Assembly (NCBI GenBank): GCA_045124315.1
Contig: JBGVLO010000009.1
Span: 5,348 to 69,347, forward strand
DNA from: Lachnospiraceae bacterium
GTDB taxonomy: Bacteria > Bacillota > Clostridia > Lachnospirales > Lachnospiraceae
Length of the DNA: 64,000 nucleotides
Reading direction: 5' to 3'
Shown: piece by piece, positions 1-64,000 of the stretch
How positions within the stretch are numbered: position 1 is the stretch's first letter
How the letters are laid out: every line of letters starts with the position of its first letter
Notes under the pieces: model-generated
What the model was told of the DNA's origin: nothing
The model's database searches: none
The model's input: only the letters and a program-made list of their open reading frames with translations
Position numbers and translations under genes: made by a program

Positions 1-348
1 ATTGCTTTTCTTTCTAGAAATATACTTGTTCCTAAAAGTCTGCTTTAAGCTGCAAAAACTGGCAATTCTATGTGTATCCCTAATCGAGATTGTTGGTATG
101 TATTCAGGAACACGAGTTGGAAAAATGCAGTGCCTAATGCTTGGAAGTAATGGAATGTGGAACCGTTATGAAGCCACCAACAGTTCGTTTATGGAAAAAT
201 GCATTGGAATGGGCATATTGCTGGGTGGATATTGGGGTTTGTGCCTTTTAATGAAAGTTTATGTAAAGAAAAACATAGAAGTATGAATTAATGTTCACGG
301 GCAGGCATTTTTGGCATTGAAAATGGTGGATGAAAGGAGAAAGATAGC

Positions 349-981
349 ATGATTACGGTTGAAAATTTGAGCAAAAAGTATAAAGATAAAACCGTACTGC
401 AAAGGGTGGATTTGCAGATGGAAAACGGAAAAATATATGGATTGGTAGGAAGAAATGGTTCCGGTAAAACGGTTTTGATGAAATGTATCTGTGGTTTTGC
501 AAGACCTACCACTGGGACGGTACGTTTGGATGATGAAATCATAGGAAAAGACATGGATTTTATCAAAAATGCAGGGATTATCATTGAAACTCCAGGCTTT
601 ATCAATCATATAACCGGCATGCAGAATTTGCGAAATTTAGCATCGATACGAGGTACAATTGATGAAAAACAAATAAAGGAAAGTATGGATTTAGTTGGTC
701 TTGATTACAAAAATAGAACAAAGGTAGGAAAATATTCACTAGGTATGCGTCAGCGCCTTGGCATTGCCCAGGCAATCATGGAGGATCCGGATATCTTGAT
801 TTTGGACGAGCCTATGAATGGTCTGGACAATCAGGGTGTGGAGGATATCAGGAAGCTGTTGCTGGATTTGAAGGAACAGGGAAAAATCATACTTATTGCC
901 AGTCACAATAGAGAGGATATTGATGTGCTTTGTGACCATGTGTGGGAGATGGATAGAGGTGTTGCAAAGCAATTGAGATAA
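349..981 (+). CDS. ABC transporter ATP-binding protein
   Basis: 210-aa ORF with Walker A GRNGSGKT, ABC signature YSLGMRQR and Walker B ILILDEP. No permease gene follows it. Confidence 0.9.
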   Translation: MITVENLSKKYKDKTVLQRVDLQMENGKIYGLVGRNGSGKTVLMKCICGFARPTTGTVRLDDEIIGKDMDFIKNAGIIIETPGFINHITGMQNLRNLASIRGTIDEKQIKESMDLVGLDYKNRTKVGKYSLGMRQRLGIAQAIMEDPDILILDEPMNGLDNQGVEDIRKLLLDLKEQGKIILIASHNREDIDVLCDHVWEMDRGVAKQLR

Positions 982-1194
982 TATTTTTAGGTTCTAACTA
1001 TGAAAGAAATTTTATACTTGGTGCATGCACCCTTTTTGGGACTTTGAAACCACAAAATTTCTTTTAACAAATCTTCCACGGTCTCTGGTCTCATGGAAAA
1101 TGGTATCCCCTTCCTGTTCACAATATTTCTTCATGGATGTGGCTGAAAAGTATAGGATGTGGTATTATATAAGAAGGGAAGGAAGGTGACACTT

Positions 1195-2755
1195 ATGGGC
1201 ATTTATTTAAATCCGGGAAATGAGAAATTTAAAAGAGCTTGTAATTCAGAAATATATATTGATAAAACAGAATTGATTGATTTGACAAATAAAGTAATTA
1301 ATACAGAGCAAAATTATATCTGTATCAGCAGACCGAGAAGATTTGGAAAATCCATGGCAGCCAATATGTTGGCAGCTTATTATGGGAAGGGCTGTCTTTC
1401 AGAAAAGCTTTTTAATAGATACAAAATAGCAAAACGGAAAAGCTATCGTAAAAATCTTAATCAATATAATGTAATTGCTTTGAATATACAAATCTTCCGT
1501 AGATGAACTGACTGCATATATCCAGTCTGAAATATTAGAAGAAATAAAAGAACATTTTCCAGATAAAATTCCAGAGAAGGAAAAGTTTCTAAGCGTGGCA
1601 CTTGAAAAGTTATATAGCAAAACTGGAGAAAGTTTTATTTTTATTATAGATGAATGGGACTGTATTTTAAGAGAAAAAAAGTATACGCAGGAAGACCATA
1701 AAATATATTTGGACTTTATAAGAAATCTATTGAAAGACAGGGTATATGTTGCTTGGGCATATATGACTGGTATGCTTCCGATAAAAAAATATGGGACACA
1801 CTCTGCTCTTAATATGTTTGATGAGTACTCGATGACAGATCCGGGTGATTATGCAGAGTATATTGGTTTTACAGAACAGGAAGTAGAAGATTTATGTGAG
1901 CAATATGATGTGGATTTTGATAAGGAAAAAGAATGGTATGATGGGTATGTATTTGGAAAGGATTTGCATATATACAATCCCAAATCTGTAGTGGACAGTA
2001 TGAGAAGAGGCGTGTTTTCCAGTTATTGGACACAGACAGAAACATATGAAGCATTGAAGGTATATGTTAAGCTGAATCATGATGGCCTAAAAGATGCTAT
2101 TATTTATATGCTTGCTGGCGAAATGGTTTCCATCGATTATCGGATTTTTCAAAATGATATGACTACATTTGAAAGTAAAGATGATGTTTTGACGTTGTTA
2201 GTTCATCTTGGATATTTGGCATAAAATAGAGAAAAAAGTCAGGTTTCTATTCCAAACGCAGAAGTAAGAGATGAGTTTGTAAGAGCAATAAAAGGATGTA
2301 AGTGGAACGCGGTTATAAATTCTATAGAAAAGTCAGAACAATTGCTTCAGACAACGTGGTCGATGAATGGAGTGAAAGTGGCAGAAATGATAGATCAGAT
2401 TCAAAGTGAAAATACATCTATTCTAACCTATAATGATGAAAATTCCCTAAGTTGTATCATTTCATTAGCGTATTACAATGCAGTCAATGAGTATACCAAA
2501 ATCAGAGAACTTCCAACTGGTAAAGGATTTGCTGATATTGTTTATATACCAAAAAAATACTCAGACAAACCAGCTATGGTGATTGAACTAAAGTATAATC
2601 GATCAGCAGAAGGAGCAATTGCTCAGATAAAAGAAAAAAGGTATGTGGAAAGTTTGAAGGAATATCGGGGGAATTTGCTGTTGGTGGGAATTAATTATGA
2701 TAAAGAAACGAAAAAGCATAGTTGCGTGATTGAAAAATTTGCTAAGGGAGGTTGA
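1195..2755 (+). pseudogene. AAA-ATPase-like / PD-(D/E)XK nuclease family gene split over three reading frames
   Basis: ORFs 1159-1506, 1595-2224 and 2342-2755 read as consecutive parts of one protein. The N-terminus MGIYLNPGNEKF...ISRPRRFGKS is typical of the predicted AAA-ATPase family, and the C-terminal part is PD-(D/E)XK-like. Two frame breaks lie near 1500-1600 and 2225-2340. Confidence 0.7.
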
Positions 2756-2902
2756 AACGATGCCTGCATACATCAGCTTTATTCTTGTGAAGATGGCTAT
2801 ATATTCACTCTGTTTCGGTAGAACCTTGCACCTCGCTATAAGGTTCGTAAAGCGTCGACGACAGGCGCGTGTGTCATCGTTTACAAATATTTTTCAAAGG
2901 AG

Positions 2903-3274
2903 TTCGCTTCTGCTTGCCAGATTGCGGAAGCACTTGGTAAGCATTTAGCAGGTGATGTATTTGAAAGTTACTCAGCCGGAACAGAAACAAAGCCCCAGAT
3001 CAATCAGGATGCTGTTAGGATGATGAAAGAAATCTATGGCATTGATATGGAAGAGAAGGGACAGTACAGTAAACTCATCACAGAAATTCCAGAACCGGAT
3101 ATAGCCATTTCTATGGGATGTAATGTTGGCTGTCCATTCGTTGGCAGACCATTTGATGAAAATTGGGGGCTTGAAGATCCAACAGGGAAATCGGACGAGG
3201 AATTTAAGAATGTTATTCAAGAGATAGAAAAACGGGTATTGGGATTGAAGGAGGGATTGGTAACCAATTCATAA
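2903..3274 (+). pseudogene. arsC: Arsenate reductase (LMW-PTP / thioredoxin-coupled ArsC type), 5-prime truncated
   Basis: The frame translates to ...CQIAEALGKHLAGDVFESYSAGTETKPQINQDAV...MGCNVGCPF...WGLEDPTGKSDEEF. It is open back to 2822 but has no start codon, and the catalytic CxxNSCRS P-loop is not encoded. Confidence 0.65.
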
Positions 3275-3449
3275 ATGAAAAGGTCACAAATGGGAGATAA
3301 AGTCCAATTTGTGACCTTGGTGTTTATGTTAGCCTTCTCTAAAATAGGCTTCTGCAATTACATCTGCAATTTCGTTTAAGTCCATGTAATTTTCGGTATA
3401 TAAGTACATATCATAACTTTCGGGACTTCCCCATTTTTGATTCGAAATT

Positions 3450-3473
3450 GCCCCTTGCAGGGGGCTTTTTTTT
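3450..3473 (+). terminator. Intrinsic terminator-like hairpin (GCCCC-loop-GGGGC + T8)
   Basis: GC stem followed by eight T residues. It carries the recurring 11-mer AAATTGCCCCT (see findings). Confidence 0.55.
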
Positions 3474-3549
3474 ATGTTACAATTTTTCGTATATGAAAGG
3501 AATGTAAGTTGTGAAGATAGTTGTAAAAGATAAGATTTCTATTATGTTA

Positions 3550-3745
3550 CATGTATTAATCGCAGCTATCAACGCATGAAAAGGGAAATCGGTGAGAATC
3601 CGATACGGTCACGCCACTGTGATAGGGAGCTGCATATACTGGTGCACCAAAAAAAATTTATTGTTTGGTGTACTAGCCACTGGAATGATATTCTGGGAAG
3701 GCATATGTATGCTGAGAACTTAAGTCAGGAGAACTGCTTACATTT
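3550..3745 (+). promoter_or_regulatory. Cobalamin (B12) riboswitch 1
   Basis: Conserved blocks AAAAGGGAAATCGGTGAGAATCC, ACGGTCACGCCACTGT and GCCACTGG...GGGAAGGC, plus the B12 box AGTCAGGAGAACTGC. It lies upstream of the ECF operon. Confidence 0.85.
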
Positions 3746-3805
3746 TTAAGAATATTCTTGCGACAGACGGGAACTCTTAAAATATGGAATGCGTAATGCG
3801 AGTAG

Positions 3806-3848
3806 GCATATTTTCTTTTGGAAGAAAAAGAAATCATATGCTTTTTTC
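3806..3848 (+). terminator. Intrinsic terminator, likely riboswitch 1 expression platform
   Basis: Hairpin GCATATTTTCTTTT...AAAAAGAAATCATATGC followed by T6. Confidence 0.6.
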
Positions 3849-3875
3849 GAATATCATTTTTTGTATTGCTATGTT

Positions 3876-3904
3876 AGAGACAGTCTGTGGACTGTCTCTT
3901 TTTC
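3876..3904 (+). terminator. Second terminator-like hairpin in the riboswitch 1 leader
   Basis: AGAGACAGTC-tgtg-GACTGTCTCT followed by TTTT, 45 nt before the start codon. Confidence 0.5.
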
Positions 3905-3951
3905 GCTATATAAGAAACTTTTTAAAAGTATAAGAAATAGGTGATGATGTG

Positions 3952-4983
3952 ATGAAAAAATTTAAGAAAATACTTGGTATTCTTGCGGCAGTTGTAGTAG
4001 TAATCATGATTGGATCTAATATTAAATTGACTACAGTGCAAACTCATAAGCAAGAGCAAAAACAATTGCAGGAAGAACAGTTATCGGGTGATGGAATACA
4101 AGAAGAAATAATAGAAATGACGGAACCGCAAATGCAGATTGGGGAAGAGCAGACAAAAGAAGAACCCGCAAAACAAGAGAAAAATAAGAAAAAGAAGACA
4201 GAACATATTTCGGATAAGAAAGCAAATGGGGAAGAAAAGAAGACAGATACTGCAAAAATAAAAGAAAAAAGTAAGAAAGTAAAAAAACAAAACAGGAAGC
4301 AGGAAAATAAGCAGGAAAAGAATACGACAGTAGATCAGAAAAAAAAGACAGAAAATAAGAGCGGAAAGAAAAGTACGCAAAATACAGAGAAAACAGATTA
4401 TGCACAGAACAATAATTCTGTAAATGCACAAGAAGCTTCGCCAGAAACGGTAACGACTGAAAAGAAAGAAGAAAAAAGTGCGAATATTGCGGAAAAAGTA
4501 GCAGAAGAGGGAAATGCAAATCCACAAACGAATGATGCAGAAAAGACAGTAGCAACGGCGAAACCAACAGTTACAGAAAAATCAGACAAAAAGACCATTG
4601 TTTGTAGTGTCACAATTGATTGTTCCTCCTTATTAAATCATATGGATGAATTAGAAGACAATATAAAATCGTTTGTACCAACAGATGGTGCAATCTTAAA
4701 GAAGATGGAGATTACTATGGAAGATGGAGAAAGTGCCTATGACTGTCTTGCAAAGGCGTGTAAGGAAAATGATATAGCAATTGATGCAGAGTATACAGCT
4801 GTCTATTCCGGTTATTATGTAAAAGGAGTTGGCTACTTATATGAAAAAATAGCGGGAAGAATGAGCGGATGGTTGTATCAGGTGAATGGAAAAACGCCCA
4901 ATGTAGGGGCCTCTAGTTACACTCTCAAAGAGGGAGATGAAGTGAAATGGATTTATACCTGTAGTGGAAGGGTGGGAAGCTAA
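3952..4983 (+). CDS. Membrane-anchored DUF4430 (transcobalamin beta-domain-like) protein with a long K/E-rich linker
   Basis: N-terminal TM/signal anchor (ILGILAAVVVVIMIG) and about 180 aa of low-complexity K/E/Q sequence. The C-terminal roughly 120 aa (VCSVTIDCS...GWLYQVNGKTPNVGASSYTLKEGDEVKWIYT) matches the DUF4430 pattern. First gene after B12 riboswitch 1. Confidence 0.8.
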   Translation: MKKFKKILGILAAVVVVIMIGSNIKLTTVQTHKQEQKQLQEEQLSGDGIQEEIIEMTEPQMQIGEEQTKEEPAKQEKNKKKKTEHISDKKANGEEKKTDTAKIKEKSKKVKKQNRKQENKQEKNTTVDQKKKTENKSGKKSTQNTEKTDYAQNNNSVNAQEASPETVTTEKKEEKSANIAEKVAEEGNANPQTNDAEKTVATAKPTVTEKSDKKTIVCSVTIDCSSLLNHMDELEDNIKSFVPTDGAILKKMEITMEDGESAYDCLAKACKENDIAIDAEYTAVYSGYYVKGVGYLYEKIAGRMSGWLYQVNGKTPNVGASSYTLKEGDEVKWIYTCSGRVGS

Positions 4984-5852
4984 TGTGGATGTATTTTGCA
5001 AAACTTCATCCGGTAGTGATTGCAGTTTATCTAATTGGAATGTTTGGGATTACAATGTGTAGTATGAATCCCTACATTGTGGGTGGCTCTTTGTTCGTAT
5101 CGTTTTTTCTCAGTTGTCTGGCAGAGAAGGCATTTTTAGGAAAGCGATTATTGGCCATGGCGGTCCCAATCCTGTTTTTTGCAGTGGGCATTCTGCCATT
5201 GTTTTCTCATAATGGAGTGACGCCATTGTTTTATATAAATGATATGCCTGTGACACTGGAAACAATTTGTTATGGTGTAGTAATGAGTGGTTTGCTCGTT
5301 GCCATAGGACAATGGTTTCAAATATGGAATGTTTGGATTGATTCGGAACGTTTTCTTTATCTATTTGGTAGAATTTCGCCAACTTTGGCATTGCTCGTAT
5401 CCATGGTATTGCGATTTATTCCGATGATGCTTCGGCGGTTTCGCCATATTCAGGACATTCAAAAAGGAATGGGATATACCAGTGAAGATATGACAATAGC
5501 AGATCGTTGTCGCTTGTTTGGGAAAGAATTGTCAATTTTAGTATCTTGGTCTTTGGAGCATTCTATGGACACTTCCATGTCCATGGAGGGAAGAGGTTAC
5601 GGAACTTGTAAGCGAACTAGTTTTCACAGATTTTATTGGAAAATAGAAGATGTAGTTATGTTGATTGTAGAAATTGTGTTGTTCCTCATTGTTATTGGAG
5701 CATTTTTGCAAGGAAAATACAAAACGTATTATTTCCCGGTTATGTTGCTGAAACCTATTTTAGAGGAGGATATTATTGGGGTAATAGGACTTATTGGTCT
5801 TTCTCTATTGCCGTTACTTCTACAAGGAAAGGAGATATTATGTCACAAATAG
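4983..5852 (+). CDS. ECF transporter transmembrane (T) component, CbiQ/EcfT family
   Basis: Polytopic membrane protein with the C-terminal EcfT-type motif SLEHSMDTSMSMEGRGYG. Its start overlaps the stop of the upstream gene. Confidence 0.85.
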   Translation: MWMYFAKLHPVVIAVYLIGMFGITMCSMNPYIVGGSLFVSFFLSCLAEKAFLGKRLLAMAVPILFFAVGILPLFSHNGVTPLFYINDMPVTLETICYGVVMSGLLVAIGQWFQIWNVWIDSERFLYLFGRISPTLALLVSMVLRFIPMMLRRFRHIQDIQKGMGYTSEDMTIADRCRLFGKELSILVSWSLEHSMDTSMSMEGRGYGTCKRTSFHRFYWKIEDVVMLIVEIVLFLIVIGAFLQGKYKTYYFPVMLLKPILEEDIIGVIGLIGLSLLPLLLQGKEILCHK

Positions 5853-7519
5853 AATGCATACAGGTGAGTTTTCGATATCCAAAACAGGAACAATTTGTAT
5901 TAAATAATGTAAACTTTTCCATTGAGGCGGGAGAGATGGCAGTTCTGTGTGGGAAATCCGGGTGTGGCAAAAGTACATTGCTGCGTTTGATGAAGGCATG
6001 TCAGGTTCCGGCAGGCGAGAAAAAAGGAAAAATTTCGTTAGCTGGAGAAGAAGTGGAAAATATAGAAAAGGCAATGGCAGCGCAGAAGATTGGTTTTGTC
6101 GGACAAAATCCAGAAGCCCAGATTGTGACAGATACCGTATGGCATGAACTGGCATTTGGATTAGAGAGTCTTGGAATTCCCAATCATGAAATGCAACGGA
6201 GGATTGCAGAGATTGCAGAGTATTTTGGTATAAGAGAGTGGTTTGATAAGCCTACTGATCAACTTTCAGGAGGACAAAAACAGATTTTGAATTTAGCTGC
6301 TGTAATGATTATGCGACCACAGATACTTTTATTAGATGAACCAACTTCTCAATTAGATCCTATTGGAGCGGAACGCTTTTTACATACATTAAAACGGATC
6401 AACAAGAATTTTGGTGTGACTATTTTACTGTCAGAGCAATGCTTAGAAGAAGTGTTACCAATTGTAGATCGAGTATTTTTATTGCAAGATGGAGAACTTG
6501 CGGAAGTAAAAAACATTAGAGAGACAGGTAAAGTATTTTATGAAAAAAAGAGTGAAGTGTTTCATGCGTTACCTATTGCTACAAGATTGTTTGTAGAATG
6601 TAAGCAACAAGGAGAGGAACCGTGGCATGTTTCGGAGGCAGTGGAATGGCTGGGGGAAAAAAATGATATTGTGGAAAAAGTACAACAGATACAGACAAAG
6701 CAGAAGAAAAGGGAAGAGAAAGAGCCGGTAGTTTTGGAAGCAAAACAGTTTGCATTTACTTATGATAAAAAACAGCCGTACAGTTTACAAGATTGTTCGC
6801 TAAAGATTCATAAAAATAGTATTTCTGCAATTTTAGGGGGAAACGGTGCAGGAAAAACCACAGCACTTAAAGTTTTGGCGGGAATTTACGCACCCCAAAA
6901 AGGAAAGAGAATTGCAAAGGGAAAAGTCGTTTATTTACCACAGGACCCGCAGTTGCTTTTTACAGAACCTACTGTATGCGAAGAACTAGAGGTTGTGTTC
7001 GTGGAACAAAGCAAAAAGTATGCCAATTTGTCAGAGGATGAAATTGTAAACAAAGTGAAAACGATGTTGGAATTTATGGAATTATTGCCGTTTCAAGGGC
7101 AACATCCCTTTGATCTATCAGGTGGGCAGCAACAGCGATTGGCCATTGCAAAACTATTACTATTAGAACCGGATATTTTGTTATTGGATGAGCCTACAAA
7201 AGGTTTGGATGCTGCTTTTAAACATAAGCTTGGAGAGTTATTAGAGAGACTAACTATGCAAGGAAAAACAATTGTATTTGTGTCCCATGATGTAGAATTT
7301 TGTGCGGAGTATGCAAATTATTGTGGTTTGTTATTCCGGGGAACCATGTTGCAATTAGAACCATCAAAAGAATTTTTTGCAAAGAATTATTTTTATACAC
7401 CGGCAGTACATCGAATCTTTCAGTATTTATATGAGCCAAGTGAAATCATCAATTACAAACAGGCTATGACGGTGTTACGTCCTTTATTTGGCCTAGAGGG
7501 CGAAAAAAGGATAGGATAA
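5840..7519 (+). CDS. ECF transporter fused double ATPase (EcfA1-EcfA2 type)
   Basis: Two ABC cassettes: GKSGCGKST / LSGGQKQ / LLLDEPTSQLD and GGNGAGKTT / LSGGQQQR / LLLDEPTKGLD. The start MSQIECIQVSF at 5840 has RBS AAGGAGA; the 5636 start in the ORF track is read-through inside ecfT. Confidence 0.9.
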   Translation: MSQIECIQVSFRYPKQEQFVLNNVNFSIEAGEMAVLCGKSGCGKSTLLRLMKACQVPAGEKKGKISLAGEEVENIEKAMAAQKIGFVGQNPEAQIVTDTVWHELAFGLESLGIPNHEMQRRIAEIAEYFGIREWFDKPTDQLSGGQKQILNLAAVMIMRPQILLLDEPTSQLDPIGAERFLHTLKRINKNFGVTILLSEQCLEEVLPIVDRVFLLQDGELAEVKNIRETGKVFYEKKSEVFHALPIATRLFVECKQQGEEPWHVSEAVEWLGEKNDIVEKVQQIQTKQKKREEKEPVVLEAKQFAFTYDKKQPYSLQDCSLKIHKNSISAILGGNGAGKTTALKVLAGIYAPQKGKRIAKGKVVYLPQDPQLLFTEPTVCEELEVVFVEQSKKYANLSEDEIVNKVKTMLEFMELLPFQGQHPFDLSGGQQQRLAIAKLLLLEPDILLLDEPTKGLDAAFKHKLGELLERLTMQGKTIVFVSHDVEFCAEYANYCGLLFRGTMLQLEPSKEFFAKNYFYTPAVHRIFQYLYEPSEIINYKQAMTVLRPLFGLEGEKRIG

Positions 7520-7549
7520 AGGAGAATAGTTTGTGGAAGGAGCGGATAC

Positions 7550-8356
7550 ATGAAAGGAAAGAAATTATGGCATTTACAAGCGAGAGAAATTGTTATGTTA
7601 GCAGTGATGATCGCTTTGTGTGTAGTTGGAAATACAATCTGTTCCCATACTGTTCCGTTGCATGCGGGGACTGCAATTACAATTTTGTCAGGTATTTCTC
7701 TTGGAGCAGGACCAGGTTTTATAGTAGGTATAGTCGCAAGGTTTGTATGTAATTTTTTCGATGGACAAGGACCTTGGACCATTTGGCAGATGTTTTCCTG
7801 GGGACTCTTAGCTGCAATTAGTGGTGTTTGTTTTCAGCCGGTAAAACGGCAGACTTTATTGGAAAGACAGCGTAAGAAAAAATTATCCATAGTAGAAGTT
7901 GGCAGACAGGCAAGGGATAGTTTGATGATCCTTCTTTGTATGATGGTAGCACTGTTGTGTGGATTGCTAGTGGTCTTACTTACTGGAAAAAGTTTAGACG
8001 ATATGGTAGGGTGGCGCCTCTATGCATGGGGCGGAGTTGGATTACTTATGGGGGTCTTTTTTAAAAAGAAAAAATTAGTGGTGCATCCGTTGGTTATGTC
8101 TGTGTATACATTGTGCATCGTATTTATTGTTTATGGTGGAATTATGAATTTTGCCACATTGGTAATGCAGCATTTGGTGAATAAAGGAGAGGATCCAATG
8201 ACATTACAAGCACTACGTGCTCTTTATATTACAGGGGTCCCTTATGATTTGAGCCATGCCATTGGTGCCGCTATTTGTGTATTTTTTGTTGGAGAATCGC
8301 TTCTTCAAAAAATGGAGAGGATTCAGATAAAATATAACATATTCCCAAAGAAATAG
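7550..8356 (+). CDS. Putative ECF substrate-specific (S) component, corrinoid-specific by context
   Basis: 268-aa multi-TM protein with no other domains, directly after ecfT and ecfAA in a B12-riboswitch operon. Specificity is inferred from context only. Confidence 0.6.
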   Translation: MKGKKLWHLQAREIVMLAVMIALCVVGNTICSHTVPLHAGTAITILSGISLGAGPGFIVGIVARFVCNFFDGQGPWTIWQMFSWGLLAAISGVCFQPVKRQTLLERQRKKKLSIVEVGRQARDSLMILLCMMVALLCGLLVVLLTGKSLDDMVGWRLYAWGGVGLLMGVFFKKKKLVVHPLVMSVYTLCIVFIVYGGIMNFATLVMQHLVNKGEDPMTLQALRALYITGVPYDLSHAIGAAICVFFVGESLLQKMERIQIKYNIFPKK

Positions 8357-8399
8357 GGAAATCAAAGGACGCAGAACATGCGTAGAAAGTGAGGTAAAT

Positions 8400-10526
8400 A
8401 TGAAATATCAAAAAACAAAGCATACCTTTTTGGCAATGCTATTAATTGTAACAATGATTTTTACACCGTTATCTTTTGGTGGTGAGGTTAGTTATGCAGC
8501 TTTCTCAAATAATAAGTTGGTGGTGTATGTGGCTGCGGAAGGAAAAAATGCATCAGGTGCGGCAGTTACTGTGAGTAAAACGGCAGTTGTTATGGAAACA
8601 GGCAAGACTGCAGCAGATGCCATTCAGCAAGTATTAGACAGTTCAGAGTACAAAGATAATTATGTGATTTCAACAACTTCATGGGGCAAATCTTTAGATT
8701 CGATCAATGGTTTAGATACCTATTCGGTAGGAAATGATTGGTATTATTGGAGCTTTATGGTAAATAAGGAATATGCTCCTGTTTCCATTGGAGAATATGA
8801 ATTGAAGGATCAAGATCAGATTAGTTTAATTTACAGTTATGACAATTGGAATACTACAACTTCTGATTTTATGGATGATACTACAAAAAATCCAAGCAAA
8901 GAACAGGCCTCTAAGTTGCTAAATGCAGCGATTGTAAATAAAAACACAATGGCAAAAGTGCTATTTCATAATATCTTTGAAAATGGTGCAAAGTTACCGG
9001 AATTGGGTGCAACTTCCAATGGGTACTATACCATATATTCTTTAGCAGAAGCAGGATTAGAAGTGCCAGAGTTTTATGCCAATGTATACAACAAACTTGT
9101 AGAAGATTTGAAGACATTTGAAAATGGTGCTGCATTGTCAGACGGAACAACAAAAGATAGTTTACTAAATAGTGGATATGCCAGCCCATATTACGCAAAA
9201 ATTGCATTAGCTGTGACTGCAATGGGATACGATGCTACCGATGTAGGTGGAATTAATTTAATAGAAAAACTTGCAAACCGTGAAATTTTTCAGAAATCTG
9301 TAAAAGCTGCAGATTATGGAGCATATGGAAGAGAAGGTATGGTTTTATTTGCAATCGATGCAGGAAATTATACATTGCCAGTAGGTGAAAATTACATTAC
9401 ACGGGCAGAATTGATCAATGGAGAAATGGCTTCGGTTATGGATGCTATTGAAACAGCAATCGCTTGGAATTCTTTTGATTCAGCAGCTATGGCAATTCAA
9501 AGTCTTGCACCATATGTAAATCAAGATGTGGAGGGTGTCGATAAGGAGCAGGTAAAACAGATTACAGATTGTGCCATTGGTTATATGCAAACAATGCAAG
9601 AGAGCAACGGTTCTGTTGGAAATTGCTGGACATTGGCACAAGTAATGTATGCTGCTGGAAAATTCGATATTGATATTTTGGATGAAACGGATGCAGATTT
9701 TATTAAGAATGGTGTGACACTGTTTGATTGTGCAGACATATATGTTGATACTGATTCCAATACGATTGACGAGGAGTTAATGAGTTATCAACCAGAACAG
9801 CTGTTGCGAGGATACTCTGCAACGATCAACGCAGCAATAAAGGCTGGAGAGACATACACAGAAGTTGTTACAAGTTCTGCAGTTGTAGTAGATCCTGTAA
9901 TTACCGAAACGCTTGCTCCGGTCGCTACAGCGCCGGCATCAACAATGCCAATTACAGAACCAACTACAGAACCAACAAGTACAGTGCCAGCACCAACAGC
10001 AGCAGCGCCAAGTAGCACGAATCCTGTTGTTACATCGGATCCGGCAATTACAGCTGCAACTTCTATAGAACAGGCAAAAATTGCGGTGATTGCAGATCAG
10101 GTATATACAGGAAAAGAAATAACACCAAATGTTAAGGTGACACTTGGAACTACAAAACTGGAAAATGGAACAGATTACGATGTTGCTTATGAGAATAACA
10201 AAAAGTTAGGAACCGCAAATGTTGTGGTGACTGGAAAGGGAAGCTATACAGGAACTTGTAGCGCAACCTTTAAGATTGTTCTTGAAAAGACAAAGATTAC
10301 AAAAATAAAGAATGGAAAAATTATATTCAAAAAAGTAATCGGAGCGAAAAAATATAAAGTAGAGATTGCAACGAATAAGAAATTTAAGAAAACCATTGCA
10401 AGTAAAATTTCGAAAAAAACAAGTGTAAACTATTCCTTTAAAAAAGGAAAGACATATTATGTTCGAGTTTGTGCAATTAATGGAAAGCATAAGAGCAGCT
10501 ATAGTAATGTAAAGAAAGTAAAGTAA
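8400..10526 (+). CDS. Secreted multidomain protein: DUF4430 + alpha/alpha-toroid (prenyltransferase-like repeats) + P/T linker + Ig/FN3-like domains
   Basis: Signal peptide, then DUF4430 pattern (KLVVYVAAEG...WYYWSFMVNKEYAPVSIGEYELKDQDQISLIYS). A helical region of about 340 aa follows with repeats such as ESNGSVGNCWTLAQVMYAAG and YYAKIALAVTAMG. Then come a Pro/Thr-rich linker (9890-10030) and two beta-rich C-terminal modules. Confidence 0.7.
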   Translation: MKYQKTKHTFLAMLLIVTMIFTPLSFGGEVSYAAFSNNKLVVYVAAEGKNASGAAVTVSKTAVVMETGKTAADAIQQVLDSSEYKDNYVISTTSWGKSLDSINGLDTYSVGNDWYYWSFMVNKEYAPVSIGEYELKDQDQISLIYSYDNWNTTTSDFMDDTTKNPSKEQASKLLNAAIVNKNTMAKVLFHNIFENGAKLPELGATSNGYYTIYSLAEAGLEVPEFYANVYNKLVEDLKTFENGAALSDGTTKDSLLNSGYASPYYAKIALAVTAMGYDATDVGGINLIEKLANREIFQKSVKAADYGAYGREGMVLFAIDAGNYTLPVGENYITRAELINGEMASVMDAIETAIAWNSFDSAAMAIQSLAPYVNQDVEGVDKEQVKQITDCAIGYMQTMQESNGSVGNCWTLAQVMYAAGKFDIDILDETDADFIKNGVTLFDCADIYVDTDSNTIDEELMSYQPEQLLRGYSATINAAIKAGETYTEVVTSSAVVVDPVITETLAPVATAPASTMPITEPTTEPTSTVPAPTAAAPSSTNPVVTSDPAITAATSIEQAKIAVIADQVYTGKEITPNVKVTLGTTKLENGTDYDVAYENNKKLGTANVVVTGKGSYTGTCSATFKIVLEKTKITKIKNGKIIFKKVIGAKKYKVEIATNKKFKKTIASKISKKTSVNYSFKKGKTYYVRVCAINGKHKSSYSNVKKVK

Positions 10527-10619
10527 GTAAACCAAGAAAATAAACAATCACGAGAGCAACAAGGGAAAAGAGAACTTTGTTGCTCTTGTAGTATGTGTGA
10601 AAAGTGAGGAACAAGTAAA

Positions 10620-11033
10620 ATGAAAAGAAAAAATATACAGCAGATCCAAAAAAATGGAGATAAAATCACACAAACAACGACGGATATTGTACTTTCCTTT
10701 GGTGGAAAGAGAAAGGTGCTCAGTACCTCTAGTTTATGTGGTGGAATACATACAGAATTAGAAGCTGTATTTAATAAGAGTTGTTATTCCGAACAGTACG
10801 CAAGTGGCTCCGGTACAGATGGTGTGATTGTGATTGGAGATATGGAATCAAATATTAAGTTGTTTCATGCAAATACAGATGTAAGACTTGGAGAGTGTAT
10901 CGGAAAAGCAGTATCAAATGCAGTTGCAGAGCAATTGCACTTACAAATGATATATGAAGAAAAATACATTTCACCAAAATCAATGTCACAAGAAAAAGCA
11001 GAAACTTTTCTTTCTGCCTATAAATATGAATAA
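10620..11033 (+). CDS. cbiZ: CbiZ-family (adenosylcobinamide amidohydrolase)-like protein, abnormally short (probable internal deletion)
   Basis: The N-terminal block LSFGGKRKVLSTSSLCGG and the C-terminal block ASGSGTDGVIVIG...RLGECIGKAVSNAV resemble the two ends of CbiZ. The central roughly 100 aa expected between them is missing (137 aa total). Confidence 0.5.
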   Translation: MKRKNIQQIQKNGDKITQTTTDIVLSFGGKRKVLSTSSLCGGIHTELEAVFNKSCYSEQYASGSGTDGVIVIGDMESNIKLFHANTDVRLGECIGKAVSNAVAEQLHLQMIYEEKYISPKSMSQEKAETFLSAYKYE

Positions 11034-11114
11034 ATATTACAGTTTTGAGAAATAACTAACCAAAGCTTGAATTAAAGAAGTATTGTATGATACTCGTGTA
11101 AAAGGAGGATTTAT

Positions 11115-11678
11115 ATGTCATTAATCAACAAAGAAGTAAGTGATTTTTCAGTACAGGCATTTCAGAACAATGAGTTCAAAACAGTGACAAAAGCTGATTT
11201 GCAGGGAAAGTGGAGTGTATTCTTTTTTTATCCAGCGGATTTTACCTTTATCTGCCCTACTGAATTAGAAGATTTGGCAAATAAGTATGAGGAATTTAAA
11301 AAAATCGGATGCGAGATTTATTCGGTATCCTGTGATACCCATTTCGTACACAAGGCATGGCATGATACGTCTGAGAGGATTCAAAAGATTCAGTATCCTA
11401 TGCTCGCTGATCCTACTCATGCACTTTCCAGAGATTTCGAGGTGTATATTGAAGCAGATGGTGTTTCGGAGCGTGGAACTTTTATTGTAAACCCTGATGG
11501 AAAGATTGTGGCATACGAGGTAAATGCGGGAAATGTTGGAAGAGATGCAGATGAATTGTTCCGAAAAGTGCAGGCAAGTCAGTTTGTATATGAACATGGC
11601 GATGAGGTATGCCCGGCAAAGTGGCAGCCGGGAGCAGAGACGTTAAAACCGAGCCTTGACTTGGTTGGACAGCTTTAA
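11115..11678 (+). CDS. ahpC: Alkyl hydroperoxide reductase subunit C (typical 2-Cys peroxiredoxin)
   Basis: 187 aa, FFFYPADFTFICPTE peroxidatic Cys motif and C-terminal EVCPAKW resolving Cys. Confidence 0.95.
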   Translation: MSLINKEVSDFSVQAFQNNEFKTVTKADLQGKWSVFFFYPADFTFICPTELEDLANKYEEFKKIGCEIYSVSCDTHFVHKAWHDTSERIQKIQYPMLADPTHALSRDFEVYIEADGVSERGTFIVNPDGKIVAYEVNAGNVGRDADELFRKVQASQFVYEHGDEVCPAKWQPGAETLKPSLDLVGQL

Positions 11679-11695
11679 GCTCAAATAGGAATTAC

Positions 11696-11733
11696 AACGG
11701 CATCGGTAGGGAGTAGAACCGATGCCGTTTTTG
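11696..11733 (+). terminator. Hairpin + T-run between ahpC and the reductase gene (partial terminator/attenuator)
   Basis: AACGGCATCGGT-loop-ACCGATGCCGTT followed by TTTTT. Confidence 0.6.
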
Positions 11734-11749
11734 AAAGGAAGGATTTATT

Positions 11750-13369
11750 ATGGAAAATTTATACGATGTTGTTGTGGTCGGCGGAGGTCCCGCAGGGCTT
11801 ACTGCAGCCCTGTACCTTGCCAGAGCAAAATACAGAGTACTGGTTGTAGAAAAAGAGCAGTTTGGTGGACAGATTACCATTACTTCCGAGGTGGTAAACT
11901 TTCCGGGAGTTTATAAGACAAGTGGCAAGGAATTAACAGAAACCATGCGAAAACAGGCGGAAAGCTTTGGGGCAGAATTTATGCTTGCAGAGGTAACAGG
12001 ATTTGATTTAACAGATAAAATCAGAAAAGTAATCACAAGCAGAGGAGAAATTGCGTGTTTTGGGGTTCTCCTTGCTACAGGCGCACATCCCAGAAAAATC
12101 GGATTTGACGGAGAGGAGAAGTTCAAAGGCCATGGCGTAGCGTACTGTGCTACCTGTGATGGAGAGTTTTTTGCAGGAAAAGAGGTGTTTGTCATAGGTG
12201 GCGGATTTGCGGCTGCAGAGGAGAGCGTGTTCCTAACGAGATACGCCAAACATGTAACGGTTCTGGTTAGGGGAGATGATTTTTCCTGTGCTAAGAGTAC
12301 CGCAGATGTAGCTAAGAACCATGAAAAAATAACAGTGATTACCAATAGCAGTGTGGTCAGTGTTGAGGGAGATACGGCTCTGCATAGTTTGAAATATAAA
12401 AACAATAAGACTGGAGAAATGACGGAATACCAAGCAGAGGAAGGAGATACATTTGGGGTTTTTGTATTTGCGGGATATGAGCCGGAAACAGAACTTGTGA
12501 AGGATTTTGTAAAATTAAATGAGCAGGGTTATGTTGAAACGGACGAACAGCAGAAAACCAATATTGATGGTTTGTATGCAGCCGGGGATGTCTGTGTCAA
12601 AAATCTTCGCCAGGTGGTTACTGCTGTGGGTGACGGAGCTTTGGCAGCCACAGAATTGGAACGATATGCAGCGAAAATGCAGAAAATAACCGGATTAAAG
12701 CCTCAGATAAAAGGAGTGGTCAGACAGGAAAATACTGAAAAAGAACATGAGAGAGCAAATCAATCAGCCGATTCCTTATTTGATGTAGATATGACGGCAC
12801 AGCTAAAAACAGTCTTTTTCAAGATGGAACATTCATTACGATTAAAGCTCTATCTTGATTCAAAGCCGCTATCTGAGGAACTAAAAAACTATGTAGAAGC
12901 AATGACAGAACTTACGGATAAACTCTCAGTGGAGATTGCAGAAAGCCATACAGTAAGCGAGACTCCGTGTGTTAGGGTATTTAGAGAGGATCAGTCGGAT
13001 ACAGGGCTTGCTTTTCATGGTGTGCCGGGCGGACATGAATTTACATCTTTTGTTCTGGGATTATACAATGCGGCAGGAGAAGGTCAGACTGTAAATGATT
13101 CAGTTAAAGAAAGAATTACAAAGATTAATCAAGAGGTGCATATGCAGATACTGGTTTCTCTTTCCTGCACCATGTGTCCGGAACTGGTGACAGCTGCGCA
13201 GAAGATAGCAACTATGAATCCTCTTGTTGCGGCCGAGGTTTATGATATTAATCACTTTGGCGGCATAAAGCAGAAGTACAACGTAATGAGCGTCCCTTGT
13301 CTTGTTATCAACGAGGATAAGGTATTCTTTGGAAAGAAGAACATTGAGCAGATATTGGACTTGATTTAA
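11750..13369 (+). CDS. AhpF-like peroxiredoxin reductase with permuted domain order (TrxR module first, AhpF-NTD-like double Trx fold last)
   Basis: N-terminal GGGPAGLTAA FAD motif and CATCDG redox centre. The C-terminal 200 aa align to the AhpF N-terminal domain (GVPGGHEFTSFVLGLYNAAG, SLSCTMCPELV, VMSVPCLVIN). Confidence 0.85.
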   Translation: MENLYDVVVVGGGPAGLTAALYLARAKYRVLVVEKEQFGGQITITSEVVNFPGVYKTSGKELTETMRKQAESFGAEFMLAEVTGFDLTDKIRKVITSRGEIACFGVLLATGAHPRKIGFDGEEKFKGHGVAYCATCDGEFFAGKEVFVIGGGFAAAEESVFLTRYAKHVTVLVRGDDFSCAKSTADVAKNHEKITVITNSSVVSVEGDTALHSLKYKNNKTGEMTEYQAEEGDTFGVFVFAGYEPETELVKDFVKLNEQGYVETDEQQKTNIDGLYAAGDVCVKNLRQVVTAVGDGALAATELERYAAKMQKITGLKPQIKGVVRQENTEKEHERANQSADSLFDVDMTAQLKTVFFKMEHSLRLKLYLDSKPLSEELKNYVEAMTELTDKLSVEIAESHTVSETPCVRVFREDQSDTGLAFHGVPGGHEFTSFVLGLYNAAGEGQTVNDSVKERITKINQEVHMQILVSLSCTMCPELVTAAQKIATMNPLVAAEVYDINHFGGIKQKYNVMSVPCLVINEDKVFFGKKNIEQILDLI

Positions 13370-13680
13370 ATGAAGGAGAGACAAATTATGATGAAGAAAA
13401 ATAAATGGAAACTTATGATATCCTCAGTTGTTATTTTACTACCAATTTTTATTGGGCTGTGTTTACCTGAATTTACTTTTAACGGTAATAATGGTATGAC
13501 AGGAAGCAAAATGTTTTTTGTTTTTGGTATTCCCCTCTTTTTGCTGTCAATACATTGGATGGGGATTTTTCTGACAGTGCACGATCCTAAAAATATAAAT
13601 GGACTAATAGGGTATCGTACATCTCGTTCTATGAGAAATATGGATACATGGAATTTTGCACATGAATGCAACACCCATCA
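13370..13680 (+). pseudogene. SdpI/DUF1648-family membrane protein fragment
   Basis: The GYRTSRSMRNMDTWNFAH motif and preceding TM segments resemble SdpI-family proteins. Similarity ends abruptly and the ORF runs into antisense of the next fragment. Confidence 0.45.
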
Positions 13681-13969
13681 GCATATAATTGAGTGTGATG
13701 TCGGAAAGCAAATAAGTGTTTATGCTCCAGCCCATCAGCATTGTAACTGAAATACCGCATAGCAGTACTGCTAAACATGTGATTTTCTTATGACATTTTT
13801 TTAATAGGAGTCCAGTGGGAAAACCGACGATAGCACCAATTACAATTGGAAGAAAAATCATAACCGGAATCATGTAAAGCGGAAGTGTACCACTGGAAGC
13901 TGTGCGGGCAACCAAAGAATTCACTGTAAAAAATACTACAATTCCCACTATATCGTCTAATATAGTCAT
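13604..13969 (-). pseudogene. Cation:proton antiporter (Na+/H+ exchanger family) internal fragment
   Basis: LDDIVGIVVFFTVNSLVA...PIVIGAIVGFPTGLLL is typical of the middle of CPA-type antiporters. It is only about 100 aa, with no N- or C-terminal parts. Confidence 0.5.
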
Positions 13970-14310
13970 TGGGAGAAGGGTGTCTGTAACAGGTCCTTTT
14001 GCATGAAATACCCATTTAGCATAAGCTGCATCAGTCGGAAATAGGCCAGGGCATCTTCCCTTGAGACATGATCCCGAAGAATGAGGGAATCAAGAGCCTG
14101 ATTATATATTGTTTCATTAAATGAATTAAATTCTGAAAGTATAGGATTAATCCAATCTGACAGATGAGGCGGTGGAGTAAGCAAAGCTTCAAAAAAATGT
14201 GTGTCTCATTTGAATAAGTATTGAAGAAATCCATACGTGCAGACATATAGTGGTCCAGACTTTTTGTATGATTTTTGAGATAATTCATGAGTTTTTTCGG
14301 CTTTTTTCAT
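13966..14310 (-). pseudogene. TetR-like regulator remnant (frameshifted, no HTH region)
   Basis: A short MKKAEKTHE... start at 14310 is followed by two overlapping frames (14288-14031, 14184-13966). They encode a helical C-terminal ligand-domain-like sequence, and no DNA-binding HTH is encoded. Assignment is weak. Confidence 0.35.
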
Positions 14311-14367
14311 AGTATTTTGATCCTTTTATATTGTTAACCACTTGGTCAATAAATATAAGATTACTTC

Positions 14368-14416
14368 TTGACAAGTGAACGACTGTTTACTATAATATCA
14401 GTAAACGGTCGTTCAC
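14368..14416 (+). promoter_or_regulatory. Consensus sigma-A promoter (TTGACA-17-TATAAT) embedded in a 17-nt-arm inverted repeat (operator)
   Basis: TTGACA at 14368-14373 and TATAAT at 14391-14396. The inverted-repeat arms are GTGAACGACTGTTTACT (14375-14391) and AGTAAACGGTCGTTCAC (14400-14416), with one mismatch. Confidence 0.65.
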
Positions 14417-14517
14417 GAGATAAAGGAGCTAGTAATGTCTGACACAAAGAAAAATACGAATGACTGTACTTCACTTGTTTGCAAGGGATGGTTCTCAGAA
14501 AGGATGAAGATAAAATA

Positions 14518-15144
14518 ATGAATACTAGTAATATCGTAATACGTTTAGAGCAAAAAGAAGAATATCGAGAAGTAGAAAATTTAGTAAGAGAAAGCTTTTG
14601 GAATGTATATCGTCCAGGGTGTCTGGAGCATTATGTGTTAAATCAGCTTCGAAATGATTCGGCATTTGTTCCGGAACTTGATTTTGTTATGGAACAGAAT
14701 GGTAAAATAATTGGTCAGAACATGTTTATGAGAGCAAATATCCAAGCGGATGATGGCAGGACGATCCCTATTATGACGATGGGGCCAATCTGCATTACAC
14801 CGGAACTGAAAAGAAAGGGATATGGAAAAATATTGTTAGATTATTCCTTAGAAAAGGCAAAAGAAATTGGTTGCGGTGCACTTTGTTTTGAGGGAAACAT
14901 TGATTTTTACGGAAAAAGCGGCTTTACTTATGCAAGCACCTTCGGCATTCGTTATCATGGATTACCGGAAGGCGAAGATGCTTCCTTCTTTTTATGCAAG
15001 GAATTGATCCCAGGATATTTAAATGGGATTACAGGTGAGTATGCAACACCACAGGGCTATTTTGTGGATGAAGCAGAAATGGAAGCATTTGATAAGGAGT
15101 TTCCGGTTAAAGAAAAATTGAAACTTCCAGGTCAATTATTCTAG
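14518..15144 (+). CDS. GNAT-family N-acetyltransferase
   Basis: The RKGYGKILLDYSLEKAKEIG acetyl-CoA binding motif fits the YhbS-like family. The start at 14518 overlaps the stop of a 27-codon upstream ORF (TAATG). Confidence 0.85.
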   Translation: MNTSNIVIRLEQKEEYREVENLVRESFWNVYRPGCLEHYVLNQLRNDSAFVPELDFVMEQNGKIIGQNMFMRANIQADDGRTIPIMTMGPICITPELKRKGYGKILLDYSLEKAKEIGCGALCFEGNIDFYGKSGFTYASTFGIRYHGLPEGEDASFFLCKELIPGYLNGITGEYATPQGYFVDEAEMEAFDKEFPVKEKLKLPGQLF

Positions 15145-15173
15145 GAGCGATTAATTAAATAAGAAAATTGGTG

Positions 15174-15207
15174 GCATTCAGGCTGAAATGGTCTGAATGC
15201 TTTTTTT
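15174..15207 (+). terminator. Intrinsic terminator
   Basis: GCATTCAG-loop-CTGAATGC followed by T7. Confidence 0.75.
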
Positions 15208-15219
15208 ACTTTGTTCTTA

Positions 15220-15248
15220 TTGACATATACCCCATTGGGGTATATAAT
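15220..15248 (+). promoter_or_regulatory. Promoter (TTGACA-17-TATAAT) overlapping a CsoR-type operator ATATACCCCATTGGGGTATAT
   Basis: A perfect 21-nt palindrome with a C4/G4 core lies between the -35 and -10 elements. An extra GGGGTATAC half-site is at about 15258. Confidence 0.65.
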
Positions 15249-15329
15249 GCGCGATAATGGGGTATACTATAAGAATGAAAATAATAAAAAGAAAGCTTTT
15301 TTACTTTAATGAGAAAGGTTGCTTAGTAT

Positions 15330-15635
15330 ATGAGTGAAGAAAGAGAGTGTTGTGCTCACAAAACAAAAGATCGTTCGGAAAAAGAATACAAGGATTTGAT
15401 TCATCGTTTGAACCGTATTGAGGGACAAGTGCGGGGAATTAAGGGTATGGTGGAAAACGATGCTTACTGCACGGATATTCTGACACAGGTGGCGGCGGTG
15501 AGTGCGGCGCTTAATAGCTTTAATAAGGTATTACTCTCCAATCACATTAAAACCTGCGTAACACAGGATATCCTTGCAGGCAAAGAGGAGACTGTGGACG
15601 AGCTGGTGACTATATTACAGAAGTTGATGAAGTAG
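15330..15635 (+). CDS. csoR: CsoR-family copper-sensing transcriptional repressor
   Basis: 101 aa, DUF156/CsoR pattern with RIEGQVRGI and the Cu-ligand context [10 protein letters not shown]. It sits directly upstream of copA. Confidence 0.85.
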
Positions 15636-15687
15636 TGTGATAGGATGCATTTGTGATAGATATATTTGGGAAAGGGGTGATAGACGC

Positions 15688-18267
15688 ATGGAACAATACA
15701 AAGTGACAGGAATGAGTTGTGCTGCCTGTAGCGCTCGCGTGGAGAAAGCAGTTGCGAAAGTTCGCGGTGTGAAATTCTGTTCTGTCAGCTTATTGACAAA
15801 TTCCATGGGGGTTGAGGGAACAGCAGATCCTGCAGCAATTATTAAAGCAGTTGAGGATGCCGGATACGGAGCGATGAAGAAAGAAACATCACGAAGAGGA
15901 GCAGTAGATGAGAGTTCTGTCGGGATGACAGCAGGAGAAACGGAAACAGATGTGATGGTAGAAGCTTCAGATATGCTAATCGATCAGGAAACGCCACTTT
16001 TAAAAAAGAGGTTGGAATTATCAATTGGATTCCTTGTTGTGCTCATGTACGTTTCTATGGGACATATGATGTGGGGATGGCCACTTCCCGCATTCTTTGA
16101 GGAGAATCATGTGGCCATGGGGCTTTTACAGATGATTCTTACCATTATCATAATGCATATTAATCAGAAGTTTTTTGTTAATGGATTCAAGAGCCTTACC
16201 CATGGCGCACCAAATATGGATACATTGGTGGCGCTTGGAGCGGGGGCATCTTTTGGATACAGTACCTATGCCCTTTTTGCAATGACTGATGCACAGGTAC
16301 ACCAAGATATGGCAGGCGTCATCTCCTATATGCATGAGTTCTATTTTGAATCTGCAGCGATGATCCTGACATTGATTACAGTGGGAAAGATGCTTGAAGC
16401 ACGCTCAAAGGGGAAGACCACAGACGCATTGAAGAGTCTGATGAAGCTTGCACCCAAGACGGCCACGTTAATTGTACATGGAAAAGAGCACAAAGTACCA
16501 GCCATACAGGTGAAAAAGGGAGATATATTTGTCGTTCGTCCAGGTGAGAGTATTCCCGTAGACGGTATAGTTATAGAAGGAAGCAGTGCAATTAATGAGG
16601 CTGCTTTGACCGGCGAGAGCATTCCGGTGGATAAAACAGTGGGAGATAAAGTGTCAGCGGCGACGGTTAATCAGTCAGGTTTTTTAAAATGTGAGGCAAC
16701 GAGAGTTGGTGAAGACACGACACTTTCCCAAATTATACAGATGGTAAGCGACGCAGCAGCAACCAAAGCACCGATTGCAAAGGTGGCCGACAAGGTATCT
16801 GGCGTGTTTGTTCCTATAGTTATTACAATTGCGGCCATTACAGTTTTTGTATGGCTTTTAGCTGGAGAGACAATAGGTTTTGCACTTGCCAGAGGAATAT
16901 CTGTTTTAGTTATTAGTTGTCCATGTGCATTGGGACTTGCTACTCCGGTTGCGATTATGGTTGGCAATGGTATGGGAGCGAAGAATGGTATTATGTTTAA
17001 GACTGCGGTTTCCCTAGAGGAGACCAGTAAAATGCAGATAGTGGCACTTGATAAAACTGGTACGATTACACAGGGGGAGCCTAGGGTGACAGATATGGTG
17101 CCGTTCAATGGTTATAGTGAACAGGAGTTACTGTTTTACGCGGAGGCGTTAGAGAGAAAGAGTGAGCATCCACTTGCAAAAGCAATTCTTTTGTATGCTG
17201 AGAAGAGGCGTAACGAGCAGGAATGTAAGGAGGACGAGAAGCTGCAGAATCAGGAAGTAACGGACTTTGTAGCTTTTCCGGGTAACGGCCTTACTGCTCG
17301 GTATGAGAATGCGGTGTTGTACGGCGGAAATCTGGAATTCATCAGTGAAAAAGCCAATGTGTCGGAAACCATAAGAACACGTGCCAAAAGCTTGGCGGCG
17401 GAAGGAAAAACACCGTTGTTTTTTGCAAAAGACGGAGAATTACTGGGAATAATTGCAGTGGCAGATGTCATTAAGGAGGATAGTCCACAGGCGGTAAAAG
17501 AGCTTCAGAATATGGGCATCCATGTGGTTATGTTGACTGGTGATAACGAGCACACAGCACAGGCAATTGGAAAGATTTCCGGTGTGGATGAGGTGATTGC
17601 AGGAGTACTTCCAGATGGAAAAGAACGCGTGATCCGTGATCTTCAGAAAAAAGGTAAGGTGGCCATGGTGGGAGACGGTATTAACGATGCACCGGCGCTT
17701 ACCCGGGCAGATATTGGAATTGCAATCGGCGCTGGAACAGATATTGCCATTGATGCAGCTGATGTGGTATTGATGAAGAGCCGTCTTTCCGATGTGCCTG
17801 GGGCTATCCGTTTAAGTCGTGCTACTCTTAAAAATATTCATGAAAACTTATTTTGGGCATTTATTTATAACATTATTGGAATTCCCCTGGCAGCCGGCGT
17901 GTGGATTCCAATATTCGGTTGGCAGCTCAATCCGATTTTCGGAGCTGTGGCCATGAGCTTATCCAGTTTCTGCGTGGTGACCAATGCATTGCGGCTGAAC
18001 CTGTTGAATATATATGATTCAAGGAAGGATAAGAAAAGAAAAAAGGAGATGAAAACCATGACAAAGACAATGAAAATCGAAGGTATGATGTGTGGACACT
18101 GTGAGGCAAGAGTGAAGAAATGTTTAGAGGAACTTCCTGAGGTAATTGAGGCAATAGTAAGTCATGAGAGCGGAACTGCGACTGTTATGTTGAATACTGA
18201 GGTCTCAGATGACGTGTTAAAACAGACAGTAGAGGCTCAGGATTATAAAGTGCTTTCTGTAGAGTAA
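15688..18267 (+). CDS. copA: Copper-translocating P1B-type ATPase with N-terminal and C-terminal HMA domains
   Basis: [12 protein letters not shown] (N-terminal HMA), TGES, CPC ([11 protein letters not shown]), DKTGT and GDGINDAP motifs, plus a C-terminal HMA ([13 protein letters not shown]). The start at 15688 has an upstream RBS. Confidence 0.95.
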
Positions 18268-18750
18268 AATGACCAGCCAAGATGTTTATTATTGGCCATA
18301 TAATATATTCTGGCATTTTACGAATGGCACCCTCTGTATAGTAATGAATTTAGAGATTTAGGGAATGGGTGTACCGGTACACAAGAATTTCTTGTGTGCC
18401 CCCTTGAATTTATAAAAATTGCCCCTAGAAAAAGGGGGCAGTTTATGGTTAAATGTAACTATTCAGAAGTCTCAAAAAAGTAACAATTGGATACAATATG
18501 CTTGCATATGGGTAGCTGATTGTTACCTTTTAGAGGCACTCGAATAGTAATTAATAGACGATGGTGTCACATAGGTGGCTTCATTGTCTCTTTTTGTAAA
18601 GGGGGCATGATGTTGAAAAGACATAGTCATAGTTTGGACTACTATACATATATTTTAGGCATGAGAAATTGGGATTATGTTGATTTATTTTGTAGTGACA
18701 ATTGGACTTACTGTTTTTGTTTCATTTAGAAAAACTATATAATCAAACAA

Positions 18751-18784
18751 TTGTTACAGTTCACAGGTATGTGAACTGTAACAA
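18751..18784. repeat. Palindromic intergenic repeat, copy 1 (TTGTTACAGTTCACA-GGTA-TGTGAACTGTAACAA)
   Basis: Perfect 15-nt arms. Related copies are at 25969, 27255 and 37044. Confidence 0.85.
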
Positions 18785-18857
18785 ACAAAAAGAAATATCC
18801 TAAGAATTTAGAGGAATTAAAAGGCAGCCTGGTTTCGAAAAAAGGAGAGGAATAAAT

Positions 18858-18965
18858 ATGGCTTATTTTCCAGCATTTGTTAAGACGGACGGAAAAAAAT
18901 GTTTAGTAATAGGCGGTGGCAAGGTAGCATACCGAAAAGTAAAGATGTTTTTGGATTTCGGATAA
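18858..18965 (+). pseudogene. Precorrin-2 dehydrogenase/sirohydrochlorin ferrochelatase (SirC/CysG-N) N-terminal 35-codon remnant
   Basis: MAYFPAFVKTDGKKCLVIGGGKVAYRKVKMFLDFG then a stop. It has an RBS and the Rossmann GGGKVA motif, and nothing beyond. Confidence 0.6.
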
Positions 18966-19221
18966 CCCGCCCAGCAAAAAAAGAAAAGATTATCTAAAGA
19001 AGGCATGTGATATTTTTCTACAATACAAAGCACCGGATACCGTTTGTGGTTATGTAAAAAATATCGGTCGGGAAGGAGAGGAAATGAGCATTCTTTCCCT
19101 AAAAGAGCTGGCTGATACAGAGGTGGATATGTTTACTACTGTTTTTATTGGTAATTCAAATACGAAGATACTTCGTGAAAAGATGATAACACCTAGAGGA
19201 TATCAGATAGAAGGGAAGTAA
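18961..19221 (+). pseudogene. cbiH: Precorrin-3B C17-methyltransferase (CbiH) C-terminal remnant
   Basis: The frame reads NPPSKKRKDYLKKACDIFL...VCGYVKNIGREGEEMSILSLKELADTEVDMFTTVFIGNSNTKILREKMITPRGY. It has no start codon and abuts the sirC remnant. Confidence 0.65.
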
Positions 19222-19228
19222 TTGTCTT

Positions 19229-20389
19229 ATGAAAAAAATTTTCATAGTTGGAATTGGAATGGGTTCCCAGGACGGAATTACGGTAGAGGCGAGAAATGCA
19301 ATTGAGTACTGTCAGCAGACCCATACACCGGTAATTCTGATACTTCCGGCAAAAGGAAGGGCGATTTCTGTGTTAGCAGAACTGCAGGGCTTCTTGGAAT
19401 TTCGGAAGGATCATACAATCAAGGGTGTGATCCTAAATGGAATCAGTCCCATGTCCGGTAAGATCCTAAAAGAAAAAATTGAACAGGAGTTTGATGTGAA
19501 AGTATATGGATGTGTGCCCACACTGGAAAATTTTCAGTTGGAAAGCAGACATTTAGGACTGGTGACACCTTATGAGCTGGAAAATTTAGAGCAGGAATTG
19601 GACAATCTTGGAGCAGACATGGAGCAGTATCTGGATATAGATGGGATTTTCGCATTGGCACATACCGCATCTGATTTAGACAGCGATTGTCCAGACGGAA
19701 TCAAAAAAATTTATGAAAAGCAAAAAGATGCAATTGCAAGTATAAAATCTGCCAAGTTAAGAATAGGTGTTGCGAGAGATTTGGCATTTTGCTTTTACTA
19801 CAAGGATAATTTGGAATTTCTGAAAGAAATGGGTTGTGAGATCGTACCTTTTAGTCCGTTACAGGATTCGGAACTTCCAAAGCAACTGGATGCAGTGATT
19901 TTTGGTGGTGGGTATCCGGAAATCTATGCCAGACAATTATCTGAAAATCAATCCATGCGGGAGAGCGTGTATGGGGAATTGTCGGAGGGGCTTTGTTGTA
20001 TGGCGGAATGCGGCGGTTTTATGTATCTTCATGAGCAGATGGAGGACCAGACAAAACAAGCGTATCCTATGGTTGGCTTTATAAAAGGTAAGACAGAGAA
20101 AAAAGAGCGGCTAGTTCGATTTGGTTATGCAGAGTTGAGTGCACAGGAGAGAAATCCTTTTCTGATGGAAGAAGAACGGATCAAAGCCCATGAATTTCAC
20201 TACTGGGACAGTGACAATAACGGCAATGCGTGGAGGGCAACAAAGCCTTCCGGTAATAGAAGCTGGGAATGTATGCATGTGACAGATACCATGCTTGCGG
20301 GATATCCTCATTTGTATTTTTATTCCAATTTACAAGTTCCCATTCGTTTTTTGCAACGCTGTGTAGAGCAAAGAAAAGAAAGAGGGTGA
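19229..20389 (+). pseudogene. cbiA: Chimeric ORF: tetrapyrrole-methylase-type N-terminus (about 30 aa) fused to cobyrinate a,c-diamide synthase (CbiA) lacking its ATP-binding N-terminal region
   Basis: MKKIFIVGIGMGSQDGITVEARNAI resembles the start of a CbiE/CbiH-type methylase. From PVILILPAKG...GVILNGIS...SRHLGLV onward the ORF is CbiA, including the glutaminase domain CGGFMYL. The CbiA P-loop region is absent. Confidence 0.7.
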
Positions 20390-20394
20390 AGCAG

Positions 20395-20922
20395 ATGCTT
20401 ACCGTAGTCTGTGGAGGAAGTGGTAGTGGGAAATCGGAATATGCCGAGAATATCATTACTGCATATAAGAAAAACTTTCCCAAGAATCAATTGATATATA
20501 TTGCCACTATGATGGGAAACGATGAAGAAACCAAGCAAAAGATTCATCGCCATCGTATGATGCGTAAAGACAAAGGCTTTGAAACCATAGAGTGTTTTTT
20601 TGATCTGAAAAATGTTACTGTGGAGGAAGACAGTATCGTACTTTTGGATTGCCTTTCTAATTTAGTAAGTAATGAATGTTTTGCGGAAGGCGGCGCAGGA
20701 GATCGGACTGCAGAGATGGTTTACAAAGGCGTAAAAAAATTAAACAGCAGTTGTAAGCATCTGGTGATTGTTACCAACGATGTGTTTGGAGATTCCATTG
20801 CCTACGACGAGTATACCCGATGGTTTATCAAGGTAATTGGAGATTTGAATTGTAAAATAGCTACCTTGGCAGACCAGGTGGTCGAAGTGGTGTGCGGGAT
20901 TCCCATACAGCATAAAGTATAG
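20395..20922 (+). CDS. cobU: Adenosylcobinamide kinase / adenosylcobinamide-phosphate guanylyltransferase
   Basis: P-loop VVCGGSGSGKSEYAE, followed by IYIAT...HRHRMMR and a conserved C-terminal half. ATG at 20395. Confidence 0.9.
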   Translation: MLTVVCGGSGSGKSEYAENIITAYKKNFPKNQLIYIATMMGNDEETKQKIHRHRMMRKDKGFETIECFFDLKNVTVEEDSIVLLDCLSNLVSNECFAEGGAGDRTAEMVYKGVKKLNSSCKHLVIVTNDVFGDSIAYDEYTRWFIKVIGDLNCKIATLADQVVEVVCGIPIQHKV

Positions 20923-20941
20923 GTTATGATTCAGGAAAGAG

Positions 20942-21706
20942 GTGATTCTGGTGATACAGTCATTGATTATTGCATTTGCAATGTATTCGAAGATACCCAT
21001 GCCAAGGGTCGATTGGAATAAGAAAAATATGAGATACGCCCTTTGTTTTTTTCCAATGGTGGGAGCGGTAATCGGTCTTGCGCTTTGGGGGTGTGTCAGA
21101 TTATGTGAGATTGGAAATATGAATGGTTTCTTTACTTCTGTTCTACTTACTATTTTGCCAATCATACTAACTGGCGGTATTCATATGGATGGCTTTTTGG
21201 ATACAGTGGATGCGTTAAGTTCCAATGCAAGTAAAGAGAGAAAATTAGAAATATTAAAGGATTCCAATTCGGGTGCCTTTGCAATTACGTTTGGTATCGT
21301 TTACCTTTTGTCGTATGTAGCTGTGTTAACGGAATTTGACTGGAGAGCACTTCCGGAATTTGCGTTATCCTTTGTGATGATACGAACACTGAGCGGATTC
21401 AGTATTGCAAGCTTTCCTCTGGCACGTAATACAGGGCTTGCAGCAACTTTCCAGGATCATGCACAGAAAAGAAATGCCACTATTATATTACTGGCAATGT
21501 TTTTGGTGGAAAACGGTATTCTATTCTACTTTGATATGATTTTAGGAGGAATTACCTTAGCAACCTTATTGATGATGTTTGGTTATCACTATTATGTTTG
21601 CAGAACCAAGTTTGGAGGCATTACTGGTGACCTTGCCGGTTTCTTTTTGCAAATGAGTGAATTGGCAGTTGCATTTACTCTGATGATAGGATGCAGGGTG
21701 TTTTAG
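20942..21706 (+). CDS. cobS: Adenosylcobinamide-GDP ribazoletransferase (cobalamin synthase)
   Basis: Polytopic membrane protein with YSKIPMP, GGIHMDGFLDTVDAL and GGITGDLAG motifs. The start is GTG at 20942 or 20951. Confidence 0.9.
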   Translation: MILVIQSLIIAFAMYSKIPMPRVDWNKKNMRYALCFFPMVGAVIGLALWGCVRLCEIGNMNGFFTSVLLTILPIILTGGIHMDGFLDTVDALSSNASKERKLEILKDSNSGAFAITFGIVYLLSYVAVLTEFDWRALPEFALSFVMIRTLSGFSIASFPLARNTGLAATFQDHAQKRNATIILLAMFLVENGILFYFDMILGGITLATLLMMFGYHYYVCRTKFGGITGDLAGFFLQMSELAVAFTLMIGCRVF

Positions 21707-21739
21707 TTACTGGAACAATATAAAAGAAGGATGGTCTTT

Positions 21740-22141
21740 ATGAAAAAAATATTAATAATAGGTGGAAAATGTCAGGGAAAGACAAAATGGACACAAGAAA
21801 ATTTTCCTGAGTATAAGAATGAGTCAGCAGAAGAATTGCTAAAAGAGAATCGGCGGGGAAGAGTAAAAGGAAAAGTATGGATCAATGGATTTCATTTGTA
21901 TATGAAACAATGGTTAAGGGCAAAAGAGGATTACAAAGAAAAGACGAAGCTTTTGGTAGAGAATCCTTCCTGGATTATTGTAAGTGACGAAATTGGTTCG
22001 GGAATTGTTCCCATGGATAAGGAAGAACGGGAATGGAGAGAAGAGACCGGACGTATGTTATGCAAGATTGCAGAACAGGCAGATGAAGTATACCGTGTAT
22101 TCTGTGGAATACCAACCATGATAAAGGGAAGTGATGTATGA
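21740..22141 (+). CDS. Short CobU-like paralogue (atypical P-loop, central region missing)
   Basis: GGKCQGKT near the N-terminus and a C-terminal half (IIVSDEIGSGIVPMDKEEREWREETGRMLCKIAEQADEVYRVFCGIP) match the CobU family. The region carrying the guanylyl-His of CobU is not present. Confidence 0.55.
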   Translation: MKKILIIGGKCQGKTKWTQENFPEYKNESAEELLKENRRGRVKGKVWINGFHLYMKQWLRAKEDYKEKTKLLVENPSWIIVSDEIGSGIVPMDKEEREWREETGRMLCKIAEQADEVYRVFCGIPTMIKGSDV

Positions 22142-23115
22142 TGCAATATTCTTTGTACTCTTGTTTGATCGGATTTCTGTTAGATTTGCTGATAGGTGAT
22201 CCTCAATGGTTTCGCTGGCATCCGATTCGATTGATTGGTCAGTGGATTGATATGTGCGAAAAAATTGTGAGAAAGTGCTTTGGAACAAAAGATAAGCAGT
22301 TATTTGTGGCTGGTATTGTGCTAGCCGTTATGGTGATGGTAGTATCAACGGGGCTTCCCTTACTGCTCCTGATCGTCTGTTATCGAATCCATGTACTGTT
22401 GGGAATTGGGATAGAGAGCATTCTGTGCTATTTTGTCTATGCAACGAAATCTTTGAAAACGGAGAGTATGAAGGTGTATGAGGCATTGGAGACAAAAGAT
22501 ATACAGGAATCCAGAAGAGCCGTTTCTATGATCGTGGGAAGAGATGTGGATCGGCTGGATGAGACAGGGGTTGCAAAAGCTGCGGTAGAGACGGTAGCAG
22601 AAAATACATCGGATGGTGTGATCGCCCCTATTTTTTATACCATGCTTGGTGGACCAGTTGCAGGTTTTCTTTATAAATCCATCAATACTATGGATTCCAT
22701 GATTGGTTACAAGAATGAGAAATACATGTATTTAGGAAGATTTGCAGCAAAGCTGGACGATGTGGTCAACTTTATACCTGCAAGAGTAAGCGCATTTCTC
22801 ATGTTACTTGCAGCAGCAATTTCGCCAGAGATGGACGCAAAAGAGGCGTGGCACATATACAAAAGGGATCGAAAAAAAAGCTCCAGTCCAAATGCAGGAC
22901 AGACAGAGGCTGTATGTGCAGGGGCCTTACATATCCAGATCTTAGGACCTGCATACTATTTTGGCGTATTACATGAGAAACCAAGTATTGGTGAGGCACT
23001 GAAACCGGTAGAGCCACTTACCATAAAGAAGGTAAATCAATTGATGTACCGGACGGCCTGGCTTGCGGTATTTCTGTTTCCTTTTATTAAGTGGGGAGTC
23101 ATCTGTCTTTTTTAG
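22138..23115 (+). CDS. cbiB: Adenosylcobinamide-phosphate synthase (CbiB/CobD family)
   Basis: LLDLLIGDPQWFRWHPIRLIG N-terminal signature in a membrane protein; its start overlaps the previous stop. Confidence 0.9.
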   Translation: MMQYSLYSCLIGFLLDLLIGDPQWFRWHPIRLIGQWIDMCEKIVRKCFGTKDKQLFVAGIVLAVMVMVVSTGLPLLLLIVCYRIHVLLGIGIESILCYFVYATKSLKTESMKVYEALETKDIQESRRAVSMIVGRDVDRLDETGVAKAAVETVAENTSDGVIAPIFYTMLGGPVAGFLYKSINTMDSMIGYKNEKYMYLGRFAAKLDDVVNFIPARVSAFLMLLAAAISPEMDAKEAWHIYKRDRKKSSSPNAGQTEAVCAGALHIQILGPAYYFGVLHEKPSIGEALKPVEPLTIKKVNQLMYRTAWLAVFLFPFIKWGVICLF

Positions 23116-23203
23116 AAGAGATACTCGCAGGGCAACCCTTTCATAAAAGTGCAAGGTTTAAGTAAATGACATTGGTTCACAGGTTAGAAAGGATGGTTGT
23201 AAT

Positions 23204-24238
23204 ATGAAGTATGGACATGGAGGAGATATCTATAGCTATCCTCAGTTAGTGGATTTTTCCGCAAATATAAATCCATTTGGAACATCCGGTGAAGTGATTG
23301 AAGCAATCAAAAAAGCGGCAGAACATGTTGCACCTTATCCGGATTTTTACTGTAGAAAATTGCGTGATGCAATTGCAAATGCGGAAGAGATTGAATCAGA
23401 AAAGATAATTTGTGGCAATGGGGCGGCAGATCTGATCTATCGGTTTGTGGCAGCAATAAAGCCACAGAAAGCATTGCTTGCGGTACCTTGTTTTTCTGAG
23501 TATGAACAGGCATTGCGGAGTGTGGGATGTGAAGTGGAGTATTACAAACTGGATTCCCAGACTTTTACTTTGACAGAGAAGTTTCTGGAAGCATTGACTG
23601 AGCAAGTGGATATAATCTGTCTCTGTACACCAAACAATCCAACGGGGATCAGTATTCCAGAGAAATTATTAGAGAAGATTATAAAAAGGTGTAAGGAAAA
23701 AAATATCGCCTTTTTATTAGATGAATGTTTTCGGGACTTTGTAGGGGAAGAAAAGCAGTTTCTTCCATATAAAGACAGGAAACACTACGATAAGATGTTA
23801 ACCTTGCGGGCATTTACGAAAATGTATGGATTAGCCGGAATTCGTTTGGGATATGGTTTTTGTGAGAATGCGCAATTGTTGGAACAGATGCAGCTTTGTG
23901 GTCCACCGTGGAATGTGTCAACAGTAGCCCAGGAAGCGGGGCTTGCAGCACTAGGTCTTACAGACTTCCCAGAAAAGATACGAAGGTATATTGAGAAGCA
24001 AAAAGAGTATTTGTATACAGAATTAAAACAAATGAATCTTATGGTATGGAAATCTGATGCAAATTATTTGTTTTTTAAAGCAGAGAAACAATTAAAAGAG
24101 AAAATGATAAAACAGGGCTTTCTTATACGGGACTGTAGCAATTATACAGGATTACAGGCGGGCTATTATCGAATAGCCGTAAAGACAGAAGAGGAAAATA
24201 AGAGACTGGTCACGGCTCTTAAGAATTCACTTAGTTAG
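23204..24238 (+). CDS. cobD: L-threonine-O-3-phosphate decarboxylase (class I/II aminotransferase fold)
   Basis: HGGDIY...DFSANINPFG start and the PLP-lysine context RAFTKMYGLAGIRLGY. The position between cbiB and cbiP is the usual one. Confidence 0.85.
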   Translation: MKYGHGGDIYSYPQLVDFSANINPFGTSGEVIEAIKKAAEHVAPYPDFYCRKLRDAIANAEEIESEKIICGNGAADLIYRFVAAIKPQKALLAVPCFSEYEQALRSVGCEVEYYKLDSQTFTLTEKFLEALTEQVDIICLCTPNNPTGISIPEKLLEKIIKRCKEKNIAFLLDECFRDFVGEEKQFLPYKDRKHYDKMLTLRAFTKMYGLAGIRLGYGFCENAQLLEQMQLCGPPWNVSTVAQEAGLAALGLTDFPEKIRRYIEKQKEYLYTELKQMNLMVWKSDANYLFFKAEKQLKEKMIKQGFLIRDCSNYTGLQAGYYRIAVKTEEENKRLVTALKNSLS

Positions 24239-24250
24239 GAGGAATAAGAT

Positions 24251-24986
24251 ATGGCAAAAGCAAAGTCTATTATGATACAGGGTACTATGTCAAATGCAGG
24301 AAAAAGTTTATTGGCCGGAGGTTTGTGCAGAGTTTTTATGCAGGATGGACTTAAGACCACACCGTTTAAGTCACAAAATATGGCTTTGAATTCTTTTATT
24401 ACAAAAGAAGGACTGGAAATGGGAAGAGCACAGGTAATGCAGGCAGAGGCTGCTGGAATCGAACCAAGAGCAATTATGAATCCTATCTTATTAAAACCTA
24501 CAAACGATACGGGTTCACAGGTTATCGTAAATGGAGAAGTCTATGGAACTATGTCAGCAATGGAGTATTATCAGAAGAAAGAACAGTTTGTGCCGGCGGT
24601 ATTAGATGCCTATCATCAGTTAGAAGATGAATTTGATATGATTGTCATTAGAAGGATATGAGATTCATATGGGTGAAACGGAACTTAAGTCCGGCACTTC
24701 CTCTCTGACTACGATCAGTAATATCATTGACAATGGAAAAGAAACAGCGGATGGCGCACAGAATGAAAATGTATATGGAAGTTATGTGCATGGAATTTTT
24801 GATTCCGATGAAGTGGTAAAAACCATTGTGGCTTCTGTCTTAGAGGAAAAGGGATTGGATTGCAGCAAGGTAAATGCCTTCCAGTTAACCAATTATAAAG
24901 AAAAGCAATATGACGCATTAGCAAAGGCAGTTCGCCTGGCATTGGATATGGAACAGGTTTATAAGATTGTGGATGCCGGTATGTAA
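24251..24986 (+). pseudogene. cbiP: Cobyric acid synthase (CbiP/CobQ) with a large internal deletion and frameshift
   Basis: The N-terminal 130 aa ([21 protein letters not shown]...) and the C-terminal 110 aa (GYEIHMGET...YVHGIFDSDE) are in different frames, joined at about 24645. The central roughly 250 aa is absent. Confidence 0.8.
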
Positions 24987-24998
24987 GGAGGTACGGAT

Positions 24999-25682
24999 AT
25001 GGAGAAGATTTTATTGGGGCAGGTATTGCCAAGAGATATTGAAAAGAGAAGCTTTGAGATTATCACAGAAGAGCTGGGAGACCGAAAGTTCCCTAAAGAT
25101 CAGGAAAGTATTATCAAACGGGTGATCCATACCTCCGCAGATTTTGATTATGCAGATAATTTATGTTTTTCTGAGAATGCGGTTGCTTTGGCAAAACAGG
25201 CAATTATGGATGGCGCCTGTATCGTAACCGACACACAGATGGCAAAGGCGGGAATTAATAAGAGATCCTTAAAGAAGTTTGGTGGGGAAGCCGATTGTAA
25301 GGAATGTGGTATTACGGAAGAAGATTCTCGAAAAAAAATGGAGCATATGTGGAATACCATGTATCAGGCAAGTTGTGCTTATGAAGGGAATCTTCGGTCG
25401 AAAAGTGGCTTTGTTGGTGGAGATGGAGAACGCATAAAGCAGTATGTGGATACCAACGATTCCTATGCAGGGGCTATGAATGCAATAGCAGCCGCAGATA
25501 TGGCTTTGGCAGGTGTGGAAAGTCGCATTCCTGTAGATCAGGTGATAGATGCCATGAGAGAAATTGGGGATGCTATGCCAATGCAGTACAAAGAAACTGC
25601 CTGTGGCGGATGTGCAGCCACGGAATGGGCAAAACAGGCAGAGGGGAATATGAGAAATGTGAATGAAGGGTCAAAAAGTTAG
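24999..25682 (+). pseudogene. cbiC: Chimeric ORF: precorrin-8X methylmutase (CbiC) N-terminal half fused to an L-serine dehydratase alpha-chain-like C-terminus
   Basis: Residues 1-100 (IEKRSFEIITEEL...RVIHTSADFDYADNL...IVTDTQMAKAGI) are CbiC. The tail AMNAIAAADMALAGVESRIPVDQVIDAMREIGDAMPMQYKETACGG matches the conserved end of the iron-sulfur serine dehydratase alpha subunit. Confidence 0.6.
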
Positions 25683-25697
25683 GAGTGAAAAATTCAT

Positions 25698-25964
25698 ATG
25701 AAAGAAAAAAATAGTGCATCCTTTTTTCAGAACAGCGAATGCGAATACTTTCCATGTCACCAGGGGGCAAATAAGGAGAATTTCAATTGTCTCTTTTGTT
25801 ATTGCCCATTGTATGCTTTAGGAAAAGACTGTGGAGGTAATTTTTCGTACACCTCCAAAGGGATCAAAGATTGCACCAATTGTTTGGTGCCTCATGGACC
25901 AAAGAGCACAGAGTATATAAAGAAAAAGTTTCCAGAGTTAGTAGAAAGAATCAAACAGTTATAA
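25698..25964 (+). CDS. Cysteine-rich small domain protein (cobalamin-cluster associated, function unknown)
   Basis: 88 aa with CEYFPCH...CLFCYCPLY...CGG...CTNCLVPH, the pattern of the cysteine-rich small domain family that recurs in cob/cbi clusters. Confidence 0.75.
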   Translation: MKEKNSASFFQNSECEYFPCHQGANKENFNCLFCYCPLYALGKDCGGNFSYTSKGIKDCTNCLVPHGPKSTEYIKKKFPELVERIKQL

Positions 25965-25968
25965 TCGT

Positions 25969-25992
25969 GTTCACATACCTGTGAACTGTAAC
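25969..25992. repeat. Palindromic intergenic repeat, copy 2 (GTTCACA-TACC-TGTGAACTGTAAC), flanked by direct ATAATCGT
   Basis: Same core as copy 1 in the opposite loop orientation. The left arm is shortened, and an 8-nt direct repeat ATAATCGT lies on both sides (25961-25968 and 25993-26000). Confidence 0.8.
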
Positions 25993-26188
25993 ATAATCGT
26001 CTGTCACAGCGAAAAAGATAGAATTGTCCCTTTTCCCACCGAAAAAAGAGAATATAATTAATAAAATAGAAGCGAATCACAAGGGAGATGTACCAACATC
26101 TCTCTTACTTTATTTGAAGAATAGTTGAGAACAAGAATAAAAAGTCCTGTATAATAGATATACAGAATATAAGAAAAGGGGATGCCAT

Positions 26189-27253
26189 ATGAGTAGATTA
26201 GAAGAGTTATTAAAATGTATCCAACCAATCGATCAGGATATGTGTGAAATGTCAAGGGAGAAGTGGGATCAGGTAGGAAAGCCCCTGCGAAGTCTCGGAA
26301 AATTAGAAGATCTTGTAATCCAGCTTGCAGGTATAACCAGAGAACTCAATCCCAAAGTAGATAAGAAGGCAGTCCTTATCTTTTGTGCAGACAATGGAGT
26401 AGTAGAAGAGGGCGTTACACAGACAGGAAGTGAAGTGACTGCGATCGTATCGGAAAACTTTACAAAAGGAATTGCAACCATTAATTCCTTTGCGGGAGTT
26501 GCTGGTGCAAGAACCATTCCAATTGATATTGGTATCAATCGAGATATGTCTCATGTGAAAGGCATGGTACATAAAAAAGTAGCTCTTGGAACAAAAAATA
26601 TGGCAAAAGGACCGGCTATGACCCGCGAGCAGTGCGAAGAAGCAATTTTAGTTGGGATTGATACGGTTCGTGAATGTAAAGAAAAAGGCTATAATTTATT
26701 TGTTACCGGAGAGATGGGCATCGGAAATACTTCTACTTCCAGTGCAATGTTATCCGTATTAACCGGCGTCCCAGTTGCCCAAGTAACTGGAAAAGGGGCC
26801 GGTTTAACTTCTGACGGTATCAAACATAAAATTGAAATCTTAGAACAGGCAATTGAAGTAAACAAACCGAACAAAGACGACATTCTGGATGTTATGTGCA
26901 AATTGGGTGGTTTTGATATTTGCGGAATTGCAGGAGCGTTTCTGGGAGGGGCAATCTACCATGTTCCGGTTTTGATCGATGGATTTATTTCTGCCATTGG
27001 TGCGATCTGTGCCACAAAACTGGCTCCGAATTGTAAAGATTATATGTTTGCCTCTCATTGTTCCGCAGAACCAGCCGGCCAGCTGGCCTTAAAAACAATT
27101 GGAAAAGAAGCCTACATTCACGCAGGAATGTGTCTTGGAGAAGGAACCGGAGGACTGGTGGGCGCAAAATTGTTTGATTTTGCACTGGCTGCATACAATG
27201 AAGTTGCAGACTTTGAACATGCCGAATTTGGTCATTATGAATTATTGGAATAA
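26189..27253 (+). CDS. cobT: Nicotinate-nucleotide--dimethylbenzimidazole phosphoribosyltransferase
   Basis: 354 aa with GKLEDLVIQLAGI, FCADNGV and GEMGIGNTSTSSA motifs. Confidence 0.9.
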   Translation: MSRLEELLKCIQPIDQDMCEMSREKWDQVGKPLRSLGKLEDLVIQLAGITRELNPKVDKKAVLIFCADNGVVEEGVTQTGSEVTAIVSENFTKGIATINSFAGVAGARTIPIDIGINRDMSHVKGMVHKKVALGTKNMAKGPAMTREQCEEAILVGIDTVRECKEKGYNLFVTGEMGIGNTSTSSAMLSVLTGVPVAQVTGKGAGLTSDGIKHKIEILEQAIEVNKPNKDDILDVMCKLGGFDICGIAGAFLGGAIYHVPVLIDGFISAIGAICATKLAPNCKDYMFASHCSAEPAGQLALKTIGKEAYIHAGMCLGEGTGGLVGAKLFDFALAAYNEVADFEHAEFGHYELLE

Positions 27254-27254
27254 C

Positions 27255-27284
27255 GTTCCAGTTCACAGGTATGTGAACTGGAAC
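27255..27284. repeat. Palindromic intergenic repeat, copy 3 (GTTCCAGTTCACA-GGTA-TGTGAACTGGAAC)
   Basis: Perfect 13-nt arms with an A:T to C:G double change relative to copy 1. It starts 2 nt after the cobT stop. Confidence 0.85.
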
Positions 27285-27464
27285 TGATTTGGGCAATGCT
27301 GCGCATGGAAAATTGCCCAAATCTGCACACGGTAGATTTTCATACGGTATTTTCGGTACCGAAAATACCTACCTGTGAACAGTTACGGAATCACAACTGT
27401 CCCCTTTTCATAAAAAAAATTGCCCCTTTTCTAAGAGGACAATTTGTGTTACGATAACAACAAT

Positions 27465-27635
27465 AGATGTAAGTTATTTACAAATGTTGGGATATAACAT
27501 TTGCTATGTCGGAAACTGGTGCAAATCCAGTACGGTCACGCCACTGTAATAGGGAGCGACACAGAGGCCACTGAGAATAATCTTGGGAAGGTTGTGAAGC
27601 GTTGAACTTAAGTCAGGAGACGGATTTACATTTTG
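27465..27635 (+). promoter_or_regulatory. Cobalamin (B12) riboswitch 2
   Basis: CGGAAACTGGTGCAAATCCAGTACGGTCACGCCACTGT, GCCACTGAG...GGGAAGG and the B12 box AGTCAGGAGACGG. It is paralogous to riboswitch 1, including about 60 nt beyond the B12 box. Confidence 0.85.
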
Positions 27636-27737
27636 AGAATATTTCTGCGAACGACGGAGATCCTTGAAATATGCGAACGAAAAGAGAGTGATTCTATCTC
27701 TGCACAGATAGAATCTACTCTCTAAACAAACATATTT

Positions 27738-27766
27738 GAGGTTACTTTGCAGTAACCTCTTTTTTG
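27738..27766 (+). terminator. Intrinsic terminator downstream of riboswitch 2
   Basis: GAGGTTAC-tttgca-GTAACCTC followed by T6. Confidence 0.7.
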
Positions 27767-28028
27767 CTCTATAGGAAAGTTCGTCCTATAGAGCAAGTCC
27801 CTCATGAGCGAGGGATACAAGGAGTTGAAGTGGACTTGTCCACTTTGTTCTGTACCATTAAAATGTTCTACAATACCATGATACATGGGCCAACCTTTTC
27901 ATAAAAGCTTAAGGCTTAGGTTAATGGCACTGGTGCTTTCTTCAATGATTTTCAGCAGAAAAGAAAGGTGGTCTGGTAAATCTTAAGAATGAAAAGAACC
28001 AAAGAACGATTTTTTATAGAAAAGAGGT

Positions 28029-28271
28029 ATGTTTATGAACAAGAAACAAAAAAGAATCATAGGTCTGATAACTATATTAACTGCCGGTTTAGCGATCGCT
28101 CCGACAGCAAATGCCATGCACATTATGGAAGGATATTTGCCGGCTAAGTTTTGTGTGGCATGGGGAATCATCTGCATTCCGTTTTTACTAGCAGGTTTTC
28201 TGAAAATAAAGAAAATACTATCCGAAAATAGAAAATCCATTGCTTTCTTTCGCTATTTACCAGTTATGTAA
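28029..28271 (+). pseudogene. cbiM: Cobalt ECF transporter component CbiM, truncated after about 75 residues
   Basis: Signal peptide plus the MHIMEGYLPAKFCVAWG start typical of CbiM. The ORF ends after 80 aa and no cbiN/Q/O genes follow. Confidence 0.75.
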
Positions 28272-28331
28272 AAAATGGGAACAATGCGATCAATGAAGTT
28301 CGAGCAAGAATCGGAAAGATAGGGAGCAAAC

Positions 28332-28907
28332 ATGAAAATTTATTTTATCAGACATGGTAGAACACCGGGAAACAAGAAAAAACGATATGTTGGAAGAACC
28401 GATGAAAGTCTTTGTGAAGAGGAAGCCCTTCGATTAGCAAACAGTTGTTTTCCCAAGGTAGATAAAGTGTATACAAGCTCTATGAAACGATGTATCGAAA
28501 CGGCTCAAATCCTCTATCCGGACCAGGACCCAATAGTGGTCGATCATCTTCAGGAATGTGATTTCGGAGCCTTTGAATATAAGAATTACGAGGAACTCAA
28601 AGACGAAAAAGCATATCAAACCTTTTTAGAAACCATGGGGGAAAGTGGGTTTCCGGAAGGTGAAAAATTAGAAGATTTTAAGGAACGGTGCAGAAATGCT
28701 TTTCGGGCTGTACTAAAAGAAAGCAACCAAGAGAAGGCAGTCGCATTTGTGGTGCACGGTGGAACGATCATGGCAATCTTAGATGCCTTTTCCAGTCCAC
28801 ATAAAGATTATTATGATTGGCAGGTTGGCAATGGAGAAGGCTTCGTAGCCGATTTTTATGGGGAAGAAAATGGGGAATTTTTACTGAGACATATAGAACA
28901 TTTGTAA
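28332..28907 (+). CDS. cobC: Alpha-ribazole phosphatase (histidine phosphatase family)
   Basis: RHGRTPGN catalytic motif with a cob-locus context; 191 aa. Confidence 0.8.
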   Translation: MKIYFIRHGRTPGNKKKRYVGRTDESLCEEEALRLANSCFPKVDKVYTSSMKRCIETAQILYPDQDPIVVDHLQECDFGAFEYKNYEELKDEKAYQTFLETMGESGFPEGEKLEDFKERCRNAFRAVLKESNQEKAVAFVVHGGTIMAILDAFSSPHKDYYDWQVGNGEGFVADFYGEENGEFLLRHIEHL

Positions 28908-28984
28908 AAGTTGGTAAAAAAAGGTAATACTATTGCTTTTCATAATAAATATGACGAAATAATAGTAGTATAGGGGGGATTAGT

Positions 28985-31561
28985 ATGACGGCTTTTGAAC
29001 CGGTAAGATCAGGAATTGCGTCCATGGATCAGGAATTGAATTTCATTCGCTTAGGAGACAATGTTGTTTGGCAGGTAACAAATTTAGAGGAATTCTCTCT
29101 ATTTGTAAAGCCTTATGTACAGCAGGCAGTGGAGGACCATCGAAATATTATTTATATAAGATTTGCCTCCCACGAGCCGTTACTTTCTGAGGCAGATGGG
29201 GTACGTGTGATCTCGGTAGAATTAAGTCACAGGTTTGAAAATTTTGCCGTTGATATCCACAATATAATAGAAAAAGAAGGTTACAATGCTTTCTATGTAT
29301 TTGATTGCCTGTCTGAATTGCAGACTGCCTGGGCAACAGATGCCATGATGGGTAATTTTTTCCGAGTGACCTGTCCGTATTTATTCAAATTAGACACGGT
29401 AGCCTATTTTCCAATTATCAGAGGAAAACATTCCTTTCAGGCAATTGCAAAAATCCGAGATACCACACAACTTATGTTTGATGTGTACTCGGATCGTGGA
29501 AAGGTGTATGTGCGCCCGTTAAAAGTCTGGAATCGATACTCAGAGACTATGTTTCTGGCACATACCTATAACGAAAAAACAGGGGAATTCCGACCTTTGT
29601 TAGACGGGGTTGAGGTGAGTCATTTCTATCAATTGATGAATGACCAGAAAGCCTCCGAAAGTGACCAGAATATAGATAGCTGGGAGCGATATTTTAACCT
29701 GACAAAGTTAATGTACGAACAGGGCATGGACGTGAAAGAGAACTGTGATCGGATTTGTAATATTATGATGTCCCGTGATGAAAAAATGCGCGCTCTGATT
29801 AAGGAAAATTTCACTCCAAAGGATTACTTTCTTGTAAAGTCCAGAATGATCGGAACCGGATTGATCGGCGGAAAAGCCTGTGGAATGCTTTTGGCCAGAA
29901 AATTAATTGAGAACCATCGTCCGGATTTATTTGAACATATTGAACCACATGACTCTTATTACATTGGTTCTGATGTGTTTTATTCATACATTGTACACAA
30001 TGATTTTTGGGATTTACGGGTAAGGCAAAGACGGCCTGAAGAATATTTCTCCTTAGCAGAAGAATGTCAGAAGCGCATTATGGAAGGTACATTTTCTGTG
30101 AACCAGAAAGAACAGTTTATCCGAATGCTGGAATATTATGGTTCTTCACCGATTATTGTGCGATCCAGCAGCATTCTGGAAGATGGATTTGGCAATGCAT
30201 TTGCAGGAAAATACGATTCGGTATTTTGCTCGAATCAGGGAACTTTGGAAAAACGTTTGGAAGATTTGGAAAATGCCATTCGAACCGTGTATGCAAGTAC
30301 CATGGGCACGTCTGTGTTGGATTATCGTCTTCGACGGGGATTACAGGGACGGGATGAACAAATGTCCCTGTTGATCATGCGTGTATCCGGTTCCCAATAT
30401 GATGGATTTTTTATGCCATGTGCCGCTGGTGTGGGGTACTCTTATAGTCCATACAAATTTATGAAAGATTTGGATTCCAAAGAAGGAATGCTACGTCTGG
30501 TTATGGGACTTGGAACCGGGGCAGTGGATCGAACCCAGGGCTCTTACCCGAGACTGGTCAGCATGGACAAACCAGAAGCAACTTCTCATACTACCTCCAA
30601 AGAAAAACATCAATTTTCCCAATCCCTTGTGGATGTAATTGATTTTGCCAAAGGAGATGTTGCACACTATCCATATGATAAAGTAGTGGCACAGTTGCCG
30701 AGATATCTGAAAAACGTGTTGTTAGAGCATGACTATGAAACAGAACGAATGTTTCTGGATCGTGGGCAGAGAAGGGAAGTTCTGTTTGTATCCTGTCTTG
30801 GATTAGTTAAGAAGAAAGAACTGATGGATATGATGAAAGATATCCTCGCTTTGATTCAAGACGCATATGAGTATCCGGTAGATATTGAATACACCATTAA
30901 TATAACAGAAAATGGAGATTTCGTGGTAAATTTACTCCAATGCAGGCCACTTCATATTGCAAAGGACAAAGAAAATATATCTATGCCGGAACAGTTGGAG
31001 CCAGACAGTATTTTTCTACAGTGTAAAGGTGCCTCCATGGGGCTTTCCTGTGCTACGAAGCTAGATTTTGTAGTAATGGTGGATCCCGTTCCATATTATG
31101 AGATGGAGTACAAAGACAAATATCTGGTTGCCAAGGCACTTGGAGAAATCAATTGGGCCTTTCGTGAAAAAGGAAAACACATGATTCTGCTGGTTCCGGG
31201 ACGAATCTGCACATCCTCACCGGAACTTGGGGTGCCTACTGCATTTGCAGATATCAGCGAATTTGATGCTATTTTGGAAGTGTCGGAAACCCGAGCCGGT
31301 TATATGCCGGAATTATCCTATGGAAGCCACATTTTTCAGGATTTGGTGGAGGCAGAGATTCTATATGGAGCAGTATTTGACAATGAAAAGACCCTTGTAT
31401 TTTCGCCTGATTTTTTTGAAGCATTGCCAAACGACCTAAAGACCTATGCACCAAAATCTGCAGAGCTGGAGGAGATTGTGAAAATATGGGATGTCCGAGA
31501 ACAAAACATAGTAATGTATCATGATATGAAAGAGGAAATGCTACTGATTCAAAGTGAATAA
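28985..31561 (+). CDS. PEP/pyruvate-binding (PPDK N-terminal-like ATP-grasp) domain protein with an N-terminal degenerate RecA/KaiC-like domain
   Basis: 858 aa. The central and C-terminal regions (GGKACGMLLARK..., SSSILEDGFGNAFAGKYDS, LLQCRPL) fit the pyruvate phosphate dikinase PEP/pyruvate-binding family. No phosphohistidine swivel or PEP-utilising C-terminal domain was recognised. Confidence 0.7.
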   Translation: MTAFEPVRSGIASMDQELNFIRLGDNVVWQVTNLEEFSLFVKPYVQQAVEDHRNIIYIRFASHEPLLSEADGVRVISVELSHRFENFAVDIHNIIEKEGYNAFYVFDCLSELQTAWATDAMMGNFFRVTCPYLFKLDTVAYFPIIRGKHSFQAIAKIRDTTQLMFDVYSDRGKVYVRPLKVWNRYSETMFLAHTYNEKTGEFRPLLDGVEVSHFYQLMNDQKASESDQNIDSWERYFNLTKLMYEQGMDVKENCDRICNIMMSRDEKMRALIKENFTPKDYFLVKSRMIGTGLIGGKACGMLLARKLIENHRPDLFEHIEPHDSYYIGSDVFYSYIVHNDFWDLRVRQRRPEEYFSLAEECQKRIMEGTFSVNQKEQFIRMLEYYGSSPIIVRSSSILEDGFGNAFAGKYDSVFCSNQGTLEKRLEDLENAIRTVYASTMGTSVLDYRLRRGLQGRDEQMSLLIMRVSGSQYDGFFMPCAAGVGYSYSPYKFMKDLDSKEGMLRLVMGLGTGAVDRTQGSYPRLVSMDKPEATSHTTSKEKHQFSQSLVDVIDFAKGDVAHYPYDKVVAQLPRYLKNVLLEHDYETERMFLDRGQRREVLFVSCLGLVKKKELMDMMKDILALIQDAYEYPVDIEYTINITENGDFVVNLLQCRPLHIAKDKENISMPEQLEPDSIFLQCKGASMGLSCATKLDFVVMVDPVPYYEMEYKDKYLVAKALGEINWAFREKGKHMILLVPGRICTSSPELGVPTAFADISEFDAILEVSETRAGYMPELSYGSHIFQDLVEAEILYGAVFDNEKTLVFSPDFFEALPNDLKTYAPKSAELEEIVKIWDVREQNIVMYHDMKEEMLLIQSE

Positions 31562-31583
31562 CGATCTATTTTTTTATATAAAA

Positions 31584-31630
31584 TTAGGGTGTCAACAGGC
31601 AATTTACAAAATGGCCTGTTGACACCCTAA
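31584..31630. terminator. Perfect 17-bp hairpin after the PEP-binding gene
   Basis: TTAGGGTGTCAACAGGC-loop-GCCTGTTGACACCCTAA. The weak T-run lowers confidence. Confidence 0.5.
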
Positions 31631-31919
31631 TCTATATAAGAAAATTCGTCTCCTATATGCAATATCGCAATTGCGCTAGAATTTCTCAACTCAACCTTTT
31701 TATATAAGTTCAAGGCTTAAATAGAAACTATCATTATAAGATAAACTTATAGCCAGTTCTAATTTAAAGAAATTAGACAAAACAAAAACAATTGTGTATG
31801 ATATACCTATAAAACCTACCAAAACACTGGTACAAAAAATGGTAGGACAGGATTTAGAAAAACATGAACAGGTATATATCATTCGTTCTGAAACGAACAC
31901 AATTAAGGAGGAAACGATT

Positions 31920-33200
31920 ATGAGCAATTACAGATTTGAAACACTACAGTTACACGTAGGACAGGAACAGGCAGACCCAACAACAGATTCAAGAGCAGTA
32001 CCTATTTATCAGACTACATCTTATGTATTCCACAATTCCCAGCATGCAGCTGACCGATTTGGTCTTGCAGATCCTGGTAACATTTATGGAAGACTTACCA
32101 ATTCCACACAGGATGTATTAGAAAAAAGAGTAGCAGCCTTAGAAGGTGGTGTAGCAGCCCTGGCAGTGGCTTCCGGTGCAGCAGCTATCACTTATGCCAT
32201 CGAAGCCCTTGCCGGAAGTGGGGACCACGTAGTAGCACAAAAGACAATCTATGGAGGTTCTTACAACTTACTTGCACACACATTAAAGCAATATGGAATT
32301 GAAACTACATTTGTTGATATTCATAACTTGGAAGAAGTAAAAGCAGCCATCAAACCAAATACAAAGCTGGTATTTTTAGAGACACTTGGCAATCCAAATT
32401 CAGACATCCCGGATATTGATGCAGTAGCAGAGATCGCCCATGAAGCAGGACTTCCTGTAGTGATTGACAATACCTTTGGTACACCATATCTTATCCGCCC
32501 AATTGAGCATGGTGCCGATGTAGTAGTACATTCTGCAACCAAGTTCCTTGGAGGACACGGAACTTCACTAGGTGGAATTATTGTAGATTCTGGTAAATTT
32601 GACTGGAAAAAGAGTGGTAACTATCCACAGATTGCAGATGCCAACCCAAGTTATCATGGAATATCTTTCGCAGATGCAGTGGGAGAAGCAGCTTATGTAA
32701 CCTACATCAGAGCAATCCTTCTTCGGGATACAGGAGCTACCATTTCTCCATTTAATGCATTTTTACTTTTACAGGGCGTGGAAACCTTATCACTTCGTCT
32801 TGACAGACATGCAGAAAATACAAAGAAAGTAGTAGAATACCTGGCAAATCATCCGAAGGTTGCACATGTAAATCATCCATCACTGGAGGATCACCCAGAC
32901 CATGCATTATATCAAAAATATTTCCCTAACGGTGGAGGAAGTATCTTTACATTTGACATAAAAGGAGGAAAGGAAGAGGCTTGGAAGTTTATTGATAACC
33001 TTGAAATCTTCTCACTACTTGCAAATGTTGCAGATGTAAAGAGTCTTGCAATCCACCCTGCTACAACCACACACTCTCAGCTTACCGATGAGGAACTGGC
33101 TGATCAGGGAATTAAGCAGAGTACCATTCGTCTTTCCATTGGAACAGAGCATATTGATGATATTATCGCTGACTTAGAGAAAGGCTTTGCAAGTATCTAA
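31920..33200 (+). CDS. metY: O-acetylhomoserine sulfhydrylase (PLP-dependent Cys/Met metabolism family)
   Basis: MSNYRFETLQLHVGQ...AVPIYQTTSYVF start and PLP lysine context HSATKFLGGHG. RBS AAGGAGG lies before the ATG at 31920. Confidence 0.9.
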   Translation: MSNYRFETLQLHVGQEQADPTTDSRAVPIYQTTSYVFHNSQHAADRFGLADPGNIYGRLTNSTQDVLEKRVAALEGGVAALAVASGAAAITYAIEALAGSGDHVVAQKTIYGGSYNLLAHTLKQYGIETTFVDIHNLEEVKAAIKPNTKLVFLETLGNPNSDIPDIDAVAEIAHEAGLPVVIDNTFGTPYLIRPIEHGADVVVHSATKFLGGHGTSLGGIIVDSGKFDWKKSGNYPQIADANPSYHGISFADAVGEAAYVTYIRAILLRDTGATISPFNAFLLLQGVETLSLRLDRHAENTKKVVEYLANHPKVAHVNHPSLEDHPDHALYQKYFPNGGGSIFTFDIKGGKEEAWKFIDNLEIFSLLANVADVKSLAIHPATTTHSQLTDEELADQGIKQSTIRLSIGTEHIDDIIADLEKGFASI

Positions 33201-33262
33201 ATTAGGTAAAATTTGACTTTATAATATATTGTTTCGTTACAACTTATGTGATAAATTTCTCT

Positions 33263-33295
33263 GAAAGCCTTGTTTTTTCAAGGCTTTCTTTTTTT
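33263..33295 (+). terminator. Intrinsic terminator
   Basis: GAAAGCCTTG-loop-CAAGGCTTTC followed by T7. Confidence 0.8.
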
Positions 33296-33429
33296 CAACA
33301 GAAGCAAAGATTTGCATATCCGCATATTTTCTCATCATTTCATGAACCCATTGTAAACTTACTACAGTATAATAGTGAAAGGCCTTTTCACTAAGGAAAG
33401 AAACATATATACAATTGAGGAGGAGCAGA

Positions 33430-33981
33430 ATGCAAAATGAAATTCTAATTCGGTTGGTACAAGAGTACCAACAGGATATTTATCGTTTTTGTCTGCAACT
33501 TACCCAGAACAAGATAGAAGCAGAAGATTTATTTCAAGATGCGTTTTTAAAAGCAGTTCAGCTGCGCCACAAGCTGGACGATGGTGGCATACAATCGCAG
33601 GAGATCATGCGAAAAAATCGAAACTATGTAATGGGAATAGCAGCAAATTTGTGGAAAAATAAATATCGGGTAGAACAAAGAAGAAAACAACTGATACCAC
33701 AATGTTCTTATGAAGAACAATTGACTGAACCAAGATCGGAAGAAAATTTAGAAAAGGACATTATTAAACAGAAAGCCATTGCCTGTATGCGAAGCTTAGA
33801 AGCGCAATTACCAAAAAAGTATCAGATTGTCATTTCCATGTTTTACACAGCCCAAATGAGCGTGGAAGAAATCGCCCATGTATTACATATTCCCAAAGGA
33901 ACTGTAAAAAGTAGACTGCACAATGCAAGAAATCAACTAAGAAATGGAATGGAGGCTGAGGGTTATGAAATTGAATTTTGA
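33430..33981 (+). CDS. ECF-type RNA polymerase sigma factor (pair 1)
   Basis: Region 2 (EDLFQDAFLKAV) and region 4 (MSVEEIAHVLHIPKGTVKSRLHNARNQL). RBS GAGGAGG lies before the ATG at 33430. Confidence 0.85.
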   Translation: MQNEILIRLVQEYQQDIYRFCLQLTQNKIEAEDLFQDAFLKAVQLRHKLDDGGIQSQEIMRKNRNYVMGIAANLWKNKYRVEQRRKQLIPQCSYEEQLTEPRSEENLEKDIIKQKAIACMRSLEAQLPKKYQIVISMFYTAQMSVEEIAHVLHIPKGTVKSRLHNARNQLRNGMEAEGYEIEF

Positions 33982-35212
33982 GGAATTAGCAAAGGAGAGC
34001 TTTGAGCGAAGGGAAAGTTTAGATCCCAAACATTCTGCTGCAGTCATACAAAACTTGGAGGAAACGACTATGAGAAAAGTAGGAATAAGAGGAAAAATAG
34101 TTAAGGCTGCTATAATTGCTGTAGGAATAACTATGACAATTGGTACAGGAGTGTATGCCAGCAGTAGTTTATGGCATCCTTTTGTAGCAGAAAGATTCGG
34201 CATTTCCAGTGATATGGATGCACAGAAGGAATTAGTGGATGATGGTTTTGTCTCCGTACCAGAAGAAACGGATAAAGATGCCCTCGTATCCACTGTGGAA
34301 GATAAAGGCATAAAGCTTGAATTATTGCAAACAGTGGCAGGACATGAACGGGCGCAGGTATATATTCAGGCAACATTTGATGAAGAATATAAGATTATTG
34401 ATGATGAAGTAAATGAAATAGTGGGAGAACGATTGTGTACCGTGCTCATTGACAGTTCCAGTGATCAGACATACATATTGGGAGCTCCAGAGGAAAAACT
34501 ACAAGCCATCGGGCAGGTGGATGAGATCGTGGATGATCACACTTTGATTTTTAAATATGATATTGAAAAAGATTTAAAGGACAGCACGGTATGTATTGGT
34601 ATTCGAAAATTTCTTGACTGTTCCAACCTTGACACAAATAATCCAGCAACTACACTTGTAGAAGGAAACTGGGATTTGGTATTTCAGCCATCTGTTGGGG
34701 AAAGTACAGGTGTCTATAAACTAAATCAAAAAGTGAATTTTACAGATAAAAACGGAAAACACGTGGTGACTCTGGAGCGTTTAGAGGCAACTCCTACCTC
34801 AGTTCGCTTATATATTAAATATAATAAAGGTTGGAAATATGTATATCGACATGTAGATACACTTTTCCAATTGGACAAGAAAGGAGAGCGAATGTTAGAT
34901 AAAGCAGGCGACCCAATTATTTTTGGTATGTATGATCCTTGGAGTAATGATATGGATCCATACCGAGATAGAAAGGATTTGGAGTATTGCTATGCTGCCA
35001 ATATGGACCTTTATGTGGGTGACAAGAAGGTGGAATATTGCGGTCAGGGAGGAGAGACTCTCTATGATGAAAATGATCCTGAAAGAAAGTATGGATATGT
35101 AAATGAAGGATGTATGTTGGGTACAGATTATAGTAAACTGACTAAGATGACATTTGGTGGGCGTGAATTTGACTTATCCCAATGTGAATATGAGGAAATA
35201 TTAGTACCATAA
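33965..35212 (+). CDS. Single-pass membrane protein, putative anti-sigma factor (DUF4179-like ectodomain)
   Basis: Overlaps the sigma gene stop. It has a short cytoplasmic N-terminus, one TM (IVKAAIIAVGITMTIGTGVYA) and a large extracytoplasmic domain. Confidence 0.6.
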   Translation: MKLNFEELAKESFERRESLDPKHSAAVIQNLEETTMRKVGIRGKIVKAAIIAVGITMTIGTGVYASSSLWHPFVAERFGISSDMDAQKELVDDGFVSVPEETDKDALVSTVEDKGIKLELLQTVAGHERAQVYIQATFDEEYKIIDDEVNEIVGERLCTVLIDSSSDQTYILGAPEEKLQAIGQVDEIVDDHTLIFKYDIEKDLKDSTVCIGIRKFLDCSNLDTNNPATTLVEGNWDLVFQPSVGESTGVYKLNQKVNFTDKNGKHVVTLERLEATPTSVRLYIKYNKGWKYVYRHVDTLFQLDKKGERMLDKAGDPIIFGMYDPWSNDMDPYRDRKDLEYCYAANMDLYVGDKKVEYCGQGGETLYDENDPERKYGYVNEGCMLGTDYSKLTKMTFGGREFDLSQCEYEEILVP

Positions 35213-35224
35213 GACAGTACAGGA

Positions 35225-35266
35225 AAATAGAGATATTCGGTTTCATTTCGAATATCTCTATTTTTG
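35225..35266 (+). terminator. Intrinsic terminator
   Basis: AAATAGAGATATTCG-loop-CGAATATCTCTATTT followed by a T-run. Confidence 0.75.
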
Positions 35267-35390
35267 TACACTTAGATATTCCATTGCAACCAATTGGATT
35301 AATTTGTTGTCTTATTAAGTGTAGGACGATAAAATATGTAACTACAAGATATAGGGCCCTATTCGATTAGAAGGGAGGAGGATACATAAA

Positions 35391-35954
35391 ATGGAGGATG
35401 AAAAGATTGTTTCAAAAATCTTTCATAGAGAAGAAGAAGGCTTGCAAGCATTGATCGATAAATATGAAACCTATTGTTTTACCATTGCTCAGAGAATCAC
35501 CCAAAATACAGAAGATGCAATGGAATGTGTAAATGATACCTGGCTAAGAACATGGGATACCATACCTCCCGGTAAACCGGAATATTTGCAGGGCTATGTG
35601 GCAAAGATTACAAGAAATCTAGCCATCAACAAAAGAAAGCTTGGCATGACGAAAAAACGAGGTGGAGATTTGGTCCAGGTTGCCTTAGAAGAGTTAGATG
35701 AGTGTATACCGGGTGATTCGAATGTGGAAAATAAAATTTTAGAAAAGCATTTGGAGAGCACCATTTATCATTTTTTGAAAAAGCAGTCGGTAGAGAAACG
35801 AGTGTGTTTTATTAAGCGGTATTTTTATTTTGAAGAAATCAAACAAATCGCAGAAGAAATGGATATGAAAGAAGGCAGCGTGAAATCAAATTTACACAGG
35901 GTTCGGAAACAACTGAGAGTGTATCTAAGACAGGAGGGCATCGACTATGAGTAA
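35391..35954 (+). CDS. ECF-type RNA polymerase sigma factor (pair 2)
   Basis: Region 2 (EDAMECVNDTWLRTW) and region 4 (IKQIAEEMDMKEGSVKSNLHRVRKQL). Confidence 0.85.
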   Translation: MEDEKIVSKIFHREEEGLQALIDKYETYCFTIAQRITQNTEDAMECVNDTWLRTWDTIPPGKPEYLQGYVAKITRNLAINKRKLGMTKKRGGDLVQVALEELDECIPGDSNVENKILEKHLESTIYHFLKKQSVEKRVCFIKRYFYFEEIKQIAEEMDMKEGSVKSNLHRVRKQLRVYLRQEGIDYE

Positions 35955-36894
35955 AAAGTATTCAGAGGAATTACTCCAGGCGGTTGGAAATCTGGAGGAA
36001 GAATTGTTGCAGGAAGCAGATATGTATGAGAAAGGAAGGAAAAGAAAAATGAATCGAAGAAGTATAAAATATGTTGCAGCGGCATCTTTGGGAATGGTGC
36101 TTCTCGCAGGAGGCGCAACCGGTGTGGTTGCAGCAATCAATGGAGAAAGTGTGGGCCAGCTATTTTGTAATGTGTGGAATTTGTCGGATGAAAAAGCACA
36201 GAAGAATTCCTATTCGGAGCAGGTAAATGAAATGTGTGACAGCAAATTCGAGATTTTAGAGGAGACGAATACATTTAAAAATGTTAAGGTGGAACCATTA
36301 CAAGTGTTATCGGATCAGTTTAGTTACTACATTGTGGTGAAAGTAACTGGGAAGAATGGTTTTGAGTTACCTGAAGATACCGTGTTAGACGGAAGTGGAT
36401 GCGAGGATGATGCGGGAGCTTACGATGTTCGAAATGTATATTTCCTAAAAAGAGAGGGAAATTCCATGTATTATGCCTTTCAAGGTGCCGGAAATATGAA
36501 CAAAGAACAGGTGAAATTCAATATCAATATGGAGTTGGTCCATGGCACTGTGTGGGAAGATGGAAGCCTGGAATCTTTTGGAAAGCAGGTTTGCAAAGGA
36601 GAATACAGCGCATCTATCAATACGACCACTGTTCGCTCAGATAAGGTTACTATAAATGTAGATGGTATTGCATACGATATCTATCCAATGAGTGCATATG
36701 TACATGGGGATTTTGAACCGGATGAAGTGGCACATTATGTGGTATTAGAGGATAATACAAAAGTTTATGTGCAGCCACTTGGTGCAACTGTGGAGAAAAA
36801 AATTACAACAGAAACAAAATGTCTGTTGAAGGAACCCGTGGATGTGACTAAAATTTCAGGAATAGAAATAAACGGTAAATTCTACCGTAAATAA
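35947..36894 (+). CDS. Single-pass membrane protein, putative cognate anti-sigma factor
   Basis: The start overlaps the sigma stop (ATGAGTAA). There is one TM (YVAAASLGMVLLAGGATGVVAAI) and a 250-aa extracytoplasmic domain with no recognised family. Confidence 0.5.
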   Translation: MSKKYSEELLQAVGNLEEELLQEADMYEKGRKRKMNRRSIKYVAAASLGMVLLAGGATGVVAAINGESVGQLFCNVWNLSDEKAQKNSYSEQVNEMCDSKFEILEETNTFKNVKVEPLQVLSDQFSYYIVVKVTGKNGFELPEDTVLDGSGCEDDAGAYDVRNVYFLKREGNSMYYAFQGAGNMNKEQVKFNINMELVHGTVWEDGSLESFGKQVCKGEYSASINTTTVRSDKVTINVDGIAYDIYPMSAYVHGDFEPDEVAHYVVLEDNTKVYVQPLGATVEKKITTETKCLLKEPVDVTKISGIEINGKFYRK

Positions 36895-36911
36895 TTGTAA
36901 TAGTAGTATTT

Positions 36912-36974
36912 AAAACTAATAACGACATTTGTCATCAAAATTATGTTGACAAATGTCGTTATTAGTTTTATAGT
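36912..36974 (+). promoter_or_regulatory. Perfect 23-nt-arm inverted repeat carrying two ACAnnTGT-type boxes and a TTGACA-17-TATAGT promoter (BlaI-type operator/promoter)
   Basis: The arms are AAAACTAATAACGACATTTGTCA (36912-36934) and TGACAAATGTCGTTATTAGTTTT (36947-36969). The -35 is at 36946-36951 and the -10 at 36969-36974. BlaI/MecI/CopY repressors bind TACAnnTGTA-like dyads. Confidence 0.6.
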
Positions 36975-37043
36975 AATCCTGTAAGTTATGGATGGACGCA
37001 TTTGTAACTGCGTGGCCACAAAGACGCTGTTGTAGCAATAGAC

Positions 37044-37073
37044 GTTATAGTTTACATACCTGTAAACTGTAAC
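37044..37073. repeat. Palindromic intergenic repeat, copy 4 (GTTATAGTTTACA-TACC-TGTAAACTGTAAC)
   Basis: Same architecture as copies 1-3 with a compensated C:G to T:A change and one T/G (wobble) position. It lies between the blaI promoter and the start codon. Confidence 0.8.
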
Positions 37074-37106
37074 CAATAGACTGCAATATGCAAAGGAGGA
37101 TGCATC

Positions 37107-37490
37107 ATGAAAGAGAAGATAGAAAGATTACCGGATTCGGAACTGGCTGTTATGCAGGTTGTGTGGGCAGAACAGCCACCTATCGGGTCAGGAAAGATTG
37201 TGCAGATTTTGGAACAGGAAAGAGGATGGACACGTTCCACCGTTCAGGTTTTGTTAAAGCGTTTAGAAGAGAAAAAATTTCTTGGCTGTACGAAGGAAGG
37301 CAGGCTTAAGATGTATACTCCCTTGGTAGAAAAAGAACAATATGTATCAAGGGAGACAAAGAGTTTTTTGGAGCATTTTTATGACAATTGCTATCAGGGT
37401 TTGATTGCTTCTTTAGTGAAGAACGAAACCATTAGCCAGGATGATATCGCAGATATTGTTTCTATAATTACAGAGAATTCCCATAAGTAA
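37107..37490 (+). CDS. BlaI/MecI/CopY-family transcriptional repressor
   Basis: 127 aa with a winged-helix N-terminus (SELAVMQVVW...TRSTVQVLLKRLEEKKFL), immediately upstream of an M56 sensor gene. Confidence 0.85.
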   Translation: MKEKIERLPDSELAVMQVVWAEQPPIGSGKIVQILEQERGWTRSTVQVLLKRLEEKKFLGCTKEGRLKMYTPLVEKEQYVSRETKSFLEHFYDNCYQGLIASLVKNETISQDDIADIVSIITENSHK

Positions 37491-37494
37491 AAGG

Positions 37495-39522
37495 ATGATG
37501 CGTATGATAGAATTATTTCAAGATATGGTACTGTTGTCTTTTCAGATAGGACTATTGATTGGCATAGTATTACTTTTTTGCAGAAGGACGAAGAGGCCTT
37601 ATCAAGTTATGGGGCGTTATTGTTTGTGGCTGGTCTTAGCACTTCGTCTGCTAATTCCTGTAAATATGGAATGGTTTCATTTGGAGAGTGTTTTTGGATC
37701 CGAAGATACCTTTTATGCGTGGGAAAATGTAGGGCAATCTGGTTTTTCAGAAAATGCGACGGTAGAGCAAATAGAAAAAAGTGTTCAAAATGAATTGCGA
37801 AAGGACTCAGTGGACACTAGCGAAAGTTTCACAAAGCAAAGGAATGTATATAAAAATACAAATGCAAATCTACAAAATCAAGTGGATACGAAATTACCTG
37901 TTTTGTTGAATGAGAAGAATAAGGATGGGAGAGTAAATATACTTGATCAATGGCAGAACTGGTATGATAGGGAGAGAAATACATTTTGGAATATGCTCTT
38001 TCTAATATGGATTACCGGTCTGTTTATCATGGCAGGGTATGAAGTGCTTCGATACCAATCGGTATACAGAGTGATCCAGCGATGGATAAAAAGTGTGCCA
38101 AGGGAGTATGTACAGGAATTGGACCGGGTAAAGAAGGAGATGCATATTCACAAGGATATTCCTGTGTATTATTGTAACAAAGTTTTTTCTCCTATGATCG
38201 TTGGATTAAGGAAACCGGCAATTATTTTACCGGAAAAAGCATACAGAAAGGATAGCCTGTATTTTATTTACAAGCATGAACTTACTCATTTTTCCCATGG
38301 AGATTTGTATTATAAATGCATACAGACCATAATAAAGTGCGTGTATTGGTTTCAGCCAATGGTACATAAGATGTATCAACAAGCAAGCTTTGATGTGGAG
38401 CTTCTCTGTGACGAAAGGGTAACGAAAAATGAAAGCTGTGAATTTTGTAAGGCATATAGTCTTGTATTGTTAGATACGCTAGCGGGACAGAGTCAAAAAG
38501 CATTTCCTCTTTCCACCTGTTTTATGAATGGAGGAAAGAAACAGATGAAAGAACGATTTTTACGAATTATGAATCAAAATAAGTCGAAATATGGCATTGC
38601 ATTTTTTGGAGTATTAATAGTATGTGCATTGGTTTTGGGAAATATATCATTTCATCCTGCAAATGCAGAGGGTGTCAATGCTCAAAACAACAAGGAAAGT
38701 AAAGTATCAGAAAAGAGTATAACGGATATCAAACATATTTTAGTGGTTGGAGAGGAGAACATTACGGGAAGTGAATATTCCAGGGCAGACCTCAATGTAT
38801 TGGTTACTTTGAATCCGCAATCCAAAAAAATTTATGTTACGGACCTGCATAGAGATCTTTTGGTGCAGTATCAGGGAGAGAAGGATAAACTAAGTCTTTT
38901 ATATGCCAAGCATGGGATGAAAGCCACAAAAGAGGTGGTTGAAGATATGGCAGGGATTTCTATAGACAGTACTGTAAAAGTGGATTTTCAGCAATTCGAA
39001 AAATTGATTGATGCCATCGGCGGTTTGGAAATTGAATTAACCAAAGAGGAAGCAGAATATTTGAATAAAACAAATTATATTCGTGATAAGAAATATCGAA
39101 ATGTGAAAGCGGGTGTGCAAAAGTTAAATGGCCAACAGATACTTGGCTATGTAAGAGTAAGACATGTGAAAAGTGCCAGCGGAAAGCAGGATTCCTTTGG
39201 AAGAGGAGAGCGCGGCATGAAAATTATTGGTGCTTTGCAAAAAGCGGTAAAGACATTGGATGTAGAAGAATGGAAAGATATCGGAAAAATGATGTATGAT
39301 TGTGTGACAGTTCTTGATTTAGAATGGTCGGATGCTTACAATATGGCAAATGCCGTATTGTCTGAGGATTATACTTTGGAGACACAGCAGGTGCCTGATA
39401 TGACAAAGAAAGAAGATGGAACTTGGGACGCTGATTGTGAAATGATTACGGAAGAAAGATTGGGATGTTGTATTCGGTATGATTTTACGAAAAGTAAGAG
39501 TTTAGAACGGATACGTAACTAG
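37495..39522 (+). CDS. BlaR1/MecR1-type M56 metallopeptidase signal transducer fused to an extracellular LytR-CpsA-Psr (LCP) domain
   Basis: TM segments plus the zinc motif HELTHFSHGD (M56). After a further TM (IAFFGVLIVCALVLG) comes an LCP-like domain: ILVVGEEN...SRADLNVLVTLNP...LHRDLLV...IDAIGGLEIEL...GYVRVRH...DSFGRGERG. Confidence 0.8.
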   Translation: MMRMIELFQDMVLLSFQIGLLIGIVLLFCRRTKRPYQVMGRYCLWLVLALRLLIPVNMEWFHLESVFGSEDTFYAWENVGQSGFSENATVEQIEKSVQNELRKDSVDTSESFTKQRNVYKNTNANLQNQVDTKLPVLLNEKNKDGRVNILDQWQNWYDRERNTFWNMLFLIWITGLFIMAGYEVLRYQSVYRVIQRWIKSVPREYVQELDRVKKEMHIHKDIPVYYCNKVFSPMIVGLRKPAIILPEKAYRKDSLYFIYKHELTHFSHGDLYYKCIQTIIKCVYWFQPMVHKMYQQASFDVELLCDERVTKNESCEFCKAYSLVLLDTLAGQSQKAFPLSTCFMNGGKKQMKERFLRIMNQNKSKYGIAFFGVLIVCALVLGNISFHPANAEGVNAQNNKESKVSEKSITDIKHILVVGEENITGSEYSRADLNVLVTLNPQSKKIYVTDLHRDLLVQYQGEKDKLSLLYAKHGMKATKEVVEDMAGISIDSTVKVDFQQFEKLIDAIGGLEIELTKEEAEYLNKTNYIRDKKYRNVKAGVQKLNGQQILGYVRVRHVKSASGKQDSFGRGERGMKIIGALQKAVKTLDVEEWKDIGKMMYDCVTVLDLEWSDAYNMANAVLSEDYTLETQQVPDMTKKEDGTWDADCEMITEERLGCCIRYDFTKSKSLERIRN

Positions 39523-39545
39523 TTAAATTTGGAGAAAATGTTTGT

Positions 39546-39615
39546 TTCCCATATCTGCCTCTTTTGTGCTATACGAAAGGTAATAGCACAGAAGAAGCGG
39601 ATATGGGAATTTTTT
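39546..39615 (+). terminator. Long hairpin + T6, terminator between convergent genes
   Basis: TTCCCATATC...GATATGGGAA outer stem with an inner stem CTCTTTTGTGCTAT/ATAGCACAGAAGAAG, followed by TTTTTT. Confidence 0.7.
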
Positions 39616-39683
39616 AGTCAAATTGGTATTTTGACCTTGTTTTACATCTTTTACAATCATTCAAATGAAATCCTGTAAAAGGA

Positions 39684-41174
39684 TTATAGATCTTCATTAT
39701 AAAATTTATGGTTTTTTGTAGCCTGACGGTATGTTTTCTTATACCAATAGAGGGAGGTTTGACCCTTCTTATAATTCTGAATCTCAACATCCACATCAAA
39801 ATAGTATGCCTTGCCATTTAGGATGGCTTTATTCCAGGAGTGACCTCTTGCGGTGCCATTTTGATTCAGGTAATATCCTTCACAGAGAAAGCAGGGGATT
39901 CCCTCGTGCTGACACATGAGCTTGAATATAAGGGCGTTTTCCGTACATACACCGCCTCGTCGTGCCAGACAATCCTCTATAAAACCAAGCATGAAATTGC
40001 TGGTAACATAATTATGCATAACCTGATGAGAATCTAACCTAGTTTGGGTCTTTTCTCCATAGGCTTCGATTTTTGGTTTTAGTTTTTTCAAATTATATTT
40101 TAATTTGATAGAATCATAATTGTCCGTGTGTTTGAAGTTTTTCGCCATATAGCGATAGATCTTCTCGACTTTTTTCTCATCTGACATGTTAGATTTTACG
40201 CCTGCTTTTTTTAACATATCCTCTACAAGATAATCGCAGGTAGCATTTCCGGTATAGAAGGTTATCTTCTTAGCGGCCTTCAATCCCTTTGTTCCACCAG
40301 GAGCTTTTCGTGAAATGGTAAGTGGCTTTGTGGCTGATGTGGTATAAAATGGCTTCTCTTTCCCATTGCTATAAAAGTGTGTTATCTCAATTGTGTATTC
40401 GCCATCGGGAACATAAGCACCGGGGCGCAATCCGGCACTATTATTTTTGTCTGCTTTTCCGTCCCAGGTGTAGGATAGCAGCTTCTGATAAGCATCTGAA
40501 TTTGAGGTTTTGGAATCCTCCCGAGACACATTGTTGTCTTTTTCATTCACTTTATGCACGCAATTTCCATTGCTGTCAAGTATGCGTAATTGATTTCGAA
40601 ACAACATATTTTCCCAAAATAAATGTAAATTCGTATAATAGCCATTTTTTAGATCAGGATCATAGATTTCGCTGTAGATATAAAGATAATTGTCTTTGCT
40701 TGGGTGAAATCCCTTTGCTGGACAGGAGGTTTCAATATGCGCTATCGATAAATCCGGTGTGTAAATTTCCGGATAGGCTACTTCGTAACTCATGTAGTCC
40801 TGAAAAGAATCATAGAACATAAAGGTAATACTGCCCGGATAATGTTCTCCCTGTCGATGTAAGGTTGTTTCATACTGTAATGTATTGATGTCGATAACTT
40901 CCGGCATTAATACATTTACCTCAAGCTGTACGGTGTCTTTGAGGAAGGATAACTCTTCGCAGGCAATCCATGGATTTGCCCAAGTAAAGAAACAGCCATT
41001 ACAAAGGAGCTGCGCAGTAAAGCTTCGCTCGCCATCTGAGAAGGTTACTGTCATTGCAGTGGGATTATCCTCTGGATCTGTGTCGTCTGCATAGCATATC
41101 TTGTTTGTGCACAGGACACTAAAGCAAATAACAAAAATAATACTGAATAATTGAAATTGTTTTTGTATTTTCAT
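39684..41174 (-). CDS. Secreted transglutaminase-like (papain-fold Cys-His-Asp) protein with an FlgD-Ig-like middle domain
   Basis: Signal peptide. The C-terminal core GGVCTENALIFKLMCQHEGIPC...GHSWNKAILNGKAYYFDVD matches the transglutaminase-like superfamily, and YTWDGKADKNNSAGLRPGAYVPDGEYTIEIT resembles FlgD Ig-like domains. Confidence 0.75.
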   Translation of the reverse strand: MKIQKQFQLFSIIFVICFSVLCTNKICYADDTDPEDNPTAMTVTFSDGERSFTAQLLCNGCFFTWANPWIACEELSFLKDTVQLEVNVLMPEVIDINTLQYETTLHRQGEHYPGSITFMFYDSFQDYMSYEVAYPEIYTPDLSIAHIETSCPAKGFHPSKDNYLYIYSEIYDPDLKNGYYTNLHLFWENMLFRNQLRILDSNGNCVHKVNEKDNNVSREDSKTSNSDAYQKLLSYTWDGKADKNNSAGLRPGAYVPDGEYTIEITHFYSNGKEKPFYTTSATKPLTISRKAPGGTKGLKAAKKITFYTGNATCDYLVEDMLKKAGVKSNMSDEKKVEKIYRYMAKNFKHTDNYDSIKLKYNLKKLKPKIEAYGEKTQTRLDSHQVMHNYVTSNFMLGFIEDCLARRGGVCTENALIFKLMCQHEGIPCFLCEGYYLNQNGTARGHSWNKAILNGKAYYFDVDVEIQNYKKGQTSLYWYKKTYRQATKNHKFYNEDL

Positions 41175-41449
41175 AAAATCCCTCCATTCCGCCTCTTTTG
41201 ATTTGTGGCATAAATTGCTTCTGTTTTTTTCTCATATTACCCCTCCGTTTGTATATGTATTCGTTTGGCGTTTTACGAATTGCACTCTTTGAACAGCTAC
41301 CTATTTTGCAACTATTCTGTTGTCTATGAATATAACTCATAGCATTCATCCAACAAGTTCTAGTATATCATATTATTATTTCCATTTATTTACAAGGATG
41401 TTGCGTTTGTGTTGCATTAATGCGATAAAATCAAAACATGGTTTTGTGC

Positions 41450-41494
41450 AAAAAAGGGTAACGGAGAATGATTTTAATTCCTTCTCTGTTACCC
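41450..41494 (-). terminator. Intrinsic terminator (minus strand)
   Basis: On the minus strand: GGGTAACAGAGAAGG-loop-ATTCTCCGTTACCC followed by T6. Confidence 0.6.
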
Positions 41495-41702
41495 TTTCTT
41501 ACATCCGGATTCTGTGCCGGAGTTGTAGTTTTGTAACCTAGTTTCACACTGGCTACCAAAAGTAGAACGTTCTAATGGATCCAGTTCTACGACTAACACA
41601 ACAGCATCTACTTTTTATAACAAAATTTAATCTATTCGCGAAATCCAGCTTTTACGAATAGATTGGGTTATCCTCACATCACCCAAAAGCACTCCTAATA
41701 AA

Positions 41703-41810
41703 TCAATGACCTTTTGAAATTACTTTTGCTTTTAATGGATCGGACATTTTTGCATTCCAATTTCGCTTTTCCTCAAAATACATATGAATTCTTTTAAGAA
41801 ATTTAAACAT
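41703..41810 (-). CDS. 35-codon ORF with strong RBS (MFKFLKRIHMYFEEKRNWNAKMSDPLKAKVISKGH)
   Basis: GGAGGTG lies 8 nt upstream of the ATG. There is no recognisable family; it may be a gene remnant. Confidence 0.3.
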   Translation of the reverse strand: MFKFLKRIHMYFEEKRNWNAKMSDPLKAKVISKGH

Positions 41811-42087
41811 TGTTAATGCACCTCCATTTCTATAGTTTCGCTCCACTTACTAAAACGACATTCCTATATATAGAATACAACACTATTTGCATCCATGCAA
41901 ACAAATTAAGAAAAACTCAGCAGTTAGAAATAAATATTCTTATTTCTTTCATAACATTGTAATACAAATAAAATAAATGTGTATATGAATAACAATATAT
42001 GTTATACTGGAAATTGCTTGGCAAATTCTAGAAACTATTTCCAGTGGTAGATTACCAGGCGATAAAATATACGAATGGAGAGCGAAA

Positions 42088-44241
42088 ATGAGGAAAAAGA
42101 TGAAAAAAAAGATGAGAAAACAAATTGCAATCGGTATGTCCATGGTATTTTTGGGCACATCCCTACCAAGTACTGCCGTAATACAGGCATCCAGCAAACC
42201 CAAGTTAAATAAGAACAATCTTTCCTTAAGCACGGGAGAAAGCAGTAAATTAATGGTTAAGGGAACAAAGAAAGCAGTAAAATGGTCTACTAGCAACAAG
42301 AAAATAGTAACTGTGAAAAAAGCCAGTAAGGCGGCCGCAAAGGTTACTGCAAAAAAGAAAGGAAACGCGCAAATCCTTGCAAAAGTATCCGGAAAGATCT
42401 TAAAATGCAAGATTACAGTTAAGGAAAAACAGGCATCCGAAGCAACAACTGCAGCACCTGTGGACACAAGTGGCTCCGTATCACCTGTTATCACTACAAG
42501 CACTGATGCACCTGCAGGTACAACAAATTCCACCACTACTCCGGTTTCAAATACAAACACCGTTACACCTACAGCCACGCCCGTAGACAGTACATCACCT
42601 AGTGCATCTTTAGAGTCAACAACTTCCCCTATACCTAATGTTGGAAACATTGAAAACGAGGCCAACACTACTACGCCTACGGCTACAGCAGATGTTACCA
42701 GTGCGCCAGTTACCGATATTACACCTGATCCTTCTTTGGAGGCAACCACCACAGACATACCAAGTATTGAAAACACTGTTGCACCTACAGAAAATGTAAC
42801 TCCAGAAGCCTCAGTGGAGCCTATGACAACTGCACAACCTACTACTACACCAAACCCAGATGTAATCAGTGGGACGGAAGCAATTTTACAGTTTTCGGCA
42901 AACGGAAAGGCTGTAACAGGTGTTACAAATGTGGAGGATGCTACTTTTGCAGTTATTCCAAGTAGTGTGACTTGCATTGAATCTTCTGCTTTCGCTGGAT
43001 GTAGCAATCTGGAAAGCGTAACCATACCAGACAGTGTCACTTCTATTGAGAGCTCTGCATTTTCTAATTGTAGAAGCCTTACTAGCATAACCTTATCAGA
43101 CCATTTGACTAGTATTGGATCTGATGCATTTCGTTTTTGCAGCAACCTGAATAGTATAACCTTACCAAACAGTGTTACTAATATTGGAAAGGATGCATTT
43201 ACTTTCTGTAGCAACCTTACCAGCATAAATATACCGAATAATGTCACTACGATTGAATATGATACATTTTTAGGTTGCGACAACCTGGAAAAAATTACGG
43301 TAAATCCAGGAAATAAAGTTTTCGACTCAAGAAATGACTGTAACGCCGTTATCTCTACTGAAGAAAACAAAGTAATTTTAGGTTGTAAAAACACAACCAT
43401 TCCAGACAGCGTCACTTCCATTGGAAGATTTTCATTTAGGAAATGTAACAATCTAACCAACATAAATATACCGGCTAATGTCACTACGATTGAGCAGGGA
43501 GCCTTTTCTGATTGTAACAACCTAATCAGTATAAACATATCAAATGGTGTCACTGCGATTGAATATGATGCATTTTCTAGGTGTAACAGTCTTAGCGGTA
43601 TACATATACCTGCTAGTGTTACTGAGATTTCGAAGCATGCGTTTTCTAGTAACGGTAATCTGGAAAGTATAACTGTGGATCCCGAAAATACAGTTTATGA
43701 CTCAAGAAATGACTGCAATGCCCTAATATCTACTTCTAGAAATGCTTTGCTTATTGGATGCAAAAATACAATTATACCAGACGGTGTGACAGATATTGAG
43801 CATGGTTCGTTTTATGGTTGTAGTAGCCTTATCAGCATAAGCATTCCAAACAGTGTCACCTATATTGGGGATTATACATTTGCGGGTTGTAGTAGCCTTA
43901 CCAGCATATCCTTACCGGAAAATTTGACTGGTATTAACAATGAAACATTTTCGAGTTGTAGTAGCCTTACCAGTGTAACCTTACCAGACAGTATAATCAG
44001 CATTAAGAGATCTGCATTTTCAAATTGTAGCAATCTAACCAACATAAACATTCCAAACAGTGTCACTAATATTGAGCATGGGGCATTTTATGGATGTGTC
44101 AACCTAACTAACTTGACCATTCCAAATAATGTCACTTATATTGAGTCTGATGCATTTAAATATGTACCTCACATAGAGTACCATGGTTCGGCAACTGGTT
44201 CGGCAACCGGTTCGCCATGGGGAGCATACTCCATGAATTAG
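42088..44241 (+). CDS. Surface protein: signal peptide, Big_2-like domain, T/P/S-rich linker, about 17 BspA-type leucine-rich repeats
   Basis: 23-aa repeats of the form IPxSVTxIxxxAFxxCxxLxSI span roughly 42940-44170. The N-terminal Ig-like module is LSLSTGESSKLMVKG...ILAKVSGKILKCKITV. Confidence 0.85.
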   Translation: MRKKMKKKMRKQIAIGMSMVFLGTSLPSTAVIQASSKPKLNKNNLSLSTGESSKLMVKGTKKAVKWSTSNKKIVTVKKASKAAAKVTAKKKGNAQILAKVSGKILKCKITVKEKQASEATTAAPVDTSGSVSPVITTSTDAPAGTTNSTTTPVSNTNTVTPTATPVDSTSPSASLESTTSPIPNVGNIENEANTTTPTATADVTSAPVTDITPDPSLEATTTDIPSIENTVAPTENVTPEASVEPMTTAQPTTTPNPDVISGTEAILQFSANGKAVTGVTNVEDATFAVIPSSVTCIESSAFAGCSNLESVTIPDSVTSIESSAFSNCRSLTSITLSDHLTSIGSDAFRFCSNLNSITLPNSVTNIGKDAFTFCSNLTSINIPNNVTTIEYDTFLGCDNLEKITVNPGNKVFDSRNDCNAVISTEENKVILGCKNTTIPDSVTSIGRFSFRKCNNLTNINIPANVTTIEQGAFSDCNNLISINISNGVTAIEYDAFSRCNSLSGIHIPASVTEISKHAFSSNGNLESITVDPENTVYDSRNDCNALISTSRNALLIGCKNTIIPDGVTDIEHGSFYGCSSLISISIPNSVTYIGDYTFAGCSSLTSISLPENLTGINNETFSSCSSLTSVTLPDSIISIKRSAFSNCSNLTNINIPNSVTNIEHGAFYGCVNLTNLTIPNNVTYIESDAFKYVPHIEYHGSATGSATGSPWGAYSMN

Positions 44242-44250
44242 AGGATAAAA

Positions 44251-44289
44251 AAGACTCAACCCAGAACTACTCTTGAGTTGAGTCTTTTA
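44251..44289 (+). terminator. Intrinsic terminator
   Basis: AGACTCAAC-loop-GTTGAGTCT followed by TTTT. Confidence 0.7.
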
Positions 44290-44478
44290 TAAATGATTTG
44301 ATGGCGAAGCTCAAATACCGTATGGTTTACCGTTTACTTATTCTCCCCAGTAATCTATCGATTCCTGGCAAACTCTTCACCATATTGTTCAATAAGTTTA
44401 TTCTTTAAGCTCTTAAGCTTGTGCCTTACGATCTGTGAGTATTCTAGCCTTCTCAATTATTATACCCTATAACACTCC

Positions 44479-45762
44479 TCAACTGTACGGTAACAATACC
44501 GTCACTTTCAATGATGGTTTTCCCTTCCATTCTATAATCTGTGCATAGATTTCCCCTTCCATCATTCCCACTAACTTTCTGCAGATAAACAATCCCAGGC
44601 CACTGCCTACCTTCCCTTCCGCATTGCTGCCCCGGAAGAAGCTGTCAAAAATATGCACCACTTCTCTCTCATCCAGATTGCAGCCTGTGTTGGTGACTGT
44701 GTAACAAAAATGCGACTCCTGCTTTTCTCCCACAAGCTCTATGGCATCTCCATCCCCGTATTTTAAAGCATTCTCTGTGATGTTCTGTAATACTTCGATC
44801 AACCGATCTTTGTCCGCTCGTATGAGACAATCCGTCTTTGCCGTACACTGAAAGTCAATGTGCATCTGTTTCGTTTTTTCCCTATAATACTGCTCCATTT
44901 CTTTCACAATCTGCTCAGTATACACCTCTCCCATTTCCACGGAAAACTCCATAAAATCCTCTCTTTGAGAATGAATAATAGACGAGATATACTCCCATAG
45001 TTCGTCTGCTTTTTTCAGGATACTTTCCGCCACATGACGTTTTTTTTCCTCATCTTTATATATATTCTTCTGTAATGCCTGGGCATTCAGATTTATAACG
45101 CTGAGAGGGGTTTTGATATCGTGAGTCAGCGACAAAAGAAACATTTTTCGTTCCTTTTCCAATGCCAGCTCCCTCTTTTTCCCATCTTCCAAATTCTGCC
45201 GCAGCATATCCAATCCCCAAAGAAGTCTGCCAAACAACTTGTGTTTATTCTCCTTTAGCGGCACTGTTAGATTTCCTTTTACCAGTTCATAAGGAAGGTC
45301 TGCAATTTGTTCCATGGGCTTTATAATTTCCTTCTGTATGTAGAGATACCAGCCTGCCATAACAAAAAACACAAGTAGAAAGCAGCCATTTACCCAAAAA
45401 AGTACACCTAGTATACTGTTTTCTTTTTCTTCATAAAAAATTTTGTAATAACCCTGCTCTGTAGTGTAAACGATTTGTTTTCTTTCTCTATTCTCATTTA
45501 GAAAATTCCGAATCTCTGTCTCACTTCTATCCACAGAAATACAGGCATATTCTTTAATCATGTCCCACTGTATATCAATATCAGTTGCCAGCTTCCCCTT
45601 TTCTTCTTCTGTCCTGTTAATCTGCGCTTCCAACCGATTGACTGATACCAAATACGAGTTATCTTCTTTCTGCTGATAATGATACAGTTTCCAGTTTACC
45701 ATACAAACCAAAAACAGATAGACAAGCAATACAAGAATTCCTTTTGTTCTTATGTTCTTCAA
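44479..45762 (-). CDS. Sensor histidine kinase
   Basis: Two TM segments, the HisKA H-box SLTHDIKTPLSVI and HATPase_c motifs (NALKYG, GSGLGLFICRKL). Confidence 0.9.
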   Translation of the reverse strand: MKNIRTKGILVLLVYLFLVCMVNWKLYHYQQKEDNSYLVSVNRLEAQINRTEEEKGKLATDIDIQWDMIKEYACISVDRSETEIRNFLNENRERKQIVYTTEQGYYKIFYEEKENSILGVLFWVNGCFLLVFFVMAGWYLYIQKEIIKPMEQIADLPYELVKGNLTVPLKENKHKLFGRLLWGLDMLRQNLEDGKKRELALEKERKMFLLSLTHDIKTPLSVINLNAQALQKNIYKDEEKKRHVAESILKKADELWEYISSIIHSQREDFMEFSVEMGEVYTEQIVKEMEQYYREKTKQMHIDFQCTAKTDCLIRADKDRLIEVLQNITENALKYGDGDAIELVGEKQESHFCYTVTNTGCNLDEREVVHIFDSFFRGSNAEGKVGSGLGLFICRKLVGMMEGEIYAQIIEWKGKPSLKVTVLLPYS

Positions 45763-45788
45763 TCTCTTTTCTCCTCACGCCCCATGGA

Positions 45789-46451
45789 TCATTCCATTCG
45801 GTAGCCTTTTCCCCACACTGTAAGAATCCGCTTTGGATTTTCCGGATCCTCTTCAATCTTAGTACGCAGCCGCTTAATATGTACCGTTAATGTCTGCATT
45901 TCGCTGTCACTTGTATTTCCCCAAATCTGATGAAACAGCTCTTCCTTGGTCAATATACGATTTTTATTCTGCAACAAATACAAAAGAAGCTGGAACTCCT
46001 TTGAGGTACATTTCAACAATTGTCCATTGACCATAATGCTCTCATCGTTCTTATTTAGCCGAAGATTCCCATCTACAATTTCTTCCATTCCATATCTTCT
46101 TTTAAAAATCCCTTTGACCTTTGCCAGCAAAATATCAATATCATAAGGTTTCTCAATGTAATCATCGGCTCCAAGCATAAGTCCGTTTAGCTTATCCTCC
46201 TTAGTATCTTTTGCACTGACGATCAAAATAGGCACATTGTCATGCTCCCGTATTTTGTTACAAACCGCAAAACCATCCATCCCAGGAAGCATAATATCAA
46301 GGATCACCAGTTTTGCAGGTTCCTCCCCAAGAATTTCCAGAGCCTCCTCGCCAGAAAGGGCATGATATACATCATACCCTTCTGCTGTGAGAAAATCCGA
46401 CAATAGCATGCCAAGTTCCTCATTATCTTCCACTATTAAAATATCCGCCAT
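45789..46451 (-). CDS. OmpR/PhoB-family response regulator
   Basis: Receiver domain (ILIVEDNEE...LDIMLPGMDG) plus a winged-helix output (LTKEFQLLLYL...TLTVHIKRLRTKIE). Start MADILIV at 46451. Confidence 0.9.
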   Translation of the reverse strand: MADILIVEDNEELGMLLSDFLTAEGYDVYHALSGEEALEILGEEPAKLVILDIMLPGMDGFAVCNKIREHDNVPILIVSAKDTKEDKLNGLMLGADDYIEKPYDIDILLAKVKGIFKRRYGMEEIVDGNLRLNKNDESIMVNGQLLKCTSKEFQLLLYLLQNKNRILTKEELFHQIWGNTSDSEMQTLTVHIKRLRTKIEEDPENPKRILTVWGKGYRME

Positions 46452-46453
46452 AC

Positions 46454-47218
46454 TTACCACTCCATATCGCTTAACCAAGCCGAAAGCACATGTTCTCTTG
46501 CCTTAGTCTCTTCCTTCTTTTTGTCTTTCAATGACAACTCTCCCTTTATATTGCCATCTTCAATATATAATATTCTACCACATTTTGATGCCACATGCAT
46601 ATCATGGGTAACCATAACAATCGTAGTTCCCTCTTCATTGATCTGTTCCATCATAGATAACACAGACTCTGAGGCACTGCGGTTTAGTGCCCCCGTTGGT
46701 TCATCTGCAAATACAATACTTGGACGATTAATAAGACTTCTACAAATGCAGGCTCTCTGAAGCTGCCCACCGGACACTTCTGAAATATTGTTATCGGCTA
46801 CATGCAGAATATCAAACTTTTTCATAAGCTGCTTTCCATACTCCAAAATTTCCTTTTTACTTCTGTCTTTTTCTTTGCTCTGGTAAGCTGGCAGTAAAAT
46901 ATTATCTAACACGGATAGATTATGTAACATCTGCATTTGCTGGAAAATAAATCCCATTTCGTTCAGACGGATTTTTGCCATTTCTTTATTTGGAAGAGAA
47001 GCAATCTGCTTTCCTCCCAAGTATACCTTTCCAGCAGTTGGCTGATCCATCCCGGACACACTGTATAACAATGTAGATTTTCCAGAACCGGAAGGCCCCA
47101 TAATCGCCACCATCTCTCCTTCTTCTACCATAAAATTCACATTTTTTAATACATTATTCTGTCTTTTATTTATCACATAAGTTTTACATAAATCTTCTAC
47201 TTTTAATGCTGTTGCCAT
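46454..47218 (-). CDS. ABC transporter ATP-binding protein (MacB/FtsE-like)
   Basis: GPSGSGKST, VSGGQLQR and VFADEPTGALN motifs. Confidence 0.9.
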   Translation of the reverse strand: MATALKVEDLCKTYVINKRQNNVLKNVNFMVEEGEMVAIMGPSGSGKSTLLYSVSGMDQPTAGKVYLGGKQIASLPNKEMAKIRLNEMGFIFQQMQMLHNLSVLDNILLPAYQSKEKDRSKKEILEYGKQLMKKFDILHVADNNISEVSGGQLQRACICRSLINRPSIVFADEPTGALNRSASESVLSMMEQINEEGTTIVMVTHDMHVASKCGRILYIEDGNIKGELSLKDKKKEETKAREHVLSAWLSDMEW

Positions 47219-47251
47219 ATCTTTTTCCAACCTTTCTATTGTTATTCATAA

Positions 47252-49606
47252 TTATTCTTTATTCATCGTCTGTACATCAATTTTTCGTATCTTTTGTGTT
47301 ACCAGGGTGCAAACCAGCAAAATTGCCACAAACATCACGATCGGATATAGGATGTAACCTTGCAGAATATCTAACTGGAAGTCAATTCTTGCACCCATAA
47401 ATTTGAATACCTGTCCACAAGTGAGCTGAGTAAACCATTCTCCCGTAAATACTCCAACCAAGATACCGAAAAACACCACAATTCCAATTCTTTTCATCTG
47501 CCATACAATAAGTGCATTGTCCGAAAATCCAATAGCCTTCATAGTAGCAATTTCTCTCTTTTCCCGAAGTAAAAACATTTTTTCCAGAAGCACAACCACT
47601 AATACATTTATGACCGTTACGAGGAAGAATAACACTCCTTTTAGTTCTCCAACCTGACTGACAGTACCTCCAAGCATCTCCTCAATATACTCTCCCATAG
47701 TAGATACTTTTGCATCCGGATACATTTTTTCTATCTTCTTTCTCACCTGCTCTTTTTCATCCTTTGACAGAGTATCTTTCATAGTAATTTCCATTCCCAG
47801 AGAACCATAACTACTGTTGTAGTTCACCTTTGCCTTCTCAGAAAAGCGAATGACCTCTCCCATATTATTCATACTCTGATAAAGAGCCGACACTATGTAT
47901 TCCTTTTCCTCTTCACTAGCAGTAACTATTACCTTATCTCCTACAGATACATTCATTTTACTTGCAATTCCATGGGCCATTGCAATCTCGTTTTCCTCTA
48001 TCGGTGCAGTTCCTTCCTCATACTGATAAACTTCTGCAGAACCACCTACGCTTTGCAGGCTCAATATCTTATAAGCCGCTTCTCCCTTTTCCACTTTCAC
48101 ATTGGAATTTAGTTCTAGACGCAAATCTTTCGTTTCAATGTTATTTACATTAAAAACTTCCTTTACCTGCTCTAAATATTCCTCTGCCTCTTCTATACTT
48201 TTCCAGGTCCCTGTGCTCTCATCCTCCATTACAAAATCTGATCTGACAAGCCCAAACCATACTGCAGTCCTATCCGACTGTAAGGTTGCCACTGTATTTA
48301 CCACCATAAGAAGAAGCCAGATTCCCATAAGACTTGTGAGAAATAATATCACATATCTTCTGCATTCACTAAAAATATCATTGAGTGCCATACTGCTTGT
48401 AGCGGACAATTTTCCTTTTGTAAGACCGATTTTTCCTGTCTTTGCAAAGCTCTCACCCTCCATACCGTCCCGAAGGGCTGTCATAGGGTTCATTTTTTTC
48501 ACTGGTTTGGTGCTAAGATAAGCAAACCCAACAACAATAGCAGCTACCAATACACTGACAAGCACATTCATTGCCACATTGGTTCCACTGTTTTCCACAA
48601 AAATATTCTGTGTCACGGAAGATAACATTTGTTTTCCAAAAGGCACACTACAAATACATCCTACTCCGGCACCCAAAACCGCAATTGCCACATATTTTAC
48701 AATATACAACCCACGAATTCCCGGTTCCGGAATACCGATCGCCTTCATCACACCAATCTGCTCATATTCTTCCTTCACAGTAAAGGAAATGGTAAACCGC
48801 AGCATGATCATTGTAATGCATACTAAACCAATACTTACCACTAACACGATCAACGCAATGACAATGTCTAACAAGTAGGTCACCTTAACAGTCGTCTTAT
48901 CACAGCCAAAGGACACAGCAAAGGACTGTTTTCCATAATCCGTCTGAAAAGTCTTTACATCATCACTATCCACATGATACATATTAGAAACCATTAAACT
49001 TCCCTGTTCTAGTGTATAGTAATCTTCCATTCCCACGAGGATACGCTTTGTTCCCATTAAATCCGAACCCATCAATGCGTCTTTTGCATAGCCTCCTATT
49101 TTTAGTTTCAGATAGGTATCCTCATCATATTTTACATAAATGGTATCTCCTATTTCTAAAGATAAATCCCTCGCCAATGCTCTGGATAAATACACTTCTC
49201 CTTTTTGGATTTCCTCTATCTTTTTATTGTCATCGTCAAAGAAATTTTGAGGAGAGCCTTCCACCCGATTGATGATACAAGTGTTACTGTAATCAAGATT
49301 ATCTCTATCTTCGTCCTGAAGCTTATCTGCCAACAGGAGTTCTTCCACCCGATAATCCGTTACATTGTCCTCTGTCTTCAGAAATTCTTTGATCTGCCGG
49401 TCATTTTCTTCCGAATTTCCAATAGCAAGCATAAAAAAATCACTAACATTTGCCTGCTCCAAATAATAATCAATTCCACTTATTACCACTGAAATATTCT
49501 GTACTGCCCCTGAAATAAAGGTAGTTGCAAGCACAACAAATATCAGAATAATAAAGTTCATCGATTTTTTTCTCTTTAAATCGTTTCCTAAAATTTTTCT
49601 AAACAT
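47252..49606 (-). CDS. ABC transporter permease with two FtsX/MacB-type modules
   Basis: 784 aa. It contains two copies of the pattern TM - large extracytoplasmic domain - three TM with an FtsX-like signature (MKAIGIPEPGI, MKAIGFSDNAL). It forms an operon with the ATPase and two-component system, typical of peptide-antibiotic sensing/export modules. Confidence 0.85.
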   Translation of the reverse strand: MFRKILGNDLKRKKSMNFIILIFVVLATTFISGAVQNISVVISGIDYYLEQANVSDFFMLAIGNSEENDRQIKEFLKTEDNVTDYRVEELLLADKLQDEDRDNLDYSNTCIINRVEGSPQNFFDDDNKKIEEIQKGEVYLSRALARDLSLEIGDTIYVKYDEDTYLKLKIGGYAKDALMGSDLMGTKRILVGMEDYYTLEQGSLMVSNMYHVDSDDVKTFQTDYGKQSFAVSFGCDKTTVKVTYLLDIVIALIVLVVSIGLVCITMIMLRFTISFTVKEEYEQIGVMKAIGIPEPGIRGLYIVKYVAIAVLGAGVGCICSVPFGKQMLSSVTQNIFVENSGTNVAMNVLVSVLVAAIVVGFAYLSTKPVKKMNPMTALRDGMEGESFAKTGKIGLTKGKLSATSSMALNDIFSECRRYVILFLTSLMGIWLLLMVVNTVATLQSDRTAVWFGLVRSDFVMEDESTGTWKSIEEAEEYLEQVKEVFNVNNIETKDLRLELNSNVKVEKGEAAYKILSLQSVGGSAEVYQYEEGTAPIEENEIAMAHGIASKMNVSVGDKVIVTASEEEKEYIVSALYQSMNNMGEVIRFSEKAKVNYNSSYGSLGMEITMKDTLSKDEKEQVRKKIEKMYPDAKVSTMGEYIEEMLGGTVSQVGELKGVLFFLVTVINVLVVVLLEKMFLLREKREIATMKAIGFSDNALIVWQMKRIGIVVFFGILVGVFTGEWFTQLTCGQVFKFMGARIDFQLDILQGYILYPIVMFVAILLVCTLVTQKIRKIDVQTMNKE

Positions 49607-49727
49607 AGCTTTTTCCTTTCATCTATTCACTTTTTCGTCAGCTGATGGGGTTAGTATAACATGGTAATTGTGAACTAATCCTTAAATAAAGAATAGAAAT
49701 ACAAATTTTGACATGCAAAAAGGGGCA

Positions 49728-50143
49728 TTAATGCCCCTTATGCTTTTCCTTTTTCTTTTGCTGTTTCAGTTCAAACATTCGTATCTTTTCGGCCTCTTTT
49801 TTTTCTCGGTTTTTTAATTTACGTTTCTGTTTGTTCTGCTCCTGTTGCATTTTCAACGCTTGCTGTGATTTCGTACCGATACCATTTTCCTGCATCTGCT
49901 TCTTCGCATCACGCTGCATCCTCTTAGGATTTCTTTTTTTCTCTTTTACAACAGTTTCCACAGCCGGACTAAATTGTAGGCTATAATAGTACTTTTTAAT
50001 ATACTCTTGCACCTCATACTCCTTCGGTTCTGCACCAAACGTCACTTTCATTACTAAGAGTTTTCCATCTTCAATCTGTTCAAAAACACCCACCCAAAAT
50101 GGATCTTCAAAAAATACTGTTAGCTTACCACTTACTTTGTCCA
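49728..50143 (-). CDS. yjdF: YjdF-family (DUF2992) protein
   Basis: The N-terminal half KLTVFFEDPFWVGVFEQIEDGKLLVMKVTFGAEPKEYEV is followed by a lysine-rich tail. RBS GGAGGG lies before the ATG at 50143. Confidence 0.7.
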
Positions 50144-50169
50144 TGACAATCCCTCCTAAATAATTGATA

Positions 50170-50282
50170 AGCAAAGAATGGACAACCCGGAGGGGCAGGT
50201 TACTTACCCTACAGAATATAGGACGGCTGGGCTACCTACCAGCTCTAGCACATTTGTAATGCACATTGCGTTTTTATCTTTG
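50170..50282 (-). promoter_or_regulatory. Structured leader, candidate yjdF-class riboswitch
   Basis: On the minus strand GCAAAGA (5-prime) pairs with TCTTTGC (3-prime) to close a 113-nt element. It contains the hairpins GCTGG-taggtagc-CCAGC and CCTA-tattctg-TAGG. Its position directly upstream of a yjdF-family gene is the defining genomic context of the yjdF motif. Confidence 0.45.
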
Positions 50283-50445
50283 CATATATAATCAAGCCAT
50301 ATGGCAGGATTAATCTATCACCACTCTCTTTCATTGTATCAAATCTATTATCATGAAACAAGAAACTTTCTGATTATATAAAGTTGAAAGAACCTTTTCA
50401 TTCCTGTATGATAAAATACGAAGAACAAAAGAAGGGAGGCTTTTT

Positions 50446-51237
50446 ATGTTTCACATACATACAAGCAGATGCGGTCACGCAGTGGGTAGAGATGAAGAAT
50501 ATATTGAACGAGCCATAGCACTTGGAGCAAAACGGATTATTTTTACAGATCATACACCTTTCCCGGAAGATGTATTCCCAGATTTAGTATGTCGAATGGG
50601 AATATCTGTATTACCGGAATATATTGAAACTATGAAACAGCTAAAAAAGACCTACGAGAATGAAATTGAGGTCGTGTATGGTTTAGAGATTGAATGGCTA
50701 GACCGTTATAGAGAGTTCTACGAAGAACTTAGCAAACAAACGGATATTTTAATCGTAGGCGAGCACATCATGGAAGATAGTCATGGAGAAATCCAGTATC
50801 CTTCTGGCTTTACAGATACCAGGTATTTTAAAGATTATGCAGAAAACATAAAAGCTGCAGCTCTATCTGGACTTGTGTATGCCATTGCCCATCCGGACCG
50901 TATCTTTTTAAAAGGCTTACAAAGAAGTGGTCAGACATGGAACAATGACTGCGAGGAATGTGTAGAAATCATGCTTTCCGGCATACAGCAGGCAATTAGC
51001 GAAGGAAAGCTAAAATATGTGGAATTAAATGCCGGATCCTTCCGAAAATTAAAGACTGCATATGACCCTGAAATACACACCTATCCAAATAAAAGAATGT
51101 GGAAGGCTTTTGTGGATGCTAAGCTACCAATTGTAATCGGCCAAGATGCTCACGCGCCAGAGGAAATGATGGACATCGGATATGATCGAGCCCAAGAATT
51201 CCTGGCTGATTTAGGCGGAAAGGCTGAAAACATATAG
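50446..51237 (+). CDS. PHP-domain phosphoesterase (HisJ-type histidinol-phosphatase family)
   Basis: MFHIHTSRCGHA start, TDHTPFP and AHPD motifs; 263 aa. Confidence 0.8.
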   Translation: MFHIHTSRCGHAVGRDEEYIERAIALGAKRIIFTDHTPFPEDVFPDLVCRMGISVLPEYIETMKQLKKTYENEIEVVYGLEIEWLDRYREFYEELSKQTDILIVGEHIMEDSHGEIQYPSGFTDTRYFKDYAENIKAAALSGLVYAIAHPDRIFLKGLQRSGQTWNNDCEECVEIMLSGIQQAISEGKLKYVELNAGSFRKLKTAYDPEIHTYPNKRMWKAFVDAKLPIVIGQDAHAPEEMMDIGYDRAQEFLADLGGKAENI

Positions 51238-51384
51238 TTTTTCTCATATCTATCTAAACACATTGATACAACAAAATTGGATTATTATTCGTCAATTAGA
51301 TGAAATATCAAAAAAACCTGACAAATAATGTTTGATTGGATGAAAGCTACTGCATATAGGAGACAAACCTTCCTATAGAGTAAA

Positions 51385-51427
51385 ATAGAGGGTACAACCA
51401 CTGGAATAGTAAGGTTGTACCCTCTAT
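51385..51427. terminator. Perfect 15-bp hairpin between convergent genes
   Basis: ATAGAGGGTACAACC-loop-GGTTGTACCCTCTAT. The flanking T/A runs are short. Confidence 0.55.
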
Positions 51428-51489
51428 TGTATACCCGAATTTCAATAATGTAATCGAATTCTCTGACTTTGATTTATCTCACCAATATA

Positions 51490-53169
51490 CTAACCGTTAT
51501 ATCGATACACTCTCGCCTCATATGGCTGCAACATTACCTCATCATTCTTTGCATAATTGGTAATAAGCAACTGTGCATTTGATGGAATCTGCGCCTTAAC
51601 AACCTCTGGAATGCTGCAATTCTGTTGGCTAAAATTACACAAAACCATTAAGCGATCCTGTCCAAGAGATCTTTTGTAAATAAATAATTCCTCGCTCTCT
51701 GGAACAAGTAACTCATAATCTCCATACACAACAATCTCGTTTTCGTGACGAAGCTGGATTAATATTTTGTAATAAGAAAAAACAGAGTCTGGATTTCCAA
51801 CTTGTTGTTTTGCATTTACCGTCTGGTAATTGCTATTTACCTTAATCCAAGGAGTTCCAGTGGTAAATCCGGCATTTTTGCTATCATCCCACTGCATTGG
51901 AGTTCTTGCATTATCTCTGCTAACACACTTTAAATACCCCATCATCATATCATGGGAAACACCATTCTTCTCTGTGAGATCTCTATAAGCATTCAAACTT
52001 TCAATATCACGATAATCTTTCAAATCATCAAAATTTGCGTTGCACATACCAAGTTCTTCCCCTTGATACACATAAGGAGTTCCCTGCATCATATGGATAC
52101 AAGTTGCAAGCATTTTCGCTGATATTTCTCGATATTCCTCACTATCATTTCCAAATTTTGATACGCAACGTGGCTGGTCATGATTAGACAGGAATAAACT
52201 ATTCCAGCCTTTTCCCTTCAATCCGGTCTGCCATTTTGACAAGATGGCTTTCCACTCCGGCAAAGGCATTTTGTCCCCGTCCCATTTTCCAAACTTATTA
52301 TTTTCTCCATATCCTTCTCCAATATGTTCAAACTGAAAGACCATATTAAGTTCTGTATCATCACTATTGGCGTATTTCTTTGCCTCGTCCAAGGTAACAC
52401 CGGCAGCCTCTCCTACTGTGATCAAATCGTATTTGGAAAGTACCTTCTGATTCATTTCCTGCAAATATTCGTGCACATGTGGACCATTGACACATCCCCA
52501 ATCACCATATCCACTTTCCCCTACTTCTCCGTCCGGCAATCCCTCCGGTTTGGAAATAAGACTGATTACATCCATACGGAACCCATCCACACCTTTTTCA
52601 CACCACCAGTTCATCATATCATAAACATGCTCACGAACAGTAGGATTATCCCAATTTAAATCTGGCTGTTTTTGTGAAAATAAGTGTAGAAAATACATAT
52701 CTGTCTGAGGATCGTATTTCCATGCAGAACCACCAAAGCAAGAGCCCCAATTATTCGGTTCTTTGCCATCCTCTTTTCCTTTTCTCCAAATGTAGAAATC
52801 ACGATATGGATTGTCTTCACTCTTACGACTCTCCACAAACCATGCATGCTCATCCGATGTATGATTCACCACAAGATCCATCATGATCTTAATACCATTT
52901 TCATGGGCAACTTCCAATAAACGGTCAAAATCCTCCATCGTTCCAAACTCAGCCATGATCGCCTGATAATCACTAATATCATACCCATTATCATCATTTG
53001 GGGACTGATAGACCGGCGAAATCCAGATTACATCGATCCCAAGCTCTTTTAAATATCCAAGCTTTTCCGTAATACCATTGATATCCCCAATTCCATCTCC
53101 GTTTGAGTCCATAAAACTTCTCGGATAAATCTGATACACTACTGCTTCTTTCCACCATGTCTTTTCCAT
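51490..53169 (-). CDS. GH13 alpha-glucosidase (oligo-1,6-glucosidase / sucrose-isomaltase-like subfamily)
   Basis: WWKEAVVYQIYPRSF, DLVVNHTSDEH, GFRMDVI and FLSNHDQPR conserved regions. Confidence 0.9.
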   Translation of the reverse strand: MEKTWWKEAVVYQIYPRSFMDSNGDGIGDINGITEKLGYLKELGIDVIWISPVYQSPNDDNGYDISDYQAIMAEFGTMEDFDRLLEVAHENGIKIMMDLVVNHTSDEHAWFVESRKSEDNPYRDFYIWRKGKEDGKEPNNWGSCFGGSAWKYDPQTDMYFLHLFSQKQPDLNWDNPTVREHVYDMMNWWCEKGVDGFRMDVISLISKPEGLPDGEVGESGYGDWGCVNGPHVHEYLQEMNQKVLSKYDLITVGEAAGVTLDEAKKYANSDDTELNMVFQFEHIGEGYGENNKFGKWDGDKMPLPEWKAILSKWQTGLKGKGWNSLFLSNHDQPRCVSKFGNDSEEYREISAKMLATCIHMMQGTPYVYQGEELGMCNANFDDLKDYRDIESLNAYRDLTEKNGVSHDMMMGYLKCVSRDNARTPMQWDDSKNAGFTTGTPWIKVNSNYQTVNAKQQVGNPDSVFSYYKILIQLRHENEIVVYGDYELLVPESEELFIYKRSLGQDRLMVLCNFSQQNCSIPEVVKAQIPSNAQLLITNYAKNDEVMLQPYEARVYRYNG

Positions 53170-53194
53170 ATTGCAAACCCTCCTATAAACTTTA

Positions 53195-53226
53195 ATATGA
53201 TACCAGGGTCAAAAGATCGGAACCCA
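53195..53226. repeat. Left copy of a 32-nt inverted repeat (30/32 identical to 59947-59978)
   Basis: ATATGATACCAGGGTCAAAAGATCGGAACCCA is the reverse complement of TGGGTTCAGACCTTTTGACCCTGGTATCATAT with two mismatches. Confidence 0.85.
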
Positions 53227-53355
53227 GTATCTTAATATTTGAATTATTGTTTCACTTTACCTATAACCCTATATCTACAAAATAACACGGTACATAACCC
53301 TGTGTCAAAGGTTAATCGCATAACCATCATAATTTACAACAGCAAAACAATATTT

Positions 53356-54396
53356 TTAGTCATTCTGTACACATTTTGACACAGAATCCCGCTCTACTAA
53401 TTTCACAGGAATAATCCAACGGTCATTTTCTGTAACCTCCGTTGCTTCCCCCTCCTGGTCCATAGATATCAATGCTTCTACTGCCAATTTCGCCTTATGT
53501 CCGATATTCTGACTCATAGTCGTTAATCTTGGCCTGGCAAGTTTCGCATAAATCAAATCATCGAAACCTGATATAGACAAATCCTCTGGGATTCGAAGCC
53601 CTTTGCTTTGCAAAAAAGCACTAACCTCTAATGCATGAAAATCAGAAGCTACAAATAATGCTGTATATCCTTTCCATTTTGACAACATTCGTTCCCATTC
53701 CAGATTACGCACCAACTCACTGGAAGAAAACACAAAATGATCCCCTTCGCTAACTGGAAGCTCCGCCTCCTTCATTGCCTGTTGTAGACCCCTCCATCGA
53801 TAATGATCCACCCCCTTATCATTATCTGCAAGCATGGCAATTTTCTTATGTCCTTTTTGGATCAAATATTTCCCCATCTCATATCCGCCCCCAAAATCAT
53901 CCGTTGATATATTAATAAATTTGGATTCTCGATTCACATATGAATCAATGGATACAATACCTCTGTGATATTTTTCACACAAATTTTTCAATTCCTTTTT
54001 CATCATATTACATACAATCAATCCTTCTAGATTCCATGCCATTGCCTGACGAACAATCTCATCCACTGTCTGCTGTGCAATAAGGTACATATAACAATTT
54101 CTTGCACGAATTTCATGCTCCAGATTTCCCACAAGCGCACTAAAATATGGATCCTCCAAAGTAATCTGATTTCCTCCTTTATCGGGCAAAACCACACCTA
54201 TCATATTTGAGCTTGTCCGGGCCAGCATTATGGCAGAGCGATTGCGAATATACCCCATTTCGTCCAATGCATTTAACACCTTTTCGCGAACCACATCAGA
54301 TACCCGTTGGTCTTTTCCATTGATCACATTGGAAACGGTTGCAGTACTTACTCCAACTGCTTCTGCTACATCTTTTATGCGTATCATCTTTGCCAT
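53356..54396 (-). CDS. LacI-family transcriptional regulator
   Basis: N-terminal HTH IKDVAEAVGVSTATVSNVING plus a periplasmic-binding-protein-like sugar-binding core. Confidence 0.9.
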   Translation of the reverse strand: MAKMIRIKDVAEAVGVSTATVSNVINGKDQRVSDVVREKVLNALDEMGYIRNRSAIMLARTSSNMIGVVLPDKGGNQITLEDPYFSALVGNLEHEIRARNCYMYLIAQQTVDEIVRQAMAWNLEGLIVCNMMKKELKNLCEKYHRGIVSIDSYVNRESKFINISTDDFGGGYEMGKYLIQKGHKKIAMLADNDKGVDHYRWRGLQQAMKEAELPVSEGDHFVFSSSELVRNLEWERMLSKWKGYTALFVASDFHALEVSAFLQSKGLRIPEDLSISGFDDLIYAKLARPRLTTMSQNIGHKAKLAVEALISMDQEGEATEVTENDRWIIPVKLVERDSVSKCVQND

Positions 54397-54686
54397 CCGT
54401 TTTCCCCCTTTTTACATCCTTTCCTAGTTCTATATTACTAACAGTATACTATAAAATGTTACAAATCACCAACCTATATACAACTTAACCAGTGTCAAAC
54501 AATCGTTTTTATTTTTCACATCACAGGAGCTTGTCCGAAGTTCTTTACCAAGCTCCTGGTAACTGTTCCGAGAGTGCAATTCGAAAAATACCAGATATAC
54601 GAAAAACCCCCTTTACTACTAATTTCATTTTTGGTAAAATATAGGAATAAAGGGTATTTAGCACCAATACTGAGAGGGGGATAAAA

Positions 54687-56144
54687 ATGGTAGATCACAA
54701 CAAAAAAATGTATGAACTATTAGAACAAATTGAAGCCGCAGAAACAAATAAGCACGTGAAAATAGAGGGCTTAAAAAAAGATGCAGCAAAAAAACAAGTA
54801 GAAAAAGAGATTACACGACTGGTCAGAAATGAAATCTGCATGTCAGATTCCGCTATGAAGTTAATGAATACCGTAAGTCAAATAAGCAACTTTGATGTAG
54901 GAATGGAATATATGTCTAATATGATGAAACATTATTCCTTTGAGCTATCCGAACTTAGTGAATCAAATCTTGCCGTTATCGAGGAAACCACTGCAAGTAT
55001 GACTACAATCAATGAAGCCATCACAAATACAGCGTCAACGCTCGATAGTGTTAATGATGAAGTTCAGACGCTTGGTCAGGATACCAAAGAAAGTATCCAG
55101 ATTTTGAACTCATCCAAAAACTTAAAAGATCAGATGATGAAGGATATTGATGAGATGGGAACCAAAATCACGCAACTTGTTCATCTTGCCAGTGAGGTCA
55201 ACAAAATCGTAGAAAGTGTACAATCAATTGCCAATCAGACCAATCTATTAGCTTTAAATGCAGCAATAGAGGCAGCAAGAGCCGGAGATGCCGGAAAAGG
55301 TTTTGCAGTAGTTGCAGAAGAAATCCGACAACTTGCAGATAATACTGCAACCAATCTTTCAGGTATGAAGCAATTCGTTGCAGATATGAATGTGGCCGCA
55401 GAGGAGGGCAAAAACAGCCTAGACCGTTCCGTAGAAACCGGAGAAAAAATGGGAGATCATATAGACCGAGTTGTGGACAGTATGGAACATAACAGCCTCG
55501 CCCTTAGCGAAATTGTCGTGAATGTAAATGATATGAATCAGTCAATAGAAAATATTAAAAATTCTATTTCTGAAGTAAATACTGCCATGGAAAGCTCTAC
55601 TGAAGATGCACAGAGACTATCCGAGATGACCCACGATATTATGCAAAATTCAGAAAGCAGTGTAGAATATGCACATAAATTATCTGATATTGATGATGAC
55701 TTATCACAAATCGTGAACACCATGTATCAAGCTCTTGAAACCGGTCGTCGTGCATTAGAAAATGATGAAGTCATTGCCATTCTTGAAAAGGCAAAAGTCG
55801 CCCACGCAAGCTGGATTGAAAATTTAAAAAAGGTAGTTTATGATGGTGAACACATTCCATTGCAGACAAATTCAAAAAAATGTATGTTTGGACATTTCTA
55901 TTTTGCTTTGATTATCAACAACGAATCATTAAAAGCAGAATGGAACAAAATTGGTACCTTACATAATGCTTTTCACTCAACCGGACTGGCTGTTGTCAAT
56001 AGTATATACCTTAAGAATGGAGAGGACAAACAGGAACTTTTTGAGGAAACAGCAAATCTTTCGAAAGAACTTACTAATGCCATAAATGCAGCCATCAACA
56101 AAATAAAGGAACTTACTGCAAACGGTATCAATATATTTGAGTAA
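54687..56144 (+). CDS. Soluble methyl-accepting chemotaxis protein with C-terminal CZB (chemoreceptor zinc-binding) domain
   Basis: MCP signalling hairpin ([38 protein letters not shown]) with no TM segments. The C-terminal H...C...H pattern (HASWIENL...KKCMFGHF...LHNAFH) fits CZB. Confidence 0.85.
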
Positions 56145-56174
56145 TAGACAATACATTTGTTTCGTAAACATAAA

Positions 56175-56216
56175 AGGCTGTCGCACTATGATTTTTATGT
56201 GCGACAGCCTCTTTTT
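56175..56216. terminator. Bidirectional terminator hairpin
   Basis: AGGCTGTCGCAC-loop-GTGCGACAGCCT with T-runs on both strands. Confidence 0.7.
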
Positions 56217-56928
56217 ACTCTGCAATCAAATCCTTTATTACTTCTGATGCCACAATCAATCCTGCAACAGACGGTACAAACGAAATAGAACCCGGAACCG
56301 GCTTTTCTCCCGTATTGTCTCCACCCTCTTTTTTCATAGGCTTGATTGGTTTTTCCTGTGAATATACTACTTTTAATTTTTTAATACCTCTCTTTTTCAA
56401 TTCCTGTCTCATAACTCTCGCCAACGGACAAACAGAAGTATGATAAATATCTGCCACCTGAAATTCTGACGGATTCAGCTTATTTCCTGCCCCCATGCTG
56501 CTTATGATAGGCGTATGACTCTCCTCCGCCTGCATAACCAGTGAAATTTTTCCTGTCACCGTATCTATAGCATCTACCACATAATCATATTGGGTAAAAT
56601 CGAACTGCTCCTTTGTCTCAGGCAAGTAGAAACAATTATGCGTAATCACTTTACATTCTGGATTGATAGAAAGTACCCGTTCTTTACAAACCTCTGTTTT
56701 TAACCTCCCAATTGTGTTTCTTGTAGCTATAATCTGTCGATTCAGGTTACTTAAGCTAACCGTATCATTATCGATCAGATCCAATGCTCCCACACCACTT
56801 CTGACCAATGCCTCTACTACATATCCTCCGACCCCTCCTACACCAAATATTGCCACTCTTGCCTTCGCCAATCGTTCTAATTTCTCTTTTCCAAGTAAAA
56901 GTTCGGTTCTCTCAAATTGTTCTAACAT
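56215..56928 (-). CDS. tcdA: tRNA threonylcarbamoyladenosine dehydratase (ThiF/MoeB-like E1 fold)
   Basis: FGVGGVGGYVVEALVRSGVG...DNDTVSLSNLNRQ nucleotide-binding motif; 237 aa. Confidence 0.8.
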   Translation of the reverse strand: MLEQFERTELLLGKEKLERLAKARVAIFGVGGVGGYVVEALVRSGVGALDLIDNDTVSLSNLNRQIIATRNTIGRLKTEVCKERVLSINPECKVITHNCFYLPETKEQFDFTQYDYVVDAIDTVTGKISLVMQAEESHTPIISSMGAGNKLNPSEFQVADIYHTSVCPLARVMRQELKKRGIKKLKVVYSQEKPIKPMKKEGGDNTGEKPVPGSISFVPSVAGLIVASEVIKDLIAE

Positions 56929-56996
56929 CTTCTCTTCCCTTCTGGAAAACTTTTTCCCATTATTTTTCTTATGATAGAACTATATTTATTACCGTT

Positions 56997-57666
56997 CTAT
57001 GCATGAGGAATATTCGTATAGTCAGATATTTCTCTGCTAATAGTAGCCAAATCTTCCACCGATAGATCATGAATATTTTTATGACCTGTAATTCTTCCAA
57101 ACATCTGCAATTCACCAAAAGACACATTTAGAAAATTTGCCACTCGCTGTGCCGCTGCATCCACCTTTAGTCGTTCCCTTAAAGCTGGATCCTGTGTGGC
57201 AATTCCCACCGGACAATTTCCACTTCCACAAATACAGTACTGCTGACATGCGGCGGCAATAAGCCCAGCAGATGCGATAGCTACTGCATCTGCCCCCATA
57301 GCAATGGCTTTCGCAAAATCAGAAGATACCCGAAGGCCTCCGGTGATAATCAAAGAAATATCTGACTTTATGGAATCTAAATACTTTCTGGCACGATACA
57401 ATGCATAAATAGTCGGTATAGAAGTAGACTCTCGTAACAAAAGCGGAATCGTATTGCAATTTCAACGTCTTCTCTTCCTTCTGTTCCACCACAGTTTTTG
57501 TCTTCGTATCTGCCTTCCTCTCCTCAACCAGCTCAAACTTGTCAACCGGCTCAAACTTGCCAACCGGCTGCTTACAGACTGGACAACTGTCTAATTCCGA
57601 AAATGATTTCCCTTCTTTTTCCTCATCAAAAACGTATCCACATACACTACATTTATATACTGCCAT
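56997..57666 (-). pseudogene. Rubredoxin-fused FMN-binding glutamate-synthase-family gene with a large internal deletion
   Basis: The N-terminal rubredoxin-like part YKCSVCGYVF...CPVCKQP and the C-terminal part IPTIYAL...ITGGLRVSSDFAKAIAMGADAVAIAS...CPVGIATQD lie in different frames, joined at about 57430. The central FMN-barrel part is missing. Confidence 0.7.
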
Positions 57667-57755
57667 AAAAATACCCCCTTCTCTTTTGTAGCACTACGCA
57701 TACCACAATTATACCAAATTCTAGTGAGTTTTCCACAAAAATCCATTTTATTATA

Positions 57756-58547
57756 TTATTCTATCGTAACTTTTCCCATATATTTTCCATGTACTACAAA
57801 TCTGGTTGCTTCATTTCCAGTACATGTAGATAATGTAATGGTTTTATCCAATTCTGATACTTCCAGGTTCGTGCGAATTTGTGTGTTGCTTTTAGCCATA
57901 TCTAGAAACTCGGCATAGGAAAAACTATCATCAAAAATAGTTTTATATATTTTTCCTGTGGCATTTGTCACATGACAGGAAAATACTCTGTAACGATAAG
58001 TCTCTTTTTCCGTAAAAATATATATGTTTCTATGATTCTTAAAATACTCAGAGTCAGAGTATTTTTTCAATGAACCAAACATGGAACCATTTCTCATATT
58101 ATGTCCATATATAACCGTATGCAAATCACTGAAATCCCCACTATTTTCATTGCTTACAAAGATACTTCCATAAATGCTATCTGCCCCATTATAGGTTTTA
58201 TGTAAATATTTTTCATTATCCTGTCCCTGAACTAAGGGATAGCTGATAGCTGAATTGGGAATATAAATCCACCCCACCACTTCTTTATTGATAGTCTGCA
58301 GTTTTTTTACATCCACAGAAATCATACTCTCCTTCTGTGGTTCTTTCTCCACATCCTTCGGGTCATCTGTGATCTTTGGCTCAAATTCTACATTTTCGGC
58401 CACGACCTGACTCTCAATTTCAGAATACACACGATCCCCTTTTTCATATGCCCGATTAATTCCTATTGTTTTCCACAAGGAAAATCCAAAAACAGCAATG
58501 GCACCTATAAACATCACCAAAATTATAATTCGTTTTCCCTTACCCAT
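57756..58547 (-). CDS. srtB: Class B sortase
   Basis: N-terminal TM anchor, with YGHNMRNGSMFGSL and TLSTCT catalytic-Cys motifs. RBS GGGAGGAGG lies before the MGKGKR start at 58547. Confidence 0.85.
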   Translation of the reverse strand: MGKGKRIIILVMFIGAIAVFGFSLWKTIGINRAYEKGDRVYSEIESQVVAENVEFEPKITDDPKDVEKEPQKESMISVDVKKLQTINKEVVGWIYIPNSAISYPLVQGQDNEKYLHKTYNGADSIYGSIFVSNENSGDFSDLHTVIYGHNMRNGSMFGSLKKYSDSEYFKNHRNIYIFTEKETYRYRVFSCHVTNATGKIYKTIFDDSFSYAEFLDMAKSNTQIRTNLEVSELDKTITLSTCTGNEATRFVVHGKYMGKVTIE

Positions 58548-58681
58548 TTCATTATCCTCCTCCCTATTTCTCAAAAAATAATTGTCCTCTTTCTATTATA
58601 TTCGTATTTTCATCAGGAAGCAAATAGAGCTATAGCCGTAATAGCCATAGCTCTATCGAAACATATCTCTTTTAATAATGA

Positions 58682-59653
58682 TTACTCCATAGATGTAATC
58701 TCATCATAGAATTCACAATAATCTGTTCTCTTGTCTGCAGTGAACTTGATTGCAGTTCTAGGATGCTGATTTGTCATACCTGTTAATAAGTACTGAAGAT
58801 CATATCCCCATACGATACCATCTTCTTTTAGCTTTAACATATGATTTTCAATGAACTTTAATACAGGACGAACATCATACTTTGGATTCTTTAAGAAACC
58901 AAGTAATAATTCCATTGCACAGTTTCCTGCACCTCTACCCATAGAAAGATATGTTGCATCCAACCAGTCTACACCATCTCCACAAGCTTCAATTGTATTT
59001 GCAAAAGCAAGTCTCTGATTATCATGTGCATGGATACCAATCTTCTTGTTGTACTTTGCAGCAAATTCCATGTACATATCTGATACACGAGCCATTTCTT
59101 CCGGATAAATAGAACCAAAACTATCCACAATGTAAATAGCATCTACCGGAGTCTGTCCTAACATATCCAGCGCAGCACGAAGATCATTCTCCTGGGCACT
59201 TGAAATTGCCATAATATTACAGCTTGTCTCATATCCCTTCTTCGATGCATCTTCTACCATGTCGATTGCCTCTGGTAACTGATGAATATAGGCAGCTACA
59301 CGAATCAAATCTACTGGTGAGTTTGCCTTCTGATCAAAATCATTCTTATCATGTCTTCCGATATCTGCCATAACTGCTAACTTAAGATCTGTATCATTCT
59401 CACCAACAATTTCTCTAATATGATCATCGCTACAGAATTTCCACTTACCAAACTTAGACTCATCAAATACTTTCTTAGATGCACGATATCCCATTTCCAT
59501 GTAGTCTACACCAGCATCCACATTTGCCTGATAAAGTGCTTTTACGAATTCATCTGTAAAATAAAAATCATTTACAAGACCACCATCACGCAAAGTAGCG
59601 TCTACAACTTTGATACTCTCTCTGTAACCCAATAAATCTTTTACGTCTTTCAT
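58682..59653 (-). CDS. HMGL-like (DRE-TIM metallolyase) aldolase-family protein
   Basis: VVDATLRDGG start motif and the metal-binding GIHAHDN, as in pyruvate carboxyltransferase-domain enzymes. The substrate is unknown. Confidence 0.75.
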   Translation of the reverse strand: MKDVKDLLGYRESIKVVDATLRDGGLVNDFYFTDEFVKALYQANVDAGVDYMEMGYRASKKVFDESKFGKWKFCSDDHIREIVGENDTDLKLAVMADIGRHDKNDFDQKANSPVDLIRVAAYIHQLPEAIDMVEDASKKGYETSCNIMAISSAQENDLRAALDMLGQTPVDAIYIVDSFGSIYPEEMARVSDMYMEFAAKYNKKIGIHAHDNQRLAFANTIEACGDGVDWLDATYLSMGRGAGNCAMELLLGFLKNPKYDVRPVLKFIENHMLKLKEDGIVWGYDLQYLLTGMTNQHPRTAIKFTADKRTDYCEFYDEITSME

Positions 59654-59941
59654 TGCTTCTACATCCTATCGTATTATATTTATAGCCAAAAAGGCCACAT
59701 TCGTTCTCTACTATATCACATACTGTAGAATTTTGCAAATAGACTGTTTTTTCAAAATAGTAACAGTTCAAGCTGAATTTGTGAATTAAGGTATTTTAAC
59801 CCCAATGATACCTACGAATTGCTTCGCTGGTAGCAGCTCCCGCAATTCTACAAACATTCGGAATTCGCTGATTTACTGCGTAAATCGCTACTTCCTCATG
59901 TTTGGTGGGTCCCAAGGACATTCACCCACATTAGAGCAAGC

Positions 59942-62900
59942 TCATGTGGGTTCAGACCTTTTGACCCTGGTATCATATTTCTTTGTATATGTAGCATTTT
60001 TTTTTGTTATTTTATCATAAACTGTCACCCTTAAGGTATATGTACCTGCTTTGTTTGGAACCCAGTATGTATATGGCTTAGTGCCATATTTTGAGATTAT
60101 TTTATACTTACCGGTTTTGTATTTGTAGGCAAATTTGTACTGATAACTTCCTCCACCGCCTGTTGCTTTTGCAGTAAGTTTAATTTTATTGCCAACCTTA
60201 GCTTTTGAACTGGCTTCGCTTGTTATTAAGCTCTTAGCTTTGAGCTTATTATAAATACAGAATTTTTCAACACTTTTCTTAATTACTTTATCACCATCTT
60301 TTACATAAATAATTACCTCATAATTTCCCGCTCCCTTTCGTTTTTTGATGGTAGTAGTTGTAGTTATTCTTTCAGCTAAGTCGTTCGGTGTTTCGTCTTC
60401 TGTTGGTTTCGCAGCATAAGATTGCTCTGTAGCAACGGATTCAGGTTGCTTGGTAGCAACAATATCTGGCTGCTCGGTTGCAATGATATCTGGCTGCTCA
60501 GTGGCAACAATATCTGGCTGATCAGTGGCAACAGGTTCAGGATCAAGAACTAACTCAGGCTGACGATCCACTGTCACACCGAATAACTTAAACACATCAT
60601 AAACTTCAGTAGCTGATAATGCTGATTTGACAATCGGATCTTCGTATCTGTTATCGTCACCATTTAAATCCTCCAGTAAGTTGAAGGTGGAATGCGTATC
60701 CTTATCTTTGTATTCAGCAATAAATGTGTCCTTCTCACCAATTTTGTAGGAATCTCTGAAAATAGTAGCAGAGTTATTCATGTAATAAGTATTATAGTCA
60801 GACTTAATTAAATTTTGTTCCTTAAAGAAAATATTCGTTTTATTTGTCTGTTCGATAAAGTAGATTCTGATTGGGTTGTATACAAAGTTGTTGTGGAAGT
60901 AAATATCTGTATTTTCTATTACATATCCCCAGAATAAAATATGAGCAGACACATATTTGTCAGGTCTGGCTTCATATCCCCAGCCACGCCCCTGATTAAC
61001 GGATACATTTTCACTAAATTGATATCCATTTATTCCGGTTGCCGAGCCACTTTCCCATATTTCTGAATCCTGTGTATTGGCAACAAAAAGATTATGTTTC
61101 ACTTCTACATCTTTACCGGAACCTGCGGTTCCCTGCATTGTAAATCCTACATCATATACATTTTTGATGATGTTTCGTTCAACTGTGATATTTGATGCAT
61201 TTGTTCCGTAAAATTCGATTCCGTTTCCGTAGCGTGTGGTGCCATTTAAATAGCTTCCACCAATATCTTCAATAATGTTGTCAGATATGATTGCGTTATC
61301 AATATCCGTTCCTGCATAAATAACACCGTGAGCACCGGTTCCCTTTATATTCAGATTTGATAATTTCAAATTCGAACTAAGCGATACAAGGTTTGTTTTG
61401 GTTGCAAGCTTTAAACTTCCAAGCTTTGAATAAGGATTTTGAGCTGATTTTACATATAAATATTGTGTATCACAGTAGAAATCATTTTCTTCGATGAGTG
61501 ATGTGAGAGCATCTTTTTTGTTATAATATTTTACGCCATTTTTATCTTCCATAAATCCGATATTTACGCTATTGGCATCCGTTGTCTTCATTCCATTGAA
61601 GTTATCAGTATTCGTTAAATCAATTTTGTATATGCCATCTGAATATAATTCCCATGATTTGATGTTATCAGCGATTTTGTAACCACTTATGACAGGCAAT
61701 GGGCCTTCGCCATATGCAGAAATCGTTGTGACTTTATCGTTGGCTTTCATTATGTATGGATTAAATGAGCCATAGAATGTATCACCTTTCTTAAATAAAA
61801 TAATATCGCCACTTAAGAATTTCTTTTTGTTTGCATCTTCGTATGACATAGGCGTTTTTTCGCTTAATCCGTCACCTGTTCCATCTGCAGATACATAATA
61901 TACAGTTGATTTTACTTCAGGAAGTGGAGTATCATCGCAATATGTTTCACATGGCAATTTTACATCAAGCACTCCCTCTTTTTGTTTTTCATATACATAT
62001 GCAAGTATTTTGTCTAATGCTTGTTCATTACAGTCATAATTTGACCAATTAATTTGTTTGGTAAAAGTATCTGTTAAATGGAAGTAGATATTTATTTTTT
62101 TACCCAAATATATGGCTTCATCTATTTCTGATTTCATCTTGTTGAAAAGTGTTTCGGCCTCATTGTCCGGCTGATTCGATATTGGTAACAAAGTTCTTAT
62201 CTGTATACGATCGTTTACAAAATCGTTCTCTTCATCACAGGTACCAAGTGCGTATTTGTACCATTTTTTCATAATCGGTATGTACTCGGAACGAGTGCTA
62301 AGATTTGGAATTGCAAAGCCTTTTACATTACCGCGGCCGATAATACTTTCAACATATGATTTTCCTTCCACTAATTCCTGCTCTAAAGTGAAACCGGAAT
62401 GGGAGATATGACCTTCTTCGCTAGGCATAATAAATAAACTTTGACCTTTTTGGTTAATTCCCGAATCCAGACCATGTGGTATGATTTCCCAACCAGAATC
62501 ATAAAGCTCTTTTATCTCGGATTCTGAGAGATAGCTGGCATTTCCAGCAGTGCCTTTTTGCACATAATCCTTGCGAACTGCAACTGAGCCCTTAAAGCCA
62601 TATTTATCAAATTTATCCTTTACAATTGTGTATGCATCTTTGTATGCATCGTCCATTGTAAATGTGACAACACCATTTCCATTCTTTATTTCTTTAATCC
62701 GATCCTGCTCTCTGACGGCAAGCTTATCATAAATCTGCTTATATGTAACGATCTCAAGTTCATCGCTGCTTTTTGACTTAGCATAATCAATCAATTCCTT
62801 CAAATTCTCCTCAGATATTTCTGAAAAATCATGGAAATAAAAAACAGACCAATTTTTATTTGCAATTGTATCATCAATAGCTGCCTTCATTTTCTCCATA

Positions 62901-64000
62901 TCGTTTTTGTAATTACCAAGTCCGCCTCGATAATGATAATATGCAGAACCAAGAGCAATTCCTTCGTGAGTATACTTCGTTCCATAAAGGTCTGAGTAAC
63001 CGTAGATTGAAGTACACCATTCTTCAGATTCGGCTCGACCGACTACCTGTCCTGTTCCTCCGGAAAGAATGATTCCGTTAACATCAAATCCATAGTTGTT
63101 AAATATCTGCTTTGTTCTGACAAATATAGAAAACATGGTATTATAATCAGAGAAGCCCTCTTCTGTTAATACCAAACCATTATGTGCCATCAGCTCACTT
63201 CCTACCGTCATAAGTCGTTGCACAGACTGAAGTCTTGTCTCTGTTTGTCTTGATGAATTCTCCATAAAGGAATCAGGCATGGCAGCAATTACCAAAGGAA
63301 CTTTCTTTTCAGTAAAGATATCAGCTACAATATCTATACAAGGCCTTATGTCGTCATTGACAAATGTGATATAGCCTTTGTCAGGTTCCCGAAGCAGAGT
63401 TTGATTTGTCTTGTAGGATTCATAGTTTTCTTTCAGTTGTTTTTCAAAATTTTCCCTGTTAATCGTAAGTTTATCAAATTCTTCATTAGATACATTTAGT
63501 TCTTTTTGCAATGTAAATCCCTGATTATTATACATTGTGATGTGCATTTTTGTAGCATTTTCAGGAACCTCAATGATGACACCTTTTTTACTTGCACTCA
63601 TGGTGTTTGTGAGCATATCAGCAATTTTATTGTTAGCATCATCTAAAAATAACACGGGGGTGTACCATATATATGGTGTCTCAGTTGAATCAGTTTTTAT
63701 GCCTCCTACACCATATGTCTTAATAAAATATTTTTCGTCGGCTTTCACAGGAATGTAATCATCCGGGCCTGTCGCTCCCCAGGGTACTATAACATTGGTT
63801 TTAACTGTTTCACCATTTTCATCAGTAGATTCAACAGAACGATATTCGCGATTGTCATCTAAAAATCCTTCTCTTCGCCAGCCTTTATTTGCTGTAAATT
63901 TTGGAAAGATGAGTTTATATATGGTTGTGGTACCACTGTTATCCTTCTTTAAGTCATACACATTATTGTTGTTTTCATCATGTTGCACATATACCTCATT
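59942..64000 (-). CDS. Giant multidomain polysaccharide-active protein (two NodB-type deacetylase domains, parallel beta-helix region, 8-aa tandem repeats, C-terminal Ig-like domains); N-terminus outside the window
   Basis: The frame is open to the window edge. NodB-like blocks are ITFVNDDIRP... and VVTFTMDDAYKDAY.... A beta-helix repeat region reads NLNIKGTGAHGVIYAG...NIIEDIGG...NIIKNVYDVGF, and the repeats read QPDIVATE. Confidence 0.8.
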   Translation of the reverse strand, partial: NEVYVQHDENNNNVYDLKKDNSGTTTIYKLIFPKFTANKGWRREGFLDDNREYRSVESTDENGETVKTNVIVPWGATGPDDYIPVKADEKYFIKTYGVGGIKTDSTETPYIWYTPVLFLDDANNKIADMLTNTMSASKKGVIIEVPENATKMHITMYNNQGFTLQKELNVSNEEFDKLTINRENFEKQLKENYESYKTNQTLLREPDKGYITFVNDDIRPCIDIVADIFTEKKVPLVIAAMPDSFMENSSRQTETRLQSVQRLMTVGSELMAHNGLVLTEEGFSDYNTMFSIFVRTKQIFNNYGFDVNGIILSGGTGQVVGRAESEEWCTSIYGYSDLYGTKYTHEGIALGSAYYHYRGGLGNYKNDMEKMKAAIDDTIANKNWSVFYFHDFSEISEENLKELIDYAKSKSSDELEIVTYKQIYDKLAVREQDRIKEIKNGNGVVTFTMDDAYKDAYTIVKDKFDKYGFKGSVAVRKDYVQKGTAGNASYLSESEIKELYDSGWEIIPHGLDSGINQKGQSLFIMPSEEGHISHSGFTLEQELVEGKSYVESIIGRGNVKGFAIPNLSTRSEYIPIMKKWYKYALGTCDEENDFVNDRIQIRTLLPISNQPDNEAETLFNKMKSEIDEAIYLGKKINIYFHLTDTFTKQINWSNYDCNEQALDKILAYVYEKQKEGVLDVKLPCETYCDDTPLPEVKSTVYYVSADGTGDGLSEKTPMSYEDANKKKFLSGDIILFKKGDTFYGSFNPYIMKANDKVTTISAYGEGPLPVISGYKIADNIKSWELYSDGIYKIDLTNTDNFNGMKTTDANSVNIGFMEDKNGVKYYNKKDALTSLIEENDFYCDTQYLYVKSAQNPYSKLGSLKLATKTNLVSLSSNLKLSNLNIKGTGAHGVIYAGTDIDNAIISDNIIEDIGGSYLNGTTRYGNGIEFYGTNASNITVERNIIKNVYDVGFTMQGTAGSGKDVEVKHNLFVANTQDSEIWESGSATGINGYQFSENVSVNQGRGWGYEARPDKYVSAHILFWGYVIENTDIYFHNNFVYNPIRIYFIEQTNKTNIFFKEQNLIKSDYNTYYMNNSATIFRDSYKIGEKDTFIAEYKDKDTHSTFNLLEDLNGDDNRYEDPIVKSALSATEVYDVFKLFGVTVDRQPELVLDPEPVATDQPDIVATEQPDIIATEQPDIVATKQPESVATEQSYAAKPTEDETPNDLAERITTTTTIKKRKGAGNYEVIIYVKDGDKVIKKSVEKFCIYNKLKAKSLITSEASSKAKVGNKIKLTAKATGGGGSYQYKFAYKYKTGKYKIISKYGTKPYTYWVPNKAGTYTLRVTVYDKITKKNATYTKKYDTRVKRSEPT
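59947..59978. repeat. Right copy of the 32-nt inverted repeat, inside the last 12 codons of the giant gene
   Basis: TGGGTTCAGACCTTTTGACCCTGGTATCATAT encodes ...KYDTRVKRSEPT on the minus strand. Confidence 0.85.
60423..60542 (-). repeat. Five tandem 24-nt coding repeats (ATEQPDIV-type)
   Basis: Units start at 60423, 60447, 60471, 60495 and 60519. They translate to PVATDQPDIVATEQPDIIATEQPDIVATKQPESVATEQ. Confidence 0.85.

Follow-up and report, generated by a model that had tools for sequence, protein, structure and literature searches.

A five-gene operon in a 64,000-nucleotide stretch of DNA from a Lachnospiraceae-like gut bacterium (the whole stretch analyzed, hereafter the window) is likely to encode a riboswitch-controlled ECF importer for corrinoids, equipped with two transcobalamin-like surface proteins. 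The transporter is a dedicated (group I) system whose S component resembles the cobalamin transporter CbrT, and one of its extracytoplasmic partners has the two-domain architecture of mammalian transcobalamin. The operon type is already known, having been predicted in 2007 to scavenge B12, and the present locus is a further example with a predicted B12 role.

Operon organization and leader

Downstream of the riboswitch, five tightly packed genes follow one another on the plus strand in the order DUFs-EcfT-EcfAA-S-DUFL, where DUFs is the 343-aa tethered protein and DUFL the 708-aa secreted one (Table 1). Successive genes are joined by a 1-base overlap (TAATG), a 13-nt overlap, a 30-nt gap, and a 43-nt gap, and an RBS-like GGAGA lies upstream of the ATG at 5840. 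The hairpin behind the last stop codon is possibly the 3′ end of the transcript or a stabilizer. A preliminary description of this DNA had proposed just such a packed plus-strand unit behind a riboswitch, comprising a membrane-anchored DUF4430 protein, EcfT, a fused EcfA-EcfA ATPase, a 268-aa polytopic protein at the S-component position, and a 708-aa secreted multidomain DUF4430 protein; gene calls, domain searches, and junctions agree with it throughout. Its gene list left out the α/α-toroid domain of the 708-aa protein and the specific CbrT likeness of the S component.

The aptamer, which the same description had called a canonical cobalamin riboswitch at 3550-3745, matches the Rfam covariance model RF00174 at 3540-3755 with 76.2 bits (gathering score 31.5, E = 5e-17, positions 1-189), contains the B12-box-like AGUCAGGAGAACUGC, and carries 32 inserted nucleotides that the model lacks. 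Two terminator-like hairpins, both with a trailing T-run, separate the aptamer from the first gene. In the minimum-energy fold of 3540-3910, the 3′ strand of hairpin 1 can pair alternatively with aptamer residues ~3683-3712, which makes hairpin 1 a candidate regulated terminator with an antiterminator option. Hairpin 2, whose site is 48 nt upstream of the first start codon, looks constitutive, and a search of the leader gave no clear antiterminator for it. Comparable sites combining a hairpin and a U-run occur in the leaders of nine of the ten related operons that have a riboswitch.

Table 1. Features of the operon, with positions in the window or, for DUFL domains, protein residues
Feature	Position	Strand	Basis or remark
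Cobalamin riboswitch aptamer	3540..3755	+	RF00174 match, full model 1-189
Leader hairpin 1, A/U-rich stem, then T6	3806..3847 (hairpin 3806-3841)	+	folding, dG -10.3
Leader hairpin 2, 10-bp stem, 5 G-C pairs, then T5	3876..3904 (hairpin 3876-3899)	+	intrinsic-terminator-like
DUFs, membrane-tethered, single transcobalamin-β-like (DUF4430/SLBB) domain, 343 aa	3952..4983	+	DUF4430 E = 3.4e-15
EcfT, transmembrane coupling subunit, polytopic, 289 aa	4983..5852	+	PDB sequence match, L. delbrueckii EcfT
Fused EcfA-EcfA′ ATPase, two ABC cassettes, 559 aa	5840..7519	+	ABC_tran x2, E = 2.5e-58
CbrT-like S component, 268 aa	7550..8356	+	ECF-ribofla_trS; PDB match CbrT
DUFL, secreted, transcobalamin-like, 708 aa	8400..10526	+	signal peptide, DUF4430, AF2 and structure matches
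DUFL signal peptide	residues 1-33		
DUFL β (DUF4430/SLBB) domain	residues 34-155		
DUFL α/α toroid	residues 156-490		
DUFL disordered Pro/Thr linker	residues 491-552		
DUFL Ig-like domain	residues 553-630		
DUFL basic FN3-like domain	residues 631-708		net charge +24
15-bp hairpin without U-run	10550..10589	+	-23.5 kcal/mol, z = -4.6; directly 3′ of last stop codon

The ECF transporter

EcfT matches Pfam CbiQ only weakly (17.7 bits, under the cut-off of 25), and its top PDB sequence match by phmmer is L. delbrueckii EcfT (5d3m_D, E = 4.6e-6 over the coupling helices). Of its Arg motifs the second is retained (MEGRGY), while the first reads QKGMG against the reference QRSRG. Both ABC cassettes of the ATPase lie in a single chain, which scores 309.5 bits against ECF_ATPase_1 (TIGR04520) and 298.3 bits against ECF_ATPase_2 (TIGR04521), both slightly under the equivalog cut-offs.

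Six hydrophobic regions are predicted in the S component, which family libraries place with ECF-ribofla_trS (PF07155, 37.3 bits, cut-off 26.7) and the FolT family. CbrT (6fnp_A) is its sole significant PDB match, with E = 1.4e-8 by sequence and 4.6e-11 by profile; the runner-up S component, 4hzu_S, reached E = 0.93. This alignment is partial, covering ~85 N-terminal and 43 C-terminal residues separated by an ~85-residue insertion that includes a basic loop, and the protein is accordingly longer than CbrT (268 aa versus 182 aa). In complex with its ECF module, CbrT mediates transport of both cobalamin and cobinamide (PMC5997447). Together, the CbrT match of the S component, the transcobalamin-like partners, the recurrence of the operon, and the riboswitch-bearing DUFL paralogs make a corrinoid substrate for this predicted importer of the CbrT/CbrTUV type well supported.

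The two transcobalamin-like proteins

Transcobalamin clamps B12 between a β domain and an α/α toroid, and both elements are recognizable in DUFL. DUF4430 (PF14478) is found at residues 68-146 with 29.8 bits (cut-off 23.8), and the AF2 model has an overall pLDDT of 83.8, with residues 167-481 all-helical at pLDDT > 90. Foldseek aligned the β domain with that of human transcobalamin (5np4; TM 0.73, rmsd 3.3 Å), and the helical domain with bovine, human, and rat transcobalamin (2bb6_A, 2v3n, 8ixt) over 311-323 columns, with E ~2e-3 and a TM of 0.41-0.44 when normalized to the whole target; the C-terminus matched the Ig-FN3 structure of NCAM. Sequence identity to transcobalamins is 10-17%, too low for reliable mapping of contact residues, and the domain order is β (34-155) then α (156-490), the reverse of the animal α-then-β arrangement. 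On this model, DUFL is a complete two-domain transcobalamin-like binder with predicted ligand binding. The homology of DUF4430 to transcobalamin's C-terminal domain, asserted in the preliminary description, agrees with the 5np4 match and with the literature, in which DUF4430 is the C-terminal domain of TCN proteins (PMC4350170, PMC1796856).

Charge is distributed very unevenly along DUFL homologs. In every complete homolog the final 85 residues sum to a net charge of +24 to +33, and in that of locus L019, cut short by the end of its contig, to +16; for the binder body the value is -13 to -42. LPXTG motifs are absent from all DUFL homologs, and DUFL probably stays in the cell wall by virtue of a strongly cationic β-sandwich domain at its C-terminus.

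DUFs is built differently, with a signal-anchor of one hydrophobic segment at residues 1-29, in which no lipobox is present, a low-complexity linker of ~185 residues in which K, E, T, and Q abound, and a C-terminal domain (~214-343) that includes DUF4430 (PF14478) at residues 259-336 (56.7 bits, E = 3.4e-15). No α/α toroid is found in this protein. Its domain has four cysteines that are invariant across orthologs and that the β domain of DUFL lacks, and hhalign relates the two domains with a probability of 93.5%. The comparison of predicted folds with transcobalamin, which had been suggested as a check, thus bore fruit for both the β domain and toroid of DUFL but not for DUFs, whose model is poor (pLDDT 59) and gave no significant Foldseek match, the top three hits being transcobalamin.

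Conservation and genomic context

The complete five-gene order recurs in 12 loci, each from another Lachnospiraceae species, and in one further truncated locus. A riboswitch precedes the operon in 10 of the 12, and none was detectable upstream of it in the other two (L010 and L011). All four stand-alone DUFL paralogs with available upstream sequence (L009, L013, L019, and L020) have their own Cobalamin riboswitch, and these solitary genes are distant from any ECF genes. We also observed in L010 and L011 further riboswitch-controlled giant surface proteins that combine DUF4430 with a β-propeller.

In the window, genes of the late cobamide pathway are found 9-18 kb downstream of the operon. Intact late-pathway, nucleotide-loop, and salvage genes comprise CobU, CobS, CbiB, CobD, CobT, and a CobC-like gene, and remnants of CbiC, CbiM, and CbiZ adjoin the intact nucleotide-loop genes, the CbiM remnant lying 3′ of the window's second riboswitch. 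Such remnants are what one would expect had this segment lost ring synthesis, and they agree, for the window that the analysis covered, with the earlier claim that de novo corrin synthesis has been lost here; the late-pathway genes are intact.

Proposed mechanism and alternatives

Plentiful cobalamin would turn the operon off through the riboswitch, the likeliest route being early termination of transcription within the leader. When cobalamin is scarce, both transcobalamin-like proteins would be made from one transcript and act outside the membrane, wall-associated DUFL capturing cobalamin, cobinamide, or other cobamides, and DUFs, a lone β domain on a flexible membrane tether, helping to capture or pass on the ligand. 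The CbrT-like S component would then take the ligand, the EcfT-EcfAA′ module would power translocation, and the imported corrinoid would supply the neighboring intact genes of the late pathway and the nucleotide loop. Capture by surface proteins followed by hand-off to the ECF transporter is what we infer from this arrangement; the literature searched yielded neither binding nor transport measurements on bacterial DUF4430 proteins.

A more specific version of this scheme, which we put forward tentatively and regard as rather doubtful, is a two-tier relay that would provide the ECF transporter with a counterpart of a substrate-binding protein. Wall-held DUFL would trap corrinoids at very high affinity, and tethered DUFs would extract them and deliver them down its tether to the S component. 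Extraction by DUFs, with its four invariant cysteines, might proceed by competition for the face of the toroid, in the manner of separated intrinsic-factor fragments, or through contact between a cysteine and cobalt like that in BtuM. If true, such a relay would constitute a new mechanistic class of accessory-protein-dependent ECF import.

Because ECF S components normally require no extracytoplasmic partner, and indeed bind their substrates with high affinity unaided (PMC5997447), the accessory proteins may deliver nothing to the transporter. The ECF module would then import corrinoids alone, and the transcobalamin-like proteins would serve a separate B12 role with no ligand transfer to the S component, possibly hoarding or sequestering corrinoids at the surface so that competitors go short, removing B12 from carriers of host or dietary origin, or acting as a buffer and store. 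The solitary riboswitch-bearing DUFL genes and the giant surface proteins of L010 and L011 are in keeping with this arrangement. We nevertheless consider it unlikely, since strict synteny in 12 species, with the accessory genes bracketing those of the transporter, and reading frames that overlap or lie close together suggest a common function, and since sequestration without delivery would bring starvation under just the conditions that induce the genes.

A further candidate substrate is heme or another non-corrin tetrapyrrole, with the transcobalamin-like proteins acting as hemophores. In Lactobacillus sakei, deletion of the “ECF-like” system lsa1836-1840 lowered heme uptake and complementation restored it, on which basis a heme function was claimed, and the β-like and α-like proteins were modeled with heme docked between them (Verplaetse et al., 2019-2020; bioRxiv 10.1101/864751). 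That study included no B12 test, however, and its authors leave heme-versus-cobalamin specificity to future work (bioRxiv 10.1101/864751). For the present operon heme import is improbable: a cobalamin riboswitch controls not only this operon but also 10 of 12 related ones and all four solitary paralogs, the only PDB match of the S component is a B12 S component, and the neighboring genes assemble cobamides, not heme.

B12 riboswitches control cbiMNQO in many genomes, and automatic annotation often labels CbiO/CbiQ-like genes as cobalt or nickel transporters. A CbiMNQO-like cobalt or nickel ECF transporter, with the riboswitch regulating metal for B12 synthesis, would agree with the NCBIfam cbiO subfamily match (253.7 bits, cut-off 211.8) and the weak CbiQ match, but is highly improbable, given that the S component is neither CbiM nor CbiN and matches ECF-ribofla_trS, the FolT family, and CbrT instead, that no CbiN is present, that a separate CbiM remnant sits behind the second riboswitch, and that imported cobalt would serve no evident purpose, the ring-synthesis genes of the segment having decayed.

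Comparison with known systems

DUFL shares the toroid plus β (DUF4430/SLBB) architecture of mammalian transcobalamin, intrinsic factor, and haptocorrin, but differs from them in its reversed order, its low identity, and its added Ig and FN3 domains. Functionally, corrinoid capture by the proposed system resembles that by BtuG and BtuH of Bacteroides, which are riboswitch-linked surface corrinoid binders serving a membrane transporter. Their folds are unrelated to those of DUF4430 proteins, BtuG being a β-propeller, and the transporter with which both work is the TonB-dependent BtuB of a Gram-negative envelope. The B12-binding domain of BtuH has no known structural homologs, and a BtuH homolog is encoded near an ECF-like cobamide transporter in Eubacterium siraeum (PMC8941943).

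Among ECF transporters, ECF-CbrT from Lactobacillus delbrueckii (PDB 6FNP; Santos et al. 2018, PMC5997447) has homologs of both the S component and EcfT. It belongs to group II, its shared ECF module being encoded elsewhere, and its cbrT lies in an nrdJ-cbrS-cbrT-pduO cluster without an extracytoplasmic partner (PMC5997447); here, by contrast, the module is dedicated and two transcobalamin-like genes are co-encoded. A dedicated ECF with a CbrT-type S component also characterizes CbrTUV, predicted for uptake of B12 or B12 precursors (Rodionov et al. 2009, as cited in PMC8123684 and PMC6593275) and used as a signature of B12/cobyrinate-diamide uptake in gut genomes; the relevant passages of these two papers mention no transcobalamin-like accessory proteins.

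The L. sakei system is closer in composition, with five genes that encode an S component, a fused EcfAA′, EcfT, and exported β-like and α-like transcobalamin proteins, and its authors envisaged extracellular capture with subsequent transfer to the S component, for heme (bioRxiv 10.1101/864751). It differs in gene order and in keeping β and α as separate proteins, which are fused in DUFL here and accompanied by DUFs as an additional tethered β protein. Its S component lacks cobalamin-binding residues according to the authors, and the paper makes no mention of a riboswitch (bioRxiv 10.1101/864751).

In 2007, Burroughs, Balaji, Iyer and Aravind (Biol Direct 2:4, PMC1796856) predicted that secreted transcobalamin-like SLBB proteins scavenge B12 or its precursors. 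They described the α/α toroid fused N- or C-terminally to SLBB, with both orders in bacterial members, and operons holding a second paralog together with genes for a CbiO-like ATPase and a CbiQ-like membrane protein, in hosts from which key B12 biosynthetic enzymes are usually missing (PMC1796856). The present locus conforms to these operons in its SLBB-toroid fusion, its extra Ig-type surface domains, its second paralog, and its CbiO/CbiQ-like genes. The preliminary description had taken the partnership of ECF transporter and capture proteins to be one not yet characterized biochemically; its novelty was overstated in view of this predicted operon type and of the capture-and-hand-off model for L. 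sakei. The 2007 work was a prediction only, without the identity of the S component, riboswitch control, or the cationic C-terminal domain, and it is these three elements that our locus adds, together with an example from the Lachnospiraceae.

Operon structure and probable control by cobalamin

The operon is well supported as encoding a dedicated ECF importer of the CbrT type that takes up corrinoids and whose expression is repressed by B12; it opens with a small membrane-tethered DUF4430 protein (DUFs) and closes with a large secreted one (DUFL). ORF, Pfam and NCBIfam checks recovered the same plus-strand set of five genes that the preliminary description had proposed, joined successively by a 1-base overlap, a 13-nt overlap, a 30-nt gap and a 43-nt gap. 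A terminator scan of the window found no convincing plus-strand terminator inside this unit, and a stable 15-bp hairpin stands just 3' of its last stop codon. The cobalamin riboswitch described ahead of the operon was likewise confirmed by Rfam, its alignment to RF00174 containing the conserved core GGGAA...CGGUG...AAUCCG and a B12-box-like AGUCAGGAGAACUGC, together with 32 nt that are inserted with respect to the model. In a fold of the complete leader, the first hairpin gives up its 3' strand to pairing with the aptamer at about 3683-3712, the layout expected for an antiterminator/terminator switch; hairpin and fold analysis of positions 3806-3904 gave no obvious antiterminator for the second hairpin.

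Features of the operon, its neighbours and stand-alone paralogues (window positions unless another locus is named)
Feature	Position	Strand	Details
Terminator of upstream unit	3450-3465		closes the unit 5' of the riboswitch
Cobalamin riboswitch aptamer (RF00174)	3540-3755	+	Rfam, full length; 76.2 bits, gathering score 31.5
Leader hairpin 1 and T6	3806-3841	+	between aptamer and first start codon
Leader hairpin 2 and T5	3876-3899	+	between aptamer and first start codon; stronger of the tandem pair
DUFs	3952-4983	+	343 aa; one N-terminal hydrophobic segment; DUF4430 at 259-336, E = 3.4e-15
EcfT	4983-5852	+	289 aa; polytopic; weak CbiQ; best PDB match L. delbrueckii EcfT
Fused EcfA-EcfA'	5840-7519	+	559 aa; ABC_tran x2; ECF_ATPase_1 and ECF_ATPase_2 scores near threshold
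S component	7550-8356	+	268 aa; ECF-ribofla_trS above threshold
DUFL	8400-10526	+	708 aa; signal peptide; DUF4430 at 68-146
CbiZ (adenosylcobinamide amidohydrolase) remnant	10620-11033		137 aa; directly 3' of operon; profile positions 144-191 of 191
Cobamide late-pathway cluster	19229-28907		CobQ-like, CobU, CobS, CbiB, CobD, CobT, CobC-like phosphatase; downstream of operon
CbiC half fused to serine-dehydratase fragment	24999-25682		remnant
Second Cobalamin riboswitch	27454-27643		downstream of operon
CbiM-like N-terminus	28029-28271		80 aa; remnant just 3' of second riboswitch; by eye, motif MHIMEGYLP
Azaaromatic (yjdF) riboswitch	50162-50287	-	75.4 bits
Clostridiales-1 RNA	59806-59975	-	121.6 bits
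Stand-alone DUFL paralogue, locus L009	7705-10225		own Cobalamin riboswitch
Stand-alone DUFL paralogue, locus L013	9744-12172		own Cobalamin riboswitch
Stand-alone DUFL paralogue, locus L019	628-2905		own Cobalamin riboswitch
Stand-alone DUFL paralogue, locus L020	6563-9047		own Cobalamin riboswitch

Among all PDB sequences, the sole significant match of the S component was CbrT (6FNP chain A, E = 1.4e-8), and a profile of 20 homologues matched CbrT at E = 4.6e-11, the next S component, 4hzu_S, following at E = 0.93. Since CbrT alone reached significance, the S component can be assigned, on sequence grounds, as specifically CbrT-like; the L. delbrueckii ECF transporter containing CbrT (6FNP) imports cobalamin and cobinamide (PMC5997447). 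All matches listed in the S-component homologue search were close relatives, and an insertion of ~85 residues, which includes a basic loop, separates the conserved N- and C-terminal parts of the protein. The PDB match of EcfT to its L. delbrueckii counterpart (E = 4.6e-6) spans the coupling helices.

The two transcobalamin-like proteins

Neither DUFs nor DUFL matched the PDB by sequence or by profile search; their link to transcobalamin rests on Pfam, on the fold match of DUFL and on profile-profile comparison. The AlphaFold2 model of DUFL, built on a 22-sequence alignment (pLDDT 83.8), runs from a beta domain (residues 39-146) through a helix-only domain (167-481) and a disordered Pro/Thr linker (494-552) to two beta-sandwich domains (553-708). 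In Foldseek searches of the PDB, the beta domain matched that of human transcobalamin, 5np4 (TM 0.73, rmsd 3.3 A, 113 columns), as well as the Ruminococcus gnavus DUF4430 structure 3u7z, while the helical domain aligned over 311-323 columns with bovine, human and rat transcobalamin (2bb6_A, 2v3n, 8ixt) and the C-terminus matched Ig-FN3 tandems. Taken part by part, these matches make DUFL a predicted binder of complete transcobalamin-like architecture, in which beta precedes alpha, the reverse of the transcobalamin order, and to which two surface-type domains are added.

In every complete DUFL homologue, the C-terminal ~85 residues (window 10290-10523 in DUFL itself) have a net charge between +24 and +33 and a pI of 10.5-11.3, for FN3-like and Big_2-like last domains alike; the homologue in L019, which runs off its contig, reaches +16. 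The binder body of these proteins is acidic, with a net charge of -13 to -42, and a motif check found no LPXTG in any homologue. From this combination of a strongly basic C-terminus, an acidic body and no sorting motif, we infer that DUFL may be held non-covalently on anionic wall polymers.

DUFs consists of the beta domain alone, capping a low-complexity linker of ~185 residues (K 21%, E 16%), and its domain is homologous to the DUFL beta domain with an hhalign probability of 93.5%. A word-indexed homologue search with this domain returned 8 proteins and no more. The AlphaFold2 model of the C-terminal domain, built on 8 homologues only, had a pLDDT of 59 and no significant Foldseek match, and was discarded as evidence for these reasons; the fold comparison that the preliminary description had suggested for both DUF4430 proteins thus came out in favor of transcobalamin for DUFL and failed for DUFs. 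Four cysteines (residues ~218, 224, 270 and 337; window 4600-4980) are invariant in an alignment of 11 Lachnospiraceae DUFs orthologues (A4) and have no counterparts in the DUFL beta domain of the window; they could form disulfides or a metal site, or provide a cobalt-axial ligand as in BtuM.

Related loci and solitary paralogues

With the DUFL alignment as query, 21 loci were returned from a genome set that represents each GTDB species once. One of them, L021, was rejected as a relative, its match being restricted to C-terminal Ig-like repeats; all the others belong to Lachnospiraceae or to MAGs titled only "Eubacteriales bacterium" or "bacterium", the named hosts including Butyribacter, Jutongia, Roseburia sp. 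and Clostridium spp. CAG:253 and CAG:411. Searched by tblastn with the window proteins, the five-gene order is kept in all 12 loci with enough flank and in one truncated locus. Ten of the 12 related operons are preceded by a Cobalamin riboswitch according to Rfam, and in nine of these ten leaders a strong hairpin is followed by a U-run. The two operons with no detectable riboswitch upstream (L010 and L011) adjoin an rRNA operon, lying directly 3' of the rRNA genes, and a permissive-threshold Rfam search upstream of L011 found no degenerate copy. In both loci, a region 3' of the operon (L010 6928-15273; L011 7294 onward) holds a second Cobalamin riboswitch, ahead of a gene for a 1394-aa surface protein. 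This protein, from Clostridium sp. CAG:411 and a relative, combines four Big_2 repeats, a PQQ-type beta-propeller and a cadherin-like domain with a weak DUF4430 match, and the next gene encodes a 922-aa protein that has a segment resembling a toroid, besides Listeria-Bacteroides repeats. A full HMMER pass of the beta-alpha core against 1.84 billion cluster representatives gave 743 at E <= 1e-3, many of them giant multidomain proteins; the beta-alpha module is a recurrent building block and no rarity.

The strongest evidence in the comparative set comes from the riboswitch-controlled solitary paralogues. In four of four cases (L009, L013, L019, L020), a Cobalamin riboswitch lies directly upstream of a stand-alone DUFL gene, and no ECF genes were found in ~1 to 10 kb of upstream sequence, an arrangement that ties the transcobalamin-like protein itself, beyond the transporter, to corrinoids. 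The L013 gene is flanked by clpB and znuA. The riboswitch leaders in L009, L013 and L020 are only 44-56 nt long, and such short leaders suggest translational control instead of termination.

Cobamide genes in the window

Within the 64-kb segment, the late nucleotide-loop genes look intact and the genes for ring synthesis and cobalt uptake are decayed, which fits dependence on imported corrinoids. The CbiC, CbiM-like and CbiZ remnants are consistent with the loss of corrin ring synthesis claimed earlier for this segment. Pfam gave no match for the 80-aa CbiM-like ORF. The CbiZ remnant is specific to the lineage of the window; it is also present in L022, a near-identical Logan contig, and neither an intact CbiZ nor the remnant was found beside the related operons. 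Directly downstream of it are AhpC-type and AhpF-type ORFs (11115-13369), unrelated to the operon, the former labelled through its L022 counterpart and the latter from the Pfam families of that contig.

A proposed relay and its alternatives

The functional interpretation is supported within the reach of sequence and comparative evidence. We infer a role in extracytoplasmic corrinoid binding for both transcobalamin-like proteins, which would improve the supply of the S component. In the relay we propose, wall-held DUFL would act as a high-affinity binder that captures the corrinoid, the tethered beta domain of DUFs would receive it as an intermediate stage and pass it onward, and the CbrT-like S component would be the receiving end. 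The structure 5np4 is of an isolated transcobalamin beta domain crystallised with cyanocobalamin bound, indicating that a lone beta domain is able to hold ligand.

The two proteins might alternatively serve B12 in another way, hoarding it or stripping it from host carriers without feeding the transporter, and this has some support in the solitary DUFL paralogues that bear their own riboswitches. Heme import, the function claimed for the L. sakei homologue of the operon, was rejected, since the Cobalamin riboswitch and the surrounding genes contradict it here. Cobalt transport by the ECF module was also rejected, the S component not being of the cobalt type.

Significance and relation to known systems

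The usual teaching is that ECF transporters import independently of an extracytoplasmic binding protein; operons of this type are the clearest candidate for an exception. Gut communities are shaped by competition for corrinoids, and the Lachnospiraceae are abundant gut anaerobes whose B12 acquisition is poorly understood. Its compact layout, five genes behind one riboswitch with well-marked domain boundaries, makes the locus a practical construct for biochemistry on corrinoid binding by DUF4430 proteins and its range, on the feeding of CbrT-type transporters and on the generality of the heme assignment in L. sakei.

In 2007, Burroughs, Balaji, Iyer and Aravind defined the SLBB superfamily and described bacterial transcobalamin-like members with signal peptides and Ig-type domains, fused on either side to an alpha/alpha toroid (PMC1796856). 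The authors noted operons with a second paralogous SLBB protein and linked CbiO-like and CbiQ-like genes, in hosts usually without key B12 biosynthetic enzymes, interpreted the proteins as scavengers of B12 or of its precursors, and proposed that the animal B12 carriers derived from bacterial relatives (PMC1796856). Two gut-genome surveys list CbrUVT as a signature of B12 or precursor uptake and present the corresponding transporters of many gut genomes as an open problem (PMC8123684, PMC6593275). No corrinoid-binding measurement on a bacterial DUF4430 protein was found in the searchable literature, many subscription-journal papers lying outside the search.

The locus is a well-delimited Lachnospiraceae example of a predicted type of system, and the novelty first ascribed to the partnership of capture proteins with an ECF importer was overstated, having been anticipated by Burroughs et al. 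(PMC1796856). What this analysis adds is the identification of the S component as CbrT-like, a complete but reversed transcobalamin architecture for DUFL, the cationic domain conserved at its C-terminus, the four cysteines that do not vary in DUFs, and solitary paralogues under riboswitch control. For the homologous L. sakei operon, Verplaetse et al. carried out deletion and complementation and drew an identical capture-and-hand-off scheme with heme as the substrate (bioRxiv 10.1101/864751).

Follow-up and report, generated by a model that had tools for sequence, protein, structure and literature searches.

Gene content of the locus and its predicted ancestor

The 64,000-nucleotide stretch of DNA from a Lachnospiraceae bacterium that was analysed here (the window) carries a cobamide biosynthesis locus in which the intact genes cobU, cobS, a small cobU-like gene, cbiB, cobD, cobT and cobC are interspersed with truncated or fused gene remnants ('scars'); scars and intact genes were each identified by scans against protein families (Pfam, NCBIfam), and are collected in Table 1. 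Comparison of the window with relatives demonstrated at least 11 deletions, together removing approximately 19.4 kb, by which the genes from sirC to cbiH, cbiET/cbiA, half of cbiP, cbiC, hemACDBL, a pyridine-nucleotide oxidoreductase gene, sdaAB, most of sdaAA, cbiMN and cbiZ were lost or broken. With these genes went corrin-ring synthesis, both amidation steps, the synthesis of tetrapyrrole precursors, the cobalt transporter and the CbiZ remodelling enzyme. Most junctions display microhomology of 5-9 nt.

The ancestor is predicted to have possessed a complete anaerobic cobamide cluster, starting with sirC, cbiJ, cbiG, cbiK, cbiD, three methylase genes, cbiET and cbiA, continuing with cobU, cobS, the small cobU-like gene, cbiB, cobD, cbiP and cbiC, and then with hemA, hemC, cobA/hemD, hemB, hemL, the oxidoreductase gene, sdaAB and sdaAA; farther along would have followed cobT and the array riboswitch-cbiM-cbiN-cobC. 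The initial annotation had proposed that a complete cbi/cob/hem cluster was trimmed by serial deletions, and had suggested aligning the locus to intact clusters of relatives. That alignment, in which the deletion junctions were mapped against relatives L002 and L084, bore out the proposal, as did the existence of intermediate alleles. All five scars that it had listed were found, with junctions that could be mapped against the intact relative L002, while a scar in cbiZ and an internal deletion in sdaAA had escaped it.

Table 1. Features of the cobamide locus and importer region, with positions in the window
Feature	Position	Strand	Basis and remarks
Cobalamin riboswitch 1	3540-3755	+	Upstream of importer operon; Rfam RF00174, 76.2 bits (gathering score 31.5)
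Putative ECF-type corrinoid importer	3949-10526	+	Pfam, NCBIfam matches
Importer: DUF4430 protein	3949-4983	+	
Importer: 289-aa protein	4983-5852	+	No family match
Importer: fused double ECF ATPase	5840-7519	+	
Importer: S-component-like protein	7550-8356	+	
Importer: large DUF4430 protein	8400-10526	+	
cbiZ' scar (adenosylcobinamide amidohydrolase)	10620-11033	+	In-frame 411-nt internal deletion; junction at about 10775
sirC' scar (precorrin-2 dehydrogenase)	18858-18965	+	First 35 codons; NCBIfam cysG_Nterm positions 1-31
cbiH' scar	18964-19224	+	Last ~86 codons; TIGR01466 positions 159-239 of 239
cbiET'-cbiA' in-frame fusion	19229-20389	+	29 codons of cbiET (TP_methylase positions 1-26) and cbiA from residue ~115; Pfam, NCBIfam, blastn
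cobU	20395-20922	+	Intact, 175 aa, P-loop present; Pfam CobU positions 1-167 of 168; length as in L002
cobS	20942-21706	+	Intact; Pfam CobS 163 bits; best NCBIfam match adenosylcobinamide-GDP ribazoletransferase
Small CobU-like gene	21731-22141	+	P-loop and C-terminal half of CobU; Pfam CobU positions 91-167
cbiB	22138-23115	+	Intact; TIGR00380 239.9 bits (cut-off 165.9)
cobD (threonine-phosphate decarboxylase)	23204-24238	+	Intact; full-length TIGR01140 match, 288.7 bits (cut-off 290.55)
cbiP' scar	24251-24986	+	N-terminal 136 aa and C-terminal ~110 aa in different frames; 24251-24661 = PRK00784 (NCBIfam) positions 1-129 of 480, 24642-24986 = positions 379-479; blastn
cbiC'-sdaAA' fusion	24999-25682	+	cbiC residues 1-100 and serine dehydratase alpha chain C-terminus; Pfam, NCBIfam
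Cysteine-rich small protein (zf-like; PF04071)	25698-25964	+	Intact; Pfam 102.8 bits; no assigned function
cobT	26189-27253	+	Intact; TIGR03160 384.6 bits (cut-off 319.3)
134-nt palindrome-rich insertion	27254-27387		blastn gap against L084; belongs to a high-copy dispersed repeat
Cobalamin riboswitch 2	27454-27765	+	Rfam 83.8 bits (cut-off 31.5), terminator scan; aptamer 27454-27643, terminator-like hairpin 27738-27759, then T-run
cbiM' scar	28029-28271	+	About 72-74 cbiM codons; family match confined to model positions 1-41 (TIGR00123 positions 1-40)
cobC (alpha-ribazole phosphatase)	28332-28907	+	Intact; Pfam His_Phos_1; best NCBIfam match TIGR03162, below its cut-off

Deletion junctions and the allele series

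At the start of the cluster, the sirC and cbiH remnants align by blastn to positions 598-773 and 7636-8008 of L002, and the 6,862 bp of L002 absent between them contain the rest of sirC, cbiJ, cbiG, cbiK, cbiD, two methylase genes and most of cbiH; the resulting junction (J1, 18963/18964) creates the stop codon of the sirC remnant, and matches the described joining of 35 sirC codons to the last roughly 85 of cbiH. At J2 (19315/19316, with CAG microhomology), 1,477 bp were deleted relative to L002, generating the methylase N-terminus fused to a P-loop-less cbiA that had likewise been described; the intact L002 CbiA has the P-loop GSGSGKT at residues 15-21, and the exact fusion protein recurs in another sequencing run. 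The reported loss of the central half of cbiP was recovered as a 772-bp deletion relative to L002 at a 9-nt repeat, ATTAGAAGG (J3, at about 24646-24655), that results in a frameshift. Three further junctions, placed by comparison with the sister alleles L092 and L101, account for the fate of cbiC: J4 (at about 25298) displays GGGAAGCC-type microhomology, J5 (at about 25467-25471, GCAGG microhomology) marks a 415-bp internal deletion of sdaAA, and J6 (25654/25655) joins the end of sdaAA to the region that precedes the zf-like gene. The fusion of cbiC was therefore correctly noted, but its partner is not foreign sequence: it is the remnant of sdaAA, which ancestrally lay approximately 9 kb downstream. 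The zf-like gene adjoins cobT both in the window's lineage and in a rumen metagenome-assembled contig, L007 (cbiB-zf-cobT).

The final junction, J7, consists of two deletions that removed 859 bp of L084 in total and eliminated cbiN and the rest of cbiM, leaving a short island between them. The truncation of cbiM after about 75 codons agrees with the initial annotation, and its claim that cbiNQO are absent stands for the deletion of cbiN; L084, the sole close relative with intact cbiMN, carries only cbiM (249 aa) and cbiN (106 aa) at the corresponding site, so that a deletion of cbiQ and cbiO here need not be assumed. The suggestion that riboswitch 2 was co-opted for cobC was not sustained. In L084 the order is already riboswitch-cbiM-cbiN-cobC with cbiN overlapping cobC, which places cobC under riboswitch 2 before the deletion, and the deletion merely shortened the distance between them. 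In the window, cobC starts 60 nt past the cbiM remnant and has its own GGGAG ribosome-binding site. The repeat family to which the insertion downstream of cobT belongs reaches a contig depth of 460-640, versus approximately 10 for the locus.

That these junctions represent artefacts of assembly or binning is exceedingly improbable. While the contigs of many assemblies break at palindromic repeats flanking the locus, none of the junctions is located at a repeat; between 39 and 61 index blocks of independent assemblies contain the identical fusion proteins, and the same junctions were found in dozens of independent bovine-gut assemblies made with different assemblers, and in runs from at least eight studies of bovine or gut metagenomes, with junction-spanning contigs in runs of three different studies. 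One of these contigs (run X9) has the same J1 and J2 despite 48 differences from the window.

The relatives form a series of alleles, in which L101 and L092 are less decayed than the window and L086 and L091 are more so. L101 already has the 6,862-, 1,477- and 772-bp deletions and keeps cbiC, sdaAB, sdaAA, the oxidoreductase gene and the hem genes, of which hemA bears an insertion of 1 nt; L092 has lost the segment from cbiC codon 183 through sdaAB, and displays the internal sdaAA deletion. The window has additionally lost the stretch between cbiC codon 100 and sdaAA codon ~25. An additional 428-bp deletion is found in L086, L094, L095 and others, and an additional 637-bp deletion in L091 and L093 removed the remnants of cbiP. 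Since L002, with 95-98.7% nucleotide identity to the window across shared segments, still possesses the whole cluster, and since intermediate alleles exist, the loss was recent. Bovine-gut metatranscriptome contigs aligned to the locus represent the intact allele at three junctions, and none among them provided RNA support for the decayed allele.

Retained genes, importer and cbiZ

The intactness reported for cobU, cobS, cbiB, cobD, cobT and cobC was confirmed at full length against the intact relatives L002 and L084. The small CobU-like gene is not an additional scar, since intact relatives possess it as well: a 133-aa orthologue occurs in L002 and in others that are more distant. Cobinamide salvage requires CobU, CobS, CobT, CobC and a corrinoid adenosyltransferase, while CbiB and CobD are required only when the imported precursor is cobyric acid. 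The description of the intact genes as exactly the set needed for salvage was therefore overstated: cbiB and cobD are unnecessary for cobinamide, no corrinoid adenosyltransferase was found among the open reading frames scanned in the 64-kb window, and cbiB is broken in two sisters, by a premature stop (AGA>TGA at codon 45) in the genome L095 (an NCBI MAG contig) and by replacement of its first 204 codons, with loss of the N-terminal part, in the contig L088. Part of the retained set may thus already be dispensable. Values of dN/dS are low in scars and in intact genes alike, and consequently provide no evidence for selection on the retained genes in the window's lineage.

A riboswitch-controlled ECF-type importer near the locus, as initially annotated, was corroborated by a riboswitch above its gathering score with the transporter genes 3' of it; the riboswitch, together with the DUF4430 and ECF domains, suggests that its substrate is a corrinoid. 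Beside it lies the window's one known gene for remodelling, cbiZ, which lacks residues 53-189 of 274: an intact homologue (P0362, 274 aa, with a full Pfam CbiZ match) aligns as residues 1-52 and 190-274 at 96-99% identity, and 61 index blocks of assemblies list the scar allele. In less decayed strains from other samples an intact, 274-aa cbiZ occupies the same position beside the importer operon, which indicates that the importer is older than at least the loss of cbiZ; its acquisition probably did not belong to the switch to salvage. Of the recent conversion from producer to scavenger and remodeller that had been proposed, the recent loss is upheld by L002 and the intermediate alleles, but the remodeller is not, and because cbiZ is broken the locus is consistent with a cobinamide salvager instead.

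Predicted corrinoid metabolism and comparison with known systems

The most probable reading (approximately 0.8) is a cobinamide salvager of deletion origin that retained its nucleotide-loop genes and importer: a cattle-gut Lachnospiraceae bacterium lost its de novo B12 genes piecewise and recently, and kept only the genes that finish an imported precursor. As predicted from these 64 kb of genome, the cell would no longer be able to make corrinoids, and would import cobinamide or complete cobamides from its neighbours; cobinamide would be converted to a cobamide by CobU, then by CobS with CobT, and then by CobC. The cobC gene would remain under riboswitch 2, as in the ancestral cbiM-cbiN-cobC operon, while cbiB and cobD would either serve cobyric-acid salvage or represent the leftovers next to be lost.

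That last choice bears on a possible but doubtful alternative, an option in the initial annotation, in which cobyric acid is imported (alone or in addition) and selection keeps cbiB and cobD. The window and most sister alleles have both genes at full length, cbiB scores above its NCBIfam equivalog cut-off and cobD falls less than 2 bits short, and the deletions end exactly at the edges of the cobU-to-cobD block. The cbiB lesions in L095 and L088 argue against such selection, as does the broken cbiZ, which leaves no internal source of cobyric acid; moreover, cobU, cobS, the small cobU-like gene, cbiB and cobD follow one another without interruption as a single block, so that cbiB and cobD may be protected by position only, or not yet hit. 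The same lesions in cbiB and cbiZ, with retained genes and scars indistinguishable by dN/dS, would also fit an abandonment of B12 metabolism altogether, in which the intact genes and importer have merely not been hit so far; no B12-dependent enzyme was found among the open reading frames scanned in the window, and further broken genes there suggest general genome erosion. We regard such wholesale decay as unlikely. None of approximately 13 independent deletion events mapped across the allele series touches cobU, cobS, cobT or cobC (with their block, about one-fifth of the ancestral locus), an outcome that random placement would produce in only about 5% of cases by a rough, uncomputed estimate; no sister allele examined has a truncated copy of any of these four genes or of the 6.6-kb importer, and both riboswitches, including the terminator of riboswitch 2, are intact. 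Least plausible of these metabolic alternatives, and very improbable, is that B12 is still made by a second intact pathway elsewhere, with the locus a redundant decaying copy: nothing in the 64 kb of genome seen points to one, hemA, hemC, cobA/hemD, hemB, hemL and cbiMN would still be needed by such a pathway and yet were lost too, and in L002, a close relative that is a producer, the cluster occupies the same site.

Shelton et al. 2019 (PMC6461909) defined the cobinamide (Cbi) salvager genotype, which is an established class, and experiments have demonstrated cobinamide salvage in Escherichia coli, Thermotoga lettingae and Dehalococcoides mccartyi (PMC6461909). The class comprises about 15% of bacterial genomes, and its lifestyle is well known. 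The cbiA remnant of the window parallels the cbiA/cobB annotations that persist in many precursor salvagers (PMC6461909). The window further resembles the class in possessing nucleotide-loop genes without corrin-ring synthesis, and in its predicted need to import late intermediates or complete cobamides; it differs in that its ring-synthesis genes persist as mapped scars rather than being plainly absent, in that a producer sister lineage and intermediate alleles are extant, and in that it retains cbiB and cobD though these are unneeded for cobinamide salvage.

In E. coli K-12, the work of Lawrence and Roth is said to have established that the cbi/cobI genes were lost relative to Salmonella, with cobUST and cobC kept. 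That enteric bacterium likewise lost de novo synthesis and retained cobU, cobS, cobT and cobC for converting cobinamide to cobalamin, although its loss happened long ago and cleanly, leaving no series of scars, and its importer is BtuBCDF rather than ECF-type. CbiZ-dependent corrinoid remodelling is known from Rhodobacter sphaeroides, Dehalococcoides and archaeal salvage; the ancestral or less decayed strains, with cbiZ beside the importer and with cbiB and cobD, possess the set that cleaves and rebuilds the nucleotide loop (of a cobamide or cobinamide), whereas in the window, whose cbiZ lacks half of its domain, this route is closed. The pattern also recalls Black Queen-type adaptive gene loss, in which a leaky, costly function is lost: a costly public-good pathway would have been discarded in a dense community with access to corrinoids, and producer and loss alleles both occur in bovine-gut datasets, a likeness that may be drawn between datasets rather than from co-occurrence in the same animal or from fitness. 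Distinctive here is that several intermediate stages of the loss survive in public metagenomes.

Gene content of the cobalamin locus

The gene order on the forward strand between 18.8 and 28.9 kb was established from an ORF listing and family scans (see the table below), which recovered every feature that the initial annotation had described and found that description of the sequence to be correct. Family scans and blastn detected only fragments of corrin-ring biosynthesis genes at this locus, and all four genes of nucleotide-loop assembly (cobU, cobS, cobT and cobC) are full length in the window. A small CobU-like protein of 136 aa combines a P-loop with just the C-terminal half of CobU; its gene was considered as a further scar and rejected, because an equal length is kept in relatives with intact clusters, as expected of a genuine small gene rather than a fragment.

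Features of the window, and deletion junctions J1 to J3 relative to contig L002 (a close relative with an intact cbi/cob cluster)
Feature	Position	Strand	Remarks
Riboswitch 1 (cobalamin, RF00174)	3540-3755	+	76.2 bits (gathering 31.5), model positions 1-189; precedes ECF-type transporter operon
Putative ECF-type transporter operon	3949-10526	+	
cbiZ'	10620-11033	+	137 aa, ORF after importer
Palindrome-rich elements	18753-18782, 25963-25997, 37044-37073		core GTTCACAGGTATGTGAAC; intergenic, around locus
sirC'	18858-18965	+	35 codons
cbiH'	18964-19224	+	final ~86 codons
cbiET'-cbiA' ORF	19229-20389	+	29 tetrapyrrole methylase codons, then CbiA from ~residue 115
cobU	20395-20922	+	full length, strong Pfam match, expected best NCBIfam match
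cobS	20942-21706	+	full length, strong Pfam match, expected best NCBIfam match
Small CobU-like gene	21731-22141	+	between cobS and cbiB
cbiB	22138-23115	+	
cobD	23204-24238	+	
cbiP' piece 1	24251-24661	+	model positions 1-129 of 480
cbiP' piece 2	24642-24986	+	model positions 379-479; frame differs from piece 1
cbiC'-sdaAA' ORF	24999-25682	+	CbiC residues 1-100 + serine dehydratase alpha chain C-terminus
PF04071 cysteine-rich protein	25698-25964	+	
cobT	26189-27253	+	full length, exceeds equivalog cut-off
Palindrome-rich element	27254-27392		core GTTCACAGGTATGTGAAC; insertion relative to L084, 27254-27387
Riboswitch 2 (cobalamin, RF00174)	27454-27643	+	83.8 bits (gathering 31.5), model positions 1-189
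Riboswitch 2 terminator-like hairpin + T-run	27738-27765	+	
Palindrome-rich element	27767-27850		core GTTCACAGGTATGTGAAC; insertion relative to L084, 27767-27847
cbiM'	28029-28271	+	model positions 1-41 only
cobC	28332-28907	+	full length, strong Pfam match, expected best NCBIfam match
Azaaromatic (yjdF) riboswitch	50162-50287	-	upstream of DUF2992 gene (49728-50174)
Clostridiales-1 sRNA	59806-59975	-	121.6 bits
J1	L002 774-7635 missing		6,862 bp; sirC codon 35 to cbiH
J2	L002 8009-9485 missing		1,477 bp; cbiET codon 29 to cbiA codon 115, in frame
J3	L002 14882-15653 missing		772 bp; within cbiP, frameshift

The putative corrinoid importer operon, with riboswitch 1 upstream, encodes a fused ECF ATPase pair (with scores slightly under the equivalog cut-offs), an S-component-like protein that weakly matches riboflavin- and folate-type models, and two DUF4430 proteins; no T component was recognised in family scans of its ORFs. 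The cbiZ' scar, which the initial annotation had overlooked, matches only positions 144-191 of the Pfam CbiZ model (its final quarter). A library-wide search located an intact homologue of 274 aa with a full CbiZ domain (96-99% identity), to which cbiZ' aligns over residues 1-52 and 190-274, the difference being a clean, in-frame deletion of 411 nt at 10775. CbiZ is the adenosylcobinamide amidohydrolase that opens the nucleotide loop for remodelling, and no intact copy was found in the window; the label of remodeller therefore fails, because that loop-opening enzyme, lacking residues 53-189, is broken. In four runs, all from a single study, intact cbiZ occupies the equivalent position (importer, cbiZ, ahpC), and 61 index blocks of assemblies list the broken allele. 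Since the less decayed strains have the importer next to an intact cbiZ, the importer predates at least the loss of cbiZ.

Deletion junctions and their recurrence

Searching with the CbiA' fusion as query led to a full-length CbiA of 477 aa (93% identity) on contig L002 (ENA ERZ1029111), which carries sirC, cbiJ, cbiG, cbiK, cbiD, three methylase genes, cbiET and cbiA, and also cobU, cobS, the small cobU-like gene, cbiB, cobD, cbiP, cbiC, hemA, hemC, cobA/hemD and hemB. This contig allowed the junctions to be mapped against the intact cluster of a close relative, as had been proposed from the sequence: in blastn comparisons the two are collinear in blocks of 95.2-98.7% identity, with the three deletions J1, J2 and J3 between them, and their homology stops at cbiC codon 100. 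The CbiA P-loop GSGSGKT (L002 residues 15-21) falls within the part deleted at J2. Microhomology amounts to 2 nt at J1, 3 nt at J2 and 9 nt at J3 (ATTAGAAGG), and the mechanism is visible, to judge from the junction sequences, as microhomology-mediated deletion.

Further alleles, recovered by looking up exact proteins and by searching with the CbiC' fusion, identified the sequence that follows cbiC' and that had been taken for foreign DNA. The less decayed allele L101 (SRR13978209) carries J1, J2 and J3, and retains, besides a complete cbiC, the genes hemA (carrying a 1-nt insertion), hemC, cobA/hemD, hemB and hemL, the gene of a pyridine-nucleotide oxidoreductase, sdaAB, and an sdaAA of 292 aa. 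A second such allele, L092, has lost the stretch from cbiC codon 183 to the 3' end of hemL, followed by the oxidoreductase gene and sdaAB, and a 415-bp internal deletion has left it an sdaAA' of 156 aa with its own N-terminus. The window displays one deletion beyond L092, which lies at a GGGAAGCC-type repeat and has joined cbiC codon 100 to codon ~25 of sdaAA'; relative to L101, ~8.7 kb are missing from this region. The sequence after cbiC' is therefore a remnant of sdaAA. Homology to sdaAA ends at 25654, five codons short of the natural stop, at a further junction (J6); a scan of JGI metagenome contigs for the sequence that follows intact sdaAA, aimed at the right-hand partner of J6, gave no match.

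Contig L084, from a close relative whose cobT product is 97% identical to that of the window at the protein level, provided the corresponding comparison for the cobalt transporter. Its gene order is cobT, riboswitch, cbiM (249 aa), cbiN (106 aa) and cobC, with cbiN overlapping cobC; cbiQ and cbiO are absent from this site in L084. The window lacks 859 bp of the cbiM-cbiN stretch through two deletions that have left a short island between them, cbiN is absent, and a full-length CbiMN is consequently not encoded. Because of the order in L084, cobC was already the third gene of a riboswitch-controlled operon, and riboswitch 2 has been retained in place rather than co-opted for cobC, as the initial annotation had suggested.

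That these junctions might have originated as assembly artefacts is excluded by their recurrence across independent assemblies and studies. ENA, Logan and one NCBI MAG supplied many independent assemblies that encode the exact fusion proteins, and at least 8 studies of bovine-gut or gut metagenomes contributed runs that contain the J1/J2 stretch. Contigs of one run (X1) show zero differences from the window across all junctions, and a contig of another (X9) differs at 48 positions, yet carries identical J1 and J2. Among the GTDB species representatives, the nearest are Lachnospiraceae MAGs from rumen or faeces, whose CobT identity does not exceed 81% (the best being a rumen MAG).

Sister alleles, recency and proposed order of loss

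Most other assemblies (L003, L086, L087, L091 and L093-L096) harbor a further deletion of 428 bp, with microhomology ATTTCGGA, which takes out cbiH', cbiET' and the start of cbiA'; in L091 and L093 an additional 637 bp are gone at AAAAGCAA, removing the cbiP remnants. Two sister alleles are disrupted in cbiB: L095 (NCBI GCA_045126715.1) has AGA>TGA at codon 45, and in L088 (1-1025) the first 204 codons are swapped for unrelated DNA. A ParB-like protein and a helicase-like C-terminus were assigned by eye in that replacement DNA; either a mobile element or defence island has inserted into cbiB, or the contig is chimeric. In ~13 mapped deletion events, cobU, cobS, cobT and cobC are untouched.

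We place at roughly even odds the reading that these alleles, recovered from bovine-gut metagenomes, belong to one species-level lineage and record the order in which its B12 pathway was dismantled. Under that reading, ring synthesis and both amidases would have been lost first, followed by what was left of cbiC together with the hem genes and the adjacent sdaA genes, and then by the cobalt transporter and cbiZ; the remaining fragments would have been trimmed subsequently, and the first knock-outs of cbiB would now be appearing.

Comparisons of the window with L002, L101, L092, L094, L095 and L084 gave dN/dS values of 0-0.35 in all segments, with scars and intact genes alike low (the N-terminal fragment of cbiP displays 9 synonymous and 0 non-synonymous differences). 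As a measure of current selection on the retained genes, dN/dS was rejected, the scars being equally low. Because the ratio is low even in scars, the polymorphism either predates inactivation or arrived by recombination; these comparisons indicate that the deletions are young, that is, younger than most of the polymorphism. Jumps in synonymous divergence were followed across 19316-24986 against L101, L002 and L094. Neighbouring genes range in dS from 0 to 0.19, and relative to L101 the value is 0 for sirC'-cbiET', ~0.09 for cobU, 0 for the small cobU-like gene and ~0.10 for cbiB and cobD, a pattern that indicates a recombination mosaic among strains with identical deletions.

Bovine-gut metatranscriptome contigs (runs X25-X28) partially cover 18500-29200 at 95-99% likeness, and their ends pass into intact cbiH, cbiP and cbiN at 18962, 24645 and 28322. 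Because they run into intact genes, these contigs represent a producer lineage rather than the window allele, and that sister lineage therefore transcribes the cluster in vivo; datasets from the bovine gut still include producer alleles, which are transcribed there.

The gene content and the deletions, with their recency and spread, are shown by the comparisons, and pathway knowledge predicts their metabolic outcome. With ring synthesis, CbiA, CbiP, cobalt uptake and the hem genes all lost, the cell would be unable to make corrinoids. Cobinamide salvage employs a corrinoid adenosyltransferase (of the CobA, PduO or EutT type) that makes adenosylcobinamide for CobU; the ORFs of the 64-kb window that were scanned contained neither such a domain nor a B12-dependent enzyme. 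With an adenosyltransferase encoded elsewhere, CobU, CobS, CobT and CobC would convert imported cobinamide to a complete cobamide, the lower base of which would be whichever base CobT activates. The proposed decay to salvage is upheld as real, recent and stepwise, but the retained genes are not exactly the needed set, since only cobyric acid would require CbiB and CobD; that two cbiB alleles are disrupted suggests that cbiB and cobD may be dispensable. Over the 64 kb examined, the window genotype most likely fits the cobinamide-salvager class, with which it shares cobU, cobS, cobT and cobC (Shelton et al. 2019, PMC6461909). That class comprises ~15% of bacterial genomes, and cobinamide salvage has been experimentally demonstrated in E. 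coli, Thermotoga and Dehalococcoides (PMC6461909).

The end state, a cobinamide salvager, is of a textbook, already known kind; what is added is that the breakpoints are all mapped, and that intermediate and more advanced alleles are recoverable from public data. Cobamides are used but not made by about half of bacteria, and cross-feeding of B12 is believed to shape gut communities. Most inferences on the route and pace from producer to dependant have come from which genes distant genomes do or do not contain. In cattle-gut samples, it becomes possible to test in what order the losses occurred and whether producer and salvager strains coexist; if linkage and order hold, the alleles would provide a step-by-step record of Black Queen-type loss and a ready system for measuring B12 cross-feeding at the strain level. 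Marker-based B12 profiling by matches to cbiA, cbiC or cbiZ would count this genome's fragments as genes.

Dispersed repeats and neighbouring genes

The palindrome-rich elements, one of which includes a 24-nt perfect palindrome (GGTATTTTCGGTACCGAAAATACC), resemble a dispersed, high-copy repeat family of the REP or MITE type. Contig depth in bovine-gut runs is 10-60x that of the locus in the bins containing three of them (18500-18856, 27068-27424 and 27782-28138), and near 18755 and 27376 many assemblies break, with variable flanks beyond. As mediators of the deletions these repeats were rejected: no junction lies at any of them.

Directly upstream of cobT, a PylS-like class II tRNA synthetase gene is present in L084 (41-883) and in another contig, L085 (cobT 84% identical), where the window has a zf-like gene and a repeat. 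Pfam matches in L085 (1003-7953) include PylD, a corrinoid-binding protein, and radical-SAM and ATP-grasp proteins that are possibly pylB and pylC; MtmB was called as two ORFs, perhaps split by an in-frame stop. These neighbours point to a pyrrolysine and methylamine-methyltransferase system.

Elsewhere in the window, an AAA-ATPase_like N-terminal piece (1159-1506) and a PDDEXK_9 piece (2342-2755) are short ORFs of their own, separated by an ORF of 209 aa; the two domains usually form one protein, and the arrangement looks like another disrupted gene. A 147-aa ORF at 56997-57440 (reverse strand) matches positions 248-364 of 369 of a glutamate synthase conserved region, and is possibly truncated, a hint of wider genome erosion. 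Upstream of a copper-type P-type ATPase, a GNAT acetyltransferase gene (14479-15144 in the window; ~13869-14281 in contigs L107-L109) is variably broken in the population: L107 and L109 each have two short ORFs for it (91 and 46 aa), L108 just one, of 91 aa.
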